A DNA stretch of 64,000 nucleotides from positions 1 to 64,000 of the forward strand of contig JASFYR010000021.1 in NCBI GenBank assembly GCA_045047115.1. Direction: 5' to 3'. How positions within the stretch are numbered: position 1 is the stretch's first letter; each line of letters begins with the position of its first letter. The DNA comes from Sulfurospirillum sp. Lineage in GTDB: Bacteria > Campylobacterota > Campylobacteria > Campylobacterales > Sulfurospirillaceae. The translations under genes and the position numbers were made by a program. Under the pieces are notes generated by a model. That model worked only from the letters and a program-made list of their open reading frames with translations, was not told the origin of the DNA and did no database searches. Positions 1-64,000 of this stretch are shown one piece after another.

Positions 1-428
1 ACTCTTTGTCTCTGACCCCCTGAGAGTTCAGTAACCTTCTTTTTTTCAAACCCTTGAAGACTGACTCGCGCGAGCATATCAGTAACTCTATCATTTATCT
101 CCGACTTGCTGAGTTTTTGTCTTTTGAGTCCAAATGCAACATTTTCTCTCACATTCATCATGGGGAAAAGGGCTAAACTCTGAAATACAATATTTACAGG
201 TCTTTTTTCAGGAGGAATTCCCGACATGGATTCATCTCTAATAAATATCTCTCCTTCACTCTCTTTAATAAAACCCGATATCATTCTAAGAAGTGTTGTT
301 TTACCACAACCTGATGGTCCGAGAATTGAAAAAAAACCACCTTCATCGACATCAAAACTTACATCTTTTACAGCCGTAAACTCTTTAAACTCTTTTGTAA
401 GATTCTTTATCTCCAATATTTTGCCCAT
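1..428 (-). CDS. potA: Polyamine ABC transporter ATP-binding subunit (runs off the window edge)
   Basis: Not in the ORF track. Manual translation from ATG 428 gives MGKILEIKNLTKEF...ILGPSGCGKTTLLRMISGF...KRPVNIVFQSLALFP...LSGGQRQR (Walker A, Q-loop, signature). Lies downstream of a PotD-like gene. Confidence 0.85.
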   Translation of the reverse strand, partial: MGKILEIKNLTKEFKEFTAVKDVSFDVDEGGFFSILGPSGCGKTTLLRMISGFIKESEGEIFIRDESMSGIPPEKRPVNIVFQSLALFPMMNVRENVAFGLKRQKLSKSEINDRVTDMLARVSLQGFEKKKVTELSGGQRQR

Positions 429-478
429 ATGCAACCCCTTTATATAATAAAAAATTCAAAAAAAATTCTTTATTATAT

Positions 479-505
479 GCACTAGAAGCCTGGGGCCTCC
501 AGTGC
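479..505 (-). terminator. Intergenic stem-loop after potD (terminator or mRNA stabiliser)
   Basis: Minus strand GCACUGGAGGCC-CCA-GGCUUCUAGUGC, 12-bp stem with G-U pairs; no clear U-tract. Confidence 0.5.
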
Positions 506-526
506 GTAGTAAAGTTGCTTGTGAAT

Positions 527-1591
527 CTATTGGGCAGCTTTTATTTTGTCAAGTGCTTTAGCTTCAATTGCAGCAAATCCTGCAGGAAGTGCATCATACC
601 ACTTTATATTGTCTATATCTTTTTGCGGATAAGATCTACTGTAATCAGCCTTGATTTTATCACTAAGATATTTTACAGAGTCTTTAGAAGTAGTCATGTA
701 ACTACTTGAATTTGTAACAACTGCAGCATTTTTAGGTTCTAAAATGAAATTTATCCACTTATAAGCAGCTTCTATATTTTTAGATTTAGCTGGAATTGCA
801 AAAGTATCTATCCAGCCAAGTGCTCCGCTTTTTGGACAAACAAAATCTATATTTTTATTTTTTTCATGAACTTGCCAGCCGATAGCATCCCAGCCTGACT
901 CAACCCAAACATCACCACTTCTAACAACAGCTTTTTGAGTATCACCACTTGTCCAGTATGTTTTTACATATTTTTTACTTGCTATAAGTTTAGCAGTAAC
1001 TTTATCTATAAGTTTTTGATATGCGGCTTTGTCACCATACAAAGCAAACGGATTATACCCCATGCCAAAAGCTGCACCTATAAGAATCGGTCTCTTTAGT
1101 CTATAAGAGATATGACCGGCATATTTAGGATTCCAAAGATCAGACCAATCATTTGCTCCAGGAGCCATTTTTTTGTTGATAATCAACCCTGTAGTTCCAT
1201 AGACATGTGGAACAGCATAAACTTTACCATCAACCTTACTAATTCTTTTAGCAGCTGCCACCATTGATGCAGTTATCTGATTTGTATTTACTTTGCTGTA
1301 ATCAATCGCATGGTAAATATGAAATTTTTTCTGTACAAAACTGATTCTATCTACACTTGGCTGTGCCAAATCAAATCCACCGCCTCTTGTAGCTCTAAGT
1401 TTTGCAATCATCTCTTCATTGTTACTGTAAGTTACCTTAACCTTTATGCCCGTCTCTTTTTCAAACTTTTTAACAAGTGCCTTTGGAGCATATCCCTTCC
1501 ATGTTATCAGTCTAAGTGTTCCATTGCCCGCATACAGGCTTCCTGTAAATAAAGCAGCAATTGCAACAGACGATATAGCCAATCTTTTCAT
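527..1591 (-). CDS. potD: Spermidine/putrescine ABC substrate-binding protein (PotD/PotF family)
   Basis: Signal peptide; motifs LITWKGY, FEKETGIKV, SNNEEMIAKL, WIDTFAIP, AYKWINFIL. Confidence 0.8.
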   Translation of the reverse strand: MKRLAISSVAIAALFTGSLYAGNGTLRLITWKGYAPKALVKKFEKETGIKVKVTYSNNEEMIAKLRATRGGGFDLAQPSVDRISFVQKKFHIYHAIDYSKVNTNQITASMVAAAKRISKVDGKVYAVPHVYGTTGLIINKKMAPGANDWSDLWNPKYAGHISYRLKRPILIGAAFGMGYNPFALYGDKAAYQKLIDKVTAKLIASKKYVKTYWTSGDTQKAVVRSGDVWVESGWDAIGWQVHEKNKNIDFVCPKSGALGWIDTFAIPAKSKNIEAAYKWINFILEPKNAAVVTNSSSYMTTSKDSVKYLSDKIKADYSRSYPQKDIDNIKWYDALPAGFAAIEAKALDKIKAAQ

Positions 1592-1676
1592 ACTTTCTCC
1601 TAGTAAAATTTCGAGTTTTTAACTCGTAAGCGAAAATTATATAGCAACAAAATAACAATATGGTTACAAAATTGTT

Positions 1677-3257
1677 CTATATACCCTCATTTAAAAGGAT
1701 GGATGCTTCTTTAATTTTAAAATCAAACATCTCATCACTCCAACCAAATGACTCCTTTAACACAAATGCTACTTTTTTCAAAGATTCTTTTGTTGCATCC
1801 ATGTCTATGAGTCCTAAATTTACACGACGAACTAAAAAGTCAAGTGGACTTTTGACAAACTCGTGCTCTACAGCGTAGTATATCTCAGCTTTTAAAACCG
1901 GATAATTTTTGTGGATTTTCTCAGTTCCGTATCTCTTGATGAAGTCCACAACAACCATTGCATTTGAACCATAAGTTTTCAGCAGGTGCTCACTTGTCTC
2001 AATCTCTAGGTTCAATTTATCTAATTTTTCTTTAATAGTTACTATATCTTGCCTATTTCCAAACAATTTGTAATGTTTTGTACAACAAGTGTGTAAATTT
2101 TTCCTATTTGAAAGCTTTTCTACAAGGTCCACAACATCTTCGGCCATCTTTCTATATGAGGTCCATTTTCCTCCTGTTATACTCACCAAGTTTGATTTTG
2201 ATTTTTCTATATAGTGTTCTCTTACAAGTTCTTTTGTATTATTTGTGTGTTTTAGAGAGACTAAAGGTCTTAAACCTGACCAAGAAGAGAGTATATCGCT
2301 TTTTTCGATATTAATACTAAAATACTTTCTCATATGTCTCAAAAGATACTCTATGTCTTTATCATCAACTTTTGGATGGTCTTGAGGACTTGATTCTTCA
2401 TCTGTTGTACCAACCAAACACTTATCCATCCAAGGAAGCATAAAAAGAACTCTTCCGTCTTCTGTTTTTGGTATCATCAACCCTTCGTTATTTGGCAGAA
2501 ACTTTTTATCCAAAACTATATGTATGCCTGAACTTGCCTCTACTATACCGTGCACATCTTTTTCATCCAATCGCCTAATAACATCGCAAAATACCCCTGT
2601 TGCATTGATAACAAAATCTGTATCTACACTATATACTTCATCCTTAATTTTATCTTTTATCTTGACTCCTGAAATCTTTTCATCTTTATATTCAAAATCT
2701 ACAACTTCATTATAATTCTTAACGACACAGCCTTTTTCTTGTGCACTTTGAACCAGTGTCAAGGCCATTTTGGCATCATTAAATGCACCATCATAGTATC
2801 TGACACCGCCCTTGAGTCCATCCTTTTTTACAGATGGAAAAATTTGCACAATCTCATCTTTGCAGACTATTTGGCTTCTTCCAAGTCTTCTTTTGCCGGA
2901 AATCAAATCATATAGTACAAGTCCCACATAAATATAAGGAATCTCATACCATTTGTATAAAGGGGTAACCAAAGTGATAGGATGTGCAAGATATGGGGCA
3001 TTTTTCAAAAGCCTATATCTCTCTTTTAACCCTTCTTTGACAAGATTGTATTGATTAATATCCAGTTTTTTTACAGCAGCCTCAAGATACCTGACGCCTC
3101 CGTGCACAAGCTTTGTACTTCTACTGCTTGTGCCCTCGGCAAAATCATTTTTTTCTACAAGCAGACATTTAAATCCTCTAAGAGTTGCATCTAGTGCTGC
3201 TCCTGAGCCTGTAGCTCCACCGCCAATGATAACAATATCAAATTTTTTATTATTCAT
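1677..3257 (-). CDS. glpD: FAD-dependent glycerol-3-phosphate dehydrogenase
   Basis: IIGGGATG, DFAEGTSSRSTKLVHGGVRYLE, VGTTD, WSGLRPL, GGKWTSYRKMAED. Confidence 0.93.
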   Translation of the reverse strand: MNNKKFDIVIIGGGATGSGAALDATLRGFKCLLVEKNDFAEGTSSRSTKLVHGGVRYLEAAVKKLDINQYNLVKEGLKERYRLLKNAPYLAHPITLVTPLYKWYEIPYIYVGLVLYDLISGKRRLGRSQIVCKDEIVQIFPSVKKDGLKGGVRYYDGAFNDAKMALTLVQSAQEKGCVVKNYNEVVDFEYKDEKISGVKIKDKIKDEVYSVDTDFVINATGVFCDVIRRLDEKDVHGIVEASSGIHIVLDKKFLPNNEGLMIPKTEDGRVLFMLPWMDKCLVGTTDEESSPQDHPKVDDKDIEYLLRHMRKYFSINIEKSDILSSWSGLRPLVSLKHTNNTKELVREHYIEKSKSNLVSITGGKWTSYRKMAEDVVDLVEKLSNRKNLHTCCTKHYKLFGNRQDIVTIKEKLDKLNLEIETSEHLLKTYGSNAMVVVDFIKRYGTEKIHKNYPVLKAEIYYAVEHEFVKSPLDFLVRRVNLGLIDMDATKESLKKVAFVLKESFGWSDEMFDFKIKEASILLNEGI

Positions 3258-3669
3258 TGTTTTTTATCCCCAATGCATTTAGATAACTCTCACTACAATC
3301 TACAGGCTTTTTCTTGCCGTCACTACCCACTGAAACATAAGTAATATCTGCACTTGTTACATGCACACATCTTCTTGCCCCCTCATAGAGTCTCTCTGCA
3401 TTTACTTCAACAGAGACTTTTATCGAGGTAACTCCTACATTTATAATTTTTGCATAAAAACTAACCACATCTCCGACATATATAGGTTCTCTAAACTCCA
3501 AAGAGTTAACCTTTACAGTCACCACGCTCTCTATAGGTAAATCTCTTGTAGCAAGTGCCCCTGCTATATCTATATTGGACATAATCCATCCGCCAAAAAT
3601 ATTTCCAGCCGGATTTGTATCTTTTGGCATAGCTACTATCTTTATACGCGGTTCGCCCATATCTTTCAT
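3250..3669 (-). CDS. Hotdog-fold acyl-CoA thioesterase (YciA-like)
   Basis: AMPKDTNPAGNIFGGWIMSNIDIAG motif; overlaps the glpD start. Confidence 0.88.
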   Translation of the reverse strand: MKDMGEPRIKIVAMPKDTNPAGNIFGGWIMSNIDIAGALATRDLPIESVVTVKVNSLEFREPIYVGDVVSFYAKIINVGVTSIKVSVEVNAERLYEGARRCVHVTSADITYVSVGSDGKKKPVDCSESYLNALGIKNNE

Positions 3670-3674
3670 TTAAC

Positions 3675-3779
3675 TGTCCCCTTTTTCAGGAGCAAAACTC
3701 CTAAAAAATTCCTCGCGACTGAAGCTTTGGCTGTCGCCAAGAAATTTACTCTCACTAAAGCACAAGCTTTCGCTCTGTA
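3675..3779. repeat. Dispersed structured intergenic repeat, copy 1
   Basis: Shares AAAAATTCCTCGCG (14/14) and CTAAAGCACnAGCTnTCGCTCTGTA (23/25) with 42687-42754, plus a covarying 5-bp hairpin. Confidence 0.8.
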
Positions 3780-3813
3780 TTGGTTTCACTCTATTATTGC
3801 CCCTCTATAATTT

Positions 3814-4056
3814 CTATTTAACCACATCTATCAGCTTAAAATAGACCATAAAAAATTCACAAAAAATTCTCCAGCATAACTCACACATCAAAAATGCTAT
3901 TAGCATATAAAATTTCAGTTTTGGACTTTCTATTTTTATATTATATTTTTTGGAGAGGAAGATTAACACAAAAGGTATTATAACAGCCCCAAAAAAATAG
4001 ACAAAACCTATCACATAAGGAGTTATTAAAAAATCAAACTTAAAAAAGCTTATCAT
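3814..4056 (-). CDS. Small membrane protein (DUF4282-like)
   Basis: [10 protein letters not shown] start, two hydrophobic segments, [12 protein letters not shown] end; ATGA overlap with the glpK stop. Confidence 0.65.
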
Positions 4057-5561
4057 TTTTGCCTCCTCGAGAGGGTTCTGCTCACCGCATCTTTCCAGCC
4101 TCTATAGAGTTTATCTCTTGTATAATCATCCATATTTGGCTCAAATCTCCTCTGTAATGCCCAGTTTTTTGCAAACTCCTCTTGTTTTGGATAGAAATTT
4201 TTAAACATTCCCGCCAACCAGGCAACCCCTAGAGCTGTAGTTTCCAGTATCTTTGGTCTATCCACTTTGACGCCTAAGATATCAGATAAAAACTCTATGG
4301 TCCAATCAGATGCTGACATACCGCCATCTACTCTTAAAATAGGATTTTTTTCAGACAAATTACTATGCGTTGTCAAATCCGAATACATGGCTTCTAGCAA
4401 ATCTTTGGTTTGATAACCCACACTTTGCAAAGCTGCTTTTGAAAACTCGGCAGGTCCGGAGTTTCTGGTTAATCCAAATATAGCACCTCTGCAATCAGCA
4501 TCCCAATAAGGTGCTCCCATACCGGTAAATGCAGGAACTATATAGAGATTTTGCTCTTTATCTGCTTTTTTTGCAAGCTCTTGAGCTTCACTTGCTTTCT
4601 TTATGATGCCTGGTCCATCTCTTAGCCACTGAACAACTGCCCCGGCTACAAAGATAGAACCCTCTAGCGCATAAGTTGTTTTACCCTCAAGTTGGTAGGC
4701 TATAGTTGTAAGCAACCTATTGTTTGATAAAACCATATCAAAGCCCGTATTTAGAAGGGCAAAGCATCCTGTGCCATAAGTAGATTTTAACATGCCAGGC
4801 TCAAAACAAGCCTGACCGATAGTCGCAGCCTGCTGATCCCCTGCAACTCCACATATCTGTAGTTCTTCTCCAAAAAGATCCTTTGAGGTATATCCAAAAT
4901 CATCAGCACAGTTTTTTACTTCCGGCAACATAGACATGGGAATTTCCAATAAGGAGCAAATCTCTTCATCCCACCCACCTGTTTTTATATTATAAAGCAT
5001 AGTCCTTGCCGCATTTGTTGCATCACAAAAATGACTTTTACCGCCTGTTAATTTCCATATCAGATATGAATCAATTGTTCCGAAAAGCAATTCACCCCTA
5101 TCTGCTCTCTGTTTTGCATCATCTACATTTTCAAGTATCCACTTAAGTTTTGTTCCACTAAAATAAGGATCTAACAAAAGACCTGTTTTTCCTTTTACTA
5201 GATTCTCATATCCCTGATCTTTTAAAATATTACAATAAGCCGATGTTCTTCTGTCTTGCCATACAATGGCATTATAGATAGTTTTACCTGTTTTTTTATC
5301 CCACACAAGAGTAGTCTCTCTTTGGTTTGTTATTCCAATGGAAATGATATCTTTCATACTTATAGAAGCTTTTTCTATCACATCTCTGCATGTAGAGATA
5401 ACTGTATCATAAATATCCTCAGGATCATGCTCTACCCACCCGGAGAATGGAAAGTGTTGAGAAAACTCTTTTTGAGAAACAGCCACTATCTCCATCTTTT
5501 GGTCAAAGAGTATAGCTCTACTTGAAGTAGTGCCCTGATCTATCGCCAAAACGCATTTCAT
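4053..5561 (-). CDS. glpK: Glycerol kinase
   Basis: [59 protein letters not shown]. Confidence 0.96.
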
Positions 5562-5579
5562 TTGTCTCCTCCTTTGAGA

Positions 5580-5605
5580 ACAAAGGCGAATATATCCGCC
5601 TTTGT
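5580..5605. terminator. Stem-loop between glpV and glpK
   Basis: ACAAAGGCG-AATATATC-CGCCTTTGT, perfect 9-bp stem. Confidence 0.55.
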
Positions 5606-5618
5606 ATGTTTCTATAGT

Positions 5619-7328
5619 CTATTTAGACCAGGATTTGATTAGTTCATCATAAGGAATTGTAATCGGTTTTGGTTTTTCGTTAGCAAGTTTTGGTTTTGGA
5701 GCACCCGGTTGTGCCAACCAATATGCTGCACCTTTTGCTTTACCAATTCTAGGACCGATATCTCCTTGAACACCAGAGCGCTCTATCCTTTTCATGACTT
5801 TTTCCTGGGCTTTGCATAGTGAGTCCAAAGCTTGTTGCGGAGTTTTTGCACCACTTGATGCATCTCCGATATTTTGCCACCATAGTGGAGCCAGTTTTGG
5901 ATAATCAGGAACATTTACACCTGTTGGAGTCCATGCAACTCTCGCGGGTGAGCGATAAAACTCTATCAAACCACCAAGTTTTGGAGCTCTTTTTGTAAAT
6001 GATTTGTCATATATTGTTGATTTTCTTATAAAAGTTAATCCAACTTGAGATTTTTTGACATCTACTGTTTTTGAAGTTACAAACTGAGCATATAACCAAG
6101 CTGCTTTTGCTCTTTTTAAAGGAGTTGATTTGAGTATAGTCCAAGATCCACAATCTTGATAACCAACTTTCATGCCTTTTTTCCAGTAAGCACCATGAGG
6201 TGATGGAGCCATTCTCCATTTTGGAGTTCCATCAGCATTAACTACAGGAAGTCCTTTTTTAACCATATCTGCTGTGAAAGCTGTATACCAAAACATCTGC
6301 TGTGCTATTTGGCCCTGAGCGGGAACAGGTCCGGCTTCAGAAAAAACCATACCGGCAGCTGACGGTGGTGAGTATTTATGTAGCCAATCGATATACTTTT
6401 TAACAGCATATACTGCAGCAGGAGAGTTGGTAGCCCCGCCTCTTGCCATACAAGAACCAACAGGTTGAAACTTTTTATTTACTCTAATTCCCCATTCATC
6501 AACAGGCAATCCATTTGGCTCCCCCGGATCTCCCATGCCTGCCATTGACATCCAGGCATCTGTAAATCTCCAACCAAGAGACGGATCTTTTTTTCCATAA
6601 TCCATATTTCCATATACTTTTTTACCGTCAATCACACGACCTGTAAAAAATTTAGCTATATCTTCATATGCTGACCAATTGACCGGAACACCCAAATCAT
6701 ACCCATACTCTTTTTTAAATTCCGCCATAATTTTTGGATCAGTAAACCAGTCTTGTCTAAACCAATACAGATTTGCAAATTGTTGGTCAGGCAATTGATA
6801 TATCTTGCCATCAGGTCCGGTTGTAAATGAGATGCCTACAAAGTCTTTGATATCAAGATTTGGATTTGTAACACTTTTACCATCGCCTTTCATCCAATCA
6901 GTAAGATTTCTTACTTCTTTGTACCTCCAGTGCGTACCTATAAGATCTGAGTCATTTACATATGCATCATAGATATTTCTTCCGGTTTGCATCTGGGTTT
7001 GAAGTTTTTCGATTACATCACCCTCACCGATATAGTCATGTATAACCTTTATACCTGTAATATCATAAAATGCTTTTGTGAGAACTTTACTCTCATAAAT
7101 ATGCGTTGTCAAGGTTTCTGAAACGACTCTTATGGTCATACCTTTATAAGGCTTGGCAGCATTCTTAAACCACTCTAGCTCTTTTCTCTGCTCATCCTTG
7201 CTCAAAGAAGATGGTTGAAACTCTCCAATCCACTTCCCAATCATGTCTGTTGCTCCAAAAGCTGCAGAACTCATTCCCACCAGCATTGCAATTGCAAACA
7301 TACCGGTTTTAACTCTGAAATTCATCAT
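5619..7328 (-). CDS. glpV: Glycerol ABC transporter substrate-binding protein (GlpV-like)
   Basis: Signal peptide; 569 aa; EFQPSSLS, NDSDLIGTHWRY, QLPDQQFANLYWFR, NVPDYPKLAPLWWQNIG; upstream of glpK. Confidence 0.85.
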   Translation of the reverse strand: MMNFRVKTGMFAIAMLVGMSSAAFGATDMIGKWIGEFQPSSLSKDEQRKELEWFKNAAKPYKGMTIRVVSETLTTHIYESKVLTKAFYDITGIKVIHDYIGEGDVIEKLQTQMQTGRNIYDAYVNDSDLIGTHWRYKEVRNLTDWMKGDGKSVTNPNLDIKDFVGISFTTGPDGKIYQLPDQQFANLYWFRQDWFTDPKIMAEFKKEYGYDLGVPVNWSAYEDIAKFFTGRVIDGKKVYGNMDYGKKDPSLGWRFTDAWMSMAGMGDPGEPNGLPVDEWGIRVNKKFQPVGSCMARGGATNSPAAVYAVKKYIDWLHKYSPPSAAGMVFSEAGPVPAQGQIAQQMFWYTAFTADMVKKGLPVVNADGTPKWRMAPSPHGAYWKKGMKVGYQDCGSWTILKSTPLKRAKAAWLYAQFVTSKTVDVKKSQVGLTFIRKSTIYDKSFTKRAPKLGGLIEFYRSPARVAWTPTGVNVPDYPKLAPLWWQNIGDASSGAKTPQQALDSLCKAQEKVMKRIERSGVQGDIGPRIGKAKGAAYWLAQPGAPKPKLANEKPKPITIPYDELIKSWSK

Positions 7329-7377
7329 AAGACCTCCTTTTTATTATGCTTCAAACGCATAACTCTCAGATTAAATT

Positions 7378-7656
7378 TTACACCCAGTGAAATACTGCCA
7401 GAGCATAAAAAAAACAGACTACCAATCCACCATAAATTGGGGCTCCAAAAAATCCCAGCCAAGCGATGCAGATAAACGCTGAACCCAAAAGACTGAGAAA
7501 CAATCTGTCCCCTCTCGTTGTTTCAATTTTTAAGATACCAACCCTTGGTATCTCTGGCCTCTTTATAGCCCAAATTGTCATAATAACTAGTATGATAAAT
7601 ATAGATATAAAAAATATCGCTGTCTCTTTTGTCCAGGCCATCCAAGATAAATCCAT
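7378..7656 (-). CDS. glpU: Small membrane subunit DUF2160 (GlpU-like)
   Basis: MDLSWMAWT and TTRGDRLFLSLLGSAFI motifs; AGGAGG upstream of ATG 7656. Confidence 0.82.
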   Translation of the reverse strand: MDLSWMAWTKETAIFFISIFIILVIMTIWAIKRPEIPRVGILKIETTRGDRLFLSLLGSAFICIAWLGFFGAPIYGGLVVCFFYALAVFHWV

Positions 7657-7666
7657 ACCATACCTC

Positions 7667-8476
7667 CTAAACTCTACCCAGGGCAAAACCCTTGGCGATG
7701 TGATTTCTCACAAAGTATATAACCAAAATTCCAGGCACTATCGTCAAGATACCGGCAGCCGCCAGCACTCCCCAATCAATTCCCGTAGCTGAGACTGTTC
7801 TTGTCATCGTAGCACCGATTGATTTTGCATTTACAGATGTTAAAGTCCTGCTTAAAAGCAGCTCTACCCAAGAAAACATAAAACAAAAAAACGCTGTAAC
7901 TCCGATACCAGAAGCAATAAGAGGCATAAATATCTTTCTGAAAAATTTAAAAAAGCTGTAGCCGTCTATATAGGCAGTTTCATCTATCTCTTTTGGCACA
8001 CCTCTCATAAAACCCTCCAGTATCCAAACAGACAGAGGAACATTGAAGAGTGTGTGGGCAAGAGCTACCGCCCAATAAGTATCAAACAGTCCAATGCTAG
8101 AGTATAGTTGAAAAAACGGTAAAGCAAAAACAGCAGGCGGTGCCATCCTGTTTGTCAAAAGCCAAAAAAACAGATGCTTATCTCCCATAAAAGTATAACG
8201 GCTAAAAGCATATGCCGCCGGAAGTGCAACTGCCAAAGATATAATCACATTTATCATAACATAGGACATAGAGTTTATATACCCCATATACCAACCCGGA
8301 TCTGTAAATATAGTAGCATAATTGTGAAAAGTAAACTTGCTTGGAAACATAGAAAAAGTTCCCAAAATCTCCACATTTGTCTTGAAACTCATATTTAAAA
8401 GCCAATATATAGGCAACATCAAAAAAACTATATAAACAAACATTACAATGGGTGATTTATAAGATTTTTTGCTCAT
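7667..8476 (-). CDS. Carbohydrate ABC permease (GlpQ-like)
   Basis: Six-TM pattern, EAA loop EIDETAYIDG, FFWLLTNRMAPPAVF. Confidence 0.85.
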   Translation of the reverse strand: MSKKSYKSPIVMFVYIVFLMLPIYWLLNMSFKTNVEILGTFSMFPSKFTFHNYATIFTDPGWYMGYINSMSYVMINVIISLAVALPAAYAFSRYTFMGDKHLFFWLLTNRMAPPAVFALPFFQLYSSIGLFDTYWAVALAHTLFNVPLSVWILEGFMRGVPKEIDETAYIDGYSFFKFFRKIFMPLIASGIGVTAFFCFMFSWVELLLSRTLTSVNAKSIGATMTRTVSATGIDWGVLAAAGILTIVPGILVIYFVRNHIAKGFALGRV

Positions 8477-9348
8477 TATACGGCTCCTTTTTTATCGATG
8501 CTCGTCATAACGGTAAAAAATACCCAGGAGACAAGCAAAACTACCAAAAAGTACATCAATGAATAAGCTGATGCAGGACCCAAATCAAACTGCCCCAAAG
8601 CCATATTTACCAAATCAATAGATAAAAATGTTGTAGAGTTTCCGGGACCACCGCCTGTAAGCACAAACGGTTCTGAATAGATCATAAAACTATCCATAAA
8701 CCTCAGCAAAACAGCAATCAATAAAACCCCGCTCATTTTTGGTAATTCTATATATCTAAAAACACTCCATCTTGATGCCTGATCGATTTTAGCAGCCTGA
8801 TAGTAGGCATCAGGTATTGACTGAAGCCCGGCGTAACAAAGCAGAACTATAAGTGAAGTCCAGTGCCAAACATCCATAACCACGATAGTAATCCAAGCCG
8901 AAAGCACATCTTGTGCATAGTTATACTCTATACCCAAACTAGCTAGTGTATGCCCCAAAAGCCCTATATCTTTTCTTCCAAAAATCTGCCAAATAGTGCC
9001 GACGACATTCCACGGTATGAGCAACGGCAAGGATATAACAACCAAACAAAAAGAGGCCCAAAAACCTTTTTTTGGCATATTTAAAGCTATAAAAATTCCC
9101 AATGGAACTTCTAGCAACAAAATTATACTTGTCAGCATAGCCTGTCTGCCCAAGGATTCGTGCATTCTTTGAGAATGTATAATCTCATCAAACCAGTCAA
9201 GTCCTACCCAAGAAAATATATTGTTCCCGAAAGTATCCTGCACAGAATAATTAATCACTGTCATCAAAGGTATAACAGCAGAAAAAGCAACCAATAAAAA
9301 AACCGGTAGCACAAGAAACCACGCCTTTTGATTTACAGTTTTATTCAC
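8476..9348 (-). CDS. Carbohydrate ABC permease (GlpP-like)
   Basis: GTG start at 9348 after AGGAG; NQKAWFLVLPV, DVWHWT, YYQAAKIDQAS, LRFMDSF. Confidence 0.85.
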   Translation of the reverse strand: MNKTVNQKAWFLVLPVFLLVAFSAVIPLMTVINYSVQDTFGNNIFSWVGLDWFDEIIHSQRMHESLGRQAMLTSIILLLEVPLGIFIALNMPKKGFWASFCLVVISLPLLIPWNVVGTIWQIFGRKDIGLLGHTLASLGIEYNYAQDVLSAWITIVVMDVWHWTSLIVLLCYAGLQSIPDAYYQAAKIDQASRWSVFRYIELPKMSGVLLIAVLLRFMDSFMIYSEPFVLTGGGPGNSTTFLSIDLVNMALGQFDLGPASAYSLMYFLVVLLVSWVFFTVMTSIDKKGAV

Positions 9349-10429
9349 CTTTCTCCTCCTTAGCATTGACCAACCAGCCATCTTCATAGATGAAAATATG
9401 ATTTAGATCAAACGATACATATTTCATCTCTTCTGTAACTTTTATATCTTCTTGAACGATTATGTCTATGTGTATATTTTTGTATTTGGCTCTGATAATT
9501 TTATGATAACCAATATCTTCAACACGGGTTATCTCTATCCCTATATCACCACTTTTATCACTAAGCGTTATAAACTCCGGCCTTATACCAAGTTCAGTTT
9601 TCCCTGTAAGTTTCTTATATGTTGAGTTCAACTTCAGTCTAACATCACCTAGAGTCGCTACATCGCCCATAACATCCACATCAAATATATTCATACCGGG
9701 TGAGCCTATAAAGTAGCCTACAAAAGTATGTGCCGGTTTTTCAAATAATTCTTGCGGTGTTCCGACTTGAACAACAATACCATCATTCATAACAACAACC
9801 TTATCGGCAAATGTCAGTGCTTCCGTTTGATCATGTGTTACAAAAATCATCGTATGTGAAAACTCTTCATGCAAGGCTTTGAGCTGAGTTCTTAACTCCC
9901 ACTTCACATGAGGATCGATCACGGTAAGTGGCTCGTCTAGCAAGATGGCATTTACATCTTCACGAACCATCCCTCTGCCTAAACTTATCTTCTGTTTTGC
10001 ATCTGCACTCAAACCACTTGCTTTGATATCCAGCATCTCTTCCATATCTATCGATTTTGCTATACTCTCTACTCTTTGTTTTATGTATTTAGGATCTGCT
10101 CCGCGATTACGCAAAGGAAATGCCAGATTTTTTCTTACACTCATAGTGTCATATACTACAGGAAACTGAAAAACCTGCGCTATGTTTCTCTCCACAGTAT
10201 CTGCTTGAGTAACATCTTTGTCATCAAAAAATATTTGCCCCTCTGAGGGTATCAGAATCCCCGAAATTATATTTAAAAGTGTTGATTTTCCACAACCCGA
10301 AGGCCCAAGCAAAGCATAAGCACCTCCATCTTCAAACTCTAAATTTATCTTTTTTAGAGCATAATCACCTTCTGACTTTGGATGAGGCAAGTAAGAGTGT
10401 GCTAAATTTTTAAATATTATCTTTGCCAT
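9341..10429 (-). CDS. ABC ATP-binding subunit (rhizobial GlpT-like)
   Basis: GPSGCGKST, AQVFQFPVVYD, degenerate signature LSADAKQ, LDEPLTVIDP. Confidence 0.85.
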   Translation of the reverse strand: MAKIIFKNLAHSYLPHPKSEGDYALKKINLEFEDGGAYALLGPSGCGKSTLLNIISGILIPSEGQIFFDDKDVTQADTVERNIAQVFQFPVVYDTMSVRKNLAFPLRNRGADPKYIKQRVESIAKSIDMEEMLDIKASGLSADAKQKISLGRGMVREDVNAILLDEPLTVIDPHVKWELRTQLKALHEEFSHTMIFVTHDQTEALTFADKVVVMNDGIVVQVGTPQELFEKPAHTFVGYFIGSPGMNIFDVDVMGDVATLGDVRLKLNSTYKKLTGKTELGIRPEFITLSDKSGDIGIEITRVEDIGYHKIIRAKYKNIHIDIIVQEDIKVTEEMKYVSFDLNHIFIYEDGWLVNAKEEKGE

Positions 10430-10433
10430 ATTA

Positions 10434-11531
10434 TTACTCCCTGTAATTATCTATCGAAGAGAATGCAGGCTCTACCAGAACACTCTCTTTTGAAAAAACA
10501 AATATATATCTGGTATCGAGATAAACATCTATGTCAGAGTTGAAATCCAATTTATGAACACCTTCTATCAATCCAATCCAATAGTTACCGTTATGAGTTA
10601 TATGCAGATAAGTTTGTGAACCTGTTATCTCTGTTACATTGAGATGTACCGGTATCTTGATAGCTTGTGGAGAGTACTTTTCAATCTCCAGATAGTTTGG
10701 TCTAAAACCTGCCAAATACTCGCCATCGGGAAGCTTGATCAAGGAGTTACTGGCCAACTCCTTTTCATTGTCACCAAAATATACGTATTCACCACTTTTT
10801 CTCATATTGAAAAAATTCATAGACGGGTTTGAAAATACTCTAGCGGTAGTTGCACAATTTGGAAAATGATACACATATGAACTTTTTCCAAATTGTGTAA
10901 TCTTACCCTCCCACAAAGTAGCCACATTGCCTCCTAATAAAAGAGCCTCTTCGGGCTCAGTTGTGGCATACACAAAAATAGCACCTGACTCTTCAAATAT
11001 CTTTGGAATTTCCTCTCTAAGCTCTTCTCTTAGCTTATAATCCAAATTTGCCAAAGGTTCATCTAGCAAAACCAATCCTGAGCCTTTGACCAAAGCTCTT
11101 GCTAGTGCACACCTTTGTTGCTGTCCACCTGATAATTCCAATGGTTTTTTATTTAACTCACTTGTAAGATGTAAAAGGCTAGCAGTTCTTCTAACAGCAA
11201 AATCTATCTCATCTTTACTTTTTTTCATCAGCCTCAAAGGAGAAGCTATGTTGTCATATACGCTCATAGCAGGGTAGTTTATAAATTGCTGATAGACCAT
11301 GGCAATATGACGATCTTGAACTTTCATTCTCGTCACATCTTTACCGTTCCATATTATTTGCCCGGTCGTCGGTACATCCAAGCCGGCCATAATCCTCATC
11401 AGTGTAGTTTTACCAGACAATGTCCTGCCCAGCAAAACATTCATGGTCCCTTTTTTCAATGTTAAATTAGTTTCATATATATGCATCTGTCCATTGACTC
11501 GCATAGATATATTTCTTAACTCCAAAGACAC
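10434..11531 (-). CDS. glpS: ABC ATP-binding subunit (GlpS-like)
   Basis: GTG start; LLGRTLSGKTTLMR, MVYQQFINYP, LSGGQQQR, LDEPLANLDYKLREELR. Confidence 0.82.
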   Translation of the reverse strand: MSLELRNISMRVNGQMHIYETNLTLKKGTMNVLLGRTLSGKTTLMRIMAGLDVPTTGQIIWNGKDVTRMKVQDRHIAMVYQQFINYPAMSVYDNIASPLRLMKKSKDEIDFAVRRTASLLHLTSELNKKPLELSGGQQQRCALARALVKGSGLVLLDEPLANLDYKLREELREEIPKIFEESGAIFVYATTEPEEALLLGGNVATLWEGKITQFGKSSYVYHFPNCATTARVFSNPSMNFFNMRKSGEYVYFGDNEKELASNSLIKLPDGEYLAGFRPNYLEIEKYSPQAIKIPVHLNVTEITGSQTYLHITHNGNYWIGLIEGVHKLDFNSDIDVYLDTRYIFVFSKESVLVEPAFSSIDNYRE

Positions 11532-12004
11532 AGCTTGCCTCCTTATCTACATAAGAATATAACTTGTAACCTCTAAACAGAGGTACATTTTAACCCATAT
11601 ATTGTTATAATATCATAACAACTCATAAAATACAACAAAAAAATAGAGTGAAAAAATACGAAAAATTGACCTCTGCTATCTAAAAATTCTATAATCTTTT
11701 ATAATTTATAAAACTTAAAATATCATTATATACATAGTTTTAACATTTTTTATACACTAAGTCCCTCGAATATAAGAAAAAACTAAATATAAAACAAAAC
11801 TTAAAAAGCATTTTTGTAAAGTAATATAGTTATAGATTTTATTTTATATTTTTTGAGGTGGGAATATTTTTATAAATATTTTTATAAATATTTTCCAAAC
11901 TATTTCAAAAAGTAACACTTTGTAGAATTTTTTTAACTTTTAAGAAAAAGGGGAGAGGTAGCATGTGAGTTAAAGCAAGATACCTTGTTTATAGATTTCT
12001 TAGC

Positions 12005-12454
12005 TTACAGATTACCTATTGTATCTTTTGCAGTAGATGTAGCTTTTAATGTTTTTGAACACTCAGGGCATATACCAAGCAAAGAGATACTGCTTGTCTC
12101 CACTTTAAAATTACACCCCTTGGTAGCTTCATCTATGATACCTTTTGTATCTACGATTTTATCTATTATTTTATTACAAATTTTACAAACAAGATGTATA
12201 TGAGGCATTTTTGTAATTTCATAATTAGTAGGCATATCAGGAATTTTTATCTCAGTAACAAGACCAATTGCTATCAATTCTTTAACATTTCTATAGATAG
12301 TGGCTTTAGATAGAGTTGGATATTTGCTTAAAAGCAGTTCATAAAGATTTTCTATATCCACATGTTTTAAACTATCCATAGTCTCCAAAATAGCTAGCCT
12401 TTGATGTGTCGCTTTTAAATTTTTGTATTTAAGTATATCTCTAAAATCTAACAT
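12005..12454 (-). CDS. Fur-family regulator, PerR-like
   Basis: LKATHQRLAIL, LSKATIYRN, HIHLVCKIC and GICPEC zinc motifs; divergent from peroxidases. Confidence 0.85.
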   Translation of the reverse strand: MLDFRDILKYKNLKATHQRLAILETMDSLKHVDIENLYELLLSKYPTLSKATIYRNVKELIAIGLVTEIKIPDMPTNYEITKMPHIHLVCKICNKIIDKIVDTKGIIDEATKGCNFKVETSSISLLGICPECSKTLKATSTAKDTIGNL

Positions 12455-12514
12455 ATTTGTCTCTCATACCCCGATAATTTCTTATATTGTAACAAAAAAA
12501 TACTTAAATAGCAG

Positions 12515-12550
12515 AATAATATTTGACATTAATTGATATTAAATATTATT
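12515..12550. promoter_or_regulatory. 36-bp imperfect palindrome, candidate Fur/PerR operator
   Basis: AATAATATTTGACATTAA|TTGATATTAAATATTATT; 15 of 18 positions complementary; lies between divergent starts. Confidence 0.5.
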
Positions 12551-12601
12551 TAAGATAAAACATTATATAATTTACAATTCTAAAAATCTCAAGGAGAACT
12601 T

Positions 12602-13627
12602 ATGAAAAAACTAAATTTAGTTTTAAGTAGTTTATTGGTTGCAAGTGTTGGTTTTGCCGGAGAAAATCTCATATTAAAAGCTAAAAATGCGGGTTTAAAG
12701 CCTATACCTCAAAGTAAATTAGCACTCTTAAAGTTGGTTGATGACCCAAACAATCCTATGACAGATTTAAAGATTGATCTTGGTAAAAAACTCTATTTTG
12801 ATCCAAGACTTTCAAAAAGTGGCATTATCTCTTGTAATACCTGCCACAATCTAGGACTTGGGGGAGTTGATGGCATAAGTGCTGCTACAGGGCATAAGTG
12901 GAGAGCAAATCCCCACCATCTAAACTCTCCAACAGTATATAACTCTGTTCTAAACTCTGCACAATTTTGGGATGGAAGAGCTGCTCATCTTGAAGATCAG
13001 GCACAAGGTCCAATGCAAGCTGCACCAGAGATGGCTTCTCCTGCAAAATTGATAGCACAAAAAGTTAATTCAATACCAGGATATGTAAAAGAGTTTAAAA
13101 AAGCTTACGGAGAAAATGTGAAGATAACTTTCAAGCTTGTGGCTGATACAATCGGTGTTTTTGAAAGAACACTCGTTACTCCATCAAGATATGATGACTT
13201 CTTGAACGGACATCCAAATGCTCTGAGTAAAACAGAAAAAGAGGGGTTAAATCTCTTTATAGACAAAGGTTGTGCATCTTGTCATAACAATATCGGCGTA
13301 GGCGGAACAATGCAACCGTTTGAAGTTGCAAATAAGTACAAATTCGAAAATGTAGGAGATTTTAGAGGTGATAAAAACGGTATGGTAAAAACTCCGACTC
13401 TAAGAAATATAGAAGAGACTGCACCATATTTTCATAATGGTATGGTTTGGAGTCTGAAAGAAGCTGTAAAAGATATGGGATCAATTCAACTAGGTCTAAA
13501 AATCAATAATAAAGAGGCTGGAAAGATTGTAACTTTTCTCAAATCATTGACAGGAAAAAAACCGGATATCTCTTATCCGCAACTCCCGGTAAGTACAAGC
13601 AAAACACCAAAACCGGATATGAACTAA
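12602..13627 (+). CDS. ccp: Di-haem cytochrome c peroxidase, copy 1
   Basis: Signal peptide; LGKKLYFDPRLS, SCNTCH, QFWDGRA, GCASCH, KTPTLRN, TAPYFHNG. Confidence 0.93.
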   Translation: MKKLNLVLSSLLVASVGFAGENLILKAKNAGLKPIPQSKLALLKLVDDPNNPMTDLKIDLGKKLYFDPRLSKSGIISCNTCHNLGLGGVDGISAATGHKWRANPHHLNSPTVYNSVLNSAQFWDGRAAHLEDQAQGPMQAAPEMASPAKLIAQKVNSIPGYVKEFKKAYGENVKITFKLVADTIGVFERTLVTPSRYDDFLNGHPNALSKTEKEGLNLFIDKGCASCHNNIGVGGTMQPFEVANKYKFENVGDFRGDKNGMVKTPTLRNIEETAPYFHNGMVWSLKEAVKDMGSIQLGLKINNKEAGKIVTFLKSLTGKKPDISYPQLPVSTSKTPKPDMN

Positions 13628-13634
13628 CAAAAAA

Positions 13635-13654
13635 GGGGGAGTTTTAACTTCCCC
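13635..13654. terminator. Stem-loop between the two peroxidase genes
   Basis: GGGGGAGTT-TT-AACTTCCCC. Confidence 0.5.
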
Positions 13655-13676
13655 AAAATCTTACAGGCAGACACAA

Positions 13677-14663
13677 ATGAAATTTATCCTTATTTTATCT
13701 CTAATCATTAGTTTAACTGTTGCAAATAGCGATACAGAACTTTTAAAAAAGGCAAAAAAGGCAAATCTATATCCTATTCCAAGATCAAAAAAACAACTAC
13801 TAAGACTGATAGATGACTCAAAAAATCCCATGACAGATTCCAAGATAAAACTTGGAAAAAAATTGTATTTTGATCCCAGACTCTCAAAAAGCAATCTTAT
13901 ATCTTGCAATACTTGCCATAATCTAGCTCTAGGAGGAGTTGACGGATTAAGTACGGCTACAGGCGATAGATGGAAAGCAAATCCGCACCATCTAAACTCG
14001 CCGACAGTTTACAATGCCGTCTTTGCAAACTACCAATTTTGGGACGGAAGAAGTTTTAGCCTAAAAGAGCAGGCAAAGGGTCCGATACAGACGGTATTTG
14101 AAATGGCGATGCATAGAGATATATTGCCAAAAAAGATTCAGAATATCAAGGGTTACAAAGAGGAGTTTAAAAAAGCTTACGGAAAAAATACAAAGATAAC
14201 TTTTGAACTTATAGCCGATACAATAGCAATCTTTGAAAAAACTCTAATCACCCCCTCAAGATATGATGATTTTCTAAATGGCGATATGAGTGCGTTGAGT
14301 CAAAAGGAGAAAGAGGGTTTAAACACTTTTATAGATTTGGGCTGTACCAGATGCCACAAAGGCATAGTGCTTGGCGGATTTACCCAACCATTTGATACAG
14401 GTAAAAGATACAAATACAGAGATATCGGAGATTTCAGAGGAAACAAAAACCATCTGGTAAAGACCCCTACCCTGAGAAATATAAAAGAGACTGCGCCATA
14501 CTTTCACAACGGAATGGTTTGGAGTCTGAAAGAGGCCATAAAAGAGATGGGCAAGATTCAGCTGCTACTTGGTATAAGCGACAAAGATGCCCAAAAGATA
14601 GAAACTTTTTTAAACTCTTTAACAGGTAGAAAACCAAATATTATATATCCTATTTTACCTTAG
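13677..14663 (+). CDS. ccp: Di-haem cytochrome c peroxidase, copy 2 (paralog)
   Basis: Same motifs: SCNTCH, QFWDGRS, GCTRCH, TAPYFHNG. Confidence 0.92.
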   Translation: MKFILILSLIISLTVANSDTELLKKAKKANLYPIPRSKKQLLRLIDDSKNPMTDSKIKLGKKLYFDPRLSKSNLISCNTCHNLALGGVDGLSTATGDRWKANPHHLNSPTVYNAVFANYQFWDGRSFSLKEQAKGPIQTVFEMAMHRDILPKKIQNIKGYKEEFKKAYGKNTKITFELIADTIAIFEKTLITPSRYDDFLNGDMSALSQKEKEGLNTFIDLGCTRCHKGIVLGGFTQPFDTGKRYKYRDIGDFRGNKNHLVKTPTLRNIKETAPYFHNGMVWSLKEAIKEMGKIQLLLGISDKDAQKIETFLNSLTGRKPNIIYPILP

Positions 14664-15337
14664 TAGCTCATCTCATATACCAATCGTTGCAAATTCGCCA
14701 TATCACTGTATGCTTTAAAAACTCTATCAAGCAGATTTTGAGCAAAAAATATCTCATCTACCTTAAATATTTTATAGGCATACATCGCACCAAAAAGCGC
14801 AAGATAGGAGTACTCATCATTTTTGCCAAAACCTTTTGGAACTCTTTTGTACTTGGGCATAGGTAAAAGGTAACCCATGCTTTTTAGTTTTTCAAGCTCT
14901 ACATGTAGAGCCTCTCTTCTTTTTTCATCTTTTATATACTCTCTATATACTTTTAGAAGTGGGGGTTTAAAATTTCTTATACCCGTTGCCACAAAATACT
15001 CGTTTTCATCATAATGCATATAGAAGCTGCTACTTTGCATTCTGTGATTTTTTCCCTGCCAAAAAAGTAGTCCTATCTTACTTTTCATAGGAGTTTTATC
15101 TTTGCTAAATCTTATGTCTCGATAGATTTTAAACAAAGATCCTCCGACTTTCGGCAGGGCATTTATAGTTGGCACTAAAATCTGAAGTGTCTCCCCCATA
15201 TCTTTTACAAAAGCTCTGTTTGGCTCCAGTATAGACCTCTCCCAGATGTATCTGTGATTAAGAAACCACTCTTTGGAGTTATTGTTTTTTAAATCTTTTA
15301 AAAAATTTATTCCCTCTTTGCTAAAACCGTTAAACAA
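14660..15337 (-). CDS. DUF2461 family protein
   Basis: FLKDLKNNNSKEWF and FKIYRDIRFSKDKTPMK motifs. Confidence 0.85.
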   Translation of the reverse strand: MFNGFSKEGINFLKDLKNNNSKEWFLNHRYIWERSILEPNRAFVKDMGETLQILVPTINALPKVGGSLFKIYRDIRFSKDKTPMKSKIGLLFWQGKNHRMQSSSFYMHYDENEYFVATGIRNFKPPLLKVYREYIKDEKRREALHVELEKLKSMGYLLPMPKYKRVPKGFGKNDEYSYLALFGAMYAYKIFKVDEIFFAQNLLDRVFKAYSDMANLQRLVYEMSY

Positions 15338-16367
15338 TTAAACTCTTCTCCCCTCTTTCACAAACTTCCGCTATGATAGAGCTATAATCATACCCTGCAT
15401 CTTTCAGACTCGCTAAAAGTTTTGGTGCATCCGATGGTGATACTGCTATGAGAAGTCCACCTGAAGTCTGGGCATCATACAAAATTATATCATCATCCAA
15501 CTCTTTTGTATAGCTAACTTTACTCTTAAGATAGCTCATATTGTTGTATGTACCGGCTGGAATTATCCCCATATCTGCCATCTCTGTCGCCTCTTGGAGA
15601 TACGGAATGCTCTCAAAATCAAAAACTATACTCACACGCGCATCTGCCATCTCTGCACTATGCCCAAAAAGTCCAAAACCTGTTACATCTGTACAAGCAC
15701 TCACATCATAATTTTTCATAATTTTTGAAGCCTCATAGTTGAGCTGAGACAATATAGAAACTACATTTTTCACACTTTTATTTTCCAGCATATCAGCTTT
15801 TATAGCGGTTGTGAGTATACCCATACCAAGTGGCTTGGTAAGTATCAAAAGATCTCCGACTCTTGGTGTATTGTTTCTGTATATCTTTTGAGGATGCACA
15901 ATTCCACTGACACTAAGACCATAAAGCATCTCAGGAGTCTCTATGGTATGACCTCCTATTACCATGCCGCCACACTCTATGACTTTGCTTTGTCCGCCAT
16001 CGAGCATCTCTCTTAAAACCTCTTTTGGATGATTGCATCCGTCAAATCCAACTATATTCAAGGCACTCATCACTTCTGCACCCATAGCAAATATATCACT
16101 AAGTGAGTTTGCTGCTGCAATCTGACCATAAACATAAGGATCATCAACAACAGGCGTGATTATATCCACAGTCTGCACAAGTGCTTTATTTTCATCTAGC
16201 TGATAAACTGCCGCATCATCACTGCTGTCCATACCAACCAAAACTCTGCTATCACTACAATCAAGTCCGCTAAGTGCGATGTCCAGCTCACCCGGAGCCA
16301 ACTTAGCGGCTCAACCGGCAGCTTTTACAAACTTGGTAAGTTTTGCATCATTTTTCATTTCTCTCAT
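15330..16367 (-). CDS. selD: Selenophosphate synthetase, selenoprotein (U19)
   Basis: Extending upstream of the track ORF through in-frame TGA at 16311-16313 gives MREMKNDAKLTKFVKAAG-U-AAKLAPG, matching the G(C/U)xxK active site. AAGGAG precedes ATG 16367. Also DDAAVY, GGHT, TDVTGFGL, DAQTSGGLL. Confidence 0.95.
16283..16301 (-). promoter_or_regulatory. Bacterial SECIS-like hairpin of selD
   Basis: UUGGCUC-CGGGU-GAGCUGG, starting 9 nt after the UGA. Confidence 0.65.
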
Positions 16368-16376
16368 CTTCTCTCC

Positions 16377-16964
16377 TTAAAGTGAAACTGTATCTGTATT
16401 TAGAAGCATATCAACTGAGTCGTAGGCATTGCCAATTTCGCCGACTTTTAACTCATCAGTTGGAATATTATAAAAATTCAAACAGAGACCACAACTATAT
16501 ATCTTCACGCCTCTATTCTCTAACTCTTTTAAGTTTTCGATAAGGTCTAAATTCTCCTCTTTTGTAGTTAAAAATACACCTTCATTAACAAATACCAAAT
16601 TTTTAGGAAGTTCCTTAAACTCCAACATGGTCTTTAAAAAACTTTTCATCAAAGTAGTGCCAAGCTCACCATTTCCTATCTTATCGGTTTTAATAAAAAC
16701 TGTTTTATTTAAAAAACTCTCCTCTTTTTTTGGAACAATAGTACACTCATAGCCCTTTATGACAGTAATGAGAGTTTTACCGTCTTGCAGTTCTTCAACA
16801 CTGCTTTCATAGCCTTGCTTAGAGGCAAATCTCTTTACATTTTCAACAGACGAAACAGAGTTTACCAAAACCTCAAGTAAAGAGTCATCTTCTAACTCTT
16901 CAAGTGCTTTTTTAGTCTTTAAAACCGGCTGGGGACAAGCCAAATCACAACAATCAATCTTCAT
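16377..16964 (-). CDS. yedF: Selenium metabolism protein YedF (TusA/SirA + DsrE-like domains)
   Basis: ATG 16964 after AAGGAG; IDCCDLACPQPVLKTKKAL (CPxP); GELGTTLMKSF, FVNEGV, YSCGLC; adjacent to selD. Confidence 0.85.
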   Translation of the reverse strand: MKIDCCDLACPQPVLKTKKALEELEDDSLLEVLVNSVSSVENVKRFASKQGYESSVEELQDGKTLITVIKGYECTIVPKKEESFLNKTVFIKTDKIGNGELGTTLMKSFLKTMLEFKELPKNLVFVNEGVFLTTKEENLDLIENLKELENRGVKIYSCGLCLNFYNIPTDELKVGEIGNAYDSVDMLLNTDTVSL

Positions 16965-16975
16965 AATTATCTCCT

Positions 16976-17737
16976 TTAAATCTCTTGACATATTTCATAG
17001 CCTGCAAGTGCGGCACCAATTGAGCCCATCAACTGAGGTCTATCTGAAACCAATATCTTTTTTTCTAATTTTTTAGACAATAAATGTTTTAAAAATGGAT
17101 TTAATGCTCCACCACCGCTAAAAAATATATATTCACTCTTTGCAACAAATCTTCTAGCCATAGATGATAACCTCGAAGCAATTGAGCTGTGTATGCCGTA
17201 GCATATATTTGCTGCGCTCTCTTTTTTTGCCATCAAAGATATAACTTCTGATTCGGCAAATACAGCACACATACTTGAAATTTCAAGCTCTTTATCTGCC
17301 TCAAATCCTAGATTGGAAAATTTTTCCATATCAAGTCCTATTCTATTTGCTGCAATTTCTAAAAATTTTCCGGTTCCCGCAGCACATTTGTCATTCATCC
17401 TAAAGTCGACAAATCCGCCTGTGCCGTCTAATTTTATCACTTTGCTGTCTTGTCCTCCAAGGTCTATAACCAAATCTGTATCTTGATTATGGAAATATGC
17501 ACCTTTTGCATGGGCTTTGATTTCACTGATAACCGGGCAGGAAAATTTTTCCTCTATCATATATCGTCCATATCCCGTCGCTACTAACATTTCAACTTTT
17601 TTATCTTCCAGATACTCTGCTATGATTTCATCTTGGTTTATAATAGTTGGGATGACAGTTGTATCTATAATGTTTCTGCTTTCATCTATGCCTGTAATCT
17701 TTGTATATGTTGAGCCTATATCAACTCCCCAAAACAT
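16976..17737 (-). CDS. ASKHA-fold [4Fe-4S] ATPase activator (HgdC/BadFG family, DCCP-R-like)
   Basis: GVDIGST, ATGYGR, SEIKAHAKG, DLGGQDSK, MNDKCAAGTG, SSMCAVFAESEVISL. Confidence 0.9.
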   Translation of the reverse strand: MFWGVDIGSTYTKITGIDESRNIIDTTVIPTIINQDEIIAEYLEDKKVEMLVATGYGRYMIEEKFSCPVISEIKAHAKGAYFHNQDTDLVIDLGGQDSKVIKLDGTGGFVDFRMNDKCAAGTGKFLEIAANRIGLDMEKFSNLGFEADKELEISSMCAVFAESEVISLMAKKESAANICYGIHSSIASRLSSMARRFVAKSEYIFFSGGGALNPFLKHLLSKKLEKKILVSDRPQLMGSIGAALAGYEICQEI

Positions 17738-19060
17738 CTATTTTATACCTTTAAATTTTTTTGCTTTTTTCTTAAATGTCAAACTTTCCAAAAATGCCTC
17801 CACTCTGGTTTTAATCTGTCCAATATCTTCGGCAGAATAATCAGATTCTATAACAAGACAAGGTATTCCCTCTTTCTCCAATGCTTGGGTTACAAGGTGT
17901 GCTTCAACATTGTATGTATGGCAAAATGATAAAGTGTAGTATATCACTCCATCGGCCTGTCTGTCTTTGTACATTTTTAAAATTTTATCAATTCTAGGAG
18001 TATTTGGGGTAAAACATGCACAATCCACCTTACTATATCTTTGCATCAATCTGTCGATAAAGGTATCCTCATCTTCTACATTATCTAAATCAACATTATC
18101 TTTATAATACCTATGTCCTATGCAAGACTCTTCATTGATGATAGCTCCACCAGTAGTCTCAACAGCTGTATGAAGTTTCCAGTTTGGCGGAGCAAACGGG
18201 GTTCCCAAAACCATAAGTCTTGGAGTATCTTTTTCAAAAACACTTATTTTGTTTTTTACTCTCTCATCTAGTTCATCGCAAAGTTGATTGACTTTTTGAG
18301 TGTATCGCACAGGGTCATCCAAAAATCCCATCTGGGTTATAAAGAGTCCGTCTTTTCCACTTATCGGTATAATATCCGGATTCATTCCCCGAAGAGTATC
18401 AAGTCTTTGAAGAGCTTCTCTTTTTTCATTTATGATTTTAGTGCCGTTTTTCATCTCTTCAAGAGTTAATTTTTTACCTATAACTTCTTCAATATGCTCT
18501 TTAAACTCTCTTATCTCTTCACCCCACATTTTAAGATCTTTTTCTCTTTTCATATGAGGGATGTTCATCACATGAACAGGATGATGTTTGTCCAATATTT
18601 CCCAAGTCTTTTTCTTTGCTTCACATGTAGTCTCGCCGTAGATAAAATCGGAAGATTGTGTATATGCACAGGTTCTTTGAAGTTTAAACCCATGGGCTGA
18701 TTTTATAAGAGGACATATATTTCTAGGAAGTTCACTCTCAGCGTCAGGTATAGTAGCAGGACTTCCCCCACAAAGTCCATAACAAGCTCCGCCGGCTCCA
18801 ACTATAATCTCTTCAGGTACAAATATACAAAATGTACCAACAGCCGGTTTCTTTTGAGCTCTTAACTCATTTATCTCAGCTATTCTTTCGCCCTGAATCT
18901 CACTCATAAACCAATCAAAATACTCCATCCCTTTTGGTCTATTTGGCTGAGATAAAAACTGTTTTTTATATGACTCTAATCCCGCAGACATCATTTTTGC
19001 ATGTTTTTCAACATCCACACCGATACTAGATAATAAATCTTTATGTTGCTCTAGACCCAC
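17738..19060 (-). CDS. Double-cubane-cluster protein (DCCP)-like reductase, 2-hydroxyacyl-CoA dehydratase superfamily
   Basis: GTFCIFVPEEI, GLCGG, LPRNICPLIKS, GETTCEAKKK, EESC, DCACFTPN, FCHTY, GQIKTRVEAF. Single-chain protein directly abutting the activator gene. Confidence 0.8.
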   Translation of the reverse strand: MGLEQHKDLLSSIGVDVEKHAKMMSAGLESYKKQFLSQPNRPKGMEYFDWFMSEIQGERIAEINELRAQKKPAVGTFCIFVPEEIIVGAGGACYGLCGGSPATIPDAESELPRNICPLIKSAHGFKLQRTCAYTQSSDFIYGETTCEAKKKTWEILDKHHPVHVMNIPHMKREKDLKMWGEEIREFKEHIEEVIGKKLTLEEMKNGTKIINEKREALQRLDTLRGMNPDIIPISGKDGLFITQMGFLDDPVRYTQKVNQLCDELDERVKNKISVFEKDTPRLMVLGTPFAPPNWKLHTAVETTGGAIINEESCIGHRYYKDNVDLDNVEDEDTFIDRLMQRYSKVDCACFTPNTPRIDKILKMYKDRQADGVIYYTLSFCHTYNVEAHLVTQALEKEGIPCLVIESDYSAEDIGQIKTRVEAFLESLTFKKKAKKFKGIK

Positions 19061-19220
19061 AATAAGTCCTTTTATATAGAAAATTTATGCTGAATATATA
19101 AATTATAGATAGAATTAAGTAGAAATATCGAAAGTAGAATGCTTAATTCTTGTATGTCTAAAACCTTAGACCTGACAGCATCTTCGGTATTATATAACCT
19201 ATGTTATAAATTTTAACTTA

Positions 19221-19610
19221 AGGGCACCCCTAAAAATCTTCATCTTTTTTTAAAAAATCAATAACTATATCCAGTCTCTTCTCGCTGAGATAATCTTGCT
19301 GGCCAATTTTACTGTTTTGCACATTTGAGTGGACATCATGCCTTGTATTATCTATCTGCTGGAAGTATTTGTATTTTACTAAAAAAAACCATTTTTAATT
19401 TTGCTTGTTTCTTATGGTTATATTTATTTTTAATTATCAAAACATCTCTTGGAATATTTAATCCAAAAATCTCTTTCCTGACACCTAGGGCATTTTATTA
19501 GGCTGTTGATAAACTCATATTTTTTTCCAATAATAGTTTTAAGAACGATCTTTATATCTTCACCCTTTTTAACTGCCTTATTATATGCAGAACTGCTCAC
19601 CCCTGTCTAT
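19221..19610 (-). pseudogene. Possible fragmented gene or IS-end debris
   Basis: Short minus-strand frames interrupted near an A8 run; no ORF of 60 aa or more; no family recognised. Confidence 0.2.
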
Positions 19611-19641
19611 TTATATGATTTATATCAAATCCATAAATAGC

Positions 19642-20040
19642 CTACTCATCAACCCCTCGGATATAGAACTTGAACGAATCTATCTTTGGTGTTACTGCTA
19701 AATCCTTGAGTATTATCGAGTCTTTTGCATCGATATATACTTCTCTCCAGCTTGATTTATCTTTAGCTATTTCAAAGCCACTCTCATCATACCAAATAAA
19801 CTTATATTCCAAATAGTGTCTGTTTGTATCTCGATTTTTTACCGTAACTCTAGCATCAAGCAGGTTATATACAAATCTTGAATCAGAACCGACTATTTTT
19901 ATATTATAAGACAATGGAATATCATTGATGATAATTGTGTCGCTATCACTTTGAAATGTATTGCTCGCTGTATTATCGTCGGCTTGTACTGCATTTAGAC
20001 CAAACACCAACAGCAAAATAAGTAGTATTTTTTGCATCAT
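19642..20040 (-). CDS. YcfL/DUF1425-like secreted protein
   Basis: Signal peptide; LEYKFIWYDESGFEI...W motif typical of YcfL. Confidence 0.75.
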   Translation of the reverse strand: MMQKILLILLLVFGLNAVQADDNTASNTFQSDSDTIIINDIPLSYNIKIVGSDSRFVYNLLDARVTVKNRDTNRHYLEYKFIWYDESGFEIAKDKSSWREVYIDAKDSIILKDLAVTPKIDSFKFYIRGVDE

Positions 20041-20042
20041 TT

Positions 20043-20480
20043 CTATTTTGCCTTTTGAATACAATTATTTCCACATCCTACTTTTAAGAGAACATCTTTT
20101 GCTTTATAATTCGGAGCATCTAACACCATTCTTTTGGCATCACCGGGATATAGTCTTATTTTTCTCGCTTGCGGATAAGTTGATATCTGCACTCCTCTAT
20201 CATCTGACCATTTTGGATCTACAATTAGGTTATATATATCATCAGAGTTGTTATTTATGATACACTGAAGCTCTCTTCTGTTTTTTCCATATGATATTCT
20301 AGCATCTGTAATCTCAATATTTTTTCTCACCTTAGTATTACTTATAAAGACACTTATGCCCTTAGGGTAACTAGACTCGTAAACTTTGGAAACTCTACTT
20401 ACTCTAGGAGAGTTGTTAGCACATGCACTAAATGTAATTCCTACTGCTACTATTATAATCAAACTTAAACTTTTTCTCAT
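20043..20480 (-). CDS. YcfL/DUF1425-like lipoprotein
   Basis: Lipobox FSAC; KWSDDRG and APNYKA resemble YcfL motifs. Confidence 0.7.
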   Translation of the reverse strand: MRKSLSLIIIVAVGITFSACANNSPRVSRVSKVYESSYPKGISVFISNTKVRKNIEITDARISYGKNRRELQCIINNNSDDIYNLIVDPKWSDDRGVQISTYPQARKIRLYPGDAKRMVLDAPNYKAKDVLLKVGCGNNCIQKAK

Positions 20481-20492
20481 ATTTTCTTCTCC

Positions 20493-21710
20493 TTATTGAA
20501 ATCGAACAACTATTATGTTGTTGCCCTTATCTTTTGCCTGAATCTTGAACCCAATAGCATCAGCCATATCATAGAGATCAAAGACCAAATCATCTGTGTC
20601 TATTTCACTGTTTGTTCCAAAATTATAAACCTGCTCAAAATCCTTACTCTCAGCTGAATTTCTCTTTGGTCTTGCGCCCAATTTTTTTATAACATCTTTG
20701 ACTATTTTTATCTTATTTCTATTTTTAGAGTCATAAGTAACGCCACTAATAATTATAGTATAGAAGTATTTGTATTTTTTTATTTTTGATACTTTTTTGA
20801 CTCTGGTTTTCTTTCTAATACTTCTTAGAATATTGTTTGTAATCTCCCTGCTTGCTATATCAGCAGCTTTCCTATAAAGCTTAAACTTTAACTGGTCTTT
20901 AGTTGCTCCAAAACTCTCTATATCTTTAGAACGGATGGCATTATCAACTCTACCCGTTTGCGTATTTAACATATTCATTCTGTATATTAAAGAACCATTT
21001 AGATTGCCATAACTATCTTTACCTGTAAGATGAAATTTAAGATTTGTTAATTTAAAGAGATAGTTTACACTTTTATTGTTTTTACACTCTTGCAATTTTT
21101 CTTTTATCGCCATTAAAGCACTTTTATAAGCAGAACCCTTTGCTTTATATTTTTTGTATTGTCTCTCTATAGAGGCACATTTATTTCCTCTAGCACCTAC
21201 TTGTGTACCTTTTTTTACAACTCTCAAAGAGTTGCCACTATCGTTTATACTTCCTTGTAGATTTGTTATAAAATCACGGCTTAAATCATTATCCACTTCG
21301 TCTACAAGCACTATATCCAGATTTTCAACGCTATCCCTACCCATAGTTGTGCTACTATTTGATTTTTCAGCAACAATGGCTTTTATCTGCTCAAGATTTA
21401 AGTTTGCTAGGACCAAGCACTCATATCCATCTTCACCCAAGTTATTGCATTTTGTTCTTGGACTTCTAAAGTATGTTTTTTGAAACTCTACAAAATCTTT
21501 ATCCATATCTGCTTTAAAAGACTCTTTAACATTGCCAACATAGCTACTTGCACCCATAATTTTATCTAATGCTTGTTCAAAAACAACCCAATAGGCATTT
21601 TGTATAGCCTCCTGCTTTGTGGGAGCTTGTTCTGCGGCCCTTACTCTTACCATGTTAGCACTCAATGCCATGCACAATATAAGCAGTACTGCTACTATTT
21701 TATTTACCAT
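20493..21710 (-). CDS. Secreted hypothetical protein
   Basis: ATG 21710 coupled to the upstream stop (TAATG); signal peptide; N-terminal 'TKQEAIQNA' resembles the LPP20/FlgT-N helix. Confidence 0.7.
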   Translation of the reverse strand: MVNKIVAVLLILCMALSANMVRVRAAEQAPTKQEAIQNAYWVVFEQALDKIMGASSYVGNVKESFKADMDKDFVEFQKTYFRSPRTKCNNLGEDGYECLVLANLNLEQIKAIVAEKSNSSTTMGRDSVENLDIVLVDEVDNDLSRDFITNLQGSINDSGNSLRVVKKGTQVGARGNKCASIERQYKKYKAKGSAYKSALMAIKEKLQECKNNKSVNYLFKLTNLKFHLTGKDSYGNLNGSLIYRMNMLNTQTGRVDNAIRSKDIESFGATKDQLKFKLYRKAADIASREITNNILRSIRKKTRVKKVSKIKKYKYFYTIIISGVTYDSKNRNKIKIVKDVIKKLGARPKRNSAESKDFEQVYNFGTNSEIDTDDLVFDLYDMADAIGFKIQAKDKGNNIIVVRFQ

Positions 21711-23056
21711 TAATACTCCTTGCAAAATTCTTGATAATCAAAATCAACTATTTTTTTTCTCTGTTTTACTATATTTAAAATTAGATTTTTTAATTTAGGT
21801 GCCATTTTTTCTATGGATTTTCGAAGAGTCTTTGTTATTTTATTTTTTTGGATATAGCTCAACTTATTAACTATATTATATCCGAAACTTGCCTGACCTA
21901 CCGCCATTTTTTTCTTTTTAATTATATCGGATGGTAAGCTCATACCATCTATCTTTTTTTTACCCTCTATAGACAAGACCACTCTTGACGCTATGCTTGA
22001 TTTTATATATCTTCCACTGTTTACATCCTCTGCTTTTACAAGTTTATCATATAACTCGCTAACAATCGCCTCTATAAAATAGCCATCAACATAAACAACA
22101 GAACTTCCACTTTTAATATACGAACAAGTTTTCTTTAGTTTTCTAATCAAAACTTCAGAGTCGTTATCTGTACTTGTATTGATAAATACACTATTTATCC
22201 GTTTTAGATAATCTTTCCAATTTTTAAATATTCTTTTATTTAGCATATCTGGATACAGAAGAACAACATCATCCAGTCTTTTGTCTGCTCTAATCTCTTT
22301 TATAAGAGCCTCTTGCAGGATTATCAAAATCTGTTCTTTAGCACTTTTTTTATCTCCAAAAACCTTTAAAGCTAATTTTTTGGAGTTTTTACCAATTACT
22401 ATCTTGTCTATAGAAAAATATATATCATCACTTGTAAAACTTTTAACTTTTTTGGAGTGCTTATCTGCTATGATTGCATCTATAAGGTCGCCCAAAGCTT
22501 TCTTGTAAAAGTTTTTATATCCTTCTTGTAATTTTTTCTCCCTATTGTCTGTTGGCTGTATACCTAAAAGACCGGTAGTTGTGATACCATTTGTATATCT
22601 TACTTCAAAGTTACTATGCAAATCTACTCGATTTGCCTCTTCTCCAATTTGTACGAATGTTAAATTTAGTGTGATGTAAACAAGCTCTTGACCGCTTGCT
22701 AATGTTGTAGAATTCTCAAATGTATTGATATTTAAAAAACCTATTTTTTTATCAACATCATTAGATTGTAATGTGATTTTTTTATAATTTTTATCAAATT
22801 TATCTTTTAAAATTATATTAAATTTACCAACGCCTAGTTTATCTTTGTAATCATTTTTTAAGATTTTTTCTGTAAATTTACTTAACCCCCAACCATCATC
22901 TCTAGTAGACAGCAAATTGGGAGCGACCAGATTTTTTTCCAAACCATGGGTTGTTTCATTATATGTGCCTATAAAAAGTGTAGGCATATTGTTTGCCAAA
23001 AGACTGCCACTTGACAAAAAAAATATATATAGTAGCAGTCTATGCAGTTTTTTCAT
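21710..23056 (-). CDS. Secreted hypothetical protein
   Basis: 448-aa ORF with signal peptide; no family recognised. Confidence 0.7.
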   Translation of the reverse strand: MKKLHRLLLYIFFLSSGSLLANNMPTLFIGTYNETTHGLEKNLVAPNLLSTRDDGWGLSKFTEKILKNDYKDKLGVGKFNIILKDKFDKNYKKITLQSNDVDKKIGFLNINTFENSTTLASGQELVYITLNLTFVQIGEEANRVDLHSNFEVRYTNGITTTGLLGIQPTDNREKKLQEGYKNFYKKALGDLIDAIIADKHSKKVKSFTSDDIYFSIDKIVIGKNSKKLALKVFGDKKSAKEQILIILQEALIKEIRADKRLDDVVLLYPDMLNKRIFKNWKDYLKRINSVFINTSTDNDSEVLIRKLKKTCSYIKSGSSVVYVDGYFIEAIVSELYDKLVKAEDVNSGRYIKSSIASRVVLSIEGKKKIDGMSLPSDIIKKKKMAVGQASFGYNIVNKLSYIQKNKITKTLRKSIEKMAPKLKNLILNIVKQRKKIVDFDYQEFCKEY

Positions 23057-23068
23057 ACTATGCTAAAC

Positions 23069-23911
23069 TTATGAATCTAGTCCATCAAGTTCAGCCTCAG
23101 CTTCTGATGCAATTTTTTTATCTGTTTTGATAGCTTTATTAGCAGCTCTTTTAGCTATATTTTTATTGACTTTACCATTATAAAGAGGACTTGTTACCAA
23201 TGATGTTAGTGTTGGTAAAACAGAGATTGTTGTCTTTAATTGGGAAGCAATAGTAGTTAGATCACTAACATGCTGAATTCCCCAAATCATATTATCTTTT
23301 GCAAACTCTAAAATTTCTTTATCCCAAGCTAATACCATATAACCCGTAATAGGAGTTGCTATAGCAAGCTTTCCCATTGCTGCACTATATTTTGCTTTAT
23401 CTTTGATTTTGGCTTTACCTATCAGTTTTAATAATTTAGTATTATCTTCTATTACACTATCCCTGTATTCTGCCTCTTTTAAAGATTTCTTTTTGTGGGC
23501 AATTTCCTCTTGAAGTATTTGAATCTCTTTTGTTTGAGATACTGATGCCAAGATATCTTCATTTGCATTTGCTATATTGTTTTCAAAATCACCTGTAATT
23601 GTTTTGAGATATTTTAATCTCTTATCTGCTTCACAAGTATTTGTTAGGGGTGTTGGAATTTGTATATTTTTAGCACCAGCAACACTCTTTAAAGCTGATT
23701 CTATTGCGAGAGATAAAACTTTTTTAGTTACCATTTGAGTTAAACTTGTGCTACCGCCTGACATTCTTGGAATACAGTGTTTATCCTTGGTGGAACTATT
23801 ACTAGCAGTAGAGTCTGTCTTGACTCCTGTCACAGCACCTACAATATTACCAAAACCAAAAGCACTTAACATTACCACACTAGACGCACTTAATACTATT
23901 TTTTTTATCAT
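23069..23911 (-). CDS. Secreted helical hypothetical protein
   Basis: Likely start MIKKIVLS (ATG 23911 after AGGA); signal peptide, Ser/Thr linker, helical body. Confidence 0.7.
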   Translation of the reverse strand: MIKKIVLSASSVVMLSAFGFGNIVGAVTGVKTDSTASNSSTKDKHCIPRMSGGSTSLTQMVTKKVLSLAIESALKSVAGAKNIQIPTPLTNTCEADKRLKYLKTITGDFENNIANANEDILASVSQTKEIQILQEEIAHKKKSLKEAEYRDSVIEDNTKLLKLIGKAKIKDKAKYSAAMGKLAIATPITGYMVLAWDKEILEFAKDNMIWGIQHVSDLTTIASQLKTTISVLPTLTSLVTSPLYNGKVNKNIAKRAANKAIKTDKKIASEAEAELDGLDS

Positions 23912-23986
23912 TTTTTTCCTTACAGATAATTTTAATTTATAAAATGATACAATTTTTAAACTTAAATTTTTCACAAAGGACAATGG

Positions 23987-25354
23987 ATGAAGAAAAGATT
24001 AATTTTTTCCATATTAGCTGTAACTCTACTGCAAATAACTATTTTTGCAAAGGATGTTCAGATTAGACAAAAAGATATAGTAGAGATAAACAATTATACA
24101 CAAAGTGCTTCACCCATCGACATAGATGACCAGATAGAAAATCAAATTCAAAAATATGCACAGAATCATAATTTTGAATTTGGGGTTGATGCAAAAAGAG
24201 GAAAATATTTTATATATGATATAGAATCTGTTGCTCTAAAACCAACAGATCCTGATTTTGTGAAAAGTTTATCTGTAGCTTATGAAAAAGCTTTTTTTAA
24301 TGCACAAGAAGAGTTTGTCATGGATATATTTGGCAGAACAGTCAGTGAAAAAAAAATGAGTCTATTTGCAAATAACTCAACTGATGCAAAAGAGTTTGCA
24401 TCAGATAAAATTGATAATCAAGGTGTGATGGCTAAAATAGGAAGAATTTTTGACAAAACCCTCTCTTTAACAGAAAAATCACTAGACAATGCCCTTGTTA
24501 AGCTAGGAGTTAATCCATCCAATATAGAAAAATTAAACAAAAAAGAGAAAAATACACTATTAAAAAATAAATTTATAGCACAAACCATGAAAGAAGCCTT
24601 TGGAAGTGTGGCTGGATTTATTCCGATTAAAACTTTTGTAGGAAAAGATACGCAAGGGCAATATGCAGTTGGTGTTATAGCAATGAGAAGTGATAAAACA
24701 TCACAAGTTGCAAAAGATATATCGAGACAAAGATACACAAATATCAAGGGACGAGGCAAAAGCATAAAGGAGATGGTGCCTGCTGATAAAAAAAAGTTAT
24801 TAAATGAATTTGGCTTAAGATTAGTCTTTGATGTGGCAGGTAAACCAGCACTTATCTCTTACGCCCAATGGGGTTTTAACGCTAAAGGATTAGGATCTTA
24901 TATGAAAAATCAGGCCAAGAAAAATGCAAAATCTATGGCTCAGGATATGGCTGACTCCTTTATATCTGATTTCGTAAATGGCAATCTAAAAGCATCATCC
25001 AGGACTGAACACGGAGAGATAGTCAAAAGAGTCTTGGAGAGAGAAGGCGGAGCGGATGGAATGGTTGCAGATAGGACTATCAAAACTATTATAGATAAAA
25101 TCAATAAAAATGCAAAATTAAAATCATCAATGAGATTAGCTGGAATAAGTACAGTGCGAAAATGGTCAACAACAAATAAATTTGGACTTTATGTTGCTGG
25201 TGTTGTGAGAAAATGGACATTTAGCGGATTAGATGAAGCTAAATCTGTCCAAGAAGGCAGGAGGGTAACTCGAGAAACAGAGCATAACAAAAAAAGAACC
25301 TACTCAAATAGCATGAATGGAAGTGCAGAGTATAACACTGTAAACGATTTTTAA
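23987..25354 (+). CDS. Periplasmic protein, Campylobacter Cj0092/DUF6844-like
   Basis: Signal peptide; AYEKAFFNAQEEF and FGLRLVFD...LISYAQWG; precedes a CsgG-like gene as Cj0092 precedes Cj0093 (recalled, not searched). Confidence 0.6.
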   Translation: MKKRLIFSILAVTLLQITIFAKDVQIRQKDIVEINNYTQSASPIDIDDQIENQIQKYAQNHNFEFGVDAKRGKYFIYDIESVALKPTDPDFVKSLSVAYEKAFFNAQEEFVMDIFGRTVSEKKMSLFANNSTDAKEFASDKIDNQGVMAKIGRIFDKTLSLTEKSLDNALVKLGVNPSNIEKLNKKEKNTLLKNKFIAQTMKEAFGSVAGFIPIKTFVGKDTQGQYAVGVIAMRSDKTSQVAKDISRQRYTNIKGRGKSIKEMVPADKKKLLNEFGLRLVFDVAGKPALISYAQWGFNAKGLGSYMKNQAKKNAKSMAQDMADSFISDFVNGNLKASSRTEHGEIVKRVLEREGGADGMVADRTIKTIIDKINKNAKLKSSMRLAGISTVRKWSTTNKFGLYVAGVVRKWTFSGLDEAKSVQEGRRVTRETEHNKKRTYSNSMNGSAEYNTVNDF

Positions 25355-25371
25355 TCAAAAAGGGCAAATAG

Positions 25372-27444
25372 ATGTTTTTAAAATTATTTTTAGCAGCCAT
25401 ATCTATTTCGGTTGTTTTATTTTCAAGTGAAGGCACAAGAGTTGAAAAAACAACAGAAATTAGTGGATATGGAGCAACAAGAGGTGCTGCCATAGAAAAC
25501 GCCTTGATAGAGGCAGTAAAACAAAAAAATGGAGCTTATGTAGCGTCTGTAAAACAAAGTTTTAGTACCTACTCTCAAAATTCTATCTCAGTAAATAACG
25601 CAAATGTCAATATCACAAAAGCCAATGATGCCATGGTGCAGAAGATAAGAGTGGCAACAAGGGGATATATAGATAGTTATGATATAGCTGATATCATAAA
25701 GCGTGATGATGGCTACAAAGCTATCATTGAGATTCATACAATAGAGTACAGAACACCCGGATACAGTGCCAACAACAGGCGAAAAATAGTAATAGTACCC
25801 ACATATACAGAAAATATAGTTTTTAAAGTCTTAAACCATCTAAAAAGTATGAAAAATATTAGCTATAATCTTACTCAAGATCTCATAGATTCTATCACCC
25901 AAACGAGAAAATTTTCAGTTCTCGATAGAGCAAATAAAAAGGCTTACGGGAATGAAGCTAGAGTGATTCTCTCTCCAAATGCCGATAAAGATGAAATTTT
26001 AAAGCTTGGTAAAGTTTTAGGGACTGACTACTTGGTAGTCTCAACGATTAAGGAGTTTAAAATCATCGATAAAAAAACGATGATTCATTCAATAGGACAA
26101 GAGGTTAGCAAATTGAAAGCTTATGCTGTTGTTCATTATCAGATATTGACTATGGCTACTAGGCAGATTAAATGGTCAAATACTTTAAATTTCGAATTCA
26201 CACCAAAGGGCAAAAACAGACAACAGATTTTTTATAATACGCTTAAAAAGATAAGTCTCGCTTTAACAGCAGACATCATAGACAATATCTACCCACTAAG
26301 AATCTCTAAAGTCTCAGCAAATGGAAATGCCATCATAATGCAATCTACAAAACTAGGAACTGTCTACAATGTATATGCTTTGGGGGATAAACTTTATGAT
26401 CCATACACCAAAGAGTTTTTAGGTTATGACGAAGTTAAAACTGGTAAAATCAAGATAGTAAGATCATTAGCAAAAGTCTCTTATGGTGAAGTGATAGAGG
26501 GTGAGATACAACCAAATAGTATCTGCAGAAAAGCTAAAAACAGTTTAAGGGAAGATAAAAAAAAGTACCAAAATCAAGAGCATAGAAGAGATAATTATGG
26601 TAGAAATTCACCTATAAACAGTAAAAAATACATCGCTATAAAATCTTTGAGCATTAGCAAGAAAATAGACAAATATAAATACAGATACATAAAAGATGCA
26701 AATATAGAGCTTAAAATCAAGGATCTTGTAAGCAGATCAAAAAAATATAGAGTTTTAACGAGGAGCAAAGAACAAGCTAGAGCCATGATGGATGAAAATG
26801 CCTTTTCAAATAGTGATATATCTGACAATATAAATAAAGAGTCCATGACTTTTGCAAATACAGACTATCAACTACTGCCAAAAGTAACCAAATTTAAGAT
26901 TCATACAAATTCAGTTAAGATTCCAGATATTGATGCCTATGACAATCAAGACTATATCAAGATGGAATTAAATATAGTAGTTATCAATAGAAAAGGTGAG
27001 GTGATTTTTGAGTCTACAAAATCTGATACATACACAAGAAGTTGGAGCAGTTCCAAAAAATTAAAAAGAAAAAGACCATCTTATAGAAAAATAAATAAAC
27101 TAGCAGGCAAAATAGTCACTGAAGCACTATACGACTTATTAAACAAAAAAGCTCAACTTATGAACAAAAGATTTATAACAGTTGTTGAAGTAAATAAGAG
27201 ATCTATTTATCTTGACATGGGAGGCAATAAAAATATCCAAGAAGGTGATATATTTCCTCTCTACAGAGAACCAAGAATCAAGGTTATAAAAAGAACAGGC
27301 AAAACAAGACTTAGCTATGGAGACAGGATTGCCACTGTTAAAATAAGTGGAATCTATGAAGATGGAACAGAAGCAGTAGTTGTAAAGGGCAAGATTTCTC
27401 ACATAAAAGAGGGGGATGTACTAAGAATGAGAAAAGTTAGATAA
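25372..27444 (+). CDS. CsgG/HfaB/FlgT-like secreted protein (Cj0093-like) with an apparently duplicated module
   Basis: GYGATRGAAIENALIEAV, ITQTRKFSVLDR, GKVLGTDYLVV, DPYTKEFLG. A second module follows: LVSRSKKYRVLTR...EGDIFPLYR...TGKT...EGDVLR. Confidence 0.7.
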   Translation: MFLKLFLAAISISVVLFSSEGTRVEKTTEISGYGATRGAAIENALIEAVKQKNGAYVASVKQSFSTYSQNSISVNNANVNITKANDAMVQKIRVATRGYIDSYDIADIIKRDDGYKAIIEIHTIEYRTPGYSANNRRKIVIVPTYTENIVFKVLNHLKSMKNISYNLTQDLIDSITQTRKFSVLDRANKKAYGNEARVILSPNADKDEILKLGKVLGTDYLVVSTIKEFKIIDKKTMIHSIGQEVSKLKAYAVVHYQILTMATRQIKWSNTLNFEFTPKGKNRQQIFYNTLKKISLALTADIIDNIYPLRISKVSANGNAIIMQSTKLGTVYNVYALGDKLYDPYTKEFLGYDEVKTGKIKIVRSLAKVSYGEVIEGEIQPNSICRKAKNSLREDKKKYQNQEHRRDNYGRNSPINSKKYIAIKSLSISKKIDKYKYRYIKDANIELKIKDLVSRSKKYRVLTRSKEQARAMMDENAFSNSDISDNINKESMTFANTDYQLLPKVTKFKIHTNSVKIPDIDAYDNQDYIKMELNIVVINRKGEVIFESTKSDTYTRSWSSSKKLKRKRPSYRKINKLAGKIVTEALYDLLNKKAQLMNKRFITVVEVNKRSIYLDMGGNKNIQEGDIFPLYREPRIKVIKRTGKTRLSYGDRIATVKISGIYEDGTEAVVVKGKISHIKEGDVLRMRKVR

Positions 27445-27486
27445 TAACGATTTTGGGACTCTCCCCGGAATCGATCAATTTTTACT

Positions 27487-30225
27487 TTAAAAATCCTTTG
27501 CGTATAGTACTCTTACGCCCTCGCCACTCTCTTTAACATCTACATCTATTCTTATGGATTTGCTTAGACTGTATTGGATGATGATACTCGAAATTGTATC
27601 GTTTTTATATACCACTCTTACCTTGTCATTTAGACTAGCTCCCACTTCATAACCAAATCTTTTGTCTTTACTGCTTAGGATATTTAGCGTGTCTATATTG
27701 ATATGTGTAGTATCTTGAAACATCTTTTTTAATCCTGTACCATATAAAAGCGTACCTAAAGATATAGCCGTTTGTGAGTTTTTAGAGTTTTCAAGAGCAC
27801 TGCCTGCAGGTTTTCCAAAAAGTATGTATGACATGATGTCATTTTGATTCATAGGTGGATTTGATGCCAATATAATTAATGGAGAGGCAAGTGTATTTGC
27901 GATAAACACCTTGATCTTAACATCATTTTGAGCAAGGTATAAAAAATTTAGGTTTAAATAGGGATTCATAGGATTTGCACCTCTTAGGTAGACTTCGCTT
28001 TTAAGTAATTCAAACTTTTTTCCACTTTTGCGTATCTCACCATTTTTTATAGTCACCATACCCAAAAATTCCAAAGCCCCTCCCTCCTCTTGGAAGATTG
28101 TAAAATCAGGCACAAACCTCAATCTAACATCTTTTATCTTATAATTTATCGGTTTCTTAGACTCTATATGTACATCTACAGTACGCTTTGAAGCTCTGTT
28201 TTGACGGATATTTTGTATGATGATTATGTCTTCATCTGAGATATCATATCCCTTTTTAGGCTCTACATTTAAAACTCCCCCAAGCAGTGTTATTGTACCT
28301 TTGATGCTCTGTTTTCCGCTTGAATCCAGAGTTGCAGTTATGTTAGCATCAGCTGTTATGTCACCTTCTTTACCCTTGTATCTAAATTTTTTGCCCTTTA
28401 GATGTAGCTTACCCTCTTTTTTGAGCAGGCTTATCACTCCTTTAAGCAAAAGATTATCAAACACCCAAAACTCTTTGAACTCTACCTCACCACTCTTTTT
28501 AAAACTTATTCTGGAAGCTCTGTTTGAGTATATATGGTGATTTAAAATATAAAAACTATATCCGCTTATGAGCGCCTGTGTGTTTTTCAGGGTCGATTTT
28601 ATCCATAGATCTTTGCCCTCATATCTGGTTTTGTTATCCAGCACAACTCTATACCAAGGCATGGCTATCTTGCTTTTGAAGAGTATATCTTTTTTGATAT
28701 TTAGCTTAGATTTTAGATTTACTTTTGCATCAACATAGAAGTTCTTGTTAAATCCGCCCACCCCAACATCTTCTAAAAATTTTCTTAAGGAGGAGAGATT
28801 GGCATTTATACTAAGCGATACTCCACTTTTTTTATCGATGCTACCATTTAAATTAAAATAACCTGTTGCCAAGTTTCCCCATCCTGCCAATGTAGTCTTT
28901 TTTCTAAATAGCGTGACATTTAGCATCTTTGCATCTATGTTTAAAACTCTACTGTCTTTGTCATTATATATGGTTATCTTTGCGGGAGATATCTTATTCA
29001 CTCTATAGTCTTTCCAGATTTTATACTGCGCATTCGGATAGAAAATTGTCTTAAAAAGTCTGCTTTTAGCATCTATCTTATACTTTGCGCTAAGTTTTCC
29101 CGCCACACTCTGTGCAAAAAAACCCCCACTTAGTTTTAGGGGAAAAATATCCAGTCGGGCGGTTGTGCGCATGTCTATCCTGTCGTTTTTAAAAATATCC
29201 GGAAAGTTGTTCAAAAACCTCAAAGTTACGCCTTTCGCAACCCCTTTTATATCATACTTTTTATAATCCCCTTTGACATCAAATTTATACTTTCCTGCCT
29301 CTACATGTAGAGTTATATTTTTACTGTCTCCTCTTAGAGTGGTAAAAATATCGTTAAATGGTAGTTTTCGATCAAAGCGTATAATTTTTGAGTCTATTGT
29401 TGAAGCAAAATCTCCTTTTGTTGTTATATTTCCTTTTTGATTTGCCTGGAGTAGATAGTTGTCTTTTTTGATTTGATACATTGAATTGAACTCTATATTG
29501 CTGGAATTAAAAAGATAATTTAGTGTCAAGTCTATATCTTCAAGAGTGAAAGAGTTTAGTTTTACTCTCTTGATTTTTGAATCCAGTTTTATATCTTTTG
29601 CAGTAGCTGTTAAGTTACAAACAAATGGATATGGGTACTCTTTTAAAGATTTTAGGTATTTTTTATCTGGGTAGAGTTTTGCTTTGCCTTTGAGTGTGTT
29701 TGAGCTTAATGTTCCACTTATCTCTGCTTTTCCATAGTCTTTTGAGGATATGAAGAGTTTTAAATTATTTATGTCCATGTCTTTGGAGTAAGTCAGATTT
29801 GAGGCTTTTACAACCACATCCAACTCTGTGCCCTTTAGATATACTTTTAACCTGTCAAACTCCAATTTTGAGATAGAAAATGGAATGACAAGATTTTTCG
29901 CGGGATGATAATTTTCAGGTTTTATCTCTGCGTCTTTCACCACTACTTTTGAAATATTTGGATTTTTAAGCAAAAGCATCGATATATTGTAAGATATACT
30001 TAATTTTTTTGCACTGAAAACATTTTTGTATTTAACATTTTTTAAGATAATTTTGCTAAAAAGCGTACCTCTTATATCACTATACTCAATCCCTTTGCTT
30101 TTTATATACTTATCGCCGATATATTCCAGAAGCTCGGGGCGAGAGAGAATAATTGATAAAATAACTGTTCCTAATAGTAAAAAAATCGAAATTAAACTAA
30201 AAAATTCGTAACTCTTTTTTATCAA
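27487..30225 (-). CDS. tamB: TamB-like translocation/assembly module protein
   Basis: N-terminal TM, beta-rich body, C-terminal SNPPMNQNDIMSYILFG; coupled to an Omp85 gene. Confidence 0.8.
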   Translation of the reverse strand: MIKKSYEFFSLISIFLLLGTVILSIILSRPELLEYIGDKYIKSKGIEYSDIRGTLFSKIILKNVKYKNVFSAKKLSISYNISMLLLKNPNISKVVVKDAEIKPENYHPAKNLVIPFSISKLEFDRLKVYLKGTELDVVVKASNLTYSKDMDINNLKLFISSKDYGKAEISGTLSSNTLKGKAKLYPDKKYLKSLKEYPYPFVCNLTATAKDIKLDSKIKRVKLNSFTLEDIDLTLNYLFNSSNIEFNSMYQIKKDNYLLQANQKGNITTKGDFASTIDSKIIRFDRKLPFNDIFTTLRGDSKNITLHVEAGKYKFDVKGDYKKYDIKGVAKGVTLRFLNNFPDIFKNDRIDMRTTARLDIFPLKLSGGFFAQSVAGKLSAKYKIDAKSRLFKTIFYPNAQYKIWKDYRVNKISPAKITIYNDKDSRVLNIDAKMLNVTLFRKKTTLAGWGNLATGYFNLNGSIDKKSGVSLSINANLSSLRKFLEDVGVGGFNKNFYVDAKVNLKSKLNIKKDILFKSKIAMPWYRVVLDNKTRYEGKDLWIKSTLKNTQALISGYSFYILNHHIYSNRASRISFKKSGEVEFKEFWVFDNLLLKGVISLLKKEGKLHLKGKKFRYKGKEGDITADANITATLDSSGKQSIKGTITLLGGVLNVEPKKGYDISDEDIIIIQNIRQNRASKRTVDVHIESKKPINYKIKDVRLRFVPDFTIFQEEGGALEFLGMVTIKNGEIRKSGKKFELLKSEVYLRGANPMNPYLNLNFLYLAQNDVKIKVFIANTLASPLIILASNPPMNQNDIMSYILFGKPAGSALENSKNSQTAISLGTLLYGTGLKKMFQDTTHINIDTLNILSSKDKRFGYEVGASLNDKVRVVYKNDTISSIIIQYSLSKSIRIDVDVKESGEGVRVLYAKDF

Positions 30226-31916
30226 AACAGCTCTCCTATCCTAAAGTGAAAAGCATACTGTTTTGATGGATTTGCAGTATCAAATCCCAAATCAAATGCT
30301 ATAGGTCCTATGGGAGTCTTATAACGAAGTCCAAATCCTAAGGTATTGTATCCTTTGGTAAAATCAGGCATATCACTCTGCCCTATATAGCTGTTATCAC
30401 TAAATAAAACTCCTCTAAAATCACCATAAATCGGAAATCTATACTCAGCCGTTATCTCTAAAACAGAATTTAATCCAAGAGGGTCTCCGCTAGGATTTTT
30501 AGGTCCTAATTTTCTATATGCATATGCACGGTTACTGTTCATGCCTCCTGCATAAAAACGATAAGATGCTGGCAAATCGCCACTCATTGTATGCAAAGAG
30601 CCGAAATTTACCCTAAGTGCTATGATATAGGGCAAAACAGGAATGATATATCCACCCTCCAGGCTGTACTTATAGTATGATGCATTTGAAAAAAAACTCT
30701 TTAGTGAGCCCATCACTTCAGCTTTTATAAAATACCCCTTTGTGGGTTCTAGTATATCATCTCTAGTATCATATATCGCACTGAATTTTGGTGATGAAAA
30801 AAAGAAATTGCCATTTGGATATACCTGTAAATCATCACTACCATAAATCTTTGAAAAATCAAAAATCAGACTGCTCTGAAGTATGATCTGTGAATTTCTA
30901 TGCTTTAAAAAGAGAGTCTCTAAAAACTTTTGCTCTTTAAATCCTAAAAATTTCTCATTTGAAAATTTAAGTCCGGCCCCAAATGAATTTTTATCCACCA
31001 AAGGCATATCAAAATTTACTGAGGCAGATTGTTTGAGCCCAGTATATTTTGTGCTAAAACCAAGTGTCTTAAGATTGCCCATGAAATTTCTGTTTTTTAT
31101 GCCAAGTGTTGCTTCTAGTCCCTCATCGCTGTTTATACCGGCTCCTATTTGAAACCTGATAGGCTTTCCTGCCTCAGTAATATTGATATCGGTATCTACA
31201 ACATCACTATTTTGTATATCTGTTTTGATTATCACACTAGCTATTCCTTCGTGTGCATAAAAATTTTTATAGGTATCGTTAATCTTATCTAAAGAGTATA
31301 GATCATTTTTTTTGAAATACAAAAGAGATTTTACAATCTTTCCATCTATATCTCCAGGTGTCTCTATCTTGATATCTCCAAACCTACAAAGACTGTTTCT
31401 CTTGATATCGTATGCCAGATAAGCTATGTTTTTTTCTATATCTATCCATGCTTTGGCATCGAGATTTACCTTGCAATATCCCTTTTTTTTATAAAAACGC
31501 TTTATATTTTTTTTACTCTCTTCAAACTCTTTGGCAGAAAAAATTTCACCCTTTTTAAAATGGATATAAGAGGAGAGATCAAATTTTGATAGTATAGATA
31601 TACTCTGTATAAGTATGGGTTTGCCCTCTTTTATGACTATCTTGATATCCTCTCTATCAACCTTATCTGTCACAATTGTATGGTAAAAACCTTTTGATTT
31701 ATAAAAATTTTTCAATCTGTCTTTTGCCAAAGGCAGAGTCTCCGCCTCTAACATTGGCTCTTTTTTCCAAAATTCATAAAAGTAGGGCTTATAGAGGTCT
31801 AAAGCTGTATATAATTCTCTGGTATCAATCATTCTGTTTCCAGAAAAACGAATAGGCAACACTTCTGCATATGAAAAAAGTACCAATACAAAAAACAGGA
31901 TAATTTTTCTCTTCAT
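30222..31916 (-). CDS. tamA: TamA/BamA Omp85-family outer membrane protein
   Basis: POTRA-like FYKSKGF and FYKKKGY, RFYAGGMNSNRAY, GLRYKTPIGPIAFD, terminal Phe; start MKRKII. Confidence 0.85.
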   Translation of the reverse strand: MKRKIILFFVLVLFSYAEVLPIRFSGNRMIDTRELYTALDLYKPYFYEFWKKEPMLEAETLPLAKDRLKNFYKSKGFYHTIVTDKVDREDIKIVIKEGKPILIQSISILSKFDLSSYIHFKKGEIFSAKEFEESKKNIKRFYKKKGYCKVNLDAKAWIDIEKNIAYLAYDIKRNSLCRFGDIKIETPGDIDGKIVKSLLYFKKNDLYSLDKINDTYKNFYAHEGIASVIIKTDIQNSDVVDTDINITEAGKPIRFQIGAGINSDEGLEATLGIKNRNFMGNLKTLGFSTKYTGLKQSASVNFDMPLVDKNSFGAGLKFSNEKFLGFKEQKFLETLFLKHRNSQIILQSSLIFDFSKIYGSDDLQVYPNGNFFFSSPKFSAIYDTRDDILEPTKGYFIKAEVMGSLKSFFSNASYYKYSLEGGYIIPVLPYIIALRVNFGSLHTMSGDLPASYRFYAGGMNSNRAYAYRKLGPKNPSGDPLGLNSVLEITAEYRFPIYGDFRGVLFSDNSYIGQSDMPDFTKGYNTLGFGLRYKTPIGPIAFDLGFDTANPSKQYAFHFRIGELF

Positions 31917-32030
31917 TTGCCTCAGCCTATATTTTTCTAAAATTATACCATTTAAACAATAGACTTGTTGCGATATAATCATACATCATGAATAATAATT
32001 ATTGACATAAATTTGCTATACTTTCACACC

Positions 32031-32531
32031 ATGATAAGAAAAGTGTTTAAAAAAAAGAAAAAAAAGAGCAAATTAGATAAATTTATAAAAAAATACCACA
32101 TCCCAAGAGAGTATCTCTCAGTCAATAGAAAAGCGATAACTAGGGGACTTTTAGTGGGAATTTTTTGGGGTTTTATACCTATGCCTTTTCAGATGTTAGC
32201 AGTTCTGGCTATGACTCCTTTCGCGAGATTTAATGTCCCCATAGCCATCAGTATGGTTTGGCTCAGCAATCCCGTAACTATGCCATTTATGTACTATATG
32301 GAATACCTAACGGGTGCATTTATACTCCGCAAACCTCATCTAAATGTAGAGCTAAATCTAGCATGGTTTGATGCAAATCTTGCAAATATATTTGTGCCCC
32401 TATACACTGGCACACTTTTTTATGCCATAACTATTTCTATCGCGGTATATTTTGGTGTAAATTGGCTGTGGATACACTCCGTAAGAAAAGAAAAAAGACA
32501 TGCAAAAAGAAAAAGACATGCAAAAAAATAG
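32031..32531 (+). CDS. DUF2062 family membrane protein
   Basis: GIFWGFIPMPFQ and WLSNPVTMPFMYY motifs. Confidence 0.85.
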   Translation: MIRKVFKKKKKKSKLDKFIKKYHIPREYLSVNRKAITRGLLVGIFWGFIPMPFQMLAVLAMTPFARFNVPIAISMVWLSNPVTMPFMYYMEYLTGAFILRKPHLNVELNLAWFDANLANIFVPLYTGTLFYAITISIAVYFGVNWLWIHSVRKEKRHAKRKRHAKK

Positions 32532-32653
32532 TTTAAAAGAGTTTAAAAGAGTTTAAAAGAGGGGTCAGAGTTTAAAAGAGTTTAAAAGAGGGGTCAGAGT
32601 TTAAAAGAGGGGTCAGAGAGTTTAAAAGAGGGGTCAGGGACCTTTTTTAAACT
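32531..32653. repeat. Mosaic tandem repeat of GTTTAAAAGA (x7) and GGGGTCAG (x4), ending in a hairpin
   Basis: Read directly from the sequence; lies between convergent genes. Confidence 0.9.
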
Positions 32654-32665
32654 TTTTTTAAACTT

Positions 32666-33247
32666 TTACCTCAGTGAGTTGCAAATCGTCCTGGAAACCT
32701 CATCGCAATAACCACCTATATCATTTTCCAACACATGTTCTCCATTTAAGAAGGTCATACCACCAAGTATCCCAGCTATACTCGAAAACGCTACAAAAAA
32801 ATCTTTTTGGGAAAACTCTTTGCTTTCAACTCCATCTTGGAAAAGAATCTGAACCTCATCTATAAACTCTTTTGCCAAAGAAAAACCACAATCTTCATGC
32901 TCACAAAAGAGTTCTCTATTTGATAGATAGACTCTAAAAAAATACTCTATCATCTCCGGATGTTTTTGGATAAAGCTAAAATACTCCTTCACAAAAAGTG
33001 TAACTTTTTTATTTGATGAAATATTTTGATTGTTTATGTACCTAAGATTGGATGCCAATTTTCTAGTTACAAAAACTATAGCAGCTCTCGCCAAAGATTT
33101 TTTTGACGGAAAATAGTTATAGAAATTACCCACACTCATCTTTAAATCATCAGCTATTTGTGATACAGTTGTATTATAAAATCCTTTTTTAGAGAAGATA
33201 TTAAGAGCTGTTTCTATTATTTTATTTTGTTTTCTAATTTTATTCAT
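32666..33247 (-). CDS. TetR/AcrR family regulator
   Basis: IIETALNIFSKKGFYNTTVSQIA...SVGNFYNYFPSK helix-turn-helix. Confidence 0.9.
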   Translation of the reverse strand: MNKIRKQNKIIETALNIFSKKGFYNTTVSQIADDLKMSVGNFYNYFPSKKSLARAAIVFVTRKLASNLRYINNQNISSNKKVTLFVKEYFSFIQKHPEMIEYFFRVYLSNRELFCEHEDCGFSLAKEFIDEVQILFQDGVESKEFSQKDFFVAFSSIAGILGGMTFLNGEHVLENDIGGYCDEVSRTICNSLR

Positions 33248-33395
33248 AGCCGGATCCTTCTAAATTTTTAGAATTATATCATAATATAGTAAAATATTAT
33301 ATATATAAATGAATTTTAGTTCAATTTATTTAACTTTTAACTCTACTTTCAAATGTTAGAATTTTGTACTAAATTTAAAAAAAGAGGGAGTGACT

Positions 33396-33890
33396 ATGAG
33401 AAGAGTATTAAAAATAATGACGATTTTAATCGTTGTAAGTCTTAGCTTAAGTGCAGCCACCAAGGTTGATAAAAAACTAAAAGCCCAGATGCTTTCAGCT
33501 TGGAAAACTGAGGTTAAAACCTCTCAATCCATCACAAAAAGCATAACAGATAAAGAACTCATAAAGTGGATGGAAGAGGACAAGGAGTTTATACTGGTAG
33601 ATGTCAGAGAACCAAAAGAGGTAGCAGCAGGGCATATACTAGCTATAGAATTCAAAGCCATACCTAGTGGCATGGTTTTGCCTGCAATTGGAAAAAAAGT
33701 TGCACTAAGACCAAGTCAAACCATAGTATTTTACTGCAAACTAGGCTCAAGAAGTTCATTTGTCGCAAGAGACGTTGCAAGAGTTTATGGATATAAAAAT
33801 GTGATGTATCTAAAAGGTGGGATAATGGGCTGGATTAAAAATGGGCATCAAATAAGCAATTTTATGGGAGAATTTATCGGCGTAAAATAG
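33396..33890 (+). CDS. Periplasmic single-domain rhodanese
   Basis: Signal peptide; LVDVREPKEVAAGHI, VFYCKLGSRS, YLKGGIMGW. Confidence 0.88.
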   Translation: MRRVLKIMTILIVVSLSLSAATKVDKKLKAQMLSAWKTEVKTSQSITKSITDKELIKWMEEDKEFILVDVREPKEVAAGHILAIEFKAIPSGMVLPAIGKKVALRPSQTIVFYCKLGSRSSFVARDVARVYGYKNVMYLKGGIMGWIKNGHQISNFMGEFIGVK

Positions 33891-33896
33891 CTTTTT

Positions 33897-33922
33897 AGAC
33901 TTGTGGACTTATCCACAAGTCT
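33897..33922. terminator. Hairpin between convergent rhodanese and wtpB (likely bidirectional terminator)
   Basis: AGACTTGTGGA-CTTA-TCCACAAGTCT, perfect 11-bp stem. Confidence 0.7.
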
Positions 33923-33937
33923 CTATTTTTATAGAAT

Positions 33938-34681
33938 TTAGTTTAGTCTATTATTTATAAATCTGATTGATAAAAACAGAAGTATAGATACAAGTATCAT
34001 ACTGGCAGCCACGGGGGCTGAATAGTTTAAACCATAATTATTAAATCTATCATATATTAGCACCGGAGCGACCATCGGATGATAGGCTATAATGACTACT
34101 GCACCAAACTCGCCCAGTCCCCTGCTCCACATCATCAAAGCACCATTTATGATATCGTTTCTGGCATTTGGCAAAACTATAGAGAAAAAAGCACTCATTC
34201 TGCTCGCCCCCAGTGTTCTTGCAACATATTCATACTTTACATCTACTTTTTTAAAACCCTCTTTTGCTCCGTTTATCAAAAATGGGGCAGAGAGAAACAT
34301 CATGGCGCTTACTATACCTGTCGTTGTATCTATAAAGTCTATATATCCATTGCTAAATGCAATCAAAAGCGCGATACCTGCAGCAGTATGAGGAACCATC
34401 ACCGGAATGTCAAGTATGGACTCAAGTGCTGACTTTCCCCAAAAGTCATATCTTGCTATCAGATAAGCTAACGGTATGCCTGTAAAACAGACAAAAACTA
34501 CAGCATAAAATGCACTTTTAAGAGTCAAAAATATACTGTCATACACCTCTTTGTCCTGAATAGTTTTAAAGATATTTAAAACTCCCACACTCACAAAAAG
34601 TTTTATCAATGGTATGGTTAAAAAAAGCACCAAAATAGAAGCTAGAAACATAAATATCAGTATAAATCCTTTGTCTTTCAT
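33938..34681 (-). CDS. wtpB: Tungstate/molybdate ABC permease
   Basis: LDIPVMVPHTAAGIALL, EYVARTLGA, WSRGLGEFGAV. Confidence 0.85.
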   Translation of the reverse strand: MKDKGFILIFMFLASILVLFLTIPLIKLFVSVGVLNIFKTIQDKEVYDSIFLTLKSAFYAVVFVCFTGIPLAYLIARYDFWGKSALESILDIPVMVPHTAAGIALLIAFSNGYIDFIDTTTGIVSAMMFLSAPFLINGAKEGFKKVDVKYEYVARTLGASRMSAFFSIVLPNARNDIINGALMMWSRGLGEFGAVVIIAYHPMVAPVLIYDRFNNYGLNYSAPVAASMILVSILLFLSIRFINNRLN

Positions 34682-35655
34682 ATAAATGCCACATCCTTTT
34701 TATCTATATATATGTATGTCTTTTGCCCCTCTTGTAACTCTTTCCCGTCAAATGCACTCTTATGCACTTTACAAAAAAATGTCTCATTACCGACTTTGGC
34801 AAAGACTTTATAATGGTCACTGATACCCATTATATTTTCTATCTCACAGGCAAAACAGTAAACATCATCTCTTTTTTCATCTCCAAAATTTATCTTGTTT
34901 GGATCAACGCTAAAGTATCTGTTTTTTTGTCCAAAGCCCAAAATTGTAGCAGGGAATATATTTTTAAAACCCAAAAATTTTGCCACCTCTATATTTTTTG
35001 GCTGATTTAGAACTTCATAAGTATCTCCGATTTGAAGAATTCTACCATCCAAAAGGACTGCAACTCTATCGGCCAAAAATGAAGCTTCTCTAAAATTGTG
35101 TGTTACATGTATGATAGTCATGTTATATCTCTTGACTATATCTTTGAGTGATTTCATAATAGAATTTCTAAAGGTCGGGTCAACTGCACTAAGAGGTTCA
35201 TCCAAAAGCAAAAGTTTAGGTCTCGAATATATTGCCCTTGCGATTGCAACTCTCTGTTTTTCTCCTCCGCTCAAATGCTTGGTATCTCTTGTGAGAATAT
35301 TTTTGATTCTCAAAAATGTCACCAAATCTTCAAAAAGATCATCCTTGCCCTCAATTTTTTTATATCTTGAAGAGAATTTTATATTTTTCTCAACACTCAT
35401 ATTTGGAAAGAGTATAAAATCCTGATAAACAAATCCGAAATTTCTCTTCTCAGGCAAAATATCAGTGACATCCACACCATCACAAGAGATACTTCCTTCT
35501 ATCTTCTGTATCCCGGCAAGAGCTTCAAGAAGCATGGTCTTTCCACTCCCTGTCCGACCCAGTATGACAAAATAAGAGTGCTTATCAACTTCAAAAGAGA
35601 GCTTGTGCAAGACAAAGCTCCCTCTTTTTAAAAATAAATTTTTAACCTCTAACAT
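34678..35655 (-). CDS. wtpC: Tungstate/molybdate ABC ATP-binding subunit
   Basis: GRTGSGKT, LSGGEKQRVAIARA, LDEPLSA, C-terminal TOBE-like region. Confidence 0.82.
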   Translation of the reverse strand: MLEVKNLFLKRGSFVLHKLSFEVDKHSYFVILGRTGSGKTMLLEALAGIQKIEGSISCDGVDVTDILPEKRNFGFVYQDFILFPNMSVEKNIKFSSRYKKIEGKDDLFEDLVTFLRIKNILTRDTKHLSGGEKQRVAIARAIYSRPKLLLLDEPLSAVDPTFRNSIMKSLKDIVKRYNMTIIHVTHNFREASFLADRVAVLLDGRILQIGDTYEVLNQPKNIEVAKFLGFKNIFPATILGFGQKNRYFSVDPNKINFGDEKRDDVYCFACEIENIMGISDHYKVFAKVGNETFFCKVHKSAFDGKELQEGQKTYIYIDKKDVAFI

Positions 35656-35662
35656 CTCTCTC

Positions 35663-36628
35663 CTATTTCAATATACTATCATCACCAGTAATAACCGGTG
35701 GATTTATAACACCTTGTCCGTTTTTCTTCATGATGGCTTGCCCCTCAGGGCTTAAGACAAAGTTTACAAACTTAACCGCTCCATCTTTGTCTCTTGGCAG
35801 GTTTTTTTCTCTATTTTGCACAACTGTTATACCATAGACCATGGCTGAGCCTTTTTTGGTTATCCAAGTTCCCGGTTTTTTGCCTGTGATTTTAAATATA
35901 GCCTGCTTATAAAACTTACTATATTTTTTACTCCTTAGACTTACTTGCGGAGGCAGAATTATATACTTTAACCCATGTTGCTCGGCAACAGATTTATAGA
36001 TATACAAGTAGTCATAAGCACCTGCCTCCAAAAGTCCAAGCAAATCAGTCTCTTTTGGTCTGACAATCACTTTGTCTCTGTTTTCTTCACCATTTTTATA
36101 GCTATCCCCATAACCCAGAAGTTTATCATAAAATCCCGGTTTTTTATAGTAAACCTGAGCTAATTTGGTCACCAATATACTTCTATAACCACAAGGGTCA
36201 AGATTTGGATTTGAATGCCCTATCTTCACACCTTTTTTCAAAAATATATCTGGCCAGTTTTTTGCATTTATCTCATTTGAATATTTTGATTTGGCAGTAT
36301 AGGCTATCACCATCTCGTTTGTCACAAACTGAGCGTTAAACTTTGCAAATTTTGGTATCAAAAGGTTATCTATTACCTTATAAGCTGCACTTGCCATGAC
36401 ATCAGCAGGTTTGCCGATATCTGTTATCTTTCTGGCACATGCTCTGCTTCCCGCCGGTTCTCTTACTACATCAAACTGAGGGTACTTTGCCTCAAAAGCT
36501 TTCTCTATTTGGGCAAACGGAACAGACAGGCTTCCTGCATGAAATACTACTACTTTTTCTTTAGCGAACATAAAAGAAGTAACCAAACCTAATGTCAAGG
36601 CGAAACTTCCAAATCTTCTCATCATCAT
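35663..36628 (-). CDS. wtpA: Tungstate/molybdate-binding protein WtpA
   Basis: VFHAGSLSVPF, REPAGS, SNPNLDPCGYR, RPKETDLL, YLYIYKSVA; WtpA-type rather than ModA or TupA. Confidence 0.88.
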   Translation of the reverse strand: MMMRRFGSFALTLGLVTSFMFAKEKVVVFHAGSLSVPFAQIEKAFEAKYPQFDVVREPAGSRACARKITDIGKPADVMASAAYKVIDNLLIPKFAKFNAQFVTNEMVIAYTAKSKYSNEINAKNWPDIFLKKGVKIGHSNPNLDPCGYRSILVTKLAQVYYKKPGFYDKLLGYGDSYKNGEENRDKVIVRPKETDLLGLLEAGAYDYLYIYKSVAEQHGLKYIILPPQVSLRSKKYSKFYKQAIFKITGKKPGTWITKKGSAMVYGITVVQNREKNLPRDKDGAVKFVNFVLSPEGQAIMKKNGQGVINPPVITGDDSILK

Positions 36629-36643
36629 ATTCTCCTTTTTTAG

Positions 36644-36662
36644 ATATGCAATTTTAGCATAT
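36644..36662. promoter_or_regulatory. ATATGC-N7-GCATAT palindrome overlapping the wtpA extended -10
   Basis: ATATGCAATTTTAGCATAT; the minus strand contains TGcTAAAAT; second copy at 38236. Confidence 0.65.
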
Positions 36663-36702
36663 TAGTTTTTGATACTCTGCATGCAGAGCACCTTTTTAAC
36701 AA

Positions 36703-37440
36703 TTAATTTTTAAAATCCCTATCATTTCTGGGTTTCAAAAATAACTCTTTAAACCTCTTGTTTGCAAACTCTTCTATCTCTCTTTGAAGCTGCTTATATT
36801 TACTAATATACTCGTTTGCTAACGGCGTAAGTGTTGTGCCTCGATCAGCTCCTCCGCCTTTTTTGGTTATCACCAAGGTATCATCTAGATTTTTTTGTAG
36901 CAATTTGATATGAGACCATGCTTTTTTATAGTTCATACCCAAATTTTCAGCCGCTTTTGCAATTGATCCTACTTTTTGTATCTCCAAAAGCACCTCTGTT
37001 TTTCCTTTTCCGAAAAGCAACTCTTTTTTCTCATTTTCCATCCAGGTTTTTGTCTTTACATAGAGTCTCGTTCTTCTTTTTTCTTTAAAACATCCGAGTT
37101 CACAAAAATTTACATCTATATTTTTGACTTCCAAAGTTCCTCGAATAGCCTTGAGCCCTATACCTGAAGCTATGCTTCTTGCATCTGCACATGTGACTTT
37201 ATTTTCCTTGTTTACAAACCTTTTTAATCTCTCATAAGCCTCTTTGGAGTAGTCTCCTTTTTCTAGTTTTCCAAACTGTCCAAGTCCGCACTCGCTGATG
37301 CGAATACCCATATTTTTTGTTTTTTGTCCGACTTCACCGATAGGAGTTTTCGTCTTAGCTGAAATCTTATATGCTTGCGCACAAGTCAGTTTTCCCTCTT
37401 CATTTAAAGAGCTTTTTATAATCTCCTCTACACTAGACAT
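36703..37440 (-). CDS. modE: ModE-like regulator (epsilonproteobacterial type, two Cys-rich N-terminal repeats + wHTH)
   Basis: LLFGKGKTEVL...GSIAKAAENLGMNYKKAW...GGG...GTTLT; repeats LTCAQA...ECGLGQF and VTCADA...FCELGCF. Confidence 0.8.
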   Translation of the reverse strand: MSSVEEIIKSSLNEEGKLTCAQAYKISAKTKTPIGEVGQKTKNMGIRISECGLGQFGKLEKGDYSKEAYERLKRFVNKENKVTCADARSIASGIGLKAIRGTLEVKNIDVNFCELGCFKEKRRTRLYVKTKTWMENEKKELLFGKGKTEVLLEIQKVGSIAKAAENLGMNYKKAWSHIKLLQKNLDDTLVITKKGGGADRGTTLTPLANEYISKYKQLQREIEEFANKRFKELFLKPRNDRDFKN

Positions 37441-38215
37441 TTATCCTCCTTGGATGTCTGTATATATTCATCTTTTCACCTCTTACAAACCCTACCAAAG
37501 TTAATCCGAATTTTTCAGCTATCATTAAACCCAGGCAAGTTGATGCTGTCCTAGAAGCCAGGATTGGTATCTGATGCATCACCGCTTTTGCCACCATTTC
37601 AGAGCTGAGTCGTCCACTGACCATCAAAAATGCTTTTTTTACATCAAATCCAGCCATTAGTGCTTTGCCTACAGCTTTATCTATCGTATTATGCTGAGCT
37701 ATATCTTCACCTATAAAGTAATTGTTCTCATCAAAATATAGTTTTGCGGTATGCACACATCCTGTCTCTTCGTATAACGGGCACTGTGTATAAAACTTGC
37801 CCATCTGCTCAAAAAGCAAAGTCGCATCTATACTCAAATCACTTTGAATCACCTTTGCTTCTATGGCCTCGGGGTCTATGTTTGCTGTCATACTCTTTCC
37901 GCATCCACTAATCACAACACCCTCGGCATCGAGTTTTTTGATATTTTGCTCATTTGCAAGAGCTGTTATATCTACTCTCATACCATCATTTAAAAGTTCG
38001 ATTTTTTCTATGTCATCAATACCAGATATGATATTTTCACTCATCAAATACCCAACCACCAATGCCTCTTGGTCAACTGGTGTTGCCATCACTGCGCCTA
38101 CTCTCTTTTTATTTACAAAAATTTCAAGCTTAATCTCTCTGACAAGAGTATCTTTTACCTCTGTTTTTTTACCATTTTTTATCTTTGTAACTTCAGTTTG
38201 ATATGTCGGTTCCAT
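37433..38215 (-). CDS. fdhD: Formate dehydrogenase sulfurtransferase FdhD
   Basis: ISGCG, TGCVHTA, EDIAQHNTIDKAVG, SGRLSSEMVAK, GFVRG. Confidence 0.92.
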   Translation of the reverse strand: MEPTYQTEVTKIKNGKKTEVKDTLVREIKLEIFVNKKRVGAVMATPVDQEALVVGYLMSENIISGIDDIEKIELLNDGMRVDITALANEQNIKKLDAEGVVISGCGKSMTANIDPEAIEAKVIQSDLSIDATLLFEQMGKFYTQCPLYEETGCVHTAKLYFDENNYFIGEDIAQHNTIDKAVGKALMAGFDVKKAFLMVSGRLSSEMVAKAVMHQIPILASRTASTCLGLMIAEKFGLTLVGFVRGEKMNIYRHPRRINV

Positions 38216-38235
38216 TGTTTTTCCTCATATATTAA

Positions 38236-38254
38236 ATATGCTATTTTTGCATAT
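38236..38254. promoter_or_regulatory. ATATGC-N7-GCATAT palindrome upstream of fdhD-modE
   Basis: (AA)ATATGCTATTTTTGCATAT(TT). Confidence 0.65.
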
Positions 38255-38275
38255 TTATACATAAATATTGATTAA

Positions 38276-38299
38276 CCCAGGAGCATCTCTGCCCCTGAG
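38276..38299 (-). terminator. Stem-loop after fdhC
   Basis: CUCAGGGGCA-GAGA-UGCUCCUGGG, GNRA loop. Confidence 0.6.
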
Positions 38300-38304
38300 C
38301 TATA

Positions 38305-39228
38305 TTATATTTTACCCTCTTTTTTGAGCTTTTTATAAAATGAGCTGTGCATATATCGCACTTCATCCTCGCTTTTATGCCCATCTATCATGCTGCCAAG
38401 AGATCCCTTGATAGCAAACAAAGACATATACATATGAGTGATAAAGAGTGCAACTATAGCCATACCCAAAAAGTTATGTACTATGGCGGAGATTCGGATG
38501 ATATCTATCTGATCAAGTTTCAAACCACTTAAGATAGCTAGGTTAAAGTCTTGAAAATACATCATAGCACCTGTGATTATCATCACAAAACCTCCTAAAA
38601 TCGCCAACCAAAACCACATCTTCTGTCCAGCATTGAATTGACCTGCCGGCACTACTACTTTTTTCTTTGTCAGGTATCCACCCAGCATAAAAAGCCATTT
38701 TACATCATCAAAAGTGGGTAACATCGGAATTAGCCACATTAAAAACATAGGAATTGCGGAAATCAAAAACAATACCGTTCCTATGCTGTGTAGATATCTG
38801 GCAGTCAATACTAATTCACCGCCACCTAACTCTTTGCCAAATATCATCATAAAACCAGTTGGCACAATTATCACAAAAGCCAAAGCAGCCATCCAGTGTA
38901 TAATCCTCTTAAACACCGAATAAACATATATACCCTTGCCCTCGTGTGAAAACTTCTTTGGTCCTATAACAATATAGTGCAAAAAGAATACTACAATAAC
39001 ACCCAGCGCTATGCCAAAAAACAGTACCCTAAACCAATGAACCTGAAGATAAACAAAAAGTTCACCCCAAGCCTGATAGTGCAAAATATTATGCAAAAGT
39101 TCCGGGGAGTTTAAGCGACTCCCCGAAAAATGAACATTATTTGCTTTTTCTACCAATGGTACTTTTCCTATAAATTCTCTGGCAAATAGACCAAGAGCCA
39201 AAGAGATAAATACCATTAACTTTTTCAT
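38305..39228 (-). CDS. fdhC: Formate dehydrogenase cytochrome b subunit
   Basis: RIIHW, RYLHS, GQFNAGQKMWFW, IVHN, THMYM haem-ligand His residues. Confidence 0.92.
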   Translation of the reverse strand: MKKLMVFISLALGLFAREFIGKVPLVEKANNVHFSGSRLNSPELLHNILHYQAWGELFVYLQVHWFRVLFFGIALGVIVVFFLHYIVIGPKKFSHEGKGIYVYSVFKRIIHWMAALAFVIIVPTGFMMIFGKELGGGELVLTARYLHSIGTVLFLISAIPMFLMWLIPMLPTFDDVKWLFMLGGYLTKKKVVVPAGQFNAGQKMWFWLAILGGFVMIITGAMMYFQDFNLAILSGLKLDQIDIIRISAIVHNFLGMAIVALFITHMYMSLFAIKGSLGSMIDGHKSEDEVRYMHSSFYKKLKKEGKI

Positions 39229-39231
39229 GGC

Positions 39232-39825
39232 TTATCCTTTATAGGCTGTACTCCAGCCATATGGTACACCAACTACTCCCTTTCCTCTGCTCATCACTCT
39301 TTTTCTGTAGATGTCTGCAACTTCAACTGCATCACCGACAATAAGGGCATTTGTAGAACAGACTGCCGCGCACATAGGAACTTTGCCCTCTGCGATTCTG
39401 TTTTGACCATACAACTCTCTCTCTTTGATTGAGTTTGTAGGCTCAGGACCTCCGGCACACATAGTACACTTATCCATAACGCCTCTTGTGCCAAATGCAC
39501 CGTCTTTTGGAAATTGAGGAGCACCAAACGGACAGGCATACAGACAATACCCACAACCTATACATATAGTTTTATCATGCAAAACTATACCGTCATCTCT
39601 GATATAAAAACAATCAACCGGACAAACTTGCTCACATGGTGCATCTGTACAGTGCATACATGCAACCGACACAGAGAACTCTTGTCCTTCCATTCCTTCA
39701 TTAACTGTTACAACTTTTCTTCTACTTATGCCAACGGAGAGCTCATTTGCTTCTTCGCAGGCAACAGCACAACCTAAACACTCTATACATCTGCCTTCAT
39801 CGCAGTAAAATTTCATTCTTGCCAT
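39232..39825 (-). CDS. fdhB: Formate dehydrogenase Fe-S subunit
   Basis: Four Cys clusters: CIECLGC, CMHC..CEQVCP, CIGCGYC..CP, CTMC..CAAVC. Confidence 0.95.
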   Translation of the reverse strand: MARMKFYCDEGRCIECLGCAVACEEANELSVGISRRKVVTVNEGMEGQEFSVSVACMHCTDAPCEQVCPVDCFYIRDDGIVLHDKTICIGCGYCLYACPFGAPQFPKDGAFGTRGVMDKCTMCAGGPEPTNSIKERELYGQNRIAEGKVPMCAAVCSTNALIVGDAVEVADIYRKRVMSRGKGVVGVPYGWSTAYKG

Positions 39826-39837
39826 ATTACACCTCCC

Positions 39838-42681
39838 CTACGCTTTTTCTACACGGCATAAGCCGGCTTTTGTTTCAGGGATTTGGGTGATAATATCGTA
39901 ACCATAGTTTGTTACAGTATTCGCTGCCTCACCTATACTATATGGCTCTAATCCCTCCGGATAATTTTCAGCCAAACTTTCTCCTTGCATGACTCCGGCC
40001 CAGTGGAATGGCAGGAAGATTCTATCTTCACTGACAGAGTAAGTAAATCTGGCCCTTACTTTTATTTTAGTTCCCTCAGGAGAGTATATCCACATCATTT
40101 CGCCATCTTTTATGCCATGATTCATAGCAAGATTTGGATTGATATCGCAGAACATTTCAGGGTTATGCTTGGTAAGATATTTCGAGCTTCTCTCTATCAA
40201 ACCTGCACCACTGTGAGTAACAAGTCTCCCTGTTACCAGATTGAGTGGGAACTCTTTTGACCAGTCTTTCTTTTGAATAGATTCATATCTTGTATCAACT
40301 CTATAGTGATTTTTCTTATCTTTATATGTTGGATACTCTTTGGTAAGATCAAATCTTGGAGTATGAAGAGGTTCTCTGTGCATTGGTATCTGATCAGGGA
40401 ATGTCCATACTTTTGCTCTTGCTTTTGCATTTCCATAAGGTGCAACTCCAGCTTTTAGAGCAAGTTCGGCAATCTCATCACTGATGTCAACTTTCCAGTT
40501 TTTACCCATTGCTGCTTTTTGCGCAGAGGTAAGTTTTATGCCTAAGACTTTTTCTATATTATCTTTATGAAGCTCAGGATAACCACCTTCTACTTTTGCA
40601 TTTTTGATGGTTGCTCCATCTCCTGCAAGCTGATTTACGCCATCATGTTCGAGACCAAATCTATTTCTAAAACCCATACCTCCCATATTTACCGGAAGAT
40701 TTACATCATAAAGTACTGGGCTTCCACCGTGGGTTGTTGTCCAACAAGGCCAAGGCAGTCCGTAGTATTCACCCTTCATCGGTCCCATTCCGGCAATATT
40801 TACTTCATCAAACATATGCCAGTTCTCTTGATGTTTTTTAAGCCTGTCATAAGTCCAACCGGTAAGTCCGATAGTTTTTATGATTCTAGCAACCTCGTCA
40901 ATACCGTCTTTTGGCCACACAAAACTATCTTTTGCTTTTACAAGTTTTCCCTCTTTTTTGTTGGCTTTGAGTTTCATTCCAGCTACAAATTGATCATAAT
41001 AACCAAACTTTTTAGCAAAAGCAAACATTATCTCTTCATCTGTTTTGCTTTCATACATCGGATCTACAACTTTACTTCTAAGTTGAGCACTTCTGTTTGT
41101 TGCTGTTACTGTTCCTTCTCCCTCAAATTGAGTGGCAGTTGGAAGGATATAGACACCATCTTTTTTATTTGTTATGATAGCCGCCTCATTTGCAAATGGC
41201 TCGGCTACAACTATAAGATCAAGTTTATCAAGGGCTTTTTGTACACTTGCCTGTCTTGAGATAGATGTTATACCATTTCCCTGGACCCAAAGAGCTTTTA
41301 TAGGAGAACTCGTGTGAATTGGATCTTCTTTTATGACACCTTCATACCAGCGAGCTAGTGTAAATCCTTTGGTATTCATCCATTTCTTAGCTTTAAATCT
41401 TCCTTTTAACCAATTATAATCAACGCCCCACTGTTTAGCAAAATATTTCCAAGAACCATCACTTAGTCCATAGTAACCCGGAAGAGTGTGTGACAGACAG
41501 CACATATCTGTGGCGCCTTGAACATTATCATGACCTCTTAAGATGTTACATCCGCCACCTCGTCTTCCCATATTTCCAAGGGCAAGTTGGAGTATCGGAG
41601 CCATACGAGTATTTGAAGAACCGATGCTGTGCTGAGTTAAACCCATAGCCCAGATAAGAGTTCCGGGTTTGCTTGTAGCAAAAGCTCTTGTAATTTGGTA
41701 GAGCCTCTCTTGAGGAACACCTGTTACATCTTCTACTTTTTGCGGAGTCCACTTTTTAGCCTCTTTTATGACATCATCCATGCCATATACTCTGTTTTTG
41801 ATAAAATCTTTATCTTCCCAACCATTTTTAAAGATGATATGAAGCATACCATACATAAACGGGATATCAGTTCCCGGTCTTATGTGAGCATACATATCAG
41901 CTTTTGCGGCTGTCTTGGTGTATCTCGGATCTACTACTATAAGCTGAGCATTGTTGTGCTCTTTTGCTTTTAAGAAATTTTTGAAACCAACAGGATGGTT
42001 CACCGCAGGATTTGCTCCAAAAATGATAATTGACTTAGCATTTTGGATATCTCCAAGATGGTTTGTCATAGCGCCATAACCCCATGTATTCGCCACACCG
42101 GCGACTGTTGCACTATGTCAAATTCTAGCTTGGTGATCTATATTGTTTGTACCCCACATTGAAGCAAATTTTCTAAAGTAATAGGACTGCTCTGTACTGA
42201 TCTTTGCAGAACCTAAGAACATCGCTACATCAGCACCATTGCTTTTTCTAAGAGACAACATCTTGTCGCCGATCTCATTGATGGCTTGATCCCAACTGAT
42301 TCTTTGCCATTTTCCATCGACTTTTTTAAGTGGATGCTTTACTCTCTTTGCACTCTTTACAGTGTCAATCGAATCGATACCTTTTGAGCAGTGACCACCA
42401 TGACTAAACGGATGCTCCTGCGCCACCTCTTGTCTCACCCAAACACCATTTTGCACTTCAGCTATGATACCACAGCCTACTGAACAAGTTGTACATATGG
42501 TTTTAACCATCTTTGAACCCGGATATGGATCTTTTACCTCTTCTTTTGTAGCTTTTCTAACAGCACTTCCGCCTGCTATAAGAGTTGTTCCGATAGCCGC
42601 ACCACCAAGTGTTGCCATCTTTAAAAAAGATCTTCTTCCAGCTCGCAAAGATAGTTTTTCCAACTTATCTTTACCCATCAT
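39838..42681 (-). CDS. fdhA: Formate dehydrogenase catalytic subunit, Mo/W-bisPGD selenoprotein (U188, 947 aa)
   Basis: Two track ORFs in one frame joined by TGA 42118-42120: NIDHQARI-U-HSATVAG. TAT signal GRRSFLK, CTTCSVGC...HC, LRGHDNVQGATD. Confidence 0.96.
42090..42104 (-). promoter_or_regulatory. SECIS-like hairpin of fdhA
   Basis: UCGCC-GGUGU-GGCGA, starting 13 nt after the UGA. Confidence 0.7.
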
Positions 42682-42686
42682 TTTAT

Positions 42687-42754
42687 TGTCTCCTTTTTCG
42701 GAAATAAATTCCGCAAAAATTCCTCGCGCCTAAAGCACGAGCTATCGCTCTGTA
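42687..42754. repeat. Dispersed structured intergenic repeat, copy 2
   Basis: Homologous to 3675-3779; directly upstream of the fdhA Shine-Dalgarno. Confidence 0.8.
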
Positions 42755-42772
42755 ATTTTTCATTACTCCTCG

Positions 42773-42973
42773 TTAAGATGCTACGCTATAGTACTCTCTC
42801 CAATGAGATGTCTTCTTATAAAGAATCTCTTTTTTTGGAGAATGCCCTATAACAACGCCATTTGAGCCACTTTGTGAAGATAATTTCTCACTAGCCTGAA
42901 GCGCACTGCCTGCTACAACAACGCCTCCACCGACAAGAGCTTTCTTCAAAAAGCCTCTTCTTGAGTCTTGCAT
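42773..42973 (-). CDS. Small TAT-signal protein of fdh operons
   Basis: MQDSRRGFLKK after AGGAG; GVVIGHSPKKEILYKKTSHWREYY. Confidence 0.82.
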   Translation of the reverse strand: MQDSRRGFLKKALVGGGVVVAGSALQASEKLSSQSGSNGVVIGHSPKKEILYKKTSHWREYYSVAS

Positions 42974-43028
42974 CTTTACTCCTTTCATTTAGATTTATCC
43001 CTTAAAGAGATATGACAAAAATTTTTAA

Positions 43029-43295
43029 CTGACCTTACGCACTATATCACATTCTCAACAAACAAGAAAAAGGTATAATGCGAGGCAGAAAGTCTTTGGC
43101 ATAGCATAAGCTATGTTGAAGATTTTCTAACGAAGCAGGATGCCTTTTTCTTGTTTGCCCTACGGGTGAGTCTTAAAGAGCATTATCGCTTCGTTGGTTT
43201 CACTTTAACATAGCTTTTGCTATGCCAAAGCAAAACCGCCTCGTACTAACACTCTTTAAGACTCATTGAGGATGTGATATAGTGCGTAAGGTCAG
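43029..43295. mobile_element. 267-bp MITE-like element
   Basis: 30-bp terminal inverted repeats CTGACCTTACGCACTATATCACAT(T/C)CTCAA with 1 mismatch; flanked by direct repeat TTTTTAA at 43022-43028 and 43296-43302; no ORF. Confidence 0.8.
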
Positions 43296-43329
43296 TTTTT
43301 AAATTTTCTCATATCTCTTCTAAAAGCTT

Positions 43330-44094
43330 TTATACCTCGTCTTCTACATCGCCTCCGGCTTCTATGATACACTCTTGTATCTCTTGAGATTTTTTTCTCT
43401 TATTTTCAAGTCTTCTTTTCGCCTCTACATCAGAGATATTTACAGGTTGCTCTTTTTGTGATACTTTTTCTCTCTCTTTTGGTCTGTTTACATTTAGAAA
43501 CAGTCTCTCTAGAGAGATGAATGATTTTAATAATATTGCCGCTTCCTGGTAGAAAAGTGCATTTTCATTCATATATATATTTTCTATAAATTCATCGACA
43601 AATGGATTTAAAACATTTTTAAAAACCTCGCTCTCAAGAAAAGCTGCTTTCTCATCCCCGTCTAATTCGTCAACTATCAGATTTTGCATAATTGCAAAGA
43701 TAAAACCTATGTCATCTTCCAAATCAGTAAATTTTTTATTATCTCTTCTGTAGTTAGATTGCAAAACATAATTCACCATCAATTGTCTCTTTTTACCATC
43801 ATCCCTCTCTTCTTCATAAAAAGAGGCTGTTGTAGGCACCGGGCTACCACTCAAATCATAAAATATCGCATCAAACTCACTCTCTATAGATTTCAACCCC
43901 TTTGATGAGATAATCTGTGACATATTTTTAAGTGTTTTGTCCATAGACTCGTCTATGGGATTTTGCAAGAAAAACTCTATCTTCTTTTCTAGTTCATTAT
44001 ATCTCTTCTCTTCTAGCACAAAGGCGAAAAGGGAGGCAAAAAGCCCATAAAAAAGAACTCTTGCTCTGTTGATATTTTCTTTATTGCTGTTCAT
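43330..44094 (-). CDS. TorD/DmsD-family maturation chaperone of Fdh
   Basis: PTTASFYEE and DLEDDIGFIF motifs; position in the fdh operon; start coupled to the upstream stop. Confidence 0.82.
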   Translation of the reverse strand: MNSNKENINRARVLFYGLFASLFAFVLEEKRYNELEKKIEFFLQNPIDESMDKTLKNMSQIISSKGLKSIESEFDAIFYDLSGSPVPTTASFYEEERDDGKKRQLMVNYVLQSNYRRDNKKFTDLEDDIGFIFAIMQNLIVDELDGDEKAAFLESEVFKNVLNPFVDEFIENIYMNENALFYQEAAILLKSFISLERLFLNVNRPKEREKVSQKEQPVNISDVEAKRRLENKRKKSQEIQECIIEAGGDVEDEV

Positions 44095-45761
44095 TATATT
44101 TTTCCTTTTAGTTGGGCTTTTAACATCACTTTTGGTTTGCATGATTCACAACAGTAGAGTGTTCTTATTTTTGCTTCATCATCTCCAAAAAGTGGCTCCA
44201 TCTTTGCTGCTATTGCCATGATGGCTTTTTTTGGAGCAAACTCTACTCCGCACTCTACACATTTAAAGATCTCATCTTTTGCCATGATATTTTGTCTGAA
44301 ATACTCTGGATTCAGACTCAACTCATCATAAATCACATTTAAACAATCTTTCTCTGGACAGGTGGGCTCACAATATCCGCAATTTGTACAGATGGAGGGA
44401 TTAAATCTCAGAGTATTGTCCTCAGGGTGCACTGTAAGAGCCCTGACATTGCAAGCACCAACACAACTCATGCATAAAGTACAAGTCTCTTCATTGATAG
44501 TTATAGTTCCATAGTGTATATGTTCTCCCGTCTTTACAACTCCCAAATCATCATCTCCGACCAAATGAGAGAGTCTGGCTGAAAATATCTCTCTTTTTCT
44601 CAAATCCATCTCATTTATTCCATATTTTGCCTCAGAAAATGACTCTGTTTTTTTTAAAGCCTGCTCTAGTTCCTCTTTGTCTTTTGCGATGAAAATAGCT
44701 TGTTTGTTGTATTTTCTTCTAAAAATCTCATTTATTAAAGCTATGGCATCGCCTGAACCTTTAGAGAGAAAATCACTATAAAAAATCACAGATTTTCCAC
44801 TTGTCTGCAGCAGTGATAGATAGTGGGCTTCATGTAGAAACTTCTCACCCTCTATGGCCAGCGGCAAAACATCTTCTGGAAGCTCTACATACAAAGCTTC
44901 CAAGTTCATCTTTCTTGGTATTATCAGTGCTACTTTGTCTCTGTAAAATTCTTTTATCTCACTAAATGCACTTCTTGGCAATTGAGTGTAATCAAGCGCA
45001 CCGCTTGGGCAGACACTGATACATCCTCCACACCCGTGGCAATCTATCTGTGAAAATTCAAGATGCTTATTTTCATCATCTTTTAAAATTGCCACTGTCG
45101 GACATACTTCTGCGCATTTACCGCATATCTCCTCTCTTCTTTCGTGGTATTGGCAAATATTTTGGTCATATATCGTAAAATTTTTGTATCTGTAAGTGCC
45201 TAGATTTTCTTCTGTTTTTTTAATTACCTCATCAAATCCCAATTCAAATGGATCAAAAACTCCACTTTGCTTCATGGCAAATTCCGGTGCACCTTCCCAG
45301 ATGATTTGAGCACAAGCAATTTCATGCAGTTTATCATCTTTTTTTATAGTTACAGCCAACTCTCCAATATGTCCGTTAACATCAACTATCATGCTTGGAT
45401 TTAGTGTTATAGAGTTAAATTTATCACTTTGCAAAATTTTCTTGTATTTATCATTTTCTTCGTCATCTGTTACAATTAGTAACTTATTATTCACCTCTTT
45501 TTCAAAATCCATATCTTTTGACAGGTCAAATACTAAAGACCTTATGTCGTATAGAGACTTTATATTTTTGATTTTATCTGCTATATTGTTAGCACTGTTT
45601 TGGACATAGAAGTTTATTTCAGGAGCATATATCTGTGTATCACAAGATTCGCTATTTGCTACTATATAGTTAGTATCGTCAGCTTTTTCTAAAATCTTTA
45701 TACTCTCGTCCAAGGGATATTCTAATTTTATGTCTGTTAAAAAGAGATATTCTGGTTTCAT
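44094..45761 (-). CDS. Polyferredoxin / 4Fe-4S binding protein associated with fdh
   Basis: CGKCAEVCP, CHGCGGCISVCP, CTLCMSCVGAC, CTNCGYCEPTCP, C-terminal CxxC pairs. Confidence 0.88.
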   Translation of the reverse strand: MKPEYLFLTDIKLEYPLDESIKILEKADDTNYIVANSESCDTQIYAPEINFYVQNSANNIADKIKNIKSLYDIRSLVFDLSKDMDFEKEVNNKLLIVTDDEENDKYKKILQSDKFNSITLNPSMIVDVNGHIGELAVTIKKDDKLHEIACAQIIWEGAPEFAMKQSGVFDPFELGFDEVIKKTEENLGTYRYKNFTIYDQNICQYHERREEICGKCAEVCPTVAILKDDENKHLEFSQIDCHGCGGCISVCPSGALDYTQLPRSAFSEIKEFYRDKVALIIPRKMNLEALYVELPEDVLPLAIEGEKFLHEAHYLSLLQTSGKSVIFYSDFLSKGSGDAIALINEIFRRKYNKQAIFIAKDKEELEQALKKTESFSEAKYGINEMDLRKREIFSARLSHLVGDDDLGVVKTGEHIHYGTITINEETCTLCMSCVGACNVRALTVHPEDNTLRFNPSICTNCGYCEPTCPEKDCLNVIYDELSLNPEYFRQNIMAKDEIFKCVECGVEFAPKKAIMAIAAKMEPLFGDDEAKIRTLYCCESCKPKVMLKAQLKGKI

Positions 45762-45791
45762 ATTTTTCTCTATCCTTTGGTTAATTTATAT

Positions 45792-45836
45792 TTACCGTAT
45801 GGTAATAAAACTCTTATTAAAACGCACTTAATAAGA
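45792..45836. promoter_or_regulatory. Two inverted repeats in the fdh / sel divergent promoter
   Basis: TTACC-GTAT-GGTAA (45792-45805) and TCTTATTAA-N7-TTAATAAGA (45812-45836). Confidence 0.5.
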
Positions 45837-45901
45837 TATAATTACTCCTATTTATTGGATGTGCATCTATTTTTTTCGCTATAATTACACAGAAGGAGAC
45901 T

Positions 45902-47053
45902 GTGTTGGTAAAGAAAAGTTATATATATATTTTTATTTTAGTGGTTATCACAGTTATATCTGCCTTTTATATCCGCAAAAGTCCTGATATAAAAGAGATA
46001 AGACTGGGAGCATCTTTGCCTCTTAGCGGGATAAATCAAAATCTGGGCTCAGAGGTAGTTATCGGCTCAAACATCTACTTTAACTACATAAACTCTAAAG
46101 GCGGGATTTACGGCAAAAAGATAGATTTTATATATTATGATGATAAGTACGAACCTGAAATCACACAAACAAATATAAGCAGACTGATAAAAAAAAATAG
46201 AGTTTTTGCACTGTTTGATTTTGTAGGAACTCCAACAGTAAAAAGAGTAATGCCCATCATTAAAAAGAGTGGCATCCCGTTTATATCTCCTTACACAGGA
46301 GCCAGTTTCTTGAGAAATCCAAACATAAAAAATATAGTCAATTTCAGAAGCTCGTACAAAGAGGAGATAGACGCACTTGTCGGTTATCTTGTAAAAAATA
46401 AAAAATTAAGAAGATTTTCTATATTTTACCAAAATGATGATTATGGCAAAGAGGGCTATATAGCTCTTTTTGATGCTCTTAAAAAGAGGGGTTTGAGACT
46501 GCAAAGTGAGGGAACTTATAAGAGAAATACACTATTTATAAAACAGGCGATTTATGACATAAAGTCCAACAAACCTCAAGCTATCATTCTAGTAGGTGCA
46601 TATAAGCCGACTGCCAGATTTATAAAAAAAGCGAGACTTAGCAGTCTTAAAAATGTCATATTTTGCCCTATATCTTTCGTAAATGCCGATGCTCTCATGA
46701 ATGAACTTAAAAACGATGGCAAAAACATAATCTTTTCGCAAGTTGTCCCCTCATACAATGAAAATACAAAAACTACAAAAGAGTATATAGAGATGTTAAA
46801 TCTGTACTTTCCAGGGCATAAGCCTACTTTAGCATCTTTTGAAGCATTTTTGGCTGCCAAAGTGGTGGTTAAGGCTTTGAAAAATCTGGGAGGAGATATA
46901 AACAGAAGAGATTTTTTATATCAGATAAAACATCTAGAACCAAATACTCTTGGCTCCATAAAAATTCACTATAAAAATTCACAACTCTTAAACAGAGTCT
47001 ACATATCACAGTTTATCCATGGAAAATTCAAAGTATTGGCCATAAAACCATGA
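45902..47053 (+). CDS. Membrane-anchored type-1 periplasmic ligand-binding protein (LivJ/PBP1-like)
   Basis: IRLGASLPLSG, INSKGGIYG, YDDKYEP, VGTPT, FYQNDDYG; no permease nearby. Confidence 0.85.
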   Translation: MLVKKSYIYIFILVVITVISAFYIRKSPDIKEIRLGASLPLSGINQNLGSEVVIGSNIYFNYINSKGGIYGKKIDFIYYDDKYEPEITQTNISRLIKKNRVFALFDFVGTPTVKRVMPIIKKSGIPFISPYTGASFLRNPNIKNIVNFRSSYKEEIDALVGYLVKNKKLRRFSIFYQNDDYGKEGYIALFDALKKRGLRLQSEGTYKRNTLFIKQAIYDIKSNKPQAIILVGAYKPTARFIKKARLSSLKNVIFCPISFVNADALMNELKNDGKNIIFSQVVPSYNENTKTTKEYIEMLNLYFPGHKPTLASFEAFLAAKVVVKALKNLGGDINRRDFLYQIKHLEPNTLGSIKIHYKNSQLLNRVYISQFIHGKFKVLAIKP

Positions 47054-48666
47054 AAAAGTTTTTTAACTATGCAAATAAAAAATTAGAGAATATAAAGTTT
47101 GCCAATAAAACAAAAATATTGATTTTTACAATTTTGGGCGGAACCATTCTCATTGGTTTTTTAATGTTTATATCCATCTTTGCACTAAAATATGATTTTG
47201 AAACACTTTTTGTAAACCTCACAAAGCCTCAAGTAAAACTCGAAGAGATAAAAGATATATATCAGGTAAATATAAAAGAGACACTAAATGCTATAAAAGA
47301 TAAACAGATAAGCAAAACTGAGGGCATAGAAGTATTAAATCTGGCTGATCAAATAATAAAAAAACAGTGGAAAGAGTATAAAAAAGAGACGAATCAGCAA
47401 GTAGGGGGACTGCCTGAATTTGCAAGCAATTGGTTGAATTTCTTTCTCCTAAACAGTGGTGCTTTGAAAAAAAGTGAGTTTGAAAGCAGGGTCATAGAAA
47501 ATATAGAAAAAAAGATAAAAAGCATAAACAAAAAAACATCTAAACTAATCTCCACACTCAAGAAAAAAGAGATAACAAATACCAAACAGATAATCAACGA
47601 TACAATTTTAGAGACAAACTCTCTAAACATATATCTCTCGACTCTCATCACCAATAACCTCATGAGAGCTATCTCAAAAAAAGAGGCAAATGACAAACTT
47701 TTCAACACAAGCACTCTTATGTTGATTTTTCTCATAAGTCTCTCCTTTGTTTTTATGTTTTTAGTTTCCACTACAATAATCAACAACTTTAAAGAGTTGC
47801 ACTACTCACTCGAAGAAAACATCGCAAAAAAGACAAAAGAGTTGAGGGCATTAAACATCTCGCTAGAGAGCAGAGTCAAGAAAGAGGTGGAAAACAGCCG
47901 TAAAAAAGACAACATCATGTTCCAACAGGCAAGACTAGCAAGCATGGGAGAAGTCTTACACAATATTGCTCATCAATGGAGACAGCCATTGGGGGCCCTA
48001 ATGATGATAATTCAGGGCTTTGGTACTAAATTTGAAAGAGGAAGACTAGATGAAAAATTTATCTTAAGCAGCGTAGATGATGCCTTAAAACTTGGAAAAA
48101 ATATGTCTGATACACTTGATGATTTTAGAAACTTTTTTATGCCAAACCGTGCCAAACAGATATTTGATGTAAAAAAAGCGATAAACAAATCGATAGAATT
48201 AACAAAATACCAACTCGAAAAAGAAGACATTGAGCTAGAGTTCAATTCAAATATAACAGCCAAAATATATGGATTTAAAAACGAACTTATGCATGTAGTA
48301 TTAAATATAATCAACAATTCAAAAGATATACTCTCATCCAAAGAGAATTTAAAGAAAAAGAAGATTTTAATTATCACAAAGCAAACAAAACGAAAGATCA
48401 TCATAAATATAATAGATAATGGTGGTGGCATAAAAGATGATATAATATCAAAGATATTTGACCCGTATTTTACTACCAAACACAAGAGCATAGGGACAGG
48501 AATTGGCTTATATATGTCAAAACAGCTGGTTGAAAGACATATGAGCGGAAAGATATACTGCAAAAACATAAGACATAAATTTGGCACCAAAAAGTTTTTT
48601 GATTCTGCTATGTTTAGTGTCGAACTACCACTGGAGGAGAAAAATTATGAACAAAAGAAATCTTGA
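47050..48666 (+). CDS. Sensor histidine kinase
   Basis: Two TMs; NIAHQWRQPL H-box, NIINNSKD, DNGGGI, FDPYFTTK, GTGIGLY. Confidence 0.93.
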   Translation: MKKFFNYANKKLENIKFANKTKILIFTILGGTILIGFLMFISIFALKYDFETLFVNLTKPQVKLEEIKDIYQVNIKETLNAIKDKQISKTEGIEVLNLADQIIKKQWKEYKKETNQQVGGLPEFASNWLNFFLLNSGALKKSEFESRVIENIEKKIKSINKKTSKLISTLKKKEITNTKQIINDTILETNSLNIYLSTLITNNLMRAISKKEANDKLFNTSTLMLIFLISLSFVFMFLVSTTIINNFKELHYSLEENIAKKTKELRALNISLESRVKKEVENSRKKDNIMFQQARLASMGEVLHNIAHQWRQPLGALMMIIQGFGTKFERGRLDEKFILSSVDDALKLGKNMSDTLDDFRNFFMPNRAKQIFDVKKAINKSIELTKYQLEKEDIELEFNSNITAKIYGFKNELMHVVLNIINNSKDILSSKENLKKKKILIITKQTKRKIIINIIDNGGGIKDDIISKIFDPYFTTKHKSIGTGIGLYMSKQLVERHMSGKIYCKNIRHKFGTKKFFDSAMFSVELPLEEKNYEQKKS

Positions 48667-49330
48667 TATTTTAGGAGATTTCAATATTCTTTATCTTGAA
48701 GACGAGCCTCAACTCTTAAAACACACTGCTATGGTTTTGGAAGATTTTGTGAAAAATATATTTGCGGTAGCTACTTGCAAGAATGCTTTGGAAATTATCA
48801 AAGAAAACAAAATCGATATAATCATCACCGATATAAACCTCAAGCACGAAAACGGTATAGAGTTTTTAAAAGAGTTAAAATATGAGCTAGGATATGAAAT
48901 TCCCTCTATAGTGGCAACAGCCTACACAGATACAGAATACCTCATAGATGCCATAAAGCTCAAAGTTGAAGACTATATAGTCAAACCCATAAATCTAAAA
49001 GATTTGCTAAATTCTATACATGATGTGCTCTTGCCTATTGCGCAAAAAAGAGAGATTAAAAAATCATACAATGTAATCAGGACTATCTCAGCCGTCACAG
49101 ATGGAAAACAGGTTGAGTTGGTAAAATTTATACTTAAAAATCTTGATGACGAGTCTATATTTAACTACTCTTACGGAGATATAATGGCTCAAGTGGATGT
49201 AAGCAAACCAACAGTAATAAAGTTTTTCAGGCAACTGTCTCAAAAAGGAATTTTAACAAAGATACAAAATAAAAAGTACTTTTTCAATGAAAACAATCTG
49301 CCGAACCCCAGCGAGGAAATAGATGAATAA
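48647..49330 (+). CDS. Response regulator with C-terminal HTH
   Basis: ATG 48647 after GGAGG; LYLEDE, IITDI, TAY, VKP; HTH SYGDIMAQVDVSKPTVIKFF. Confidence 0.88.
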   Translation: MNKRNLDILGDFNILYLEDEPQLLKHTAMVLEDFVKNIFAVATCKNALEIIKENKIDIIITDINLKHENGIEFLKELKYELGYEIPSIVATAYTDTEYLIDAIKLKVEDYIVKPINLKDLLNSIHDVLLPIAQKREIKKSYNVIRTISAVTDGKQVELVKFILKNLDDESIFNYSYGDIMAQVDVSKPTVIKFFRQLSQKGILTKIQNKKYFFNENNLPNPSEEIDE

Positions 49331-50657
49331 GCTAAGAGATATACCCAAAATAGACAAAATCATAAAAAGAGATATATTTGACAAACTAAATGTTAAACTT
49401 CTCACCAAGATAACAAAACAGAAAACAGAAAAATTAAGAGCAGACATACTGCAAAACAGAATTGAAAAATTTGATGAAGAGACCTTTGCCAAAGATATAA
49501 AAGAGGCCTATGAAGAGATTTTTAAGCCCTCACTAAAGCCGCTCATCAATGCAACAGGTGTGATACTTCATACAAATATGGGAAGAAGTCTCATAAATGA
49601 AGAGATACTCAAAAGAGTCCAGCCTCTTATATGTAACTACTCAAACCTGGAGTATAAACTAGAAGAGGGTTGCCGAGGGGAGAGATACGAGCATGTTAAT
49701 TCTCATCTCAAAAATCTATTGGACATAGAGGATGTTTTAGTGGTAAACAATAATGCAAGTGCGGTATTTTTGATACTCAACACATTTGCAAAAGAGCATG
49801 AAGTTGTAGTATCAAGGGGAGAACTCGTAGAGATAGGCGGAAGTTTTAGAATCCCTGAAGTAATGAGCCAAAGTGGAGCAATTTTAAAAGAGGTTGGAGC
49901 CACAAATAAAACAAAGCTTAGCGATTATGAAGAAGCGATAGATAACAATACCGCAATGCTCATGAAAGTACACCAATCGAATTTTAGCATAGAAGGCTTT
50001 AGCCAAAGCGTACCTTATGAAGAAATTAAAGAGCTCTCTTCGCGAAATAACTTACTTGATTATTATGATTTAGGGAGTGGCTATATCCCTGAATTGCCGT
50101 ATAATCTAGGTAAAAAAGAACCGTCTATTATAGAAATCTTAAAATCAAATCCATCACTTATAAGCTTTAGCGGAGATAAGCTTTTTGGCTCTATTCAAGC
50201 TGGAATCATAGCTGGGAAAAAGGAGTTAATTTCAAAATTAAAACAAAACCAACTCCTAAGAATGTTAAGAGTAGATAAAATAACGCTCTCTTTACTGGAA
50301 GAGACTATAAAAGCCTATCTAAGAGAAGAGTATAAACTTATACCAACTCTACATATGCTTTTTATGACAACAGATGAGCTTAAAAAAAGAGCTCTGCATA
50401 TAGAGGAAAAATTAGGTACAAGTATAGTAAATACTCTGGAAACAAAAACAGTGATGGGTGGAGGCACTCTGCCAAACAGAGAGTTTCCAAGTATTGCCCT
50501 ACATGTAAAGGGCAAAGCTCAACACTTAGAGAGAAAGTTTAGAAAGAAAATGATTATTGGCAGGATAGAAAATGATAGATTTCTGCTTGATTTCAGAACA
50601 ATTCAGCCAAAAGACGAAGAGAGGCTTACCCAAACCATAAGAGAGATAGTAAAATGA
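49323..50657 (+). CDS. selA: L-seryl-tRNA(Sec) selenium transferase
   Basis: INATGVILHTNMGRS, YSNLEY, SRGELVEIGGSFRIP, FSGDKL. Confidence 0.96.
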   Translation: MNKLRDIPKIDKIIKRDIFDKLNVKLLTKITKQKTEKLRADILQNRIEKFDEETFAKDIKEAYEEIFKPSLKPLINATGVILHTNMGRSLINEEILKRVQPLICNYSNLEYKLEEGCRGERYEHVNSHLKNLLDIEDVLVVNNNASAVFLILNTFAKEHEVVVSRGELVEIGGSFRIPEVMSQSGAILKEVGATNKTKLSDYEEAIDNNTAMLMKVHQSNFSIEGFSQSVPYEEIKELSSRNNLLDYYDLGSGYIPELPYNLGKKEPSIIEILKSNPSLISFSGDKLFGSIQAGIIAGKKELISKLKQNQLLRMLRVDKITLSLLEETIKAYLREEYKLIPTLHMLFMTTDELKKRALHIEEKLGTSIVNTLETKTVMGGGTLPNREFPSIALHVKGKAQHLERKFRKKMIIGRIENDRFLLDFRTIQPKDEERLTQTIREIVK

Positions 50658-52489
50658 GACACATCATAGTCGGAACTGCCGGGCACATCGACCATGGAAA
50701 AACTGCTCTTATCGAAGCTTTAACGGGATTTAACGGGGATACGCTTGCCCAAGAGAAAAAAAGAGGCATCACTATAGATTTGAGTTTTTCCAGTCTGCAA
50801 AATGAAGATACAAATGTAGCTTTTATAGATGTACCTGGGCACGAAAAATTGCTCAAAAATATGATTGCCGGAGCATTTGGATTTGATGCCTGCATGCTTG
50901 TTGTCGATGCAAATGAAGGTCTTATGCCCCAAAGTATCGAACATTTAGAAATTTTAAATCTTCTTCAAATAGACAATATCATTGTGGTTCTATCAAAGTG
51001 TGATTTGGCAAATGAAGAGATAAAAAAAACAAGAGAAGCAGAGATAAGAGAGTATATAAAAACTCTGCAAAATTTGGAGATATATAATTTTATTCAAGTA
51101 AGCATATTTGACAAAAACTCCATCGAAAAACTAAGAAGTGCACTGTTTAGCTTGCCACTGAAAAACAAAAAAAACAACGGATTTTTCAGGTACTATGTGG
51201 ATAGATCATTTTCACTAGCAGGTGTCGGACAAGTTGTAACAGGAACACTGCTCGACGGAGAGATAAAAAGAGGTGATAAAGTATTTGCCCCCGAGTTAAA
51301 CAGCGAATTTAAAATAAAAAATCTACAAGTCCACGACAAAGATGTAGATGCGGCAACCACATCTCAAAGAACCGCTATAAACTTACAGGGAAACTCCAAA
51401 AAACCTCTAAAAAGAGGTACGCTTCTTTGCAAAAAAGGTTTTATAAGAGGATTTGAGAGTGTAGATGTTTGGATAGAGTGCATAGGTGGACACGAGATAA
51501 AACACAACTCAACTCTGCATATATTTGTAGGAACAAAACAGGTTGAGGCTAAAATTTTATTTTTAGAAAGCACCCCATCTGCTACAAATGGATTTGCCAC
51601 ACTTCACTTTAGACAAAAACTCTTTTTGGTGCACAATGAGCCTTTTATCATTTCGAGCGGAGGTAGAACCATAGGCGGAGGAAGAGTTCTAAATCCTATA
51701 AACGACCCTTTAAAAAAACGGATGAAACTAAGCTTGCTAGAAGCCCTAAAAAAAGATGACTTTGGCAGTGCTTTTACACTTCTTTGCGCTTTTCACAAAA
51801 AAGGGTTTGGGCTCATCTCATCAAACCAAAGATTTGGACTCAGCCACGAAAATGCAATAAGTCTGGCAAACGATATGGAAAGTGTTTTTGTAGATGAGAA
51901 AAATTTGGTCATCTACCCAAGCGATATAAAAGAGAGCCTGAATGATATAATAAAAAACATATACAAAAAAAATGAGTACGCTCTGCTCTCCGCCAACTCA
52001 CTTAGTTCAAAACTCAAATGGGCAAGCAGTGCTCTGTTGGAAGATGTACTCAACAGATTATGTAAAGAAAAATTTCTCTCTTTTGAAAATGGTATATACA
52101 AAAATGCCAATATCCAAATAGACAACATAGACAAACATATCGAAGATACAATCTATAAAATCCTACAAAATGCAAGCTATACACCAGCAGCTCCTTACAA
52201 CATATACGACGAACTGGACATCGATAAAAAAGTAGGGGATAATTCACTAAAAAAGCTAACAAAAGCAAAGAAGGTTATTCGTTTGGCACATAATATTTTT
52301 GTAGACACACAAGCTTTGACTAAAATAGTCTCATCTTTGAGAGAAATTATGACAAATGAAGGTTTTGTAGATGTGGCATCTTTTAAAAAACACTTTAATA
52401 TAAGTCGCAAATACCTCGTAGCCTATCTTGACTATCTTGATAATTTTGATGATATTAAAAAAGAGGACAACAGAAGATATTTAGTCTGA
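50654..52489 (+). CDS. selB: Selenocysteine-specific elongation factor
   Basis: GTAGHIDHGKT, RGITIDLSF, DVPGHE, C-terminal SRKYLVAYLDYLD winged helix. Confidence 0.96.
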   Translation: MRHIIVGTAGHIDHGKTALIEALTGFNGDTLAQEKKRGITIDLSFSSLQNEDTNVAFIDVPGHEKLLKNMIAGAFGFDACMLVVDANEGLMPQSIEHLEILNLLQIDNIIVVLSKCDLANEEIKKTREAEIREYIKTLQNLEIYNFIQVSIFDKNSIEKLRSALFSLPLKNKKNNGFFRYYVDRSFSLAGVGQVVTGTLLDGEIKRGDKVFAPELNSEFKIKNLQVHDKDVDAATTSQRTAINLQGNSKKPLKRGTLLCKKGFIRGFESVDVWIECIGGHEIKHNSTLHIFVGTKQVEAKILFLESTPSATNGFATLHFRQKLFLVHNEPFIISSGGRTIGGGRVLNPINDPLKKRMKLSLLEALKKDDFGSAFTLLCAFHKKGFGLISSNQRFGLSHENAISLANDMESVFVDEKNLVIYPSDIKESLNDIIKNIYKKNEYALLSANSLSSKLKWASSALLEDVLNRLCKEKFLSFENGIYKNANIQIDNIDKHIEDTIYKILQNASYTPAAPYNIYDELDIDKKVGDNSLKKLTKAKKVIRLAHNIFVDTQALTKIVSSLREIMTNEGFVDVASFKKHFNISRKYLVAYLDYLDNFDDIKKEDNRRYLV

Positions 52490-52509
52490 TACAGTGCGGA
52501 AGGTCAGTT
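52487..52509. repeat. Solo copy of the MITE terminal repeat
   Basis: TGATACAGTGCGGAAGGTCAGTT matches 43275-43297 at 21/23. Confidence 0.7.
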
Positions 52510-52593
52510 AATAAAATATTTATCATAAAAATATACAATTTCACAAATGGACTTCTTAGAGGGAGTCTAATAAGTTTTAAAAAGGTTTCCATA

Positions 52594-53298
52594 ATGAAAA
52601 AAAATATCATTTTATCCGCTCTACTGATAGCTTCGACACTTTTTAGTGCAACAAATAAAGAGATTATTGCACACTTTAAATCGAAAATTCCTATTCCAAA
52701 TATCATAGTTAAAATAACTTCGAGAAAAAGTGTATCAAAAGATTTGGATTATTTGACAGTTTTTATAACTGATGGCAAAGGCTCTCAAAAAGTTTCTATA
52801 TTTACCAGTGGCCAATATATATTTCCAGACGCAATAGACTTAAAAAACGGTATCAGTCTAAAAGAGAAAATGCAAAAAGAAACCATAAACAAAAATATAG
52901 CAAAAATTTATAAAAATGAAAACCCTGCAAATATAATTTCCATTGGGCATGACCCCAAGAAAGAGACATTAGTTGTATTTTCTGATCCGGAATGTCCATT
53001 TTGCAAGAAAGAGCTCGCCAACATAGAAAATGAACTAAAAAAATATAATATCAAAATGATTTTAACCCCAGTACATGAAAGAAGTGCACTTGAAAAATCA
53101 TATCTCATATATAAAAACATTAAAACAGCGAAAAACGATGCACAAAAGATTAAAATTATAAGAAAATACTTCAATACAGACTTAAATAAAAAAGTTGATG
53201 ATAAGAATGTGAAAAAGATTGACGAGCTAAGAAACAAATACTTTAAAGCAGGCATAAATGGCACTCCTTACAAAGTGATGGAGAAAGATATACAGTAA
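52594..53298 (+). CDS. Periplasmic DsbC/DsbG-like thioredoxin-fold protein
   Basis: Signal peptide; VFSDPECPFC; GINGTP cis-Pro loop. Confidence 0.85.
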   Translation: MKKNIILSALLIASTLFSATNKEIIAHFKSKIPIPNIIVKITSRKSVSKDLDYLTVFITDGKGSQKVSIFTSGQYIFPDAIDLKNGISLKEKMQKETINKNIAKIYKNENPANIISIGHDPKKETLVVFSDPECPFCKKELANIENELKKYNIKMILTPVHERSALEKSYLIYKNIKTAKNDAQKIKIIRKYFNTDLNKKVDDKNVKKIDELRNKYFKAGINGTPYKVMEKDIQ

Positions 53299-53325
53299 GT
53301 AAAAATATAGACTTCTAAAAATTTA

Positions 53326-53334
53326 TGTTATAAT
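53326..53334 (+). promoter_or_regulatory. Extended -10 promoter (TGnTATAAT)
   Basis: TGTTATAAT about 60 nt upstream of the PAS gene. Confidence 0.6.
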
Positions 53335-53393
53335 AGCTTGTTCTATCGCTGTTGCTCCATTAAGCTGATGGAGCGATAAAAAAGGCATAAAGC

Positions 53394-54542
53394 ATGGAGT
53401 ATAATTTAAATTTTATAGTTGCAGCAGTACTTTTAATAGTTCTCATATTGCTATATATTATCTTAATACAAAACAAAAAACTTGGCGAACTAAATAAGCA
53501 AATTAATAACGAATCGAGATATAAAAAATTTTTAGAGAGTCTCTCTGTACCTATATTTTACAAAGAAAACAATGGAAATATAACTTATACAAACCCCTCT
53601 TTTGATATTGCTTTTGGCGTCAACAGAGTTAAAGCCATACAGACAATTTCAAAACTTTTGAAAAAACCGCTTGAACAGTTAGAACTCAACTACGATAATG
53701 ACATACAAAAAAGGGCGATAATATTTTCTTCATCCATACATGATGAAAAAAGCAACACAGATGGCAAAATAGGTGTAATTTTTGATATAAATACATTTAA
53801 AAAAGACATCATCTCCCTGCTCACATGGAAACAACGATACTCACTGGCTATCGAAGGGCCGGAATATGGTCTTTGGGATTGGAATATACTGGAGGGAAAC
53901 TTCTATTTTTCAAGTCAGTGGAAAAAGATTATGGGATATGATATTGATGACAAACCTCATAGTTTAAACTCCTGGTTAAGTCTTGTTGATTCAAGAGATA
54001 TGGCAAAGGTGAATGAAGCTTTAAACAGGCACTTAAGTGGCTTAGACAAAACATTTAACATAGAACACCGCATTAGATTGAGCGACGGATTAAAATGGGT
54101 AAATATACGTGGAAAAGCACTATTTGACCATGAAGACAATGCAAGTAGAATGGTTGGGCTAATAGTCGATATAAGTGAAAGAAAAAAAGCGGAAGCAGAG
54201 ATTAGTAAAAGTCAAAGACTCTTTGCTGCATTTATAGAGAATCTACCTGGAATCGCCTTTATAAAAGATGCCAACAATAGATATATATATCTAAACAGGT
54301 ATTATGAAAGTCTTATTGGATTTAAAGAGTGGAAAAATAAAACTCCTACTGAACTTTTTGACGAAGATACTGCCAAACAGATACTTCAAAACGATAGAAA
54401 AGCTTTCTTCCAAGGCCAAAAAACACACAAAGAGACAATACCAAACGAAGAAGGCAACTATAAAATTTTTGAAACATACAAGTTTCCTGTAAATGATGAT
54501 AATGGAGAAAAACTACTGTGTGGCTTCGGGGTCGAGCATTAA
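53394..54542 (+). CDS. Membrane-anchored multi-PAS protein lacking an output domain
   Basis: One TM; three PAS/PAC-like units (e.g. GLWDWN...EHRIR...WVNIRG...DISERK); ends directly after the third. Confidence 0.8.
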   Translation: MEYNLNFIVAAVLLIVLILLYIILIQNKKLGELNKQINNESRYKKFLESLSVPIFYKENNGNITYTNPSFDIAFGVNRVKAIQTISKLLKKPLEQLELNYDNDIQKRAIIFSSSIHDEKSNTDGKIGVIFDINTFKKDIISLLTWKQRYSLAIEGPEYGLWDWNILEGNFYFSSQWKKIMGYDIDDKPHSLNSWLSLVDSRDMAKVNEALNRHLSGLDKTFNIEHRIRLSDGLKWVNIRGKALFDHEDNASRMVGLIVDISERKKAEAEISKSQRLFAAFIENLPGIAFIKDANNRYIYLNRYYESLIGFKEWKNKTPTELFDEDTAKQILQNDRKAFFQGQKTHKETIPNEEGNYKIFETYKFPVNDDNGEKLLCGFGVEH

Positions 54543-54555
54543 CACAGCATTAACA
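54535..54555 (+). promoter_or_regulatory. 11-bp-periodic direct repeat, candidate OmpR-family box
   Basis: AGCATTAACA-C-AGCATTAACA, followed by TATCAT at 54565-54570, upstream of the response regulator. Confidence 0.55.
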
Positions 54556-54587
54556 AAAATTAAGTATCATTTAGATGAGGAAATATT

Positions 54588-55262
54588 ATGAAAATAAAAA
54601 TAATAATGATAGAAGATGATACAGAACTCGCCAATTTATTGACATCTTTTCTCGCAAAATACAATATTAGTATAACCAATTACGAAGACCCGTATCTTGG
54701 CATCAGCGCACTTAATTTAGAAAAATTTGATTTACTTATTTTAGACTTGTCATTACCTGGCATGGATGGACTTGATATTTGTAAAGAAGTCAGAGAAAAA
54801 TCAAATATTCCCATCATCATCTCATCAGCCAGAAGCGATGTTGATGACAAAATAATTGGCTTAATGCTAGGTGCGGATGATTACCTACCGAAGCCATATG
54901 AGCCAAAAGAGTTATATGCGAGAATCATCAGTGTTTTGAGAAGATACAAAAAAGAGTTTACAAAAGAGGAGGAAGAGAGTGTTTTAAAACTAGATTCAAA
55001 AGCCATGAAGATTCTTTTTAAAAACAGGCCTTTGACGCTTACTAAAGCAGAGTATGAAATACTAAGCTATATGATTAAAAAGAGTAATTGTGCCATCACT
55101 AGAGTTGAACTCATAAATCATTCATTATCACTTGACGATGAAAAAGAGAGCAGAAGTCTTGATGTGATTATAAGCAGAATCAGACAAAAACTAGGAGAAA
55201 ACTCTAAAAATCCAAGATACATTCATTCAATAAGAGGCATGGGATACAGGTTGCAGATTTGA
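54588..55262 (+). CDS. OmpR-family response regulator (RacR/ArsR-like)
   Basis: MIEDD, LDLSLPGMDGL, GADDYLPKPY, SIRGMGY. Confidence 0.92.
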   Translation: MKIKIIMIEDDTELANLLTSFLAKYNISITNYEDPYLGISALNLEKFDLLILDLSLPGMDGLDICKEVREKSNIPIIISSARSDVDDKIIGLMLGADDYLPKPYEPKELYARIISVLRRYKKEFTKEEEESVLKLDSKAMKILFKNRPLTLTKAEYEILSYMIKKSNCAITRVELINHSLSLDDEKESRSLDVIISRIRQKLGENSKNPRYIHSIRGMGYRLQI

Positions 55263-56497
55263 AGTGGTATCACTCTATAATCACAAAGATTTCACTTATT
55301 TTTCTTTTGGCTATCTTTGGAGTTCTTGCTATTTTATTTTTACTTGCAAATCATCGGACACAAAAAAACCTCGAAAATGCAGAACAATTTGCAAGGTTTG
55401 CCATCCACTCATCATACAATATGACTAAAAGAAAATTAGATTTTAAAAATTTAAAAAACAGCGGTCTTACTATCGTAAAAAATCAAAAAATCAAAAGAGT
55501 CATTCTTTCTCGAAAAATCTTTTTAAGAAATCACAAACCATATGCAAACATGATGCAAAGAATGATGGGATTAAATATAAGAGCTACCATATTTAAGAAA
55601 AAAATCTATATCATCCTGAGAGAAAAAAACAGAAAAACCATAGTCTTTAAAACACCATTTAAAAAAGAGACTTTTTCTCCTTTTTTCATCTCTGCTTTAT
55701 CTATTTTACTGGTTATTTTACTCTATATAGCCATTATCAAAAACATACTTCCCCTGTATGCACTAAAGAAGAAGATAAAACAGTTTGCAAATGGAGATTA
55801 CGAGATAGATTGCCAAAGCAAAAACCAAGACGAGATAGGCGTTTTGGCAAATGAATTTAATGAAGCCGTAAAAAAAATAAAAAGCCTGAGAGATTCAAGG
55901 CAACTCTTTTTGAGAAATATAATGCACGAATTAAAAACTCCTATAGCAAAAGGCAAGTTTGCAGTAGAAATAACACAGGATAAAAACTTAAAGCATGCAC
56001 TACAAAATATATTTAATCGCCAAGAATACCTTATAGATGAATTCGCAAGAATAGAAAAATTAAATGCAAATGAACTTCAATTGGACATAAAAGAGTATCT
56101 CTTGGAAGATATTATAGATTTTGCTCAGGACATTTTAAATCACAATAATACACAAATAATAAAAAACCTGTCCCCAGTTAAGCTCTTAGTAGATTTTGAA
56201 CTTTTCGGTACAGCTATAAAAAATCTTCTTGATAACGGTATCAATTATTCAAGTGATTCAAAAGTTATGATTTCAAATAATCACAAAATAATCACAATTT
56301 CCAACAAAGGTGAAAAACTTGAATTTCCATTGCAAAATTATGCCGAGCCATACTTTTTAAAGGGCAAAAAACAAAAAAGCTCACGAGGTCTTGGATTTGG
56401 TCTATATATAGTTTGGCATATCCTAAAATTACACAATATGAAAATCAGATACAAAAGAGAGAATGATATAAATGTATTTGAAATTTTATTAAAATAG
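55259..56497 (+). CDS. Sensor histidine kinase (ArsS/RacS-like)
   Basis: [32 protein letters not shown]. Confidence 0.9.
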
Positions 56498-56525
56498 TTG
56501 TATGATTGCGAAAAAAAGGGTGAAT

Positions 56526-57728
56526 ATGTTTTTTTCAAAAAAAGAGAATAATCAACTAGAAGAGATAAAAAACAAGATAGATAAAGACATAGAAAGTATC
56601 AAAACAAATGTCTCCATTCATCCATCTTTTAGAGAAAAAGCTCAAAAGGCAAAAAATCTTAAAGAGAAGATTGATACAGTTGTTGAGGCAAGGGACCATC
56701 AAGTATATATGTGGAAAACATTCAAATCATCATTTCCAATAGCTTTTTTTGCCATAAATAAAGAGAAAAAAATCATAGAGCACAATAGAGTCTTTGAAGA
56801 ACTTACCGGCTTTAGTTTTAGTGAAATCCACAACAGTAGCGGTGGAAAAATCCTATGGCCGGCAGACCCATCACAGTGCCATGTATGTGCTCTGGCTGTA
56901 AAATACATAAATGCACAAAAAGCGGGAGACGGACTCGCAAATATAGTCTCTAAGAATGCCGAAGAGATACCTGTGTTTGCATATATCGTCCCTATATATA
57001 AAGAAGGAGAACTGGAAAAAGCCTTTATACTCCTAAGAGACCAGAGAGACGAGATAAAAGCTAGAAAAATTTATATGTCCGAACAGATAGAACCCATAAC
57101 AAAAATACTAAACAAGATAGAACAAGGATATATAACGGACACCTTAACTTTAGGCGATAAAAGTGAACTCAAAGATTTAGAGGCCCCTATAAATGGTATT
57201 GTTTTCACGCTTAAAGACATAACATCCAAAATAATCGCAGCAGCAAACAGTGTCTCGGAAGTAGGAAAAGAAACAAAACAGACACTTGGTGAAACCCAAG
57301 AATGGAATCAGAAAGTTTTCGTTCCAAGCCAATTTGAACTTGCAGACAAAGCAAAAGCTTTAGAGAACTCAATTCAAGAGATACAAAATATGGTGAGCCT
57401 TATAGAAGAGGTTAGTGATCAGACAAACTTATTGGCATTAAATGCCGCCATAGAAGCTGCTCGTGCTGGGGAACATGGCAGGGGGTTTGCTGTAGTTGCA
57501 GATGAAGTAAGAAAACTGGCAGAGAAAAGTCAAAAATCAACAGATGAAATCAAAGCAACTATTTCTGTCATAAAAAACAATACAGCAACCATGGTATTAA
57601 ATATAGCAGAGACAAATAAAGAAGCTTCAAAGTTGACCAATAGTTTAAAAGGGATGAATAAAAGCTTTTCAAGTATCGAAAAAGATATAGATTCCTTAAA
57701 ACAGGAGACTGAAAAATTTAAGTTATAG
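56526..57728 (+). CDS. Soluble PAS-containing methyl-accepting chemotaxis protein
   Basis: No TM; PAS domain; [36 protein letters not shown]. Confidence 0.9.
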
Positions 57729-57750
57729 GGTGCTTCAAAGCTACCCTGTA
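57724..57750 (+). terminator. Stem-loop after the MCP gene
   Basis: TATAGGGT-GCTT-CA-AAGC-T-ACCCTGTA. Confidence 0.45.
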
Positions 57751-58035
57751 GCAACCTCCAAGCTCTTTTTAATAAATATTTAAGTATAATTCGTGCCAAT
57801 TCAGAACTTCTTAAGAGAACTTCTTCAAAACCTGCCAAGATTTGGGATACCGAGCGAGTATGTAGGTTTTTTGCATACTAGTTTACAGGTTTATCAAAAA
57901 CAATCTAAACTTTATAATTTTTATGTAGCAGATTAAATGTATTAAAAGTATATATTTCACTTTGCAATCAGTTTTCTTTTTAGTTTTGAAAAATCAACAA
58001 CTGACCAAAGTCAGTTAAATAAAAAGAGAGAAAAA

Positions 58036-59496
58036 ATGACAACAACTTTTGACAAGTTTAATTTAGATAGTGATATCTTAAAAGCCGTAGTAGAAGCAGG
58101 ATTTAGAGAACCAAGCCCGGTTCAGGAAGAGGCGATACCACTTATACTCGAAGGTCACGATATAGTAGCACAGGCACAAACAGGTACGGGAAAAACAGCA
58201 GCTTTTGGACTGCCTGCTATGAGCATGATAAACCCAAATGAAAAGAGAGTGCAGGTTTTAGTTATCACTCCGACAAGAGAACTTGCAACCCAAGTAAGCG
58301 ACGAGCTTTTTAGCCTGGGTAAATTCAAAAACATAAAAACTGTAACTATCTACGGAGGAAGCTCATACAATAGACAGATAGGGCTCATAGAAAAAGGTGC
58401 CAGTGTTGTAGTGGCGACCCCGGGCCGTATGCTTGATTTACTAAAAAATGACAGACTCAAAAATTTTACACCTCAAATTGTCATACTTGATGAAGCAGAC
58501 GAGATGTTAGATATGGGATTTTTAGAAGATATAGAAAATATCCTAAAATTTCTTCCCAAAGAGAGACAAACGCTACTCTTCTCAGCAACTATGCCAGAAC
58601 CGATAAAAAGACTCGCAAAAAGAAGACTAAATGATCCAAAATTTGTAAGCATTACACCAAAAGAACACACAACAAATGAAGATATAGAACAACTCTACTA
58701 TGTGATAGAAGAAAGAGAAAGAGACAATGCCCTCATAAGACTCTTGGACTCTTTGGAGCCGACAAAGTCTATACTGTTTTGTAGAACCAAAAAAGAGGTT
58801 GACAGACTCTCTACTCAGCTTATGGCTATCGGCTACTCAGCAAGTGGCTTGCATGGAGATATGGAACAAAATCAAAGAGAGAGTGTCATAAGAGCATTTA
58901 GAAACTCTCAAATAGAGATGCTTATTGCCACCGATGTAGCAGCAAGAGGATTAAATGTCACAGATATCTCTCATGTATTTAATTTCCATATGCCTTTTGA
59001 CCCTGAGAGTTATGTACATAGAATAGGAAGAACCGGAAGAGCGGGGAAAAAAGGAACTGCCATCACACTTGTGACTCCTATGGAGTATCACAGTATGCAA
59101 AGAATCGGTAAAAAAGTTGGTACAAATATAAAATTTAAAATAGTTCCAACCCTAAACGATGTAAAAGAGTCTCAATTAAAAAAGATGGCAAACGAAATAG
59201 AAAATGTCCCTTTACATGAAAATGCCCAAAAGATACTTGATATCTTAGGTGACGATATAAATCTTAGTAAAATTTCACTAAAACTAATCTCAATGCTCAT
59301 CAACAAAAACTCTTTAAGTGGTCCGAACAAGATAGGATTTGATAGTAAAACTCTCTCAAATCTGGTAAAAAGACTAGATGAAAGAAATAGCAGAGACAGA
59401 AACAGAGGCAGTAGAGGAAGAGGTAGAAGCAGAGGAAATGACAAAGGCGGAAGCCAAAGAAGAGATAGAGCTCCAAGAAGAAGAAGCCGAAGTTAA
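58036..59496 (+). CDS. DEAD-box RNA helicase (DeaD/CshA-like)
   Basis: Q motif, AQTGTGKT, PTRELA, DEAD, SAT, HRIGRTGRAG, Arg/Gly-rich tail. Confidence 0.95.
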   Translation: MTTTFDKFNLDSDILKAVVEAGFREPSPVQEEAIPLILEGHDIVAQAQTGTGKTAAFGLPAMSMINPNEKRVQVLVITPTRELATQVSDELFSLGKFKNIKTVTIYGGSSYNRQIGLIEKGASVVVATPGRMLDLLKNDRLKNFTPQIVILDEADEMLDMGFLEDIENILKFLPKERQTLLFSATMPEPIKRLAKRRLNDPKFVSITPKEHTTNEDIEQLYYVIEERERDNALIRLLDSLEPTKSILFCRTKKEVDRLSTQLMAIGYSASGLHGDMEQNQRESVIRAFRNSQIEMLIATDVAARGLNVTDISHVFNFHMPFDPESYVHRIGRTGRAGKKGTAITLVTPMEYHSMQRIGKKVGTNIKFKIVPTLNDVKESQLKKMANEIENVPLHENAQKILDILGDDINLSKISLKLISMLINKNSLSGPNKIGFDSKTLSNLVKRLDERNSRDRNRGSRGRGRSRGNDKGGSQRRDRAPRRRSRS

Positions 59497-59553
59497 AAGG
59501 TTTATTGTGTCATAAACTTTTCACATCTATTAAATAAAAGTTATATATTTTAA

Positions 59554-59586
59554 GTAATTGGTAAATTTATAGAATTTACCAATTAC
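59554..59586. terminator. Perfect 14-bp inverted repeat after the helicase
   Basis: GTAATTGGTAAATT-TATAG-AATTTACCAATTAC. Confidence 0.55.
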
Positions 59587-59804
59587 AATTTTAATGTATA
59601 ATTCTCATAAGCTATAATTATATATAATAACTTATCTCTAAAATAGCAAATACCAACAAATTTGACTCACATTTATCAAGTAACATTAAAAGAAATAATT
59701 AATTTTTAATTTAATAAATCAAAGATATTGACGCAATTGACGAAAAAAGTATTTCTTTTTTTCTAGATTTTATTGTACAATTCCTAAATTTTTTGGAGGA
59801 AATG

Positions 59805-60962
59805 ATGAAAAAATTAATTTTAGTAGCATTAAGTGCTTCTGTACTTCTTGCAACAAACGGGGATAATCTTATAGGTCTTGGTGCCAAATCCAGAGCAATG
59901 GGTGGAGTTGGAATTGCCACATATTTTGGCGCAGAAAATGTTTTGGTAAATCCTGCTATGATCGCCAAAAGTGCAAATACACAAATGGACTTTGGTGCAA
60001 CTCTTTTTATGCCCAGTGTTCAAGCAAACGGAACAAACAGTAATGCTGATATGAGTATCATGCCCGAGGTATTTTCTTCTATCAAGGTAAATGAAAACTG
60101 GGCCTTTGGTCTTGGTATGTTTGGGGCTGCCGGTATGGGAGTTGATTATAGAGGAACTTCGTCACTTATGGATGCAAGAACAAATCTCATGTTGATGAAG
60201 TTTGCACCTACAATTGCATATCATACAGATGGTATCTCCGCTGGTTTTGCCCCTGTCATTCAGTATGGTTCGCTAGACATTGCATACAATATGCACGGTA
60301 TGGGCGGATATAATCAAATAGGCTCGGGCTCGAGCGATCACTTTGGTGTTGGTTTTGCAGCTGGTTTCAGTTATGACATAAGCAAAGATCTGACATTGGG
60401 ATTGGTTTATAAATCCAAAATAGATATGACATACAAAAATACACTAAGTACTGCATCAGAACCTTTTGTCGGCATGGGAATTTTTCCTTCGACATTTTCT
60501 GATAACTTGGCTCAACCTGCAGAATATGGACTTGGATTGTCTTACAACTTTAACAACTTAAACTTCTCTTTTGATTATAAAAAAGTTAAATGGGGAAGTG
60601 CAGATGGATACAAGGATTTTGGCTGGAAAGACCAAAATATATATGCAATAGGTGTAAAATATGAAAAAGACGGCACCTGGTACAGTGTCGGCTACAATCA
60701 TGCAACAAATCCGATAACAAACTACCCGGGAACCACGGCACAAGGTCAATCTTTAAATCTATTTAACTATCTTATGTTTCCCGCAACAAGCGAAGATCAC
60801 TATACTACCGGTGCCGGAACAAACCTAACCAAAAACATATCTTTGGACTTTAGCTTTGTATACTCACCAAGTAACACAGTGACCGTCAACACAACAATAG
60901 GGTCTTTAACAGTAAAACATGCCGAAACATCAGCTGAAATTACACTAAGATATGATTTTTAG
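59805..60962 (+). CDS. OmpP1/FadL/TodX family outer membrane transporter
   Basis: Signal peptide; TNGDNLIGLGAKSRAMGG and NPA motifs; terminal YDF. Confidence 0.88.
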   Translation: MKKLILVALSASVLLATNGDNLIGLGAKSRAMGGVGIATYFGAENVLVNPAMIAKSANTQMDFGATLFMPSVQANGTNSNADMSIMPEVFSSIKVNENWAFGLGMFGAAGMGVDYRGTSSLMDARTNLMLMKFAPTIAYHTDGISAGFAPVIQYGSLDIAYNMHGMGGYNQIGSGSSDHFGVGFAAGFSYDISKDLTLGLVYKSKIDMTYKNTLSTASEPFVGMGIFPSTFSDNLAQPAEYGLGLSYNFNNLNFSFDYKKVKWGSADGYKDFGWKDQNIYAIGVKYEKDGTWYSVGYNHATNPITNYPGTTAQGQSLNLFNYLMFPATSEDHYTTGAGTNLTKNISLDFSFVYSPSNTVTVNTTIGSLTVKHAETSAEITLRYDF

Positions 60963-61021
60963 GAAAAAATGTAAAAAAACAGAAAAGCACTGTACGCCTT
61001 CGCAAACACCTATATATAGTA

Positions 61022-62137
61022 TTAGTTTCTGTTTCTATACTCTTCGTATCCAAACTCCTTTATAAGCTTAAAACTCCCATCTTTTTTTACAACAGCCAAG
61101 GATGGGAGTTTTATACCGTTAAATGTTGTATTTTTTACTATCGTATAGTGAATCTGATCTTCAAAAATAATTTTATTACCCACTTTTAAAGGCCTATCAA
61201 AAGAGTAATCCCCCATAATATCACCTGAGAGACAGCTGTTGCCTGCCAGCCTGTATCTATACTTTTTTTCGTCAGCCCCACCGGAATATCTCACATCACT
61301 TCTATATGGCATAGCTAGAGTATCTGGCATATGTGCTTCAGCGGAAGTATCCAAAATTGCTATATCTATATCATTATGCACTACATCCAAGACACTCGTG
61401 AGCAAAATCCCGCATCTCCACCCTATGGCTTCACCAGGCTCCAGATAGACTTGCACACCATATTTTTGACTAAAATCGCAGATAAGTTTTATCAACTTCT
61501 CTATATCATATCCATCTTTGGTGATATGGTGTCCTCCTCCAAAATTTACCCATTTCATTTTAAACAGATACTTACCAAATCTCTTTTCAACATTTTTTAG
61601 CACACTCTCTAACTCATCAGCTCCTTGCTCACAAAGAGCATGAAAATGCAAACCATCAATCCCATCAAGCAAATCCTCTCTAAACTCTTCCCTGGTTATA
61701 CCAAAACGGCTAAACTCTCCACAAGGGTTATAGAGCTCAACAGGCGCACAAGAGATTTGCGGATTTATCCTTAAGCCACAAGATGTCTTGCCAAGTGCTC
61801 TTTGCTTATACTTTTGCCACTGTATAAATGAGTTAAAAACTACATGCTCGCTAATCCTTACTATCTCATCTATCTCATCCTCTTTATATGCAGGGGAGTA
61901 TGTATGCGTCTCTTTTTTAAACTCTTCATTTGAGAGTTTTGCCTCCCACAGTCCACTTGCACAACAGCCATCAAGATAATTTGAAACTAGGGGTTCAAGG
62001 TGATAAAATGCAAAACCTTTGAGCGCCAAAAGTATCTTTGCTCCACTTTTTTGCTTCACATAAGAGAGTATTTTAAGATTTTTTTCCAACAACTCTTCAT
62101 AGCAGATATAACACGGAGTTTTTACGCTTTCAAACAT
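61022..62137 (-). CDS. nspC: Carboxynorspermidine decarboxylase
   Basis: TPCYI, LLALKGF, GLHFHALCE, NFGGGHH, LEPGEA, HMPD, CLSGD, KNTTFNG. Confidence 0.93.
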   Translation of the reverse strand: MFESVKTPCYICYEELLEKNLKILSYVKQKSGAKILLALKGFAFYHLEPLVSNYLDGCCASGLWEAKLSNEEFKKETHTYSPAYKEDEIDEIVRISEHVVFNSFIQWQKYKQRALGKTSCGLRINPQISCAPVELYNPCGEFSRFGITREEFREDLLDGIDGLHFHALCEQGADELESVLKNVEKRFGKYLFKMKWVNFGGGHHITKDGYDIEKLIKLICDFSQKYGVQVYLEPGEAIGWRCGILLTSVLDVVHNDIDIAILDTSAEAHMPDTLAMPYRSDVRYSGGADEKKYRYRLAGNSCLSGDIMGDYSFDRPLKVGNKIIFEDQIHYTIVKNTTFNGIKLPSLAVVKKDGSFKLIKEFGYEEYRNRN

Positions 62138-62951
62138 TTTTTAATACCCTATCTAACATTCTTGTGCTCAATATTCTTTTCAAGAACCAAAAAAGTTTTG
62201 TCGGAAATGTAACTCGATATCTTGGTTTTGGACTGTTTGTATTGATTATCTTCAAAAGCACACTATAAACAGCATTGCTTCCGAGCGTAAAAGGATCATC
62301 ATCGCTTGATTCAAATCTTTGGATTGCTTTTTTGTACTCTTTAGCATAAAAACTACTCTCTATCTTGATATATTTTTTGAACATTTTATAGGCATTTTTT
62401 CTAAAATCACTCCTTATGGGACCGGGTTCTATCAGCACAACTCTTATGCCAAATGGTTCCAACTCCTGCCTAAAAGTATCACTAAGACCTTCGAGTGCAT
62501 ATTTGCTAGCATTATAGGCACCTCTATATTTCATCGATACAAAACCCAAAACAGAACTGTTTTGAATAATCTTTGGATTTTTTGAATTTCTAAGAAGCCT
62601 CAAAGCCTCTTTTGTCAATTCAAAATTTCCAAAAACATTCGTCTCAAACTGCTCTTTCAAGGCAGTTTTACTCAAATCTTCCAAAGCTCCGGGTTGTCCG
62701 AAACCTGCATTGTTAAATAGTATATCAAGCCTGCTATCGCTTTTCTTTGATATATATTCAAGTGCATTTTTTATATCTTCACTGTTTGTGACATCCAGCT
62801 TAAAAGAGTCAAGTCCTTCACTTTGGAGTCTTTTTATATCATCTTCACTTTTAGCTGTTGCATAGACTTTATACCCCTCATTATGAAGTTTTTTTGCACA
62901 ATAGTACCCTATGCCGCTAGAACAACCTGTGATTAGAATACTCTGTTTCAT
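62130..62951 (-). CDS. Short-chain dehydrogenase/reductase (YbbO-like)
   Basis: TGCSSGIG, NNAG, YNASK. Confidence 0.9.
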   Translation of the reverse strand: MKQSILITGCSSGIGYYCAKKLHNEGYKVYATAKSEDDIKRLQSEGLDSFKLDVTNSEDIKNALEYISKKSDSRLDILFNNAGFGQPGALEDLSKTALKEQFETNVFGNFELTKEALRLLRNSKNPKIIQNSSVLGFVSMKYRGAYNASKYALEGLSDTFRQELEPFGIRVVLIEPGPIRSDFRKNAYKMFKKYIKIESSFYAKEYKKAIQRFESSDDDPFTLGSNAVYSVLLKIINTNSPKPRYRVTFPTKLFWFLKRILSTRMLDRVLKNV

Positions 62952-63298
62952 GGGAGTATCTTGATTTCATCCTCTTGATTTGGAACTAAGCACAAAAACT
63001 CATAATCCTCATCACCCAAAACATCATAAGAGTGGGGAATACCTGCTGGTATAAACAAAATATCATTTTTATTGACAATTTTCACAACATCGCCGATAAC
63101 AACTTTGGCACTGCCTTTTAGCACGTACTGCTCGTGCTCAACACTGTTTGTATGTAATGGCATAGAGCCTTTGCTTTTTAGTATGAATTTTCTCATCATA
63201 AAATTTGGTGCCCTATCATCTCCTATGAGAACGCTCATACTCCCACCAACTCCTACAGGAAGTGGACTAAATTTGTATTCTTTTATATTTTTTATCAT
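62948..63298 (-). CDS. Cupin domain protein
   Basis: APNFMMRKF, PLHTNSVEHEQYVLKG, IPAGIPHSY, FLCLVP. Confidence 0.88.
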   Translation of the reverse strand: MIKNIKEYKFSPLPVGVGGSMSVLIGDDRAPNFMMRKFILKSKGSMPLHTNSVEHEQYVLKGSAKVVIGDVVKIVNKNDILFIPAGIPHSYDVLGDEDYEFLCLVPNQEDEIKILP

Positions 63299-63418
63299 GT
63301 TTTCACCTTTGTTTTTCTGTATTTTATTATATAATATCGAAAAAATCAATAACTTACCTTACACACCATATTATACTCATAATGACACGGCACGCAAGGT
63401 AAGCTAAAAAGAGATATT

Positions 63419-63979
63419 TTGGAAATAAAAAAGCTTATTCTTATAGGAGCTTCGACAGGTGGTCCCGGACAAATACAAAAGATTGTGCAATCTATCAGAC
63501 AAAAAAAAGATACCGCTGTGATTATAGCTCAGCATATGCAAAGCTCATATCTTTCTAGTTTTGCCAGCCAATTAGACAGAAATTCTCCAATAAGTGTCAT
63601 AATAAGCAAAAAAGATTTAACAATAAAAACAGATACAATTTATGTTCTTGGGAATAATTTTGAAATAAAAAACAGGGGCAGAAATTTGGTATTTGATAAA
63701 TATCATCAACAACTCAGCTACTCTCCAAACATAGACCTTCTTTTTAACTCTGTTTCAAATTTGCAAAAGAAGCCAAACATAATGTGTATTGTGCTGACAG
63801 GTATAGGAGATGATGGAGCAAAAGGTGCATTGAGCTTGGCAAAAATTGGTGCAATTTGCATAAATGAAAGTGAAAGCAGCTCTATAGTCTATGGTATGCC
63901 AAAAGCTGCAAGCGAACTAAATCCATCTGCAAAACAACTGGGTATTGACGAAATATGCAATGAAATCAGGAGCTTTTAA
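63419..63979 (+). CDS. cheB: CheB methylesterase domain protein (no receiver domain)
   Basis: TTG start; GASTGG, AQHM, LTGIGDDGA (Ser-His-Asp triad), VYGMPKAA. Confidence 0.88.
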   Translation: MEIKKLILIGASTGGPGQIQKIVQSIRQKKDTAVIIAQHMQSSYLSSFASQLDRNSPISVIISKKDLTIKTDTIYVLGNNFEIKNRGRNLVFDKYHQQLSYSPNIDLLFNSVSNLQKKPNIMCIVLTGIGDDGAKGALSLAKIGAICINESESSSIVYGMPKAASELNPSAKQLGIDEICNEIRSF

Positions 63980-64000
63980 TGTTTAGCTTTTTCAAAAAAA
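63979..64000 (+). CDS. Start of the next gene (possibly cheR), cut by the window edge
   Basis: TAATG coupling to cheB; only MFSFFKK is visible; identity guessed from context. Confidence 0.3.

Follow-up and report, generated by a model that had tools for sequence, protein, structure and literature searches.

The stretch of DNA analysed here (the window, 64,000 nucleotides of a Sulfurospirillum sp. contig) carries on its minus strand five tightly spaced genes, beginning with contiguous genes for a double-cubane cluster protein (DCCP), its ATPase, YedF and a Sec-type SelD, and ending with a DUF2461 gene (Table 1). Re-reading of the window bore out the layout described in the initial annotation: the DCCP stop codon (17740-17738) lies directly against the activator ATG (17737), 11 nt separate the activator stop from the yedF ATG (16964) and 9 nt the yedF stop from the selD ATG (16367), and selD overlaps DUF2461 by 8 nt at the start of the latter. 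This intergenic spacing suggests one transcript for all the genes. The Sec-type fdhA, selA and selB reported for the same 64-kb window were likewise located.

Table 1. Features of the DCCP-selD locus and of the selenium genes elsewhere in the window
Feature	Position	Strand	Basis
tRNA-Sec (selC)	284..377	+	ARAGORN; separate tRNA search of the window listed none
DUF2461 protein	14660..15337	-	PF09365
SelD, selenophosphate synthetase, Sec at codon 19 (UGA 16313-16311)	15330..16367	-	TIGR00476; read-through translation
selD SECIS hairpin, in frame, 11 nt past UGA	16285..16299	-	Fold z -3.3; descriptor match
YedF (TusA + DsrE domains), 195 aa from ATG 16964	16377..16964	-	TIGR03527 202 bits, cut-off 110; Pfam TusA, DsrE
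ATP-dependent activator (DCCP-R / archerase), 253 aa	16976..17737	-	TIGR00241 215 bits
Class-I double-cubane cluster protein (DCCP), 440 aa	17738..19060	-	NF040772 454.3 bits, cut-off 350
5' leader RNA, conserved; stems P1, P2 and P3 predicted to form a three-way junction	19075..19187	-	Model R2 match
P2, a SECIS-like hairpin with a 6-bp stem and GG in its loop, then ACA	19151..19171	-	Covariation; descriptor in common with selD and fdhA SECIS
Conserved -10 box TATAAT, likely operon promoter	19189..19194	-	Promoter scan; orthologues carry it a few bases before the leader
Sec-type formate dehydrogenase alpha subunit FdhA, selenium end user outside the operon	39838..42681	-	UGA 42120-42118; SECIS hairpin 42104-42090
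selA-selB (SelB, predicted leader binder)	49323..52489	+	TIGR00474, TIGR00475 over cut-off

The double-cubane identity proposed for the first gene product held: in an HMM comparison with the dehydratase and benzoyl-CoA reductase families the DCCP side won (454 bits against NF040772), and the protein groups with DCCPs, retaining all the cluster ligands, rather than with acyl-CoA dehydratase subunits. Assignment as a 2-hydroxyacyl-CoA dehydratase or benzoyl-CoA reductase was rejected (107 bits vs a cut-off of 700, and 76 vs 454); the match to HadC scores 67 bits, vs 469 bits to the DCCP structure PDB 6ENO across residues 6 to 426, and no second dehydratase subunit gene was found at the locus. 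HadBC/HgdAB and the benzoyl-CoA reductases have Pfam PF06050 and the activator type in common with the DCCP here, which differs from them in its single subunit gene, its seven cysteines and its scores far under their cut-offs. The seven-cysteine motif (C78-x18-C97-x18-C116-x29-C146-x166-C313-x33-C347-x32-C380) is kept in 38 of 38 aligned sequences and each cysteine pairs with one of 6ENO; the first gap is 18 vs 19 in the printed motif, and the alignment to 6ENO is ungapped there. The N-terminal extension closing off the CoA channel appears to be present, as the alignment to 6ENO runs without a gap from residue 6 on, and a bound [8Fe-9S] cluster and ATP-dependent reduction are traits predicted for this protein. 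The DCCP/DCCP-R pair of Carboxydothermus hydrogenoformans (6ENO, 7YYL) has in common with ours the full-length match, the N-terminal extension, the seven cysteines and an adjoining archerase, and the DCCP here shares its long-form clade with a Carboxydothermus islandicus orthologue. Ours is, however, joined to yedF-selD behind a SECIS-like leader, whereas neither a leader nor a selenium gene turned up at the C. islandicus locus. Fusions of DCCP to a carrier or to SelD were absent among 15 long homologues scanned.

The activator exceeds the TIGR00241 cut-off, abuts DCCP and matches 4EHT (162 bits), 9GAI_D (156 bits) and 7YYL_E (154 bits), scores that do not by themselves tell archerases from dehydratase activators. 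YedF has both family hallmarks, CPxP in the TusA domain and CGxC in the DsrE domain, in the form of the carrier motifs CPQP and CGLC that had been read from the sequence, and its C10, C158 and C161 are invariant in 21 of 21 sequences. DUF2461 is likely a passenger, since it is absent from the DCCP loci of relatives save one (1 of 16 family DCCP neighbourhoods, in which it lies three ORFs from selD) and in those relatives does not abut selD. DCCP/DCCP-R pairs carry out ATP-driven reduction, and SelD requires selenide.

The TATAAT at 19107-19102 that was initially noted is there but is not the conserved promoter, as it lies inside the leader and orthologues do not keep it. The promoter scan that contributed the box in Table 1 performed near chance (28 sites vs 20.2 +/- 4.5 in shuffles); a TA[TCA]AAT box stands ahead of 24 of the 26 hairpins obtained from 29 family loci. 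Between this likely promoter and the DCCP gene lies the conserved leader, in which 88% of cells are paired across 22 leaders, while RNAalifold alone predicts P2 only. Model R2 matches its own genome just twice, one match being the DCCP leader, itself in the training set. P2 is 99% paired, with two-sided changes at five of its six pairs, and model R3, from whose construction it was left out, scores it highest in the window (E 0.0019). At the gathering score no Rfam family was found in the window (one chance-level match, E 0.98). A DNA palindrome for a transcription factor was ruled out, the arms covarying with the loop kept, an argument that is partly circular in that the A3 rows came from the pairing scan.

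In its short stem and its G at position one or two in the apical loop, P2 has the shape of the SECIS elements of its own genome. A single descriptor, composed after both hairpin kinds had been seen, fits 8 of 8 Sec-selD SECIS and 15 of 19 leaders; it follows 9 of the 81,374 TGA triplets in the genome, two of which are the selD and fdhA Sec codons, and among held-out regions upstream of yedF it matches 9 of 16 (antisense, 0 of 16), against 4 of the 1,962 windows upstream of ORFs in the genome. A Cys-type selD fits the descriptor too, which may mean that the selD hairpin is shaped in part by constraint on the protein. The hairpin lies ~80 nt upstream of the ribosome site for DCCP and ~5 to 30 nt upstream in several copies of yedF, dsrE and selA. 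In E. coli, as described in PMC13449736, a SECIS-like element in the 5' UTR of selAB lies 3 nt from the selA ribosome site, so that the distance at DCCP counts against the parallel. That element is likewise SECIS-shaped, outside reading frames, upstream of selenium genes and in a genome with SelB and tRNA-Sec; the leader here differs from it in serving several operons, in its often larger predicted junction and in lying up to ~80 nt upstream. By this analogy the leader is likely a SECIS-like translational operator, with a predicted site for SelB-GTP-Sec-tRNA. Neither the leader nor selenium-dependent DCCP expression had an earlier report in the literature searched, whose coverage stopped short of subscription journals and preprint supplements.

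The leader stands directly ahead of all 39 over-cut-off class-I DCCP genes in 61 family genomes (15 training, 24 held out), ahead of none of the 10 lower-scoring DCCP paralogues, and also ahead of yedF-selD in 11 genomes with DCCP elsewhere or not found. Twenty further matches precede a transglutaminase-like-(TusA-)MerT-MerP operon (15), rhodanese-CCG-DedA (3), an ABC transporter (1) and an unassigned target (1), and another four precede a PstS-like protein. In family f7, R3 gave matches in 10 of 41 genomes, held-out ones among them standing ahead of DCCP (2 genomes) and of a TIGR04553 putative selenate-binding protein (3 genomes); in eight untrained genomes of this family one match fell within a gene and two ahead of genes with no other selenium tie, and in the trained genomes two more R3 matches fell within an ABC gene. 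The leader was found in only part of the phylum (11 of 151 Campylobacterota genomes). Outside Campylobacterota, R2 matched 0 of 68 loci, and the descriptor was found ahead of 1 of 80 DCCP genes.

DCCP, thought to be unexpected in a Campylobacterota, is common there: 41 of 251 sampled genomes score above the NF040772 cut-off, and homologues in Sulfurospirillum, Arcobacter and Malaciobacter records already carry the name double-cubane reductase. Linkage to yedF-selD fared in two ways, strict adjacency being mostly lost (3 of 36 DCCP-bearing family genomes) while the leader is held in common. selD is present in 15 of 15 genomes with class-I DCCP, 23 of 23 with the short type and 2 of 8 that have only the third type; 150 of 190 sampled selD genomes have no DCCP match, and since most SelD genomes do without it, DCCP would be an accessory booster. 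Across phyla, a selenium-associated gene is present at 62 of 80 DCCP loci, with a PF11823 small Cys carrier beside DCCP at 52 (YedF, DsrE or TusA in others), a Sec-lyase-like enzyme at 21 and LysR_Se close by at 10. A PstS-like neighbour of DCCP was found at 1 of 118 loci and not in the genome studied here. As related genomes are not independent of one another, these counts and those for the leader overstate.

Taken alone, the operon is of a kind already described; what is added here is the leader and its target set. The association of DCCP with SelD, and both hypotheses of the initial annotation (selenide release and selenium in the cluster), are already in print in section 24 of bioRxiv 10.1101/2022.07.06.499078, and a STRING table for Slackia links an activase and an HGD-D subunit to YedF and LysR_Se (PMC5322559). 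That section restricts DCCP to SelD genomes, a rule that the third subtype breaks here; neither it nor the Slackia table mentions a regulatory RNA, and it is the leader that gives the link a direction. In M. maripaludis, selenium depletion raises an HgdB-annotated gene 57-fold, together with TusD, TusA, YedE and DUF3343 (PMC11097638 Table S3). Deletion of MMJJ_07110-07100, in which MMJJ_07100 counts as a DCCP candidate by its HgdB annotation only, left the use of SeCN, DMSe, DMDSe, SeMet, selenate, MSec, MSA and selenite unimpaired (PMC11097638 Table S7); selenocystine alone shifted, 0.13 vs 0.02, the paper text giving 18- to 60-fold for the group. The LysR_Se/HrsM regulon (NF040786; PMC11097638) resembles the present system in its partners, as TusA, DsrE, YedE, DUF3343, HgdB-like and PstS-like families respond to selenium lack, but is under transcription-factor control, whereas the Campylobacterota system has an RNA leader.

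A functional tie of DCCP to selenium is supported, and we favour, with a probability of about one half, reading the locus as a selenium-starvation scavenging unit behind a SECIS-like leader. By analogy with E. coli selAB, SelB-GTP-Sec-tRNA would, at plentiful selenium, occupy the leader and keep the operon repressed; when selenium is scarce, the leader would be released and the operon switched on, DCCP would reduce small oxidised selenium species to selenide, and YedF would hand the selenide on to SelD. The leader, and the uptake genes that it also marks, lend support to the idea that DCCP releases selenide from an inert source and favour scavenging over a selenium-containing cluster; the substrates originally named for it, selenocyanate and organoselenium, find none in the Methanococcus deletion dataset, whose gene is a DCCP candidate by annotation.

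It is unlikely that DCCP is instead a consumer of selenophosphate, with SelD and YedF building selenium into its cluster, perhaps as the bridging ligand, or into the cluster's product. Its appeal stems from the occurrence of 955 of 970 DCCPs in SelD genomes and from the Se-bridged cluster named as a formal possibility in section 24 of bioRxiv 10.1101/2022.07.06.499078, as well as from two Bathyarchaeia loci that combine LysR, DsrE, TusA, DCCP and SelD, in possibly incomplete genomes with no Sec or selenouridine enzyme detected in a search for SelA, SepSecS and SelU (none over cut-off in either). A lost selenium sink might also account for the fall of the starvation reporter without selenium from 2.87 to 0.79 in the Methanococcus deletion strain, a fall shared by other mutants (PMC11097638). 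On the other hand, the Carboxydothermus cluster is sulfide-bridged and the enzyme reduces acetylene (PMC7317905); in Methanococcus the selenoenzymes drop upon depletion while the HgdB-annotated gene rises (PMC11097638); and the leader groups DCCP with uptake genes, which disfavours selenium in the cluster. A DCCP that has no action on imported selenium, and serves as a selenium-free stand-in for a selenoenzyme or in salvage from internal turnover, would agree with the Cys isoenzymes being those most strongly induced by selenium depletion in M. maripaludis (PMC11097638), with the retained use of nearly all external sources in the deletion strain, and with the confinement of DCCP to SelD genomes in most of which it is dispensable. 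We nevertheless hold this to be improbable, as the recurrent Cys carrier and Sec-lyase-like neighbours of DCCP fit selenium handling better.

The leader could be another element, such as a metabolite or metal riboswitch or a different protein site, in a heavy-metal or sulfur regulon of which the selenium genes are one part. The MerT-/MerP-like operon is the commonest co-marked target, stems P1 and P3 exceed a minimal SECIS, and a genome 99% complete and without selB or selD (G029) keeps a weak match (E 0.011). Moreover, a leaders-only model recovers true SECIS poorly (fdhA at E 7.9, rank 8 of 13; selD missed), being AT-rich and penalising GC-rich coding hairpins. Set against these points, the presence of selD, yedF-selD and a putative selenate-binding protein among the targets, and an apical loop with G on a stem of 5/6 bp, which is the SECIS core published for these bacteria (PMC4607533), make this explanation quite improbable. 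It is very unlikely that the adjacency is a local rearrangement of no functional meaning and the substrate of DCCP an unrelated small molecule. The three genomes with contiguous DCCP-yedF-selD do fall in one small clade, and YedF or SelD lies within 8 kb at only 14 of 80 cross-phylum loci, but the leader is common to the genes even when they are far apart, several other phyla and the families f1, f5, f6 and f7 have DCCP joined to selD or yedF in different gene orders, and for the other two DCCP subtypes such neighbours occur at 0 of 15 loci.

If the scavenging reading is correct, it would provide the first physiological role of a DCCP, an enzyme type whose natural substrate is left open in section 2.3 of PMC7317905, and, in the literature searched, the first multi-operon bacterial RNA sensor of selenium status, widening the single E. 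coli selAB case into a regulon. It is possible, and we propose it tentatively, that in part of the Campylobacterota SECIS-mimic leaders read by SelB/Sec-tRNA run a selenium-starvation regulon in which DCCP is the scavenging enzyme making selenide for SelD. The published selenium link is a correlation without direction, whereas the leader predicts the timing of DCCP synthesis, the substrates worth trying and the growth condition in which a knockout phenotype is to be expected, and it offers a simple probe for more selenium-acquisition genes. Concerning the Mer-type targets, the apparent second YedF adjoining DCCP in G048, G054, G067 and the genome studied here proved to be TusA-MerT fusions.

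We read the operon, with a probability of about one in two, as a selenium-starvation unit, in which a leader sensing Sec-tRNA would control a reductase making selenide for YedF and SelD. Were selenium scarce, Sec-tRNA would fall and the leader would be freed, uptake proteins, the ATP-driven reductase, YedF and SelD would be made, and the reductase would convert small oxidised selenium species to selenide, to be passed on to YedF and SelD. The operon adds an example to an association already in print: according to the accessible part of bioRxiv 10.1101/2022.07.06.499078, 955 of 970 double-cubane cluster proteins (DCCPs) occur in SelD genomes, and both a role in selenium processing and a cluster bridged by Se have been proposed for DCCP, so that the initial annotation's ideas of selenide release and of selenium in the cluster are not new. 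In the accessible text of two further papers, an activase and an HGD-D subunit are linked to YedF and LysR_Se in Slackia (PMC5322559), and DCCP is stated to be of unknown physiological function, with class-I channels passing small molecules only (PMC7317905). New here are a regulon marked by an element resembling the selenocysteine-insertion hairpin (SECIS) and the direction of the DCCP-selenium link; no earlier report of such a regulon was found in the literature searched, which covered few subscription journals and no preprint supplements.

Re-reading the window confirmed the five annotated genes and the gaps between them, as well as the Sec codon in selD and YedF's carrier cysteines. The first gene, annotated as DCCP-like, encodes a true double-cubane protein, scoring 454 bits against the class-I profile NF040772 (cut-off, 350) and 469 bits with PDB 6ENO, in an alignment starting at residue 6, versus only 67 bits with the dehydratase subunit HadC. 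Its seven motif cysteines are kept in 38 of 38 aligned relatives, and a tree of 131 proteins, made by a quick method with SH-aLRT as its sole support, places it in the long form with a Carboxydothermus orthologue. The second gene encodes an archerase-type ATPase, a type that sequence alone cannot tell from dehydratase activators; selA, selB, tRNA-Sec, SelU and Sec-type FdhA are encoded in the same genome. Such a pair is less surprising in a Campylobacterota than had been supposed, since 46 of 251 sampled genomes match, 41 of them over the cut-off. The peroxidases and regulator lying tail to tail with the operon could possibly aid an oxygen-sensitive enzyme.

A -10 box common to the orthologues leads into some 110 conserved bases; the TATAAT of the initial annotation falls within these bases and is not kept in orthologues. 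The core of the leader, a hairpin of 6 bp with GG in its loop and ACA after it, is 99% paired across 22 leaders, shows two-sided changes at five of its six pairs and is recovered unprompted by RNAalifold, from whose prediction two outer stems (79% and 84% paired) are absent; the leader has no match in Rfam. A model of the leader (R2) matches 53 of the 61 family genomes, and its matches stand directly upstream of 39/39 over-cut-off family DCCP genes (24 of these held out) and of 0/10 lower-scoring DCCP paralogues; they precede yedF-selD in 11 genomes. Both matches in the window's own genome, the operon leader and that of a transglutaminase-like-TusA/MerT-MerP operon on contig C24, belong to its training set. 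Apart from DCCP and yedF-selD, the fetched targets are uptake or carrier operons; operons of the C24 type, a candidate thiol-relay selenium importer, follow 15 of 20 further leader matches fetched. Matches to the leader were found in 11 of 151 genomes of the phylum, against 0 of 68 loci outside it. In another Campylobacterota family (f7), a short model (R3) matched 10 of 41 genomes; in the eight untrained ones, two matches are followed by DCCP, two by a putative selenate-binding protein divergent from selD and one by an ABC binding protein resembling, by eye, one marked in the window's family, while two lie upstream of other genes and one within a gene.

The scan that found the leader also matched selD, 11 nt past its UGA, and in this genome the SECIS hairpins of selD and fdhA share the geometry of the leader hairpin, in agreement with the 5/6-bp stem and invariant loop G reported for this group (accessible part of PMC4607533). 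A single hairpin descriptor, composed after both hairpin classes had been seen, fits 8/8 Sec-selD orthologues and 15/19 leaders; the 2.14-Mb genome contains 54 matches to it, and it follows 9 of 81,374 TGA triplets (both Sec codons among these). In a held-out test it fitted 9/16 regions upstream of yedF versus 0/16 antisense controls, with 4 in 1,962 ORF upstream windows of the genome as background, and five of the seven regions missed still have the hairpin, its tail altered. We infer that the leader may follow the regulatory logic of the E. coli selAB SECIS-like element. For DCCP the hairpin lies about 80 nt from the ribosome site, so either the outer stems would have to bring it close or control works otherwise; copies at selA and an internal dsrE, at ~6 nt or less, are nearest to the E. 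coli arrangement. In one genus of the family (g4), nearly all genomes have a SelD without in-frame TGA and retain selB, and one Cys-type selD examined still folds into a SECIS-shaped hairpin.

Over-cut-off DCCP occurs in 36 of 61 family genomes, and selD in all 36 and in 56 overall. Neighbour counts across family and cross-phylum loci bear out the proposed linkage in part: some selenium-associated neighbour is the rule, but yedF-selD adjacency is occasional. The four-gene run is contiguous in three of the 36 genomes (G000, the window's own, G004 and G009), where yedF was not found to have a leader of its own, so that a single leader appears to serve two members of one regulon; in the others selD lies at least 19 kb off or on a different contig. 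Outside the family, selD or yedF is nearby in 4/6 fetched class-I loci, in three different gene orders, and in 0/8 short-type and 0/7 third-type loci. In the phylum sample, with subtypes called from fetched loci where at hand and otherwise from score, length and genus, selD is present in 15/15 class-I, 23/23 short-type and 2/8 third-type-only genomes, and 150 of 190 selD genomes lack a DCCP match. Among the best 80 of at least 659 cross-phylum loci (mostly Bacillota; 33 under 14 kb), 62 hold at least one selenium-associated gene (PF11823, 52; Sec-lyase-like gene, 21; LysR_Se, 10; YedF, 10; SelD, 9; YedE, 3), the labels coming from profiles built on the loci themselves; a single representative of each cluster was checked against a library.

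Chance adjacency of DCCP and selenium genes is the least probable reading. A leader answering to a different ligand is improbable too. Besides the late composition of the descriptor, two results count against SECIS likeness, namely that a Cys-type selD also fits the descriptor and that a model trained on leaders placed the fdhA SECIS only 8th of 13 and did not recover the selD one. A selenium-containing cluster in DCCP would fit both its strict dependence on SelD and two archaeal cassettes in which no Sec or selenouridine enzyme was detected, but a selenium consumer is unexpected among starvation genes, and we consider it unlikely. Induction data bear on the starvation reading: in the accessible parts of PMC11097638, selenium depletion of M. 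maripaludis raised MMJJ_07100 (annotated HgdB) 57-fold, the adjoining PstS-like gene 7-fold, TusD 24-fold, TusA 22-fold, YedE about 40-fold and DUF3343 5-fold, and lowered selenoenzyme genes; MMJJ_07100 appears in the supplement and goes unmentioned in the main text as accessible. It is likely a DCCP (M. jannaschii, a control in our profile search, has one over the cut-off), in which case its induction favours a starvation role, and its deletion speaks against an essential role for the sources tested. Strain JpST2, lacking MMJJ_07100 and the PstS-like gene together, still used SeCN, DMSe, DMDSe, SeMet, selenate, MSec, MSA and selenite, with selenocystine at 0.13 vs 0.02 and the no-selenium signal down from 2.87 to 0.79 (PMC11097638, same parts). 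That DCCP is instead a stand-in or salvage enzyme seems to us doubtful, to the same degree as the selenium-containing cluster.

Coordinates of the operon, its leader and related features
Feature	Location	Remark
Operon	window 14660..19060 (-)	
Leader	window 19075..19187 (-)	
-10 box	window 19194-19189	
Two tandem di-haem cytochrome c peroxidases, Fur/PerR-like regulator	window 12005-14663	
Lipoprotein-like gene cluster	window 19642-27444	upstream of operon; two DUF1425, DUF6844, CsgG-like domain, three ORFs without Pfam match
Formate dehydrogenase cluster, then fdhD, ModE-like regulator, molybdate/tungstate-type ABC transporter, rhodanese	window 33390-45761	block directly upstream of yedF-selD in three relatives
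Descriptor match within selA 3' end	window 50458-50480 (+)	about 190 nt upstream of selB start; may be chance
Second DCCP-like gene and activator	G000:C10:74619-82827 (L003:8619-16828)	336 bits, under cut-off
Transglutaminase-like protein (TAT-type signal), TusA-MerT fusion, MerP-like protein	G000:C24:23049-25366 (L073:7050-9367)	same leader
TIGR04553 putative selenate ABC binding protein, divergent from selD	L238:1593-2435, L250, L251	behind hairpin in three f7 genomes
Short hairpin copies directly upstream of selA, internal dsrE, selD	L060:787, L064:7859, L064:10618	
Bathyarchaeia cassettes	L150:6251-10378, L152:6242-10371	LysR_Se divergent from DsrE-TusA-DCCP-SelD
Tandem DCCP copies, each with own leader	L036:7009 (G021); L028-type loci of G028	

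The second, lower-scoring DCCP-like pair of the window's genome, on contig C10 in a setting of membrane Fe-S and TonB genes, closes an operon that also encodes a TonB receptor, a DsbD-like protein and two membrane Fe-S proteins. Its subtype, found in six other loci without the leader, and with six of eight genomes lacking selD, probably has a role unrelated to selenium. The Bathyarchaeia loci hold no activator, and SelA, SepSecS and SelU were not detected across their genomes. Facing one more DCCP copy is a MetQ-like ABC transporter that may take up seleno-amino acids.
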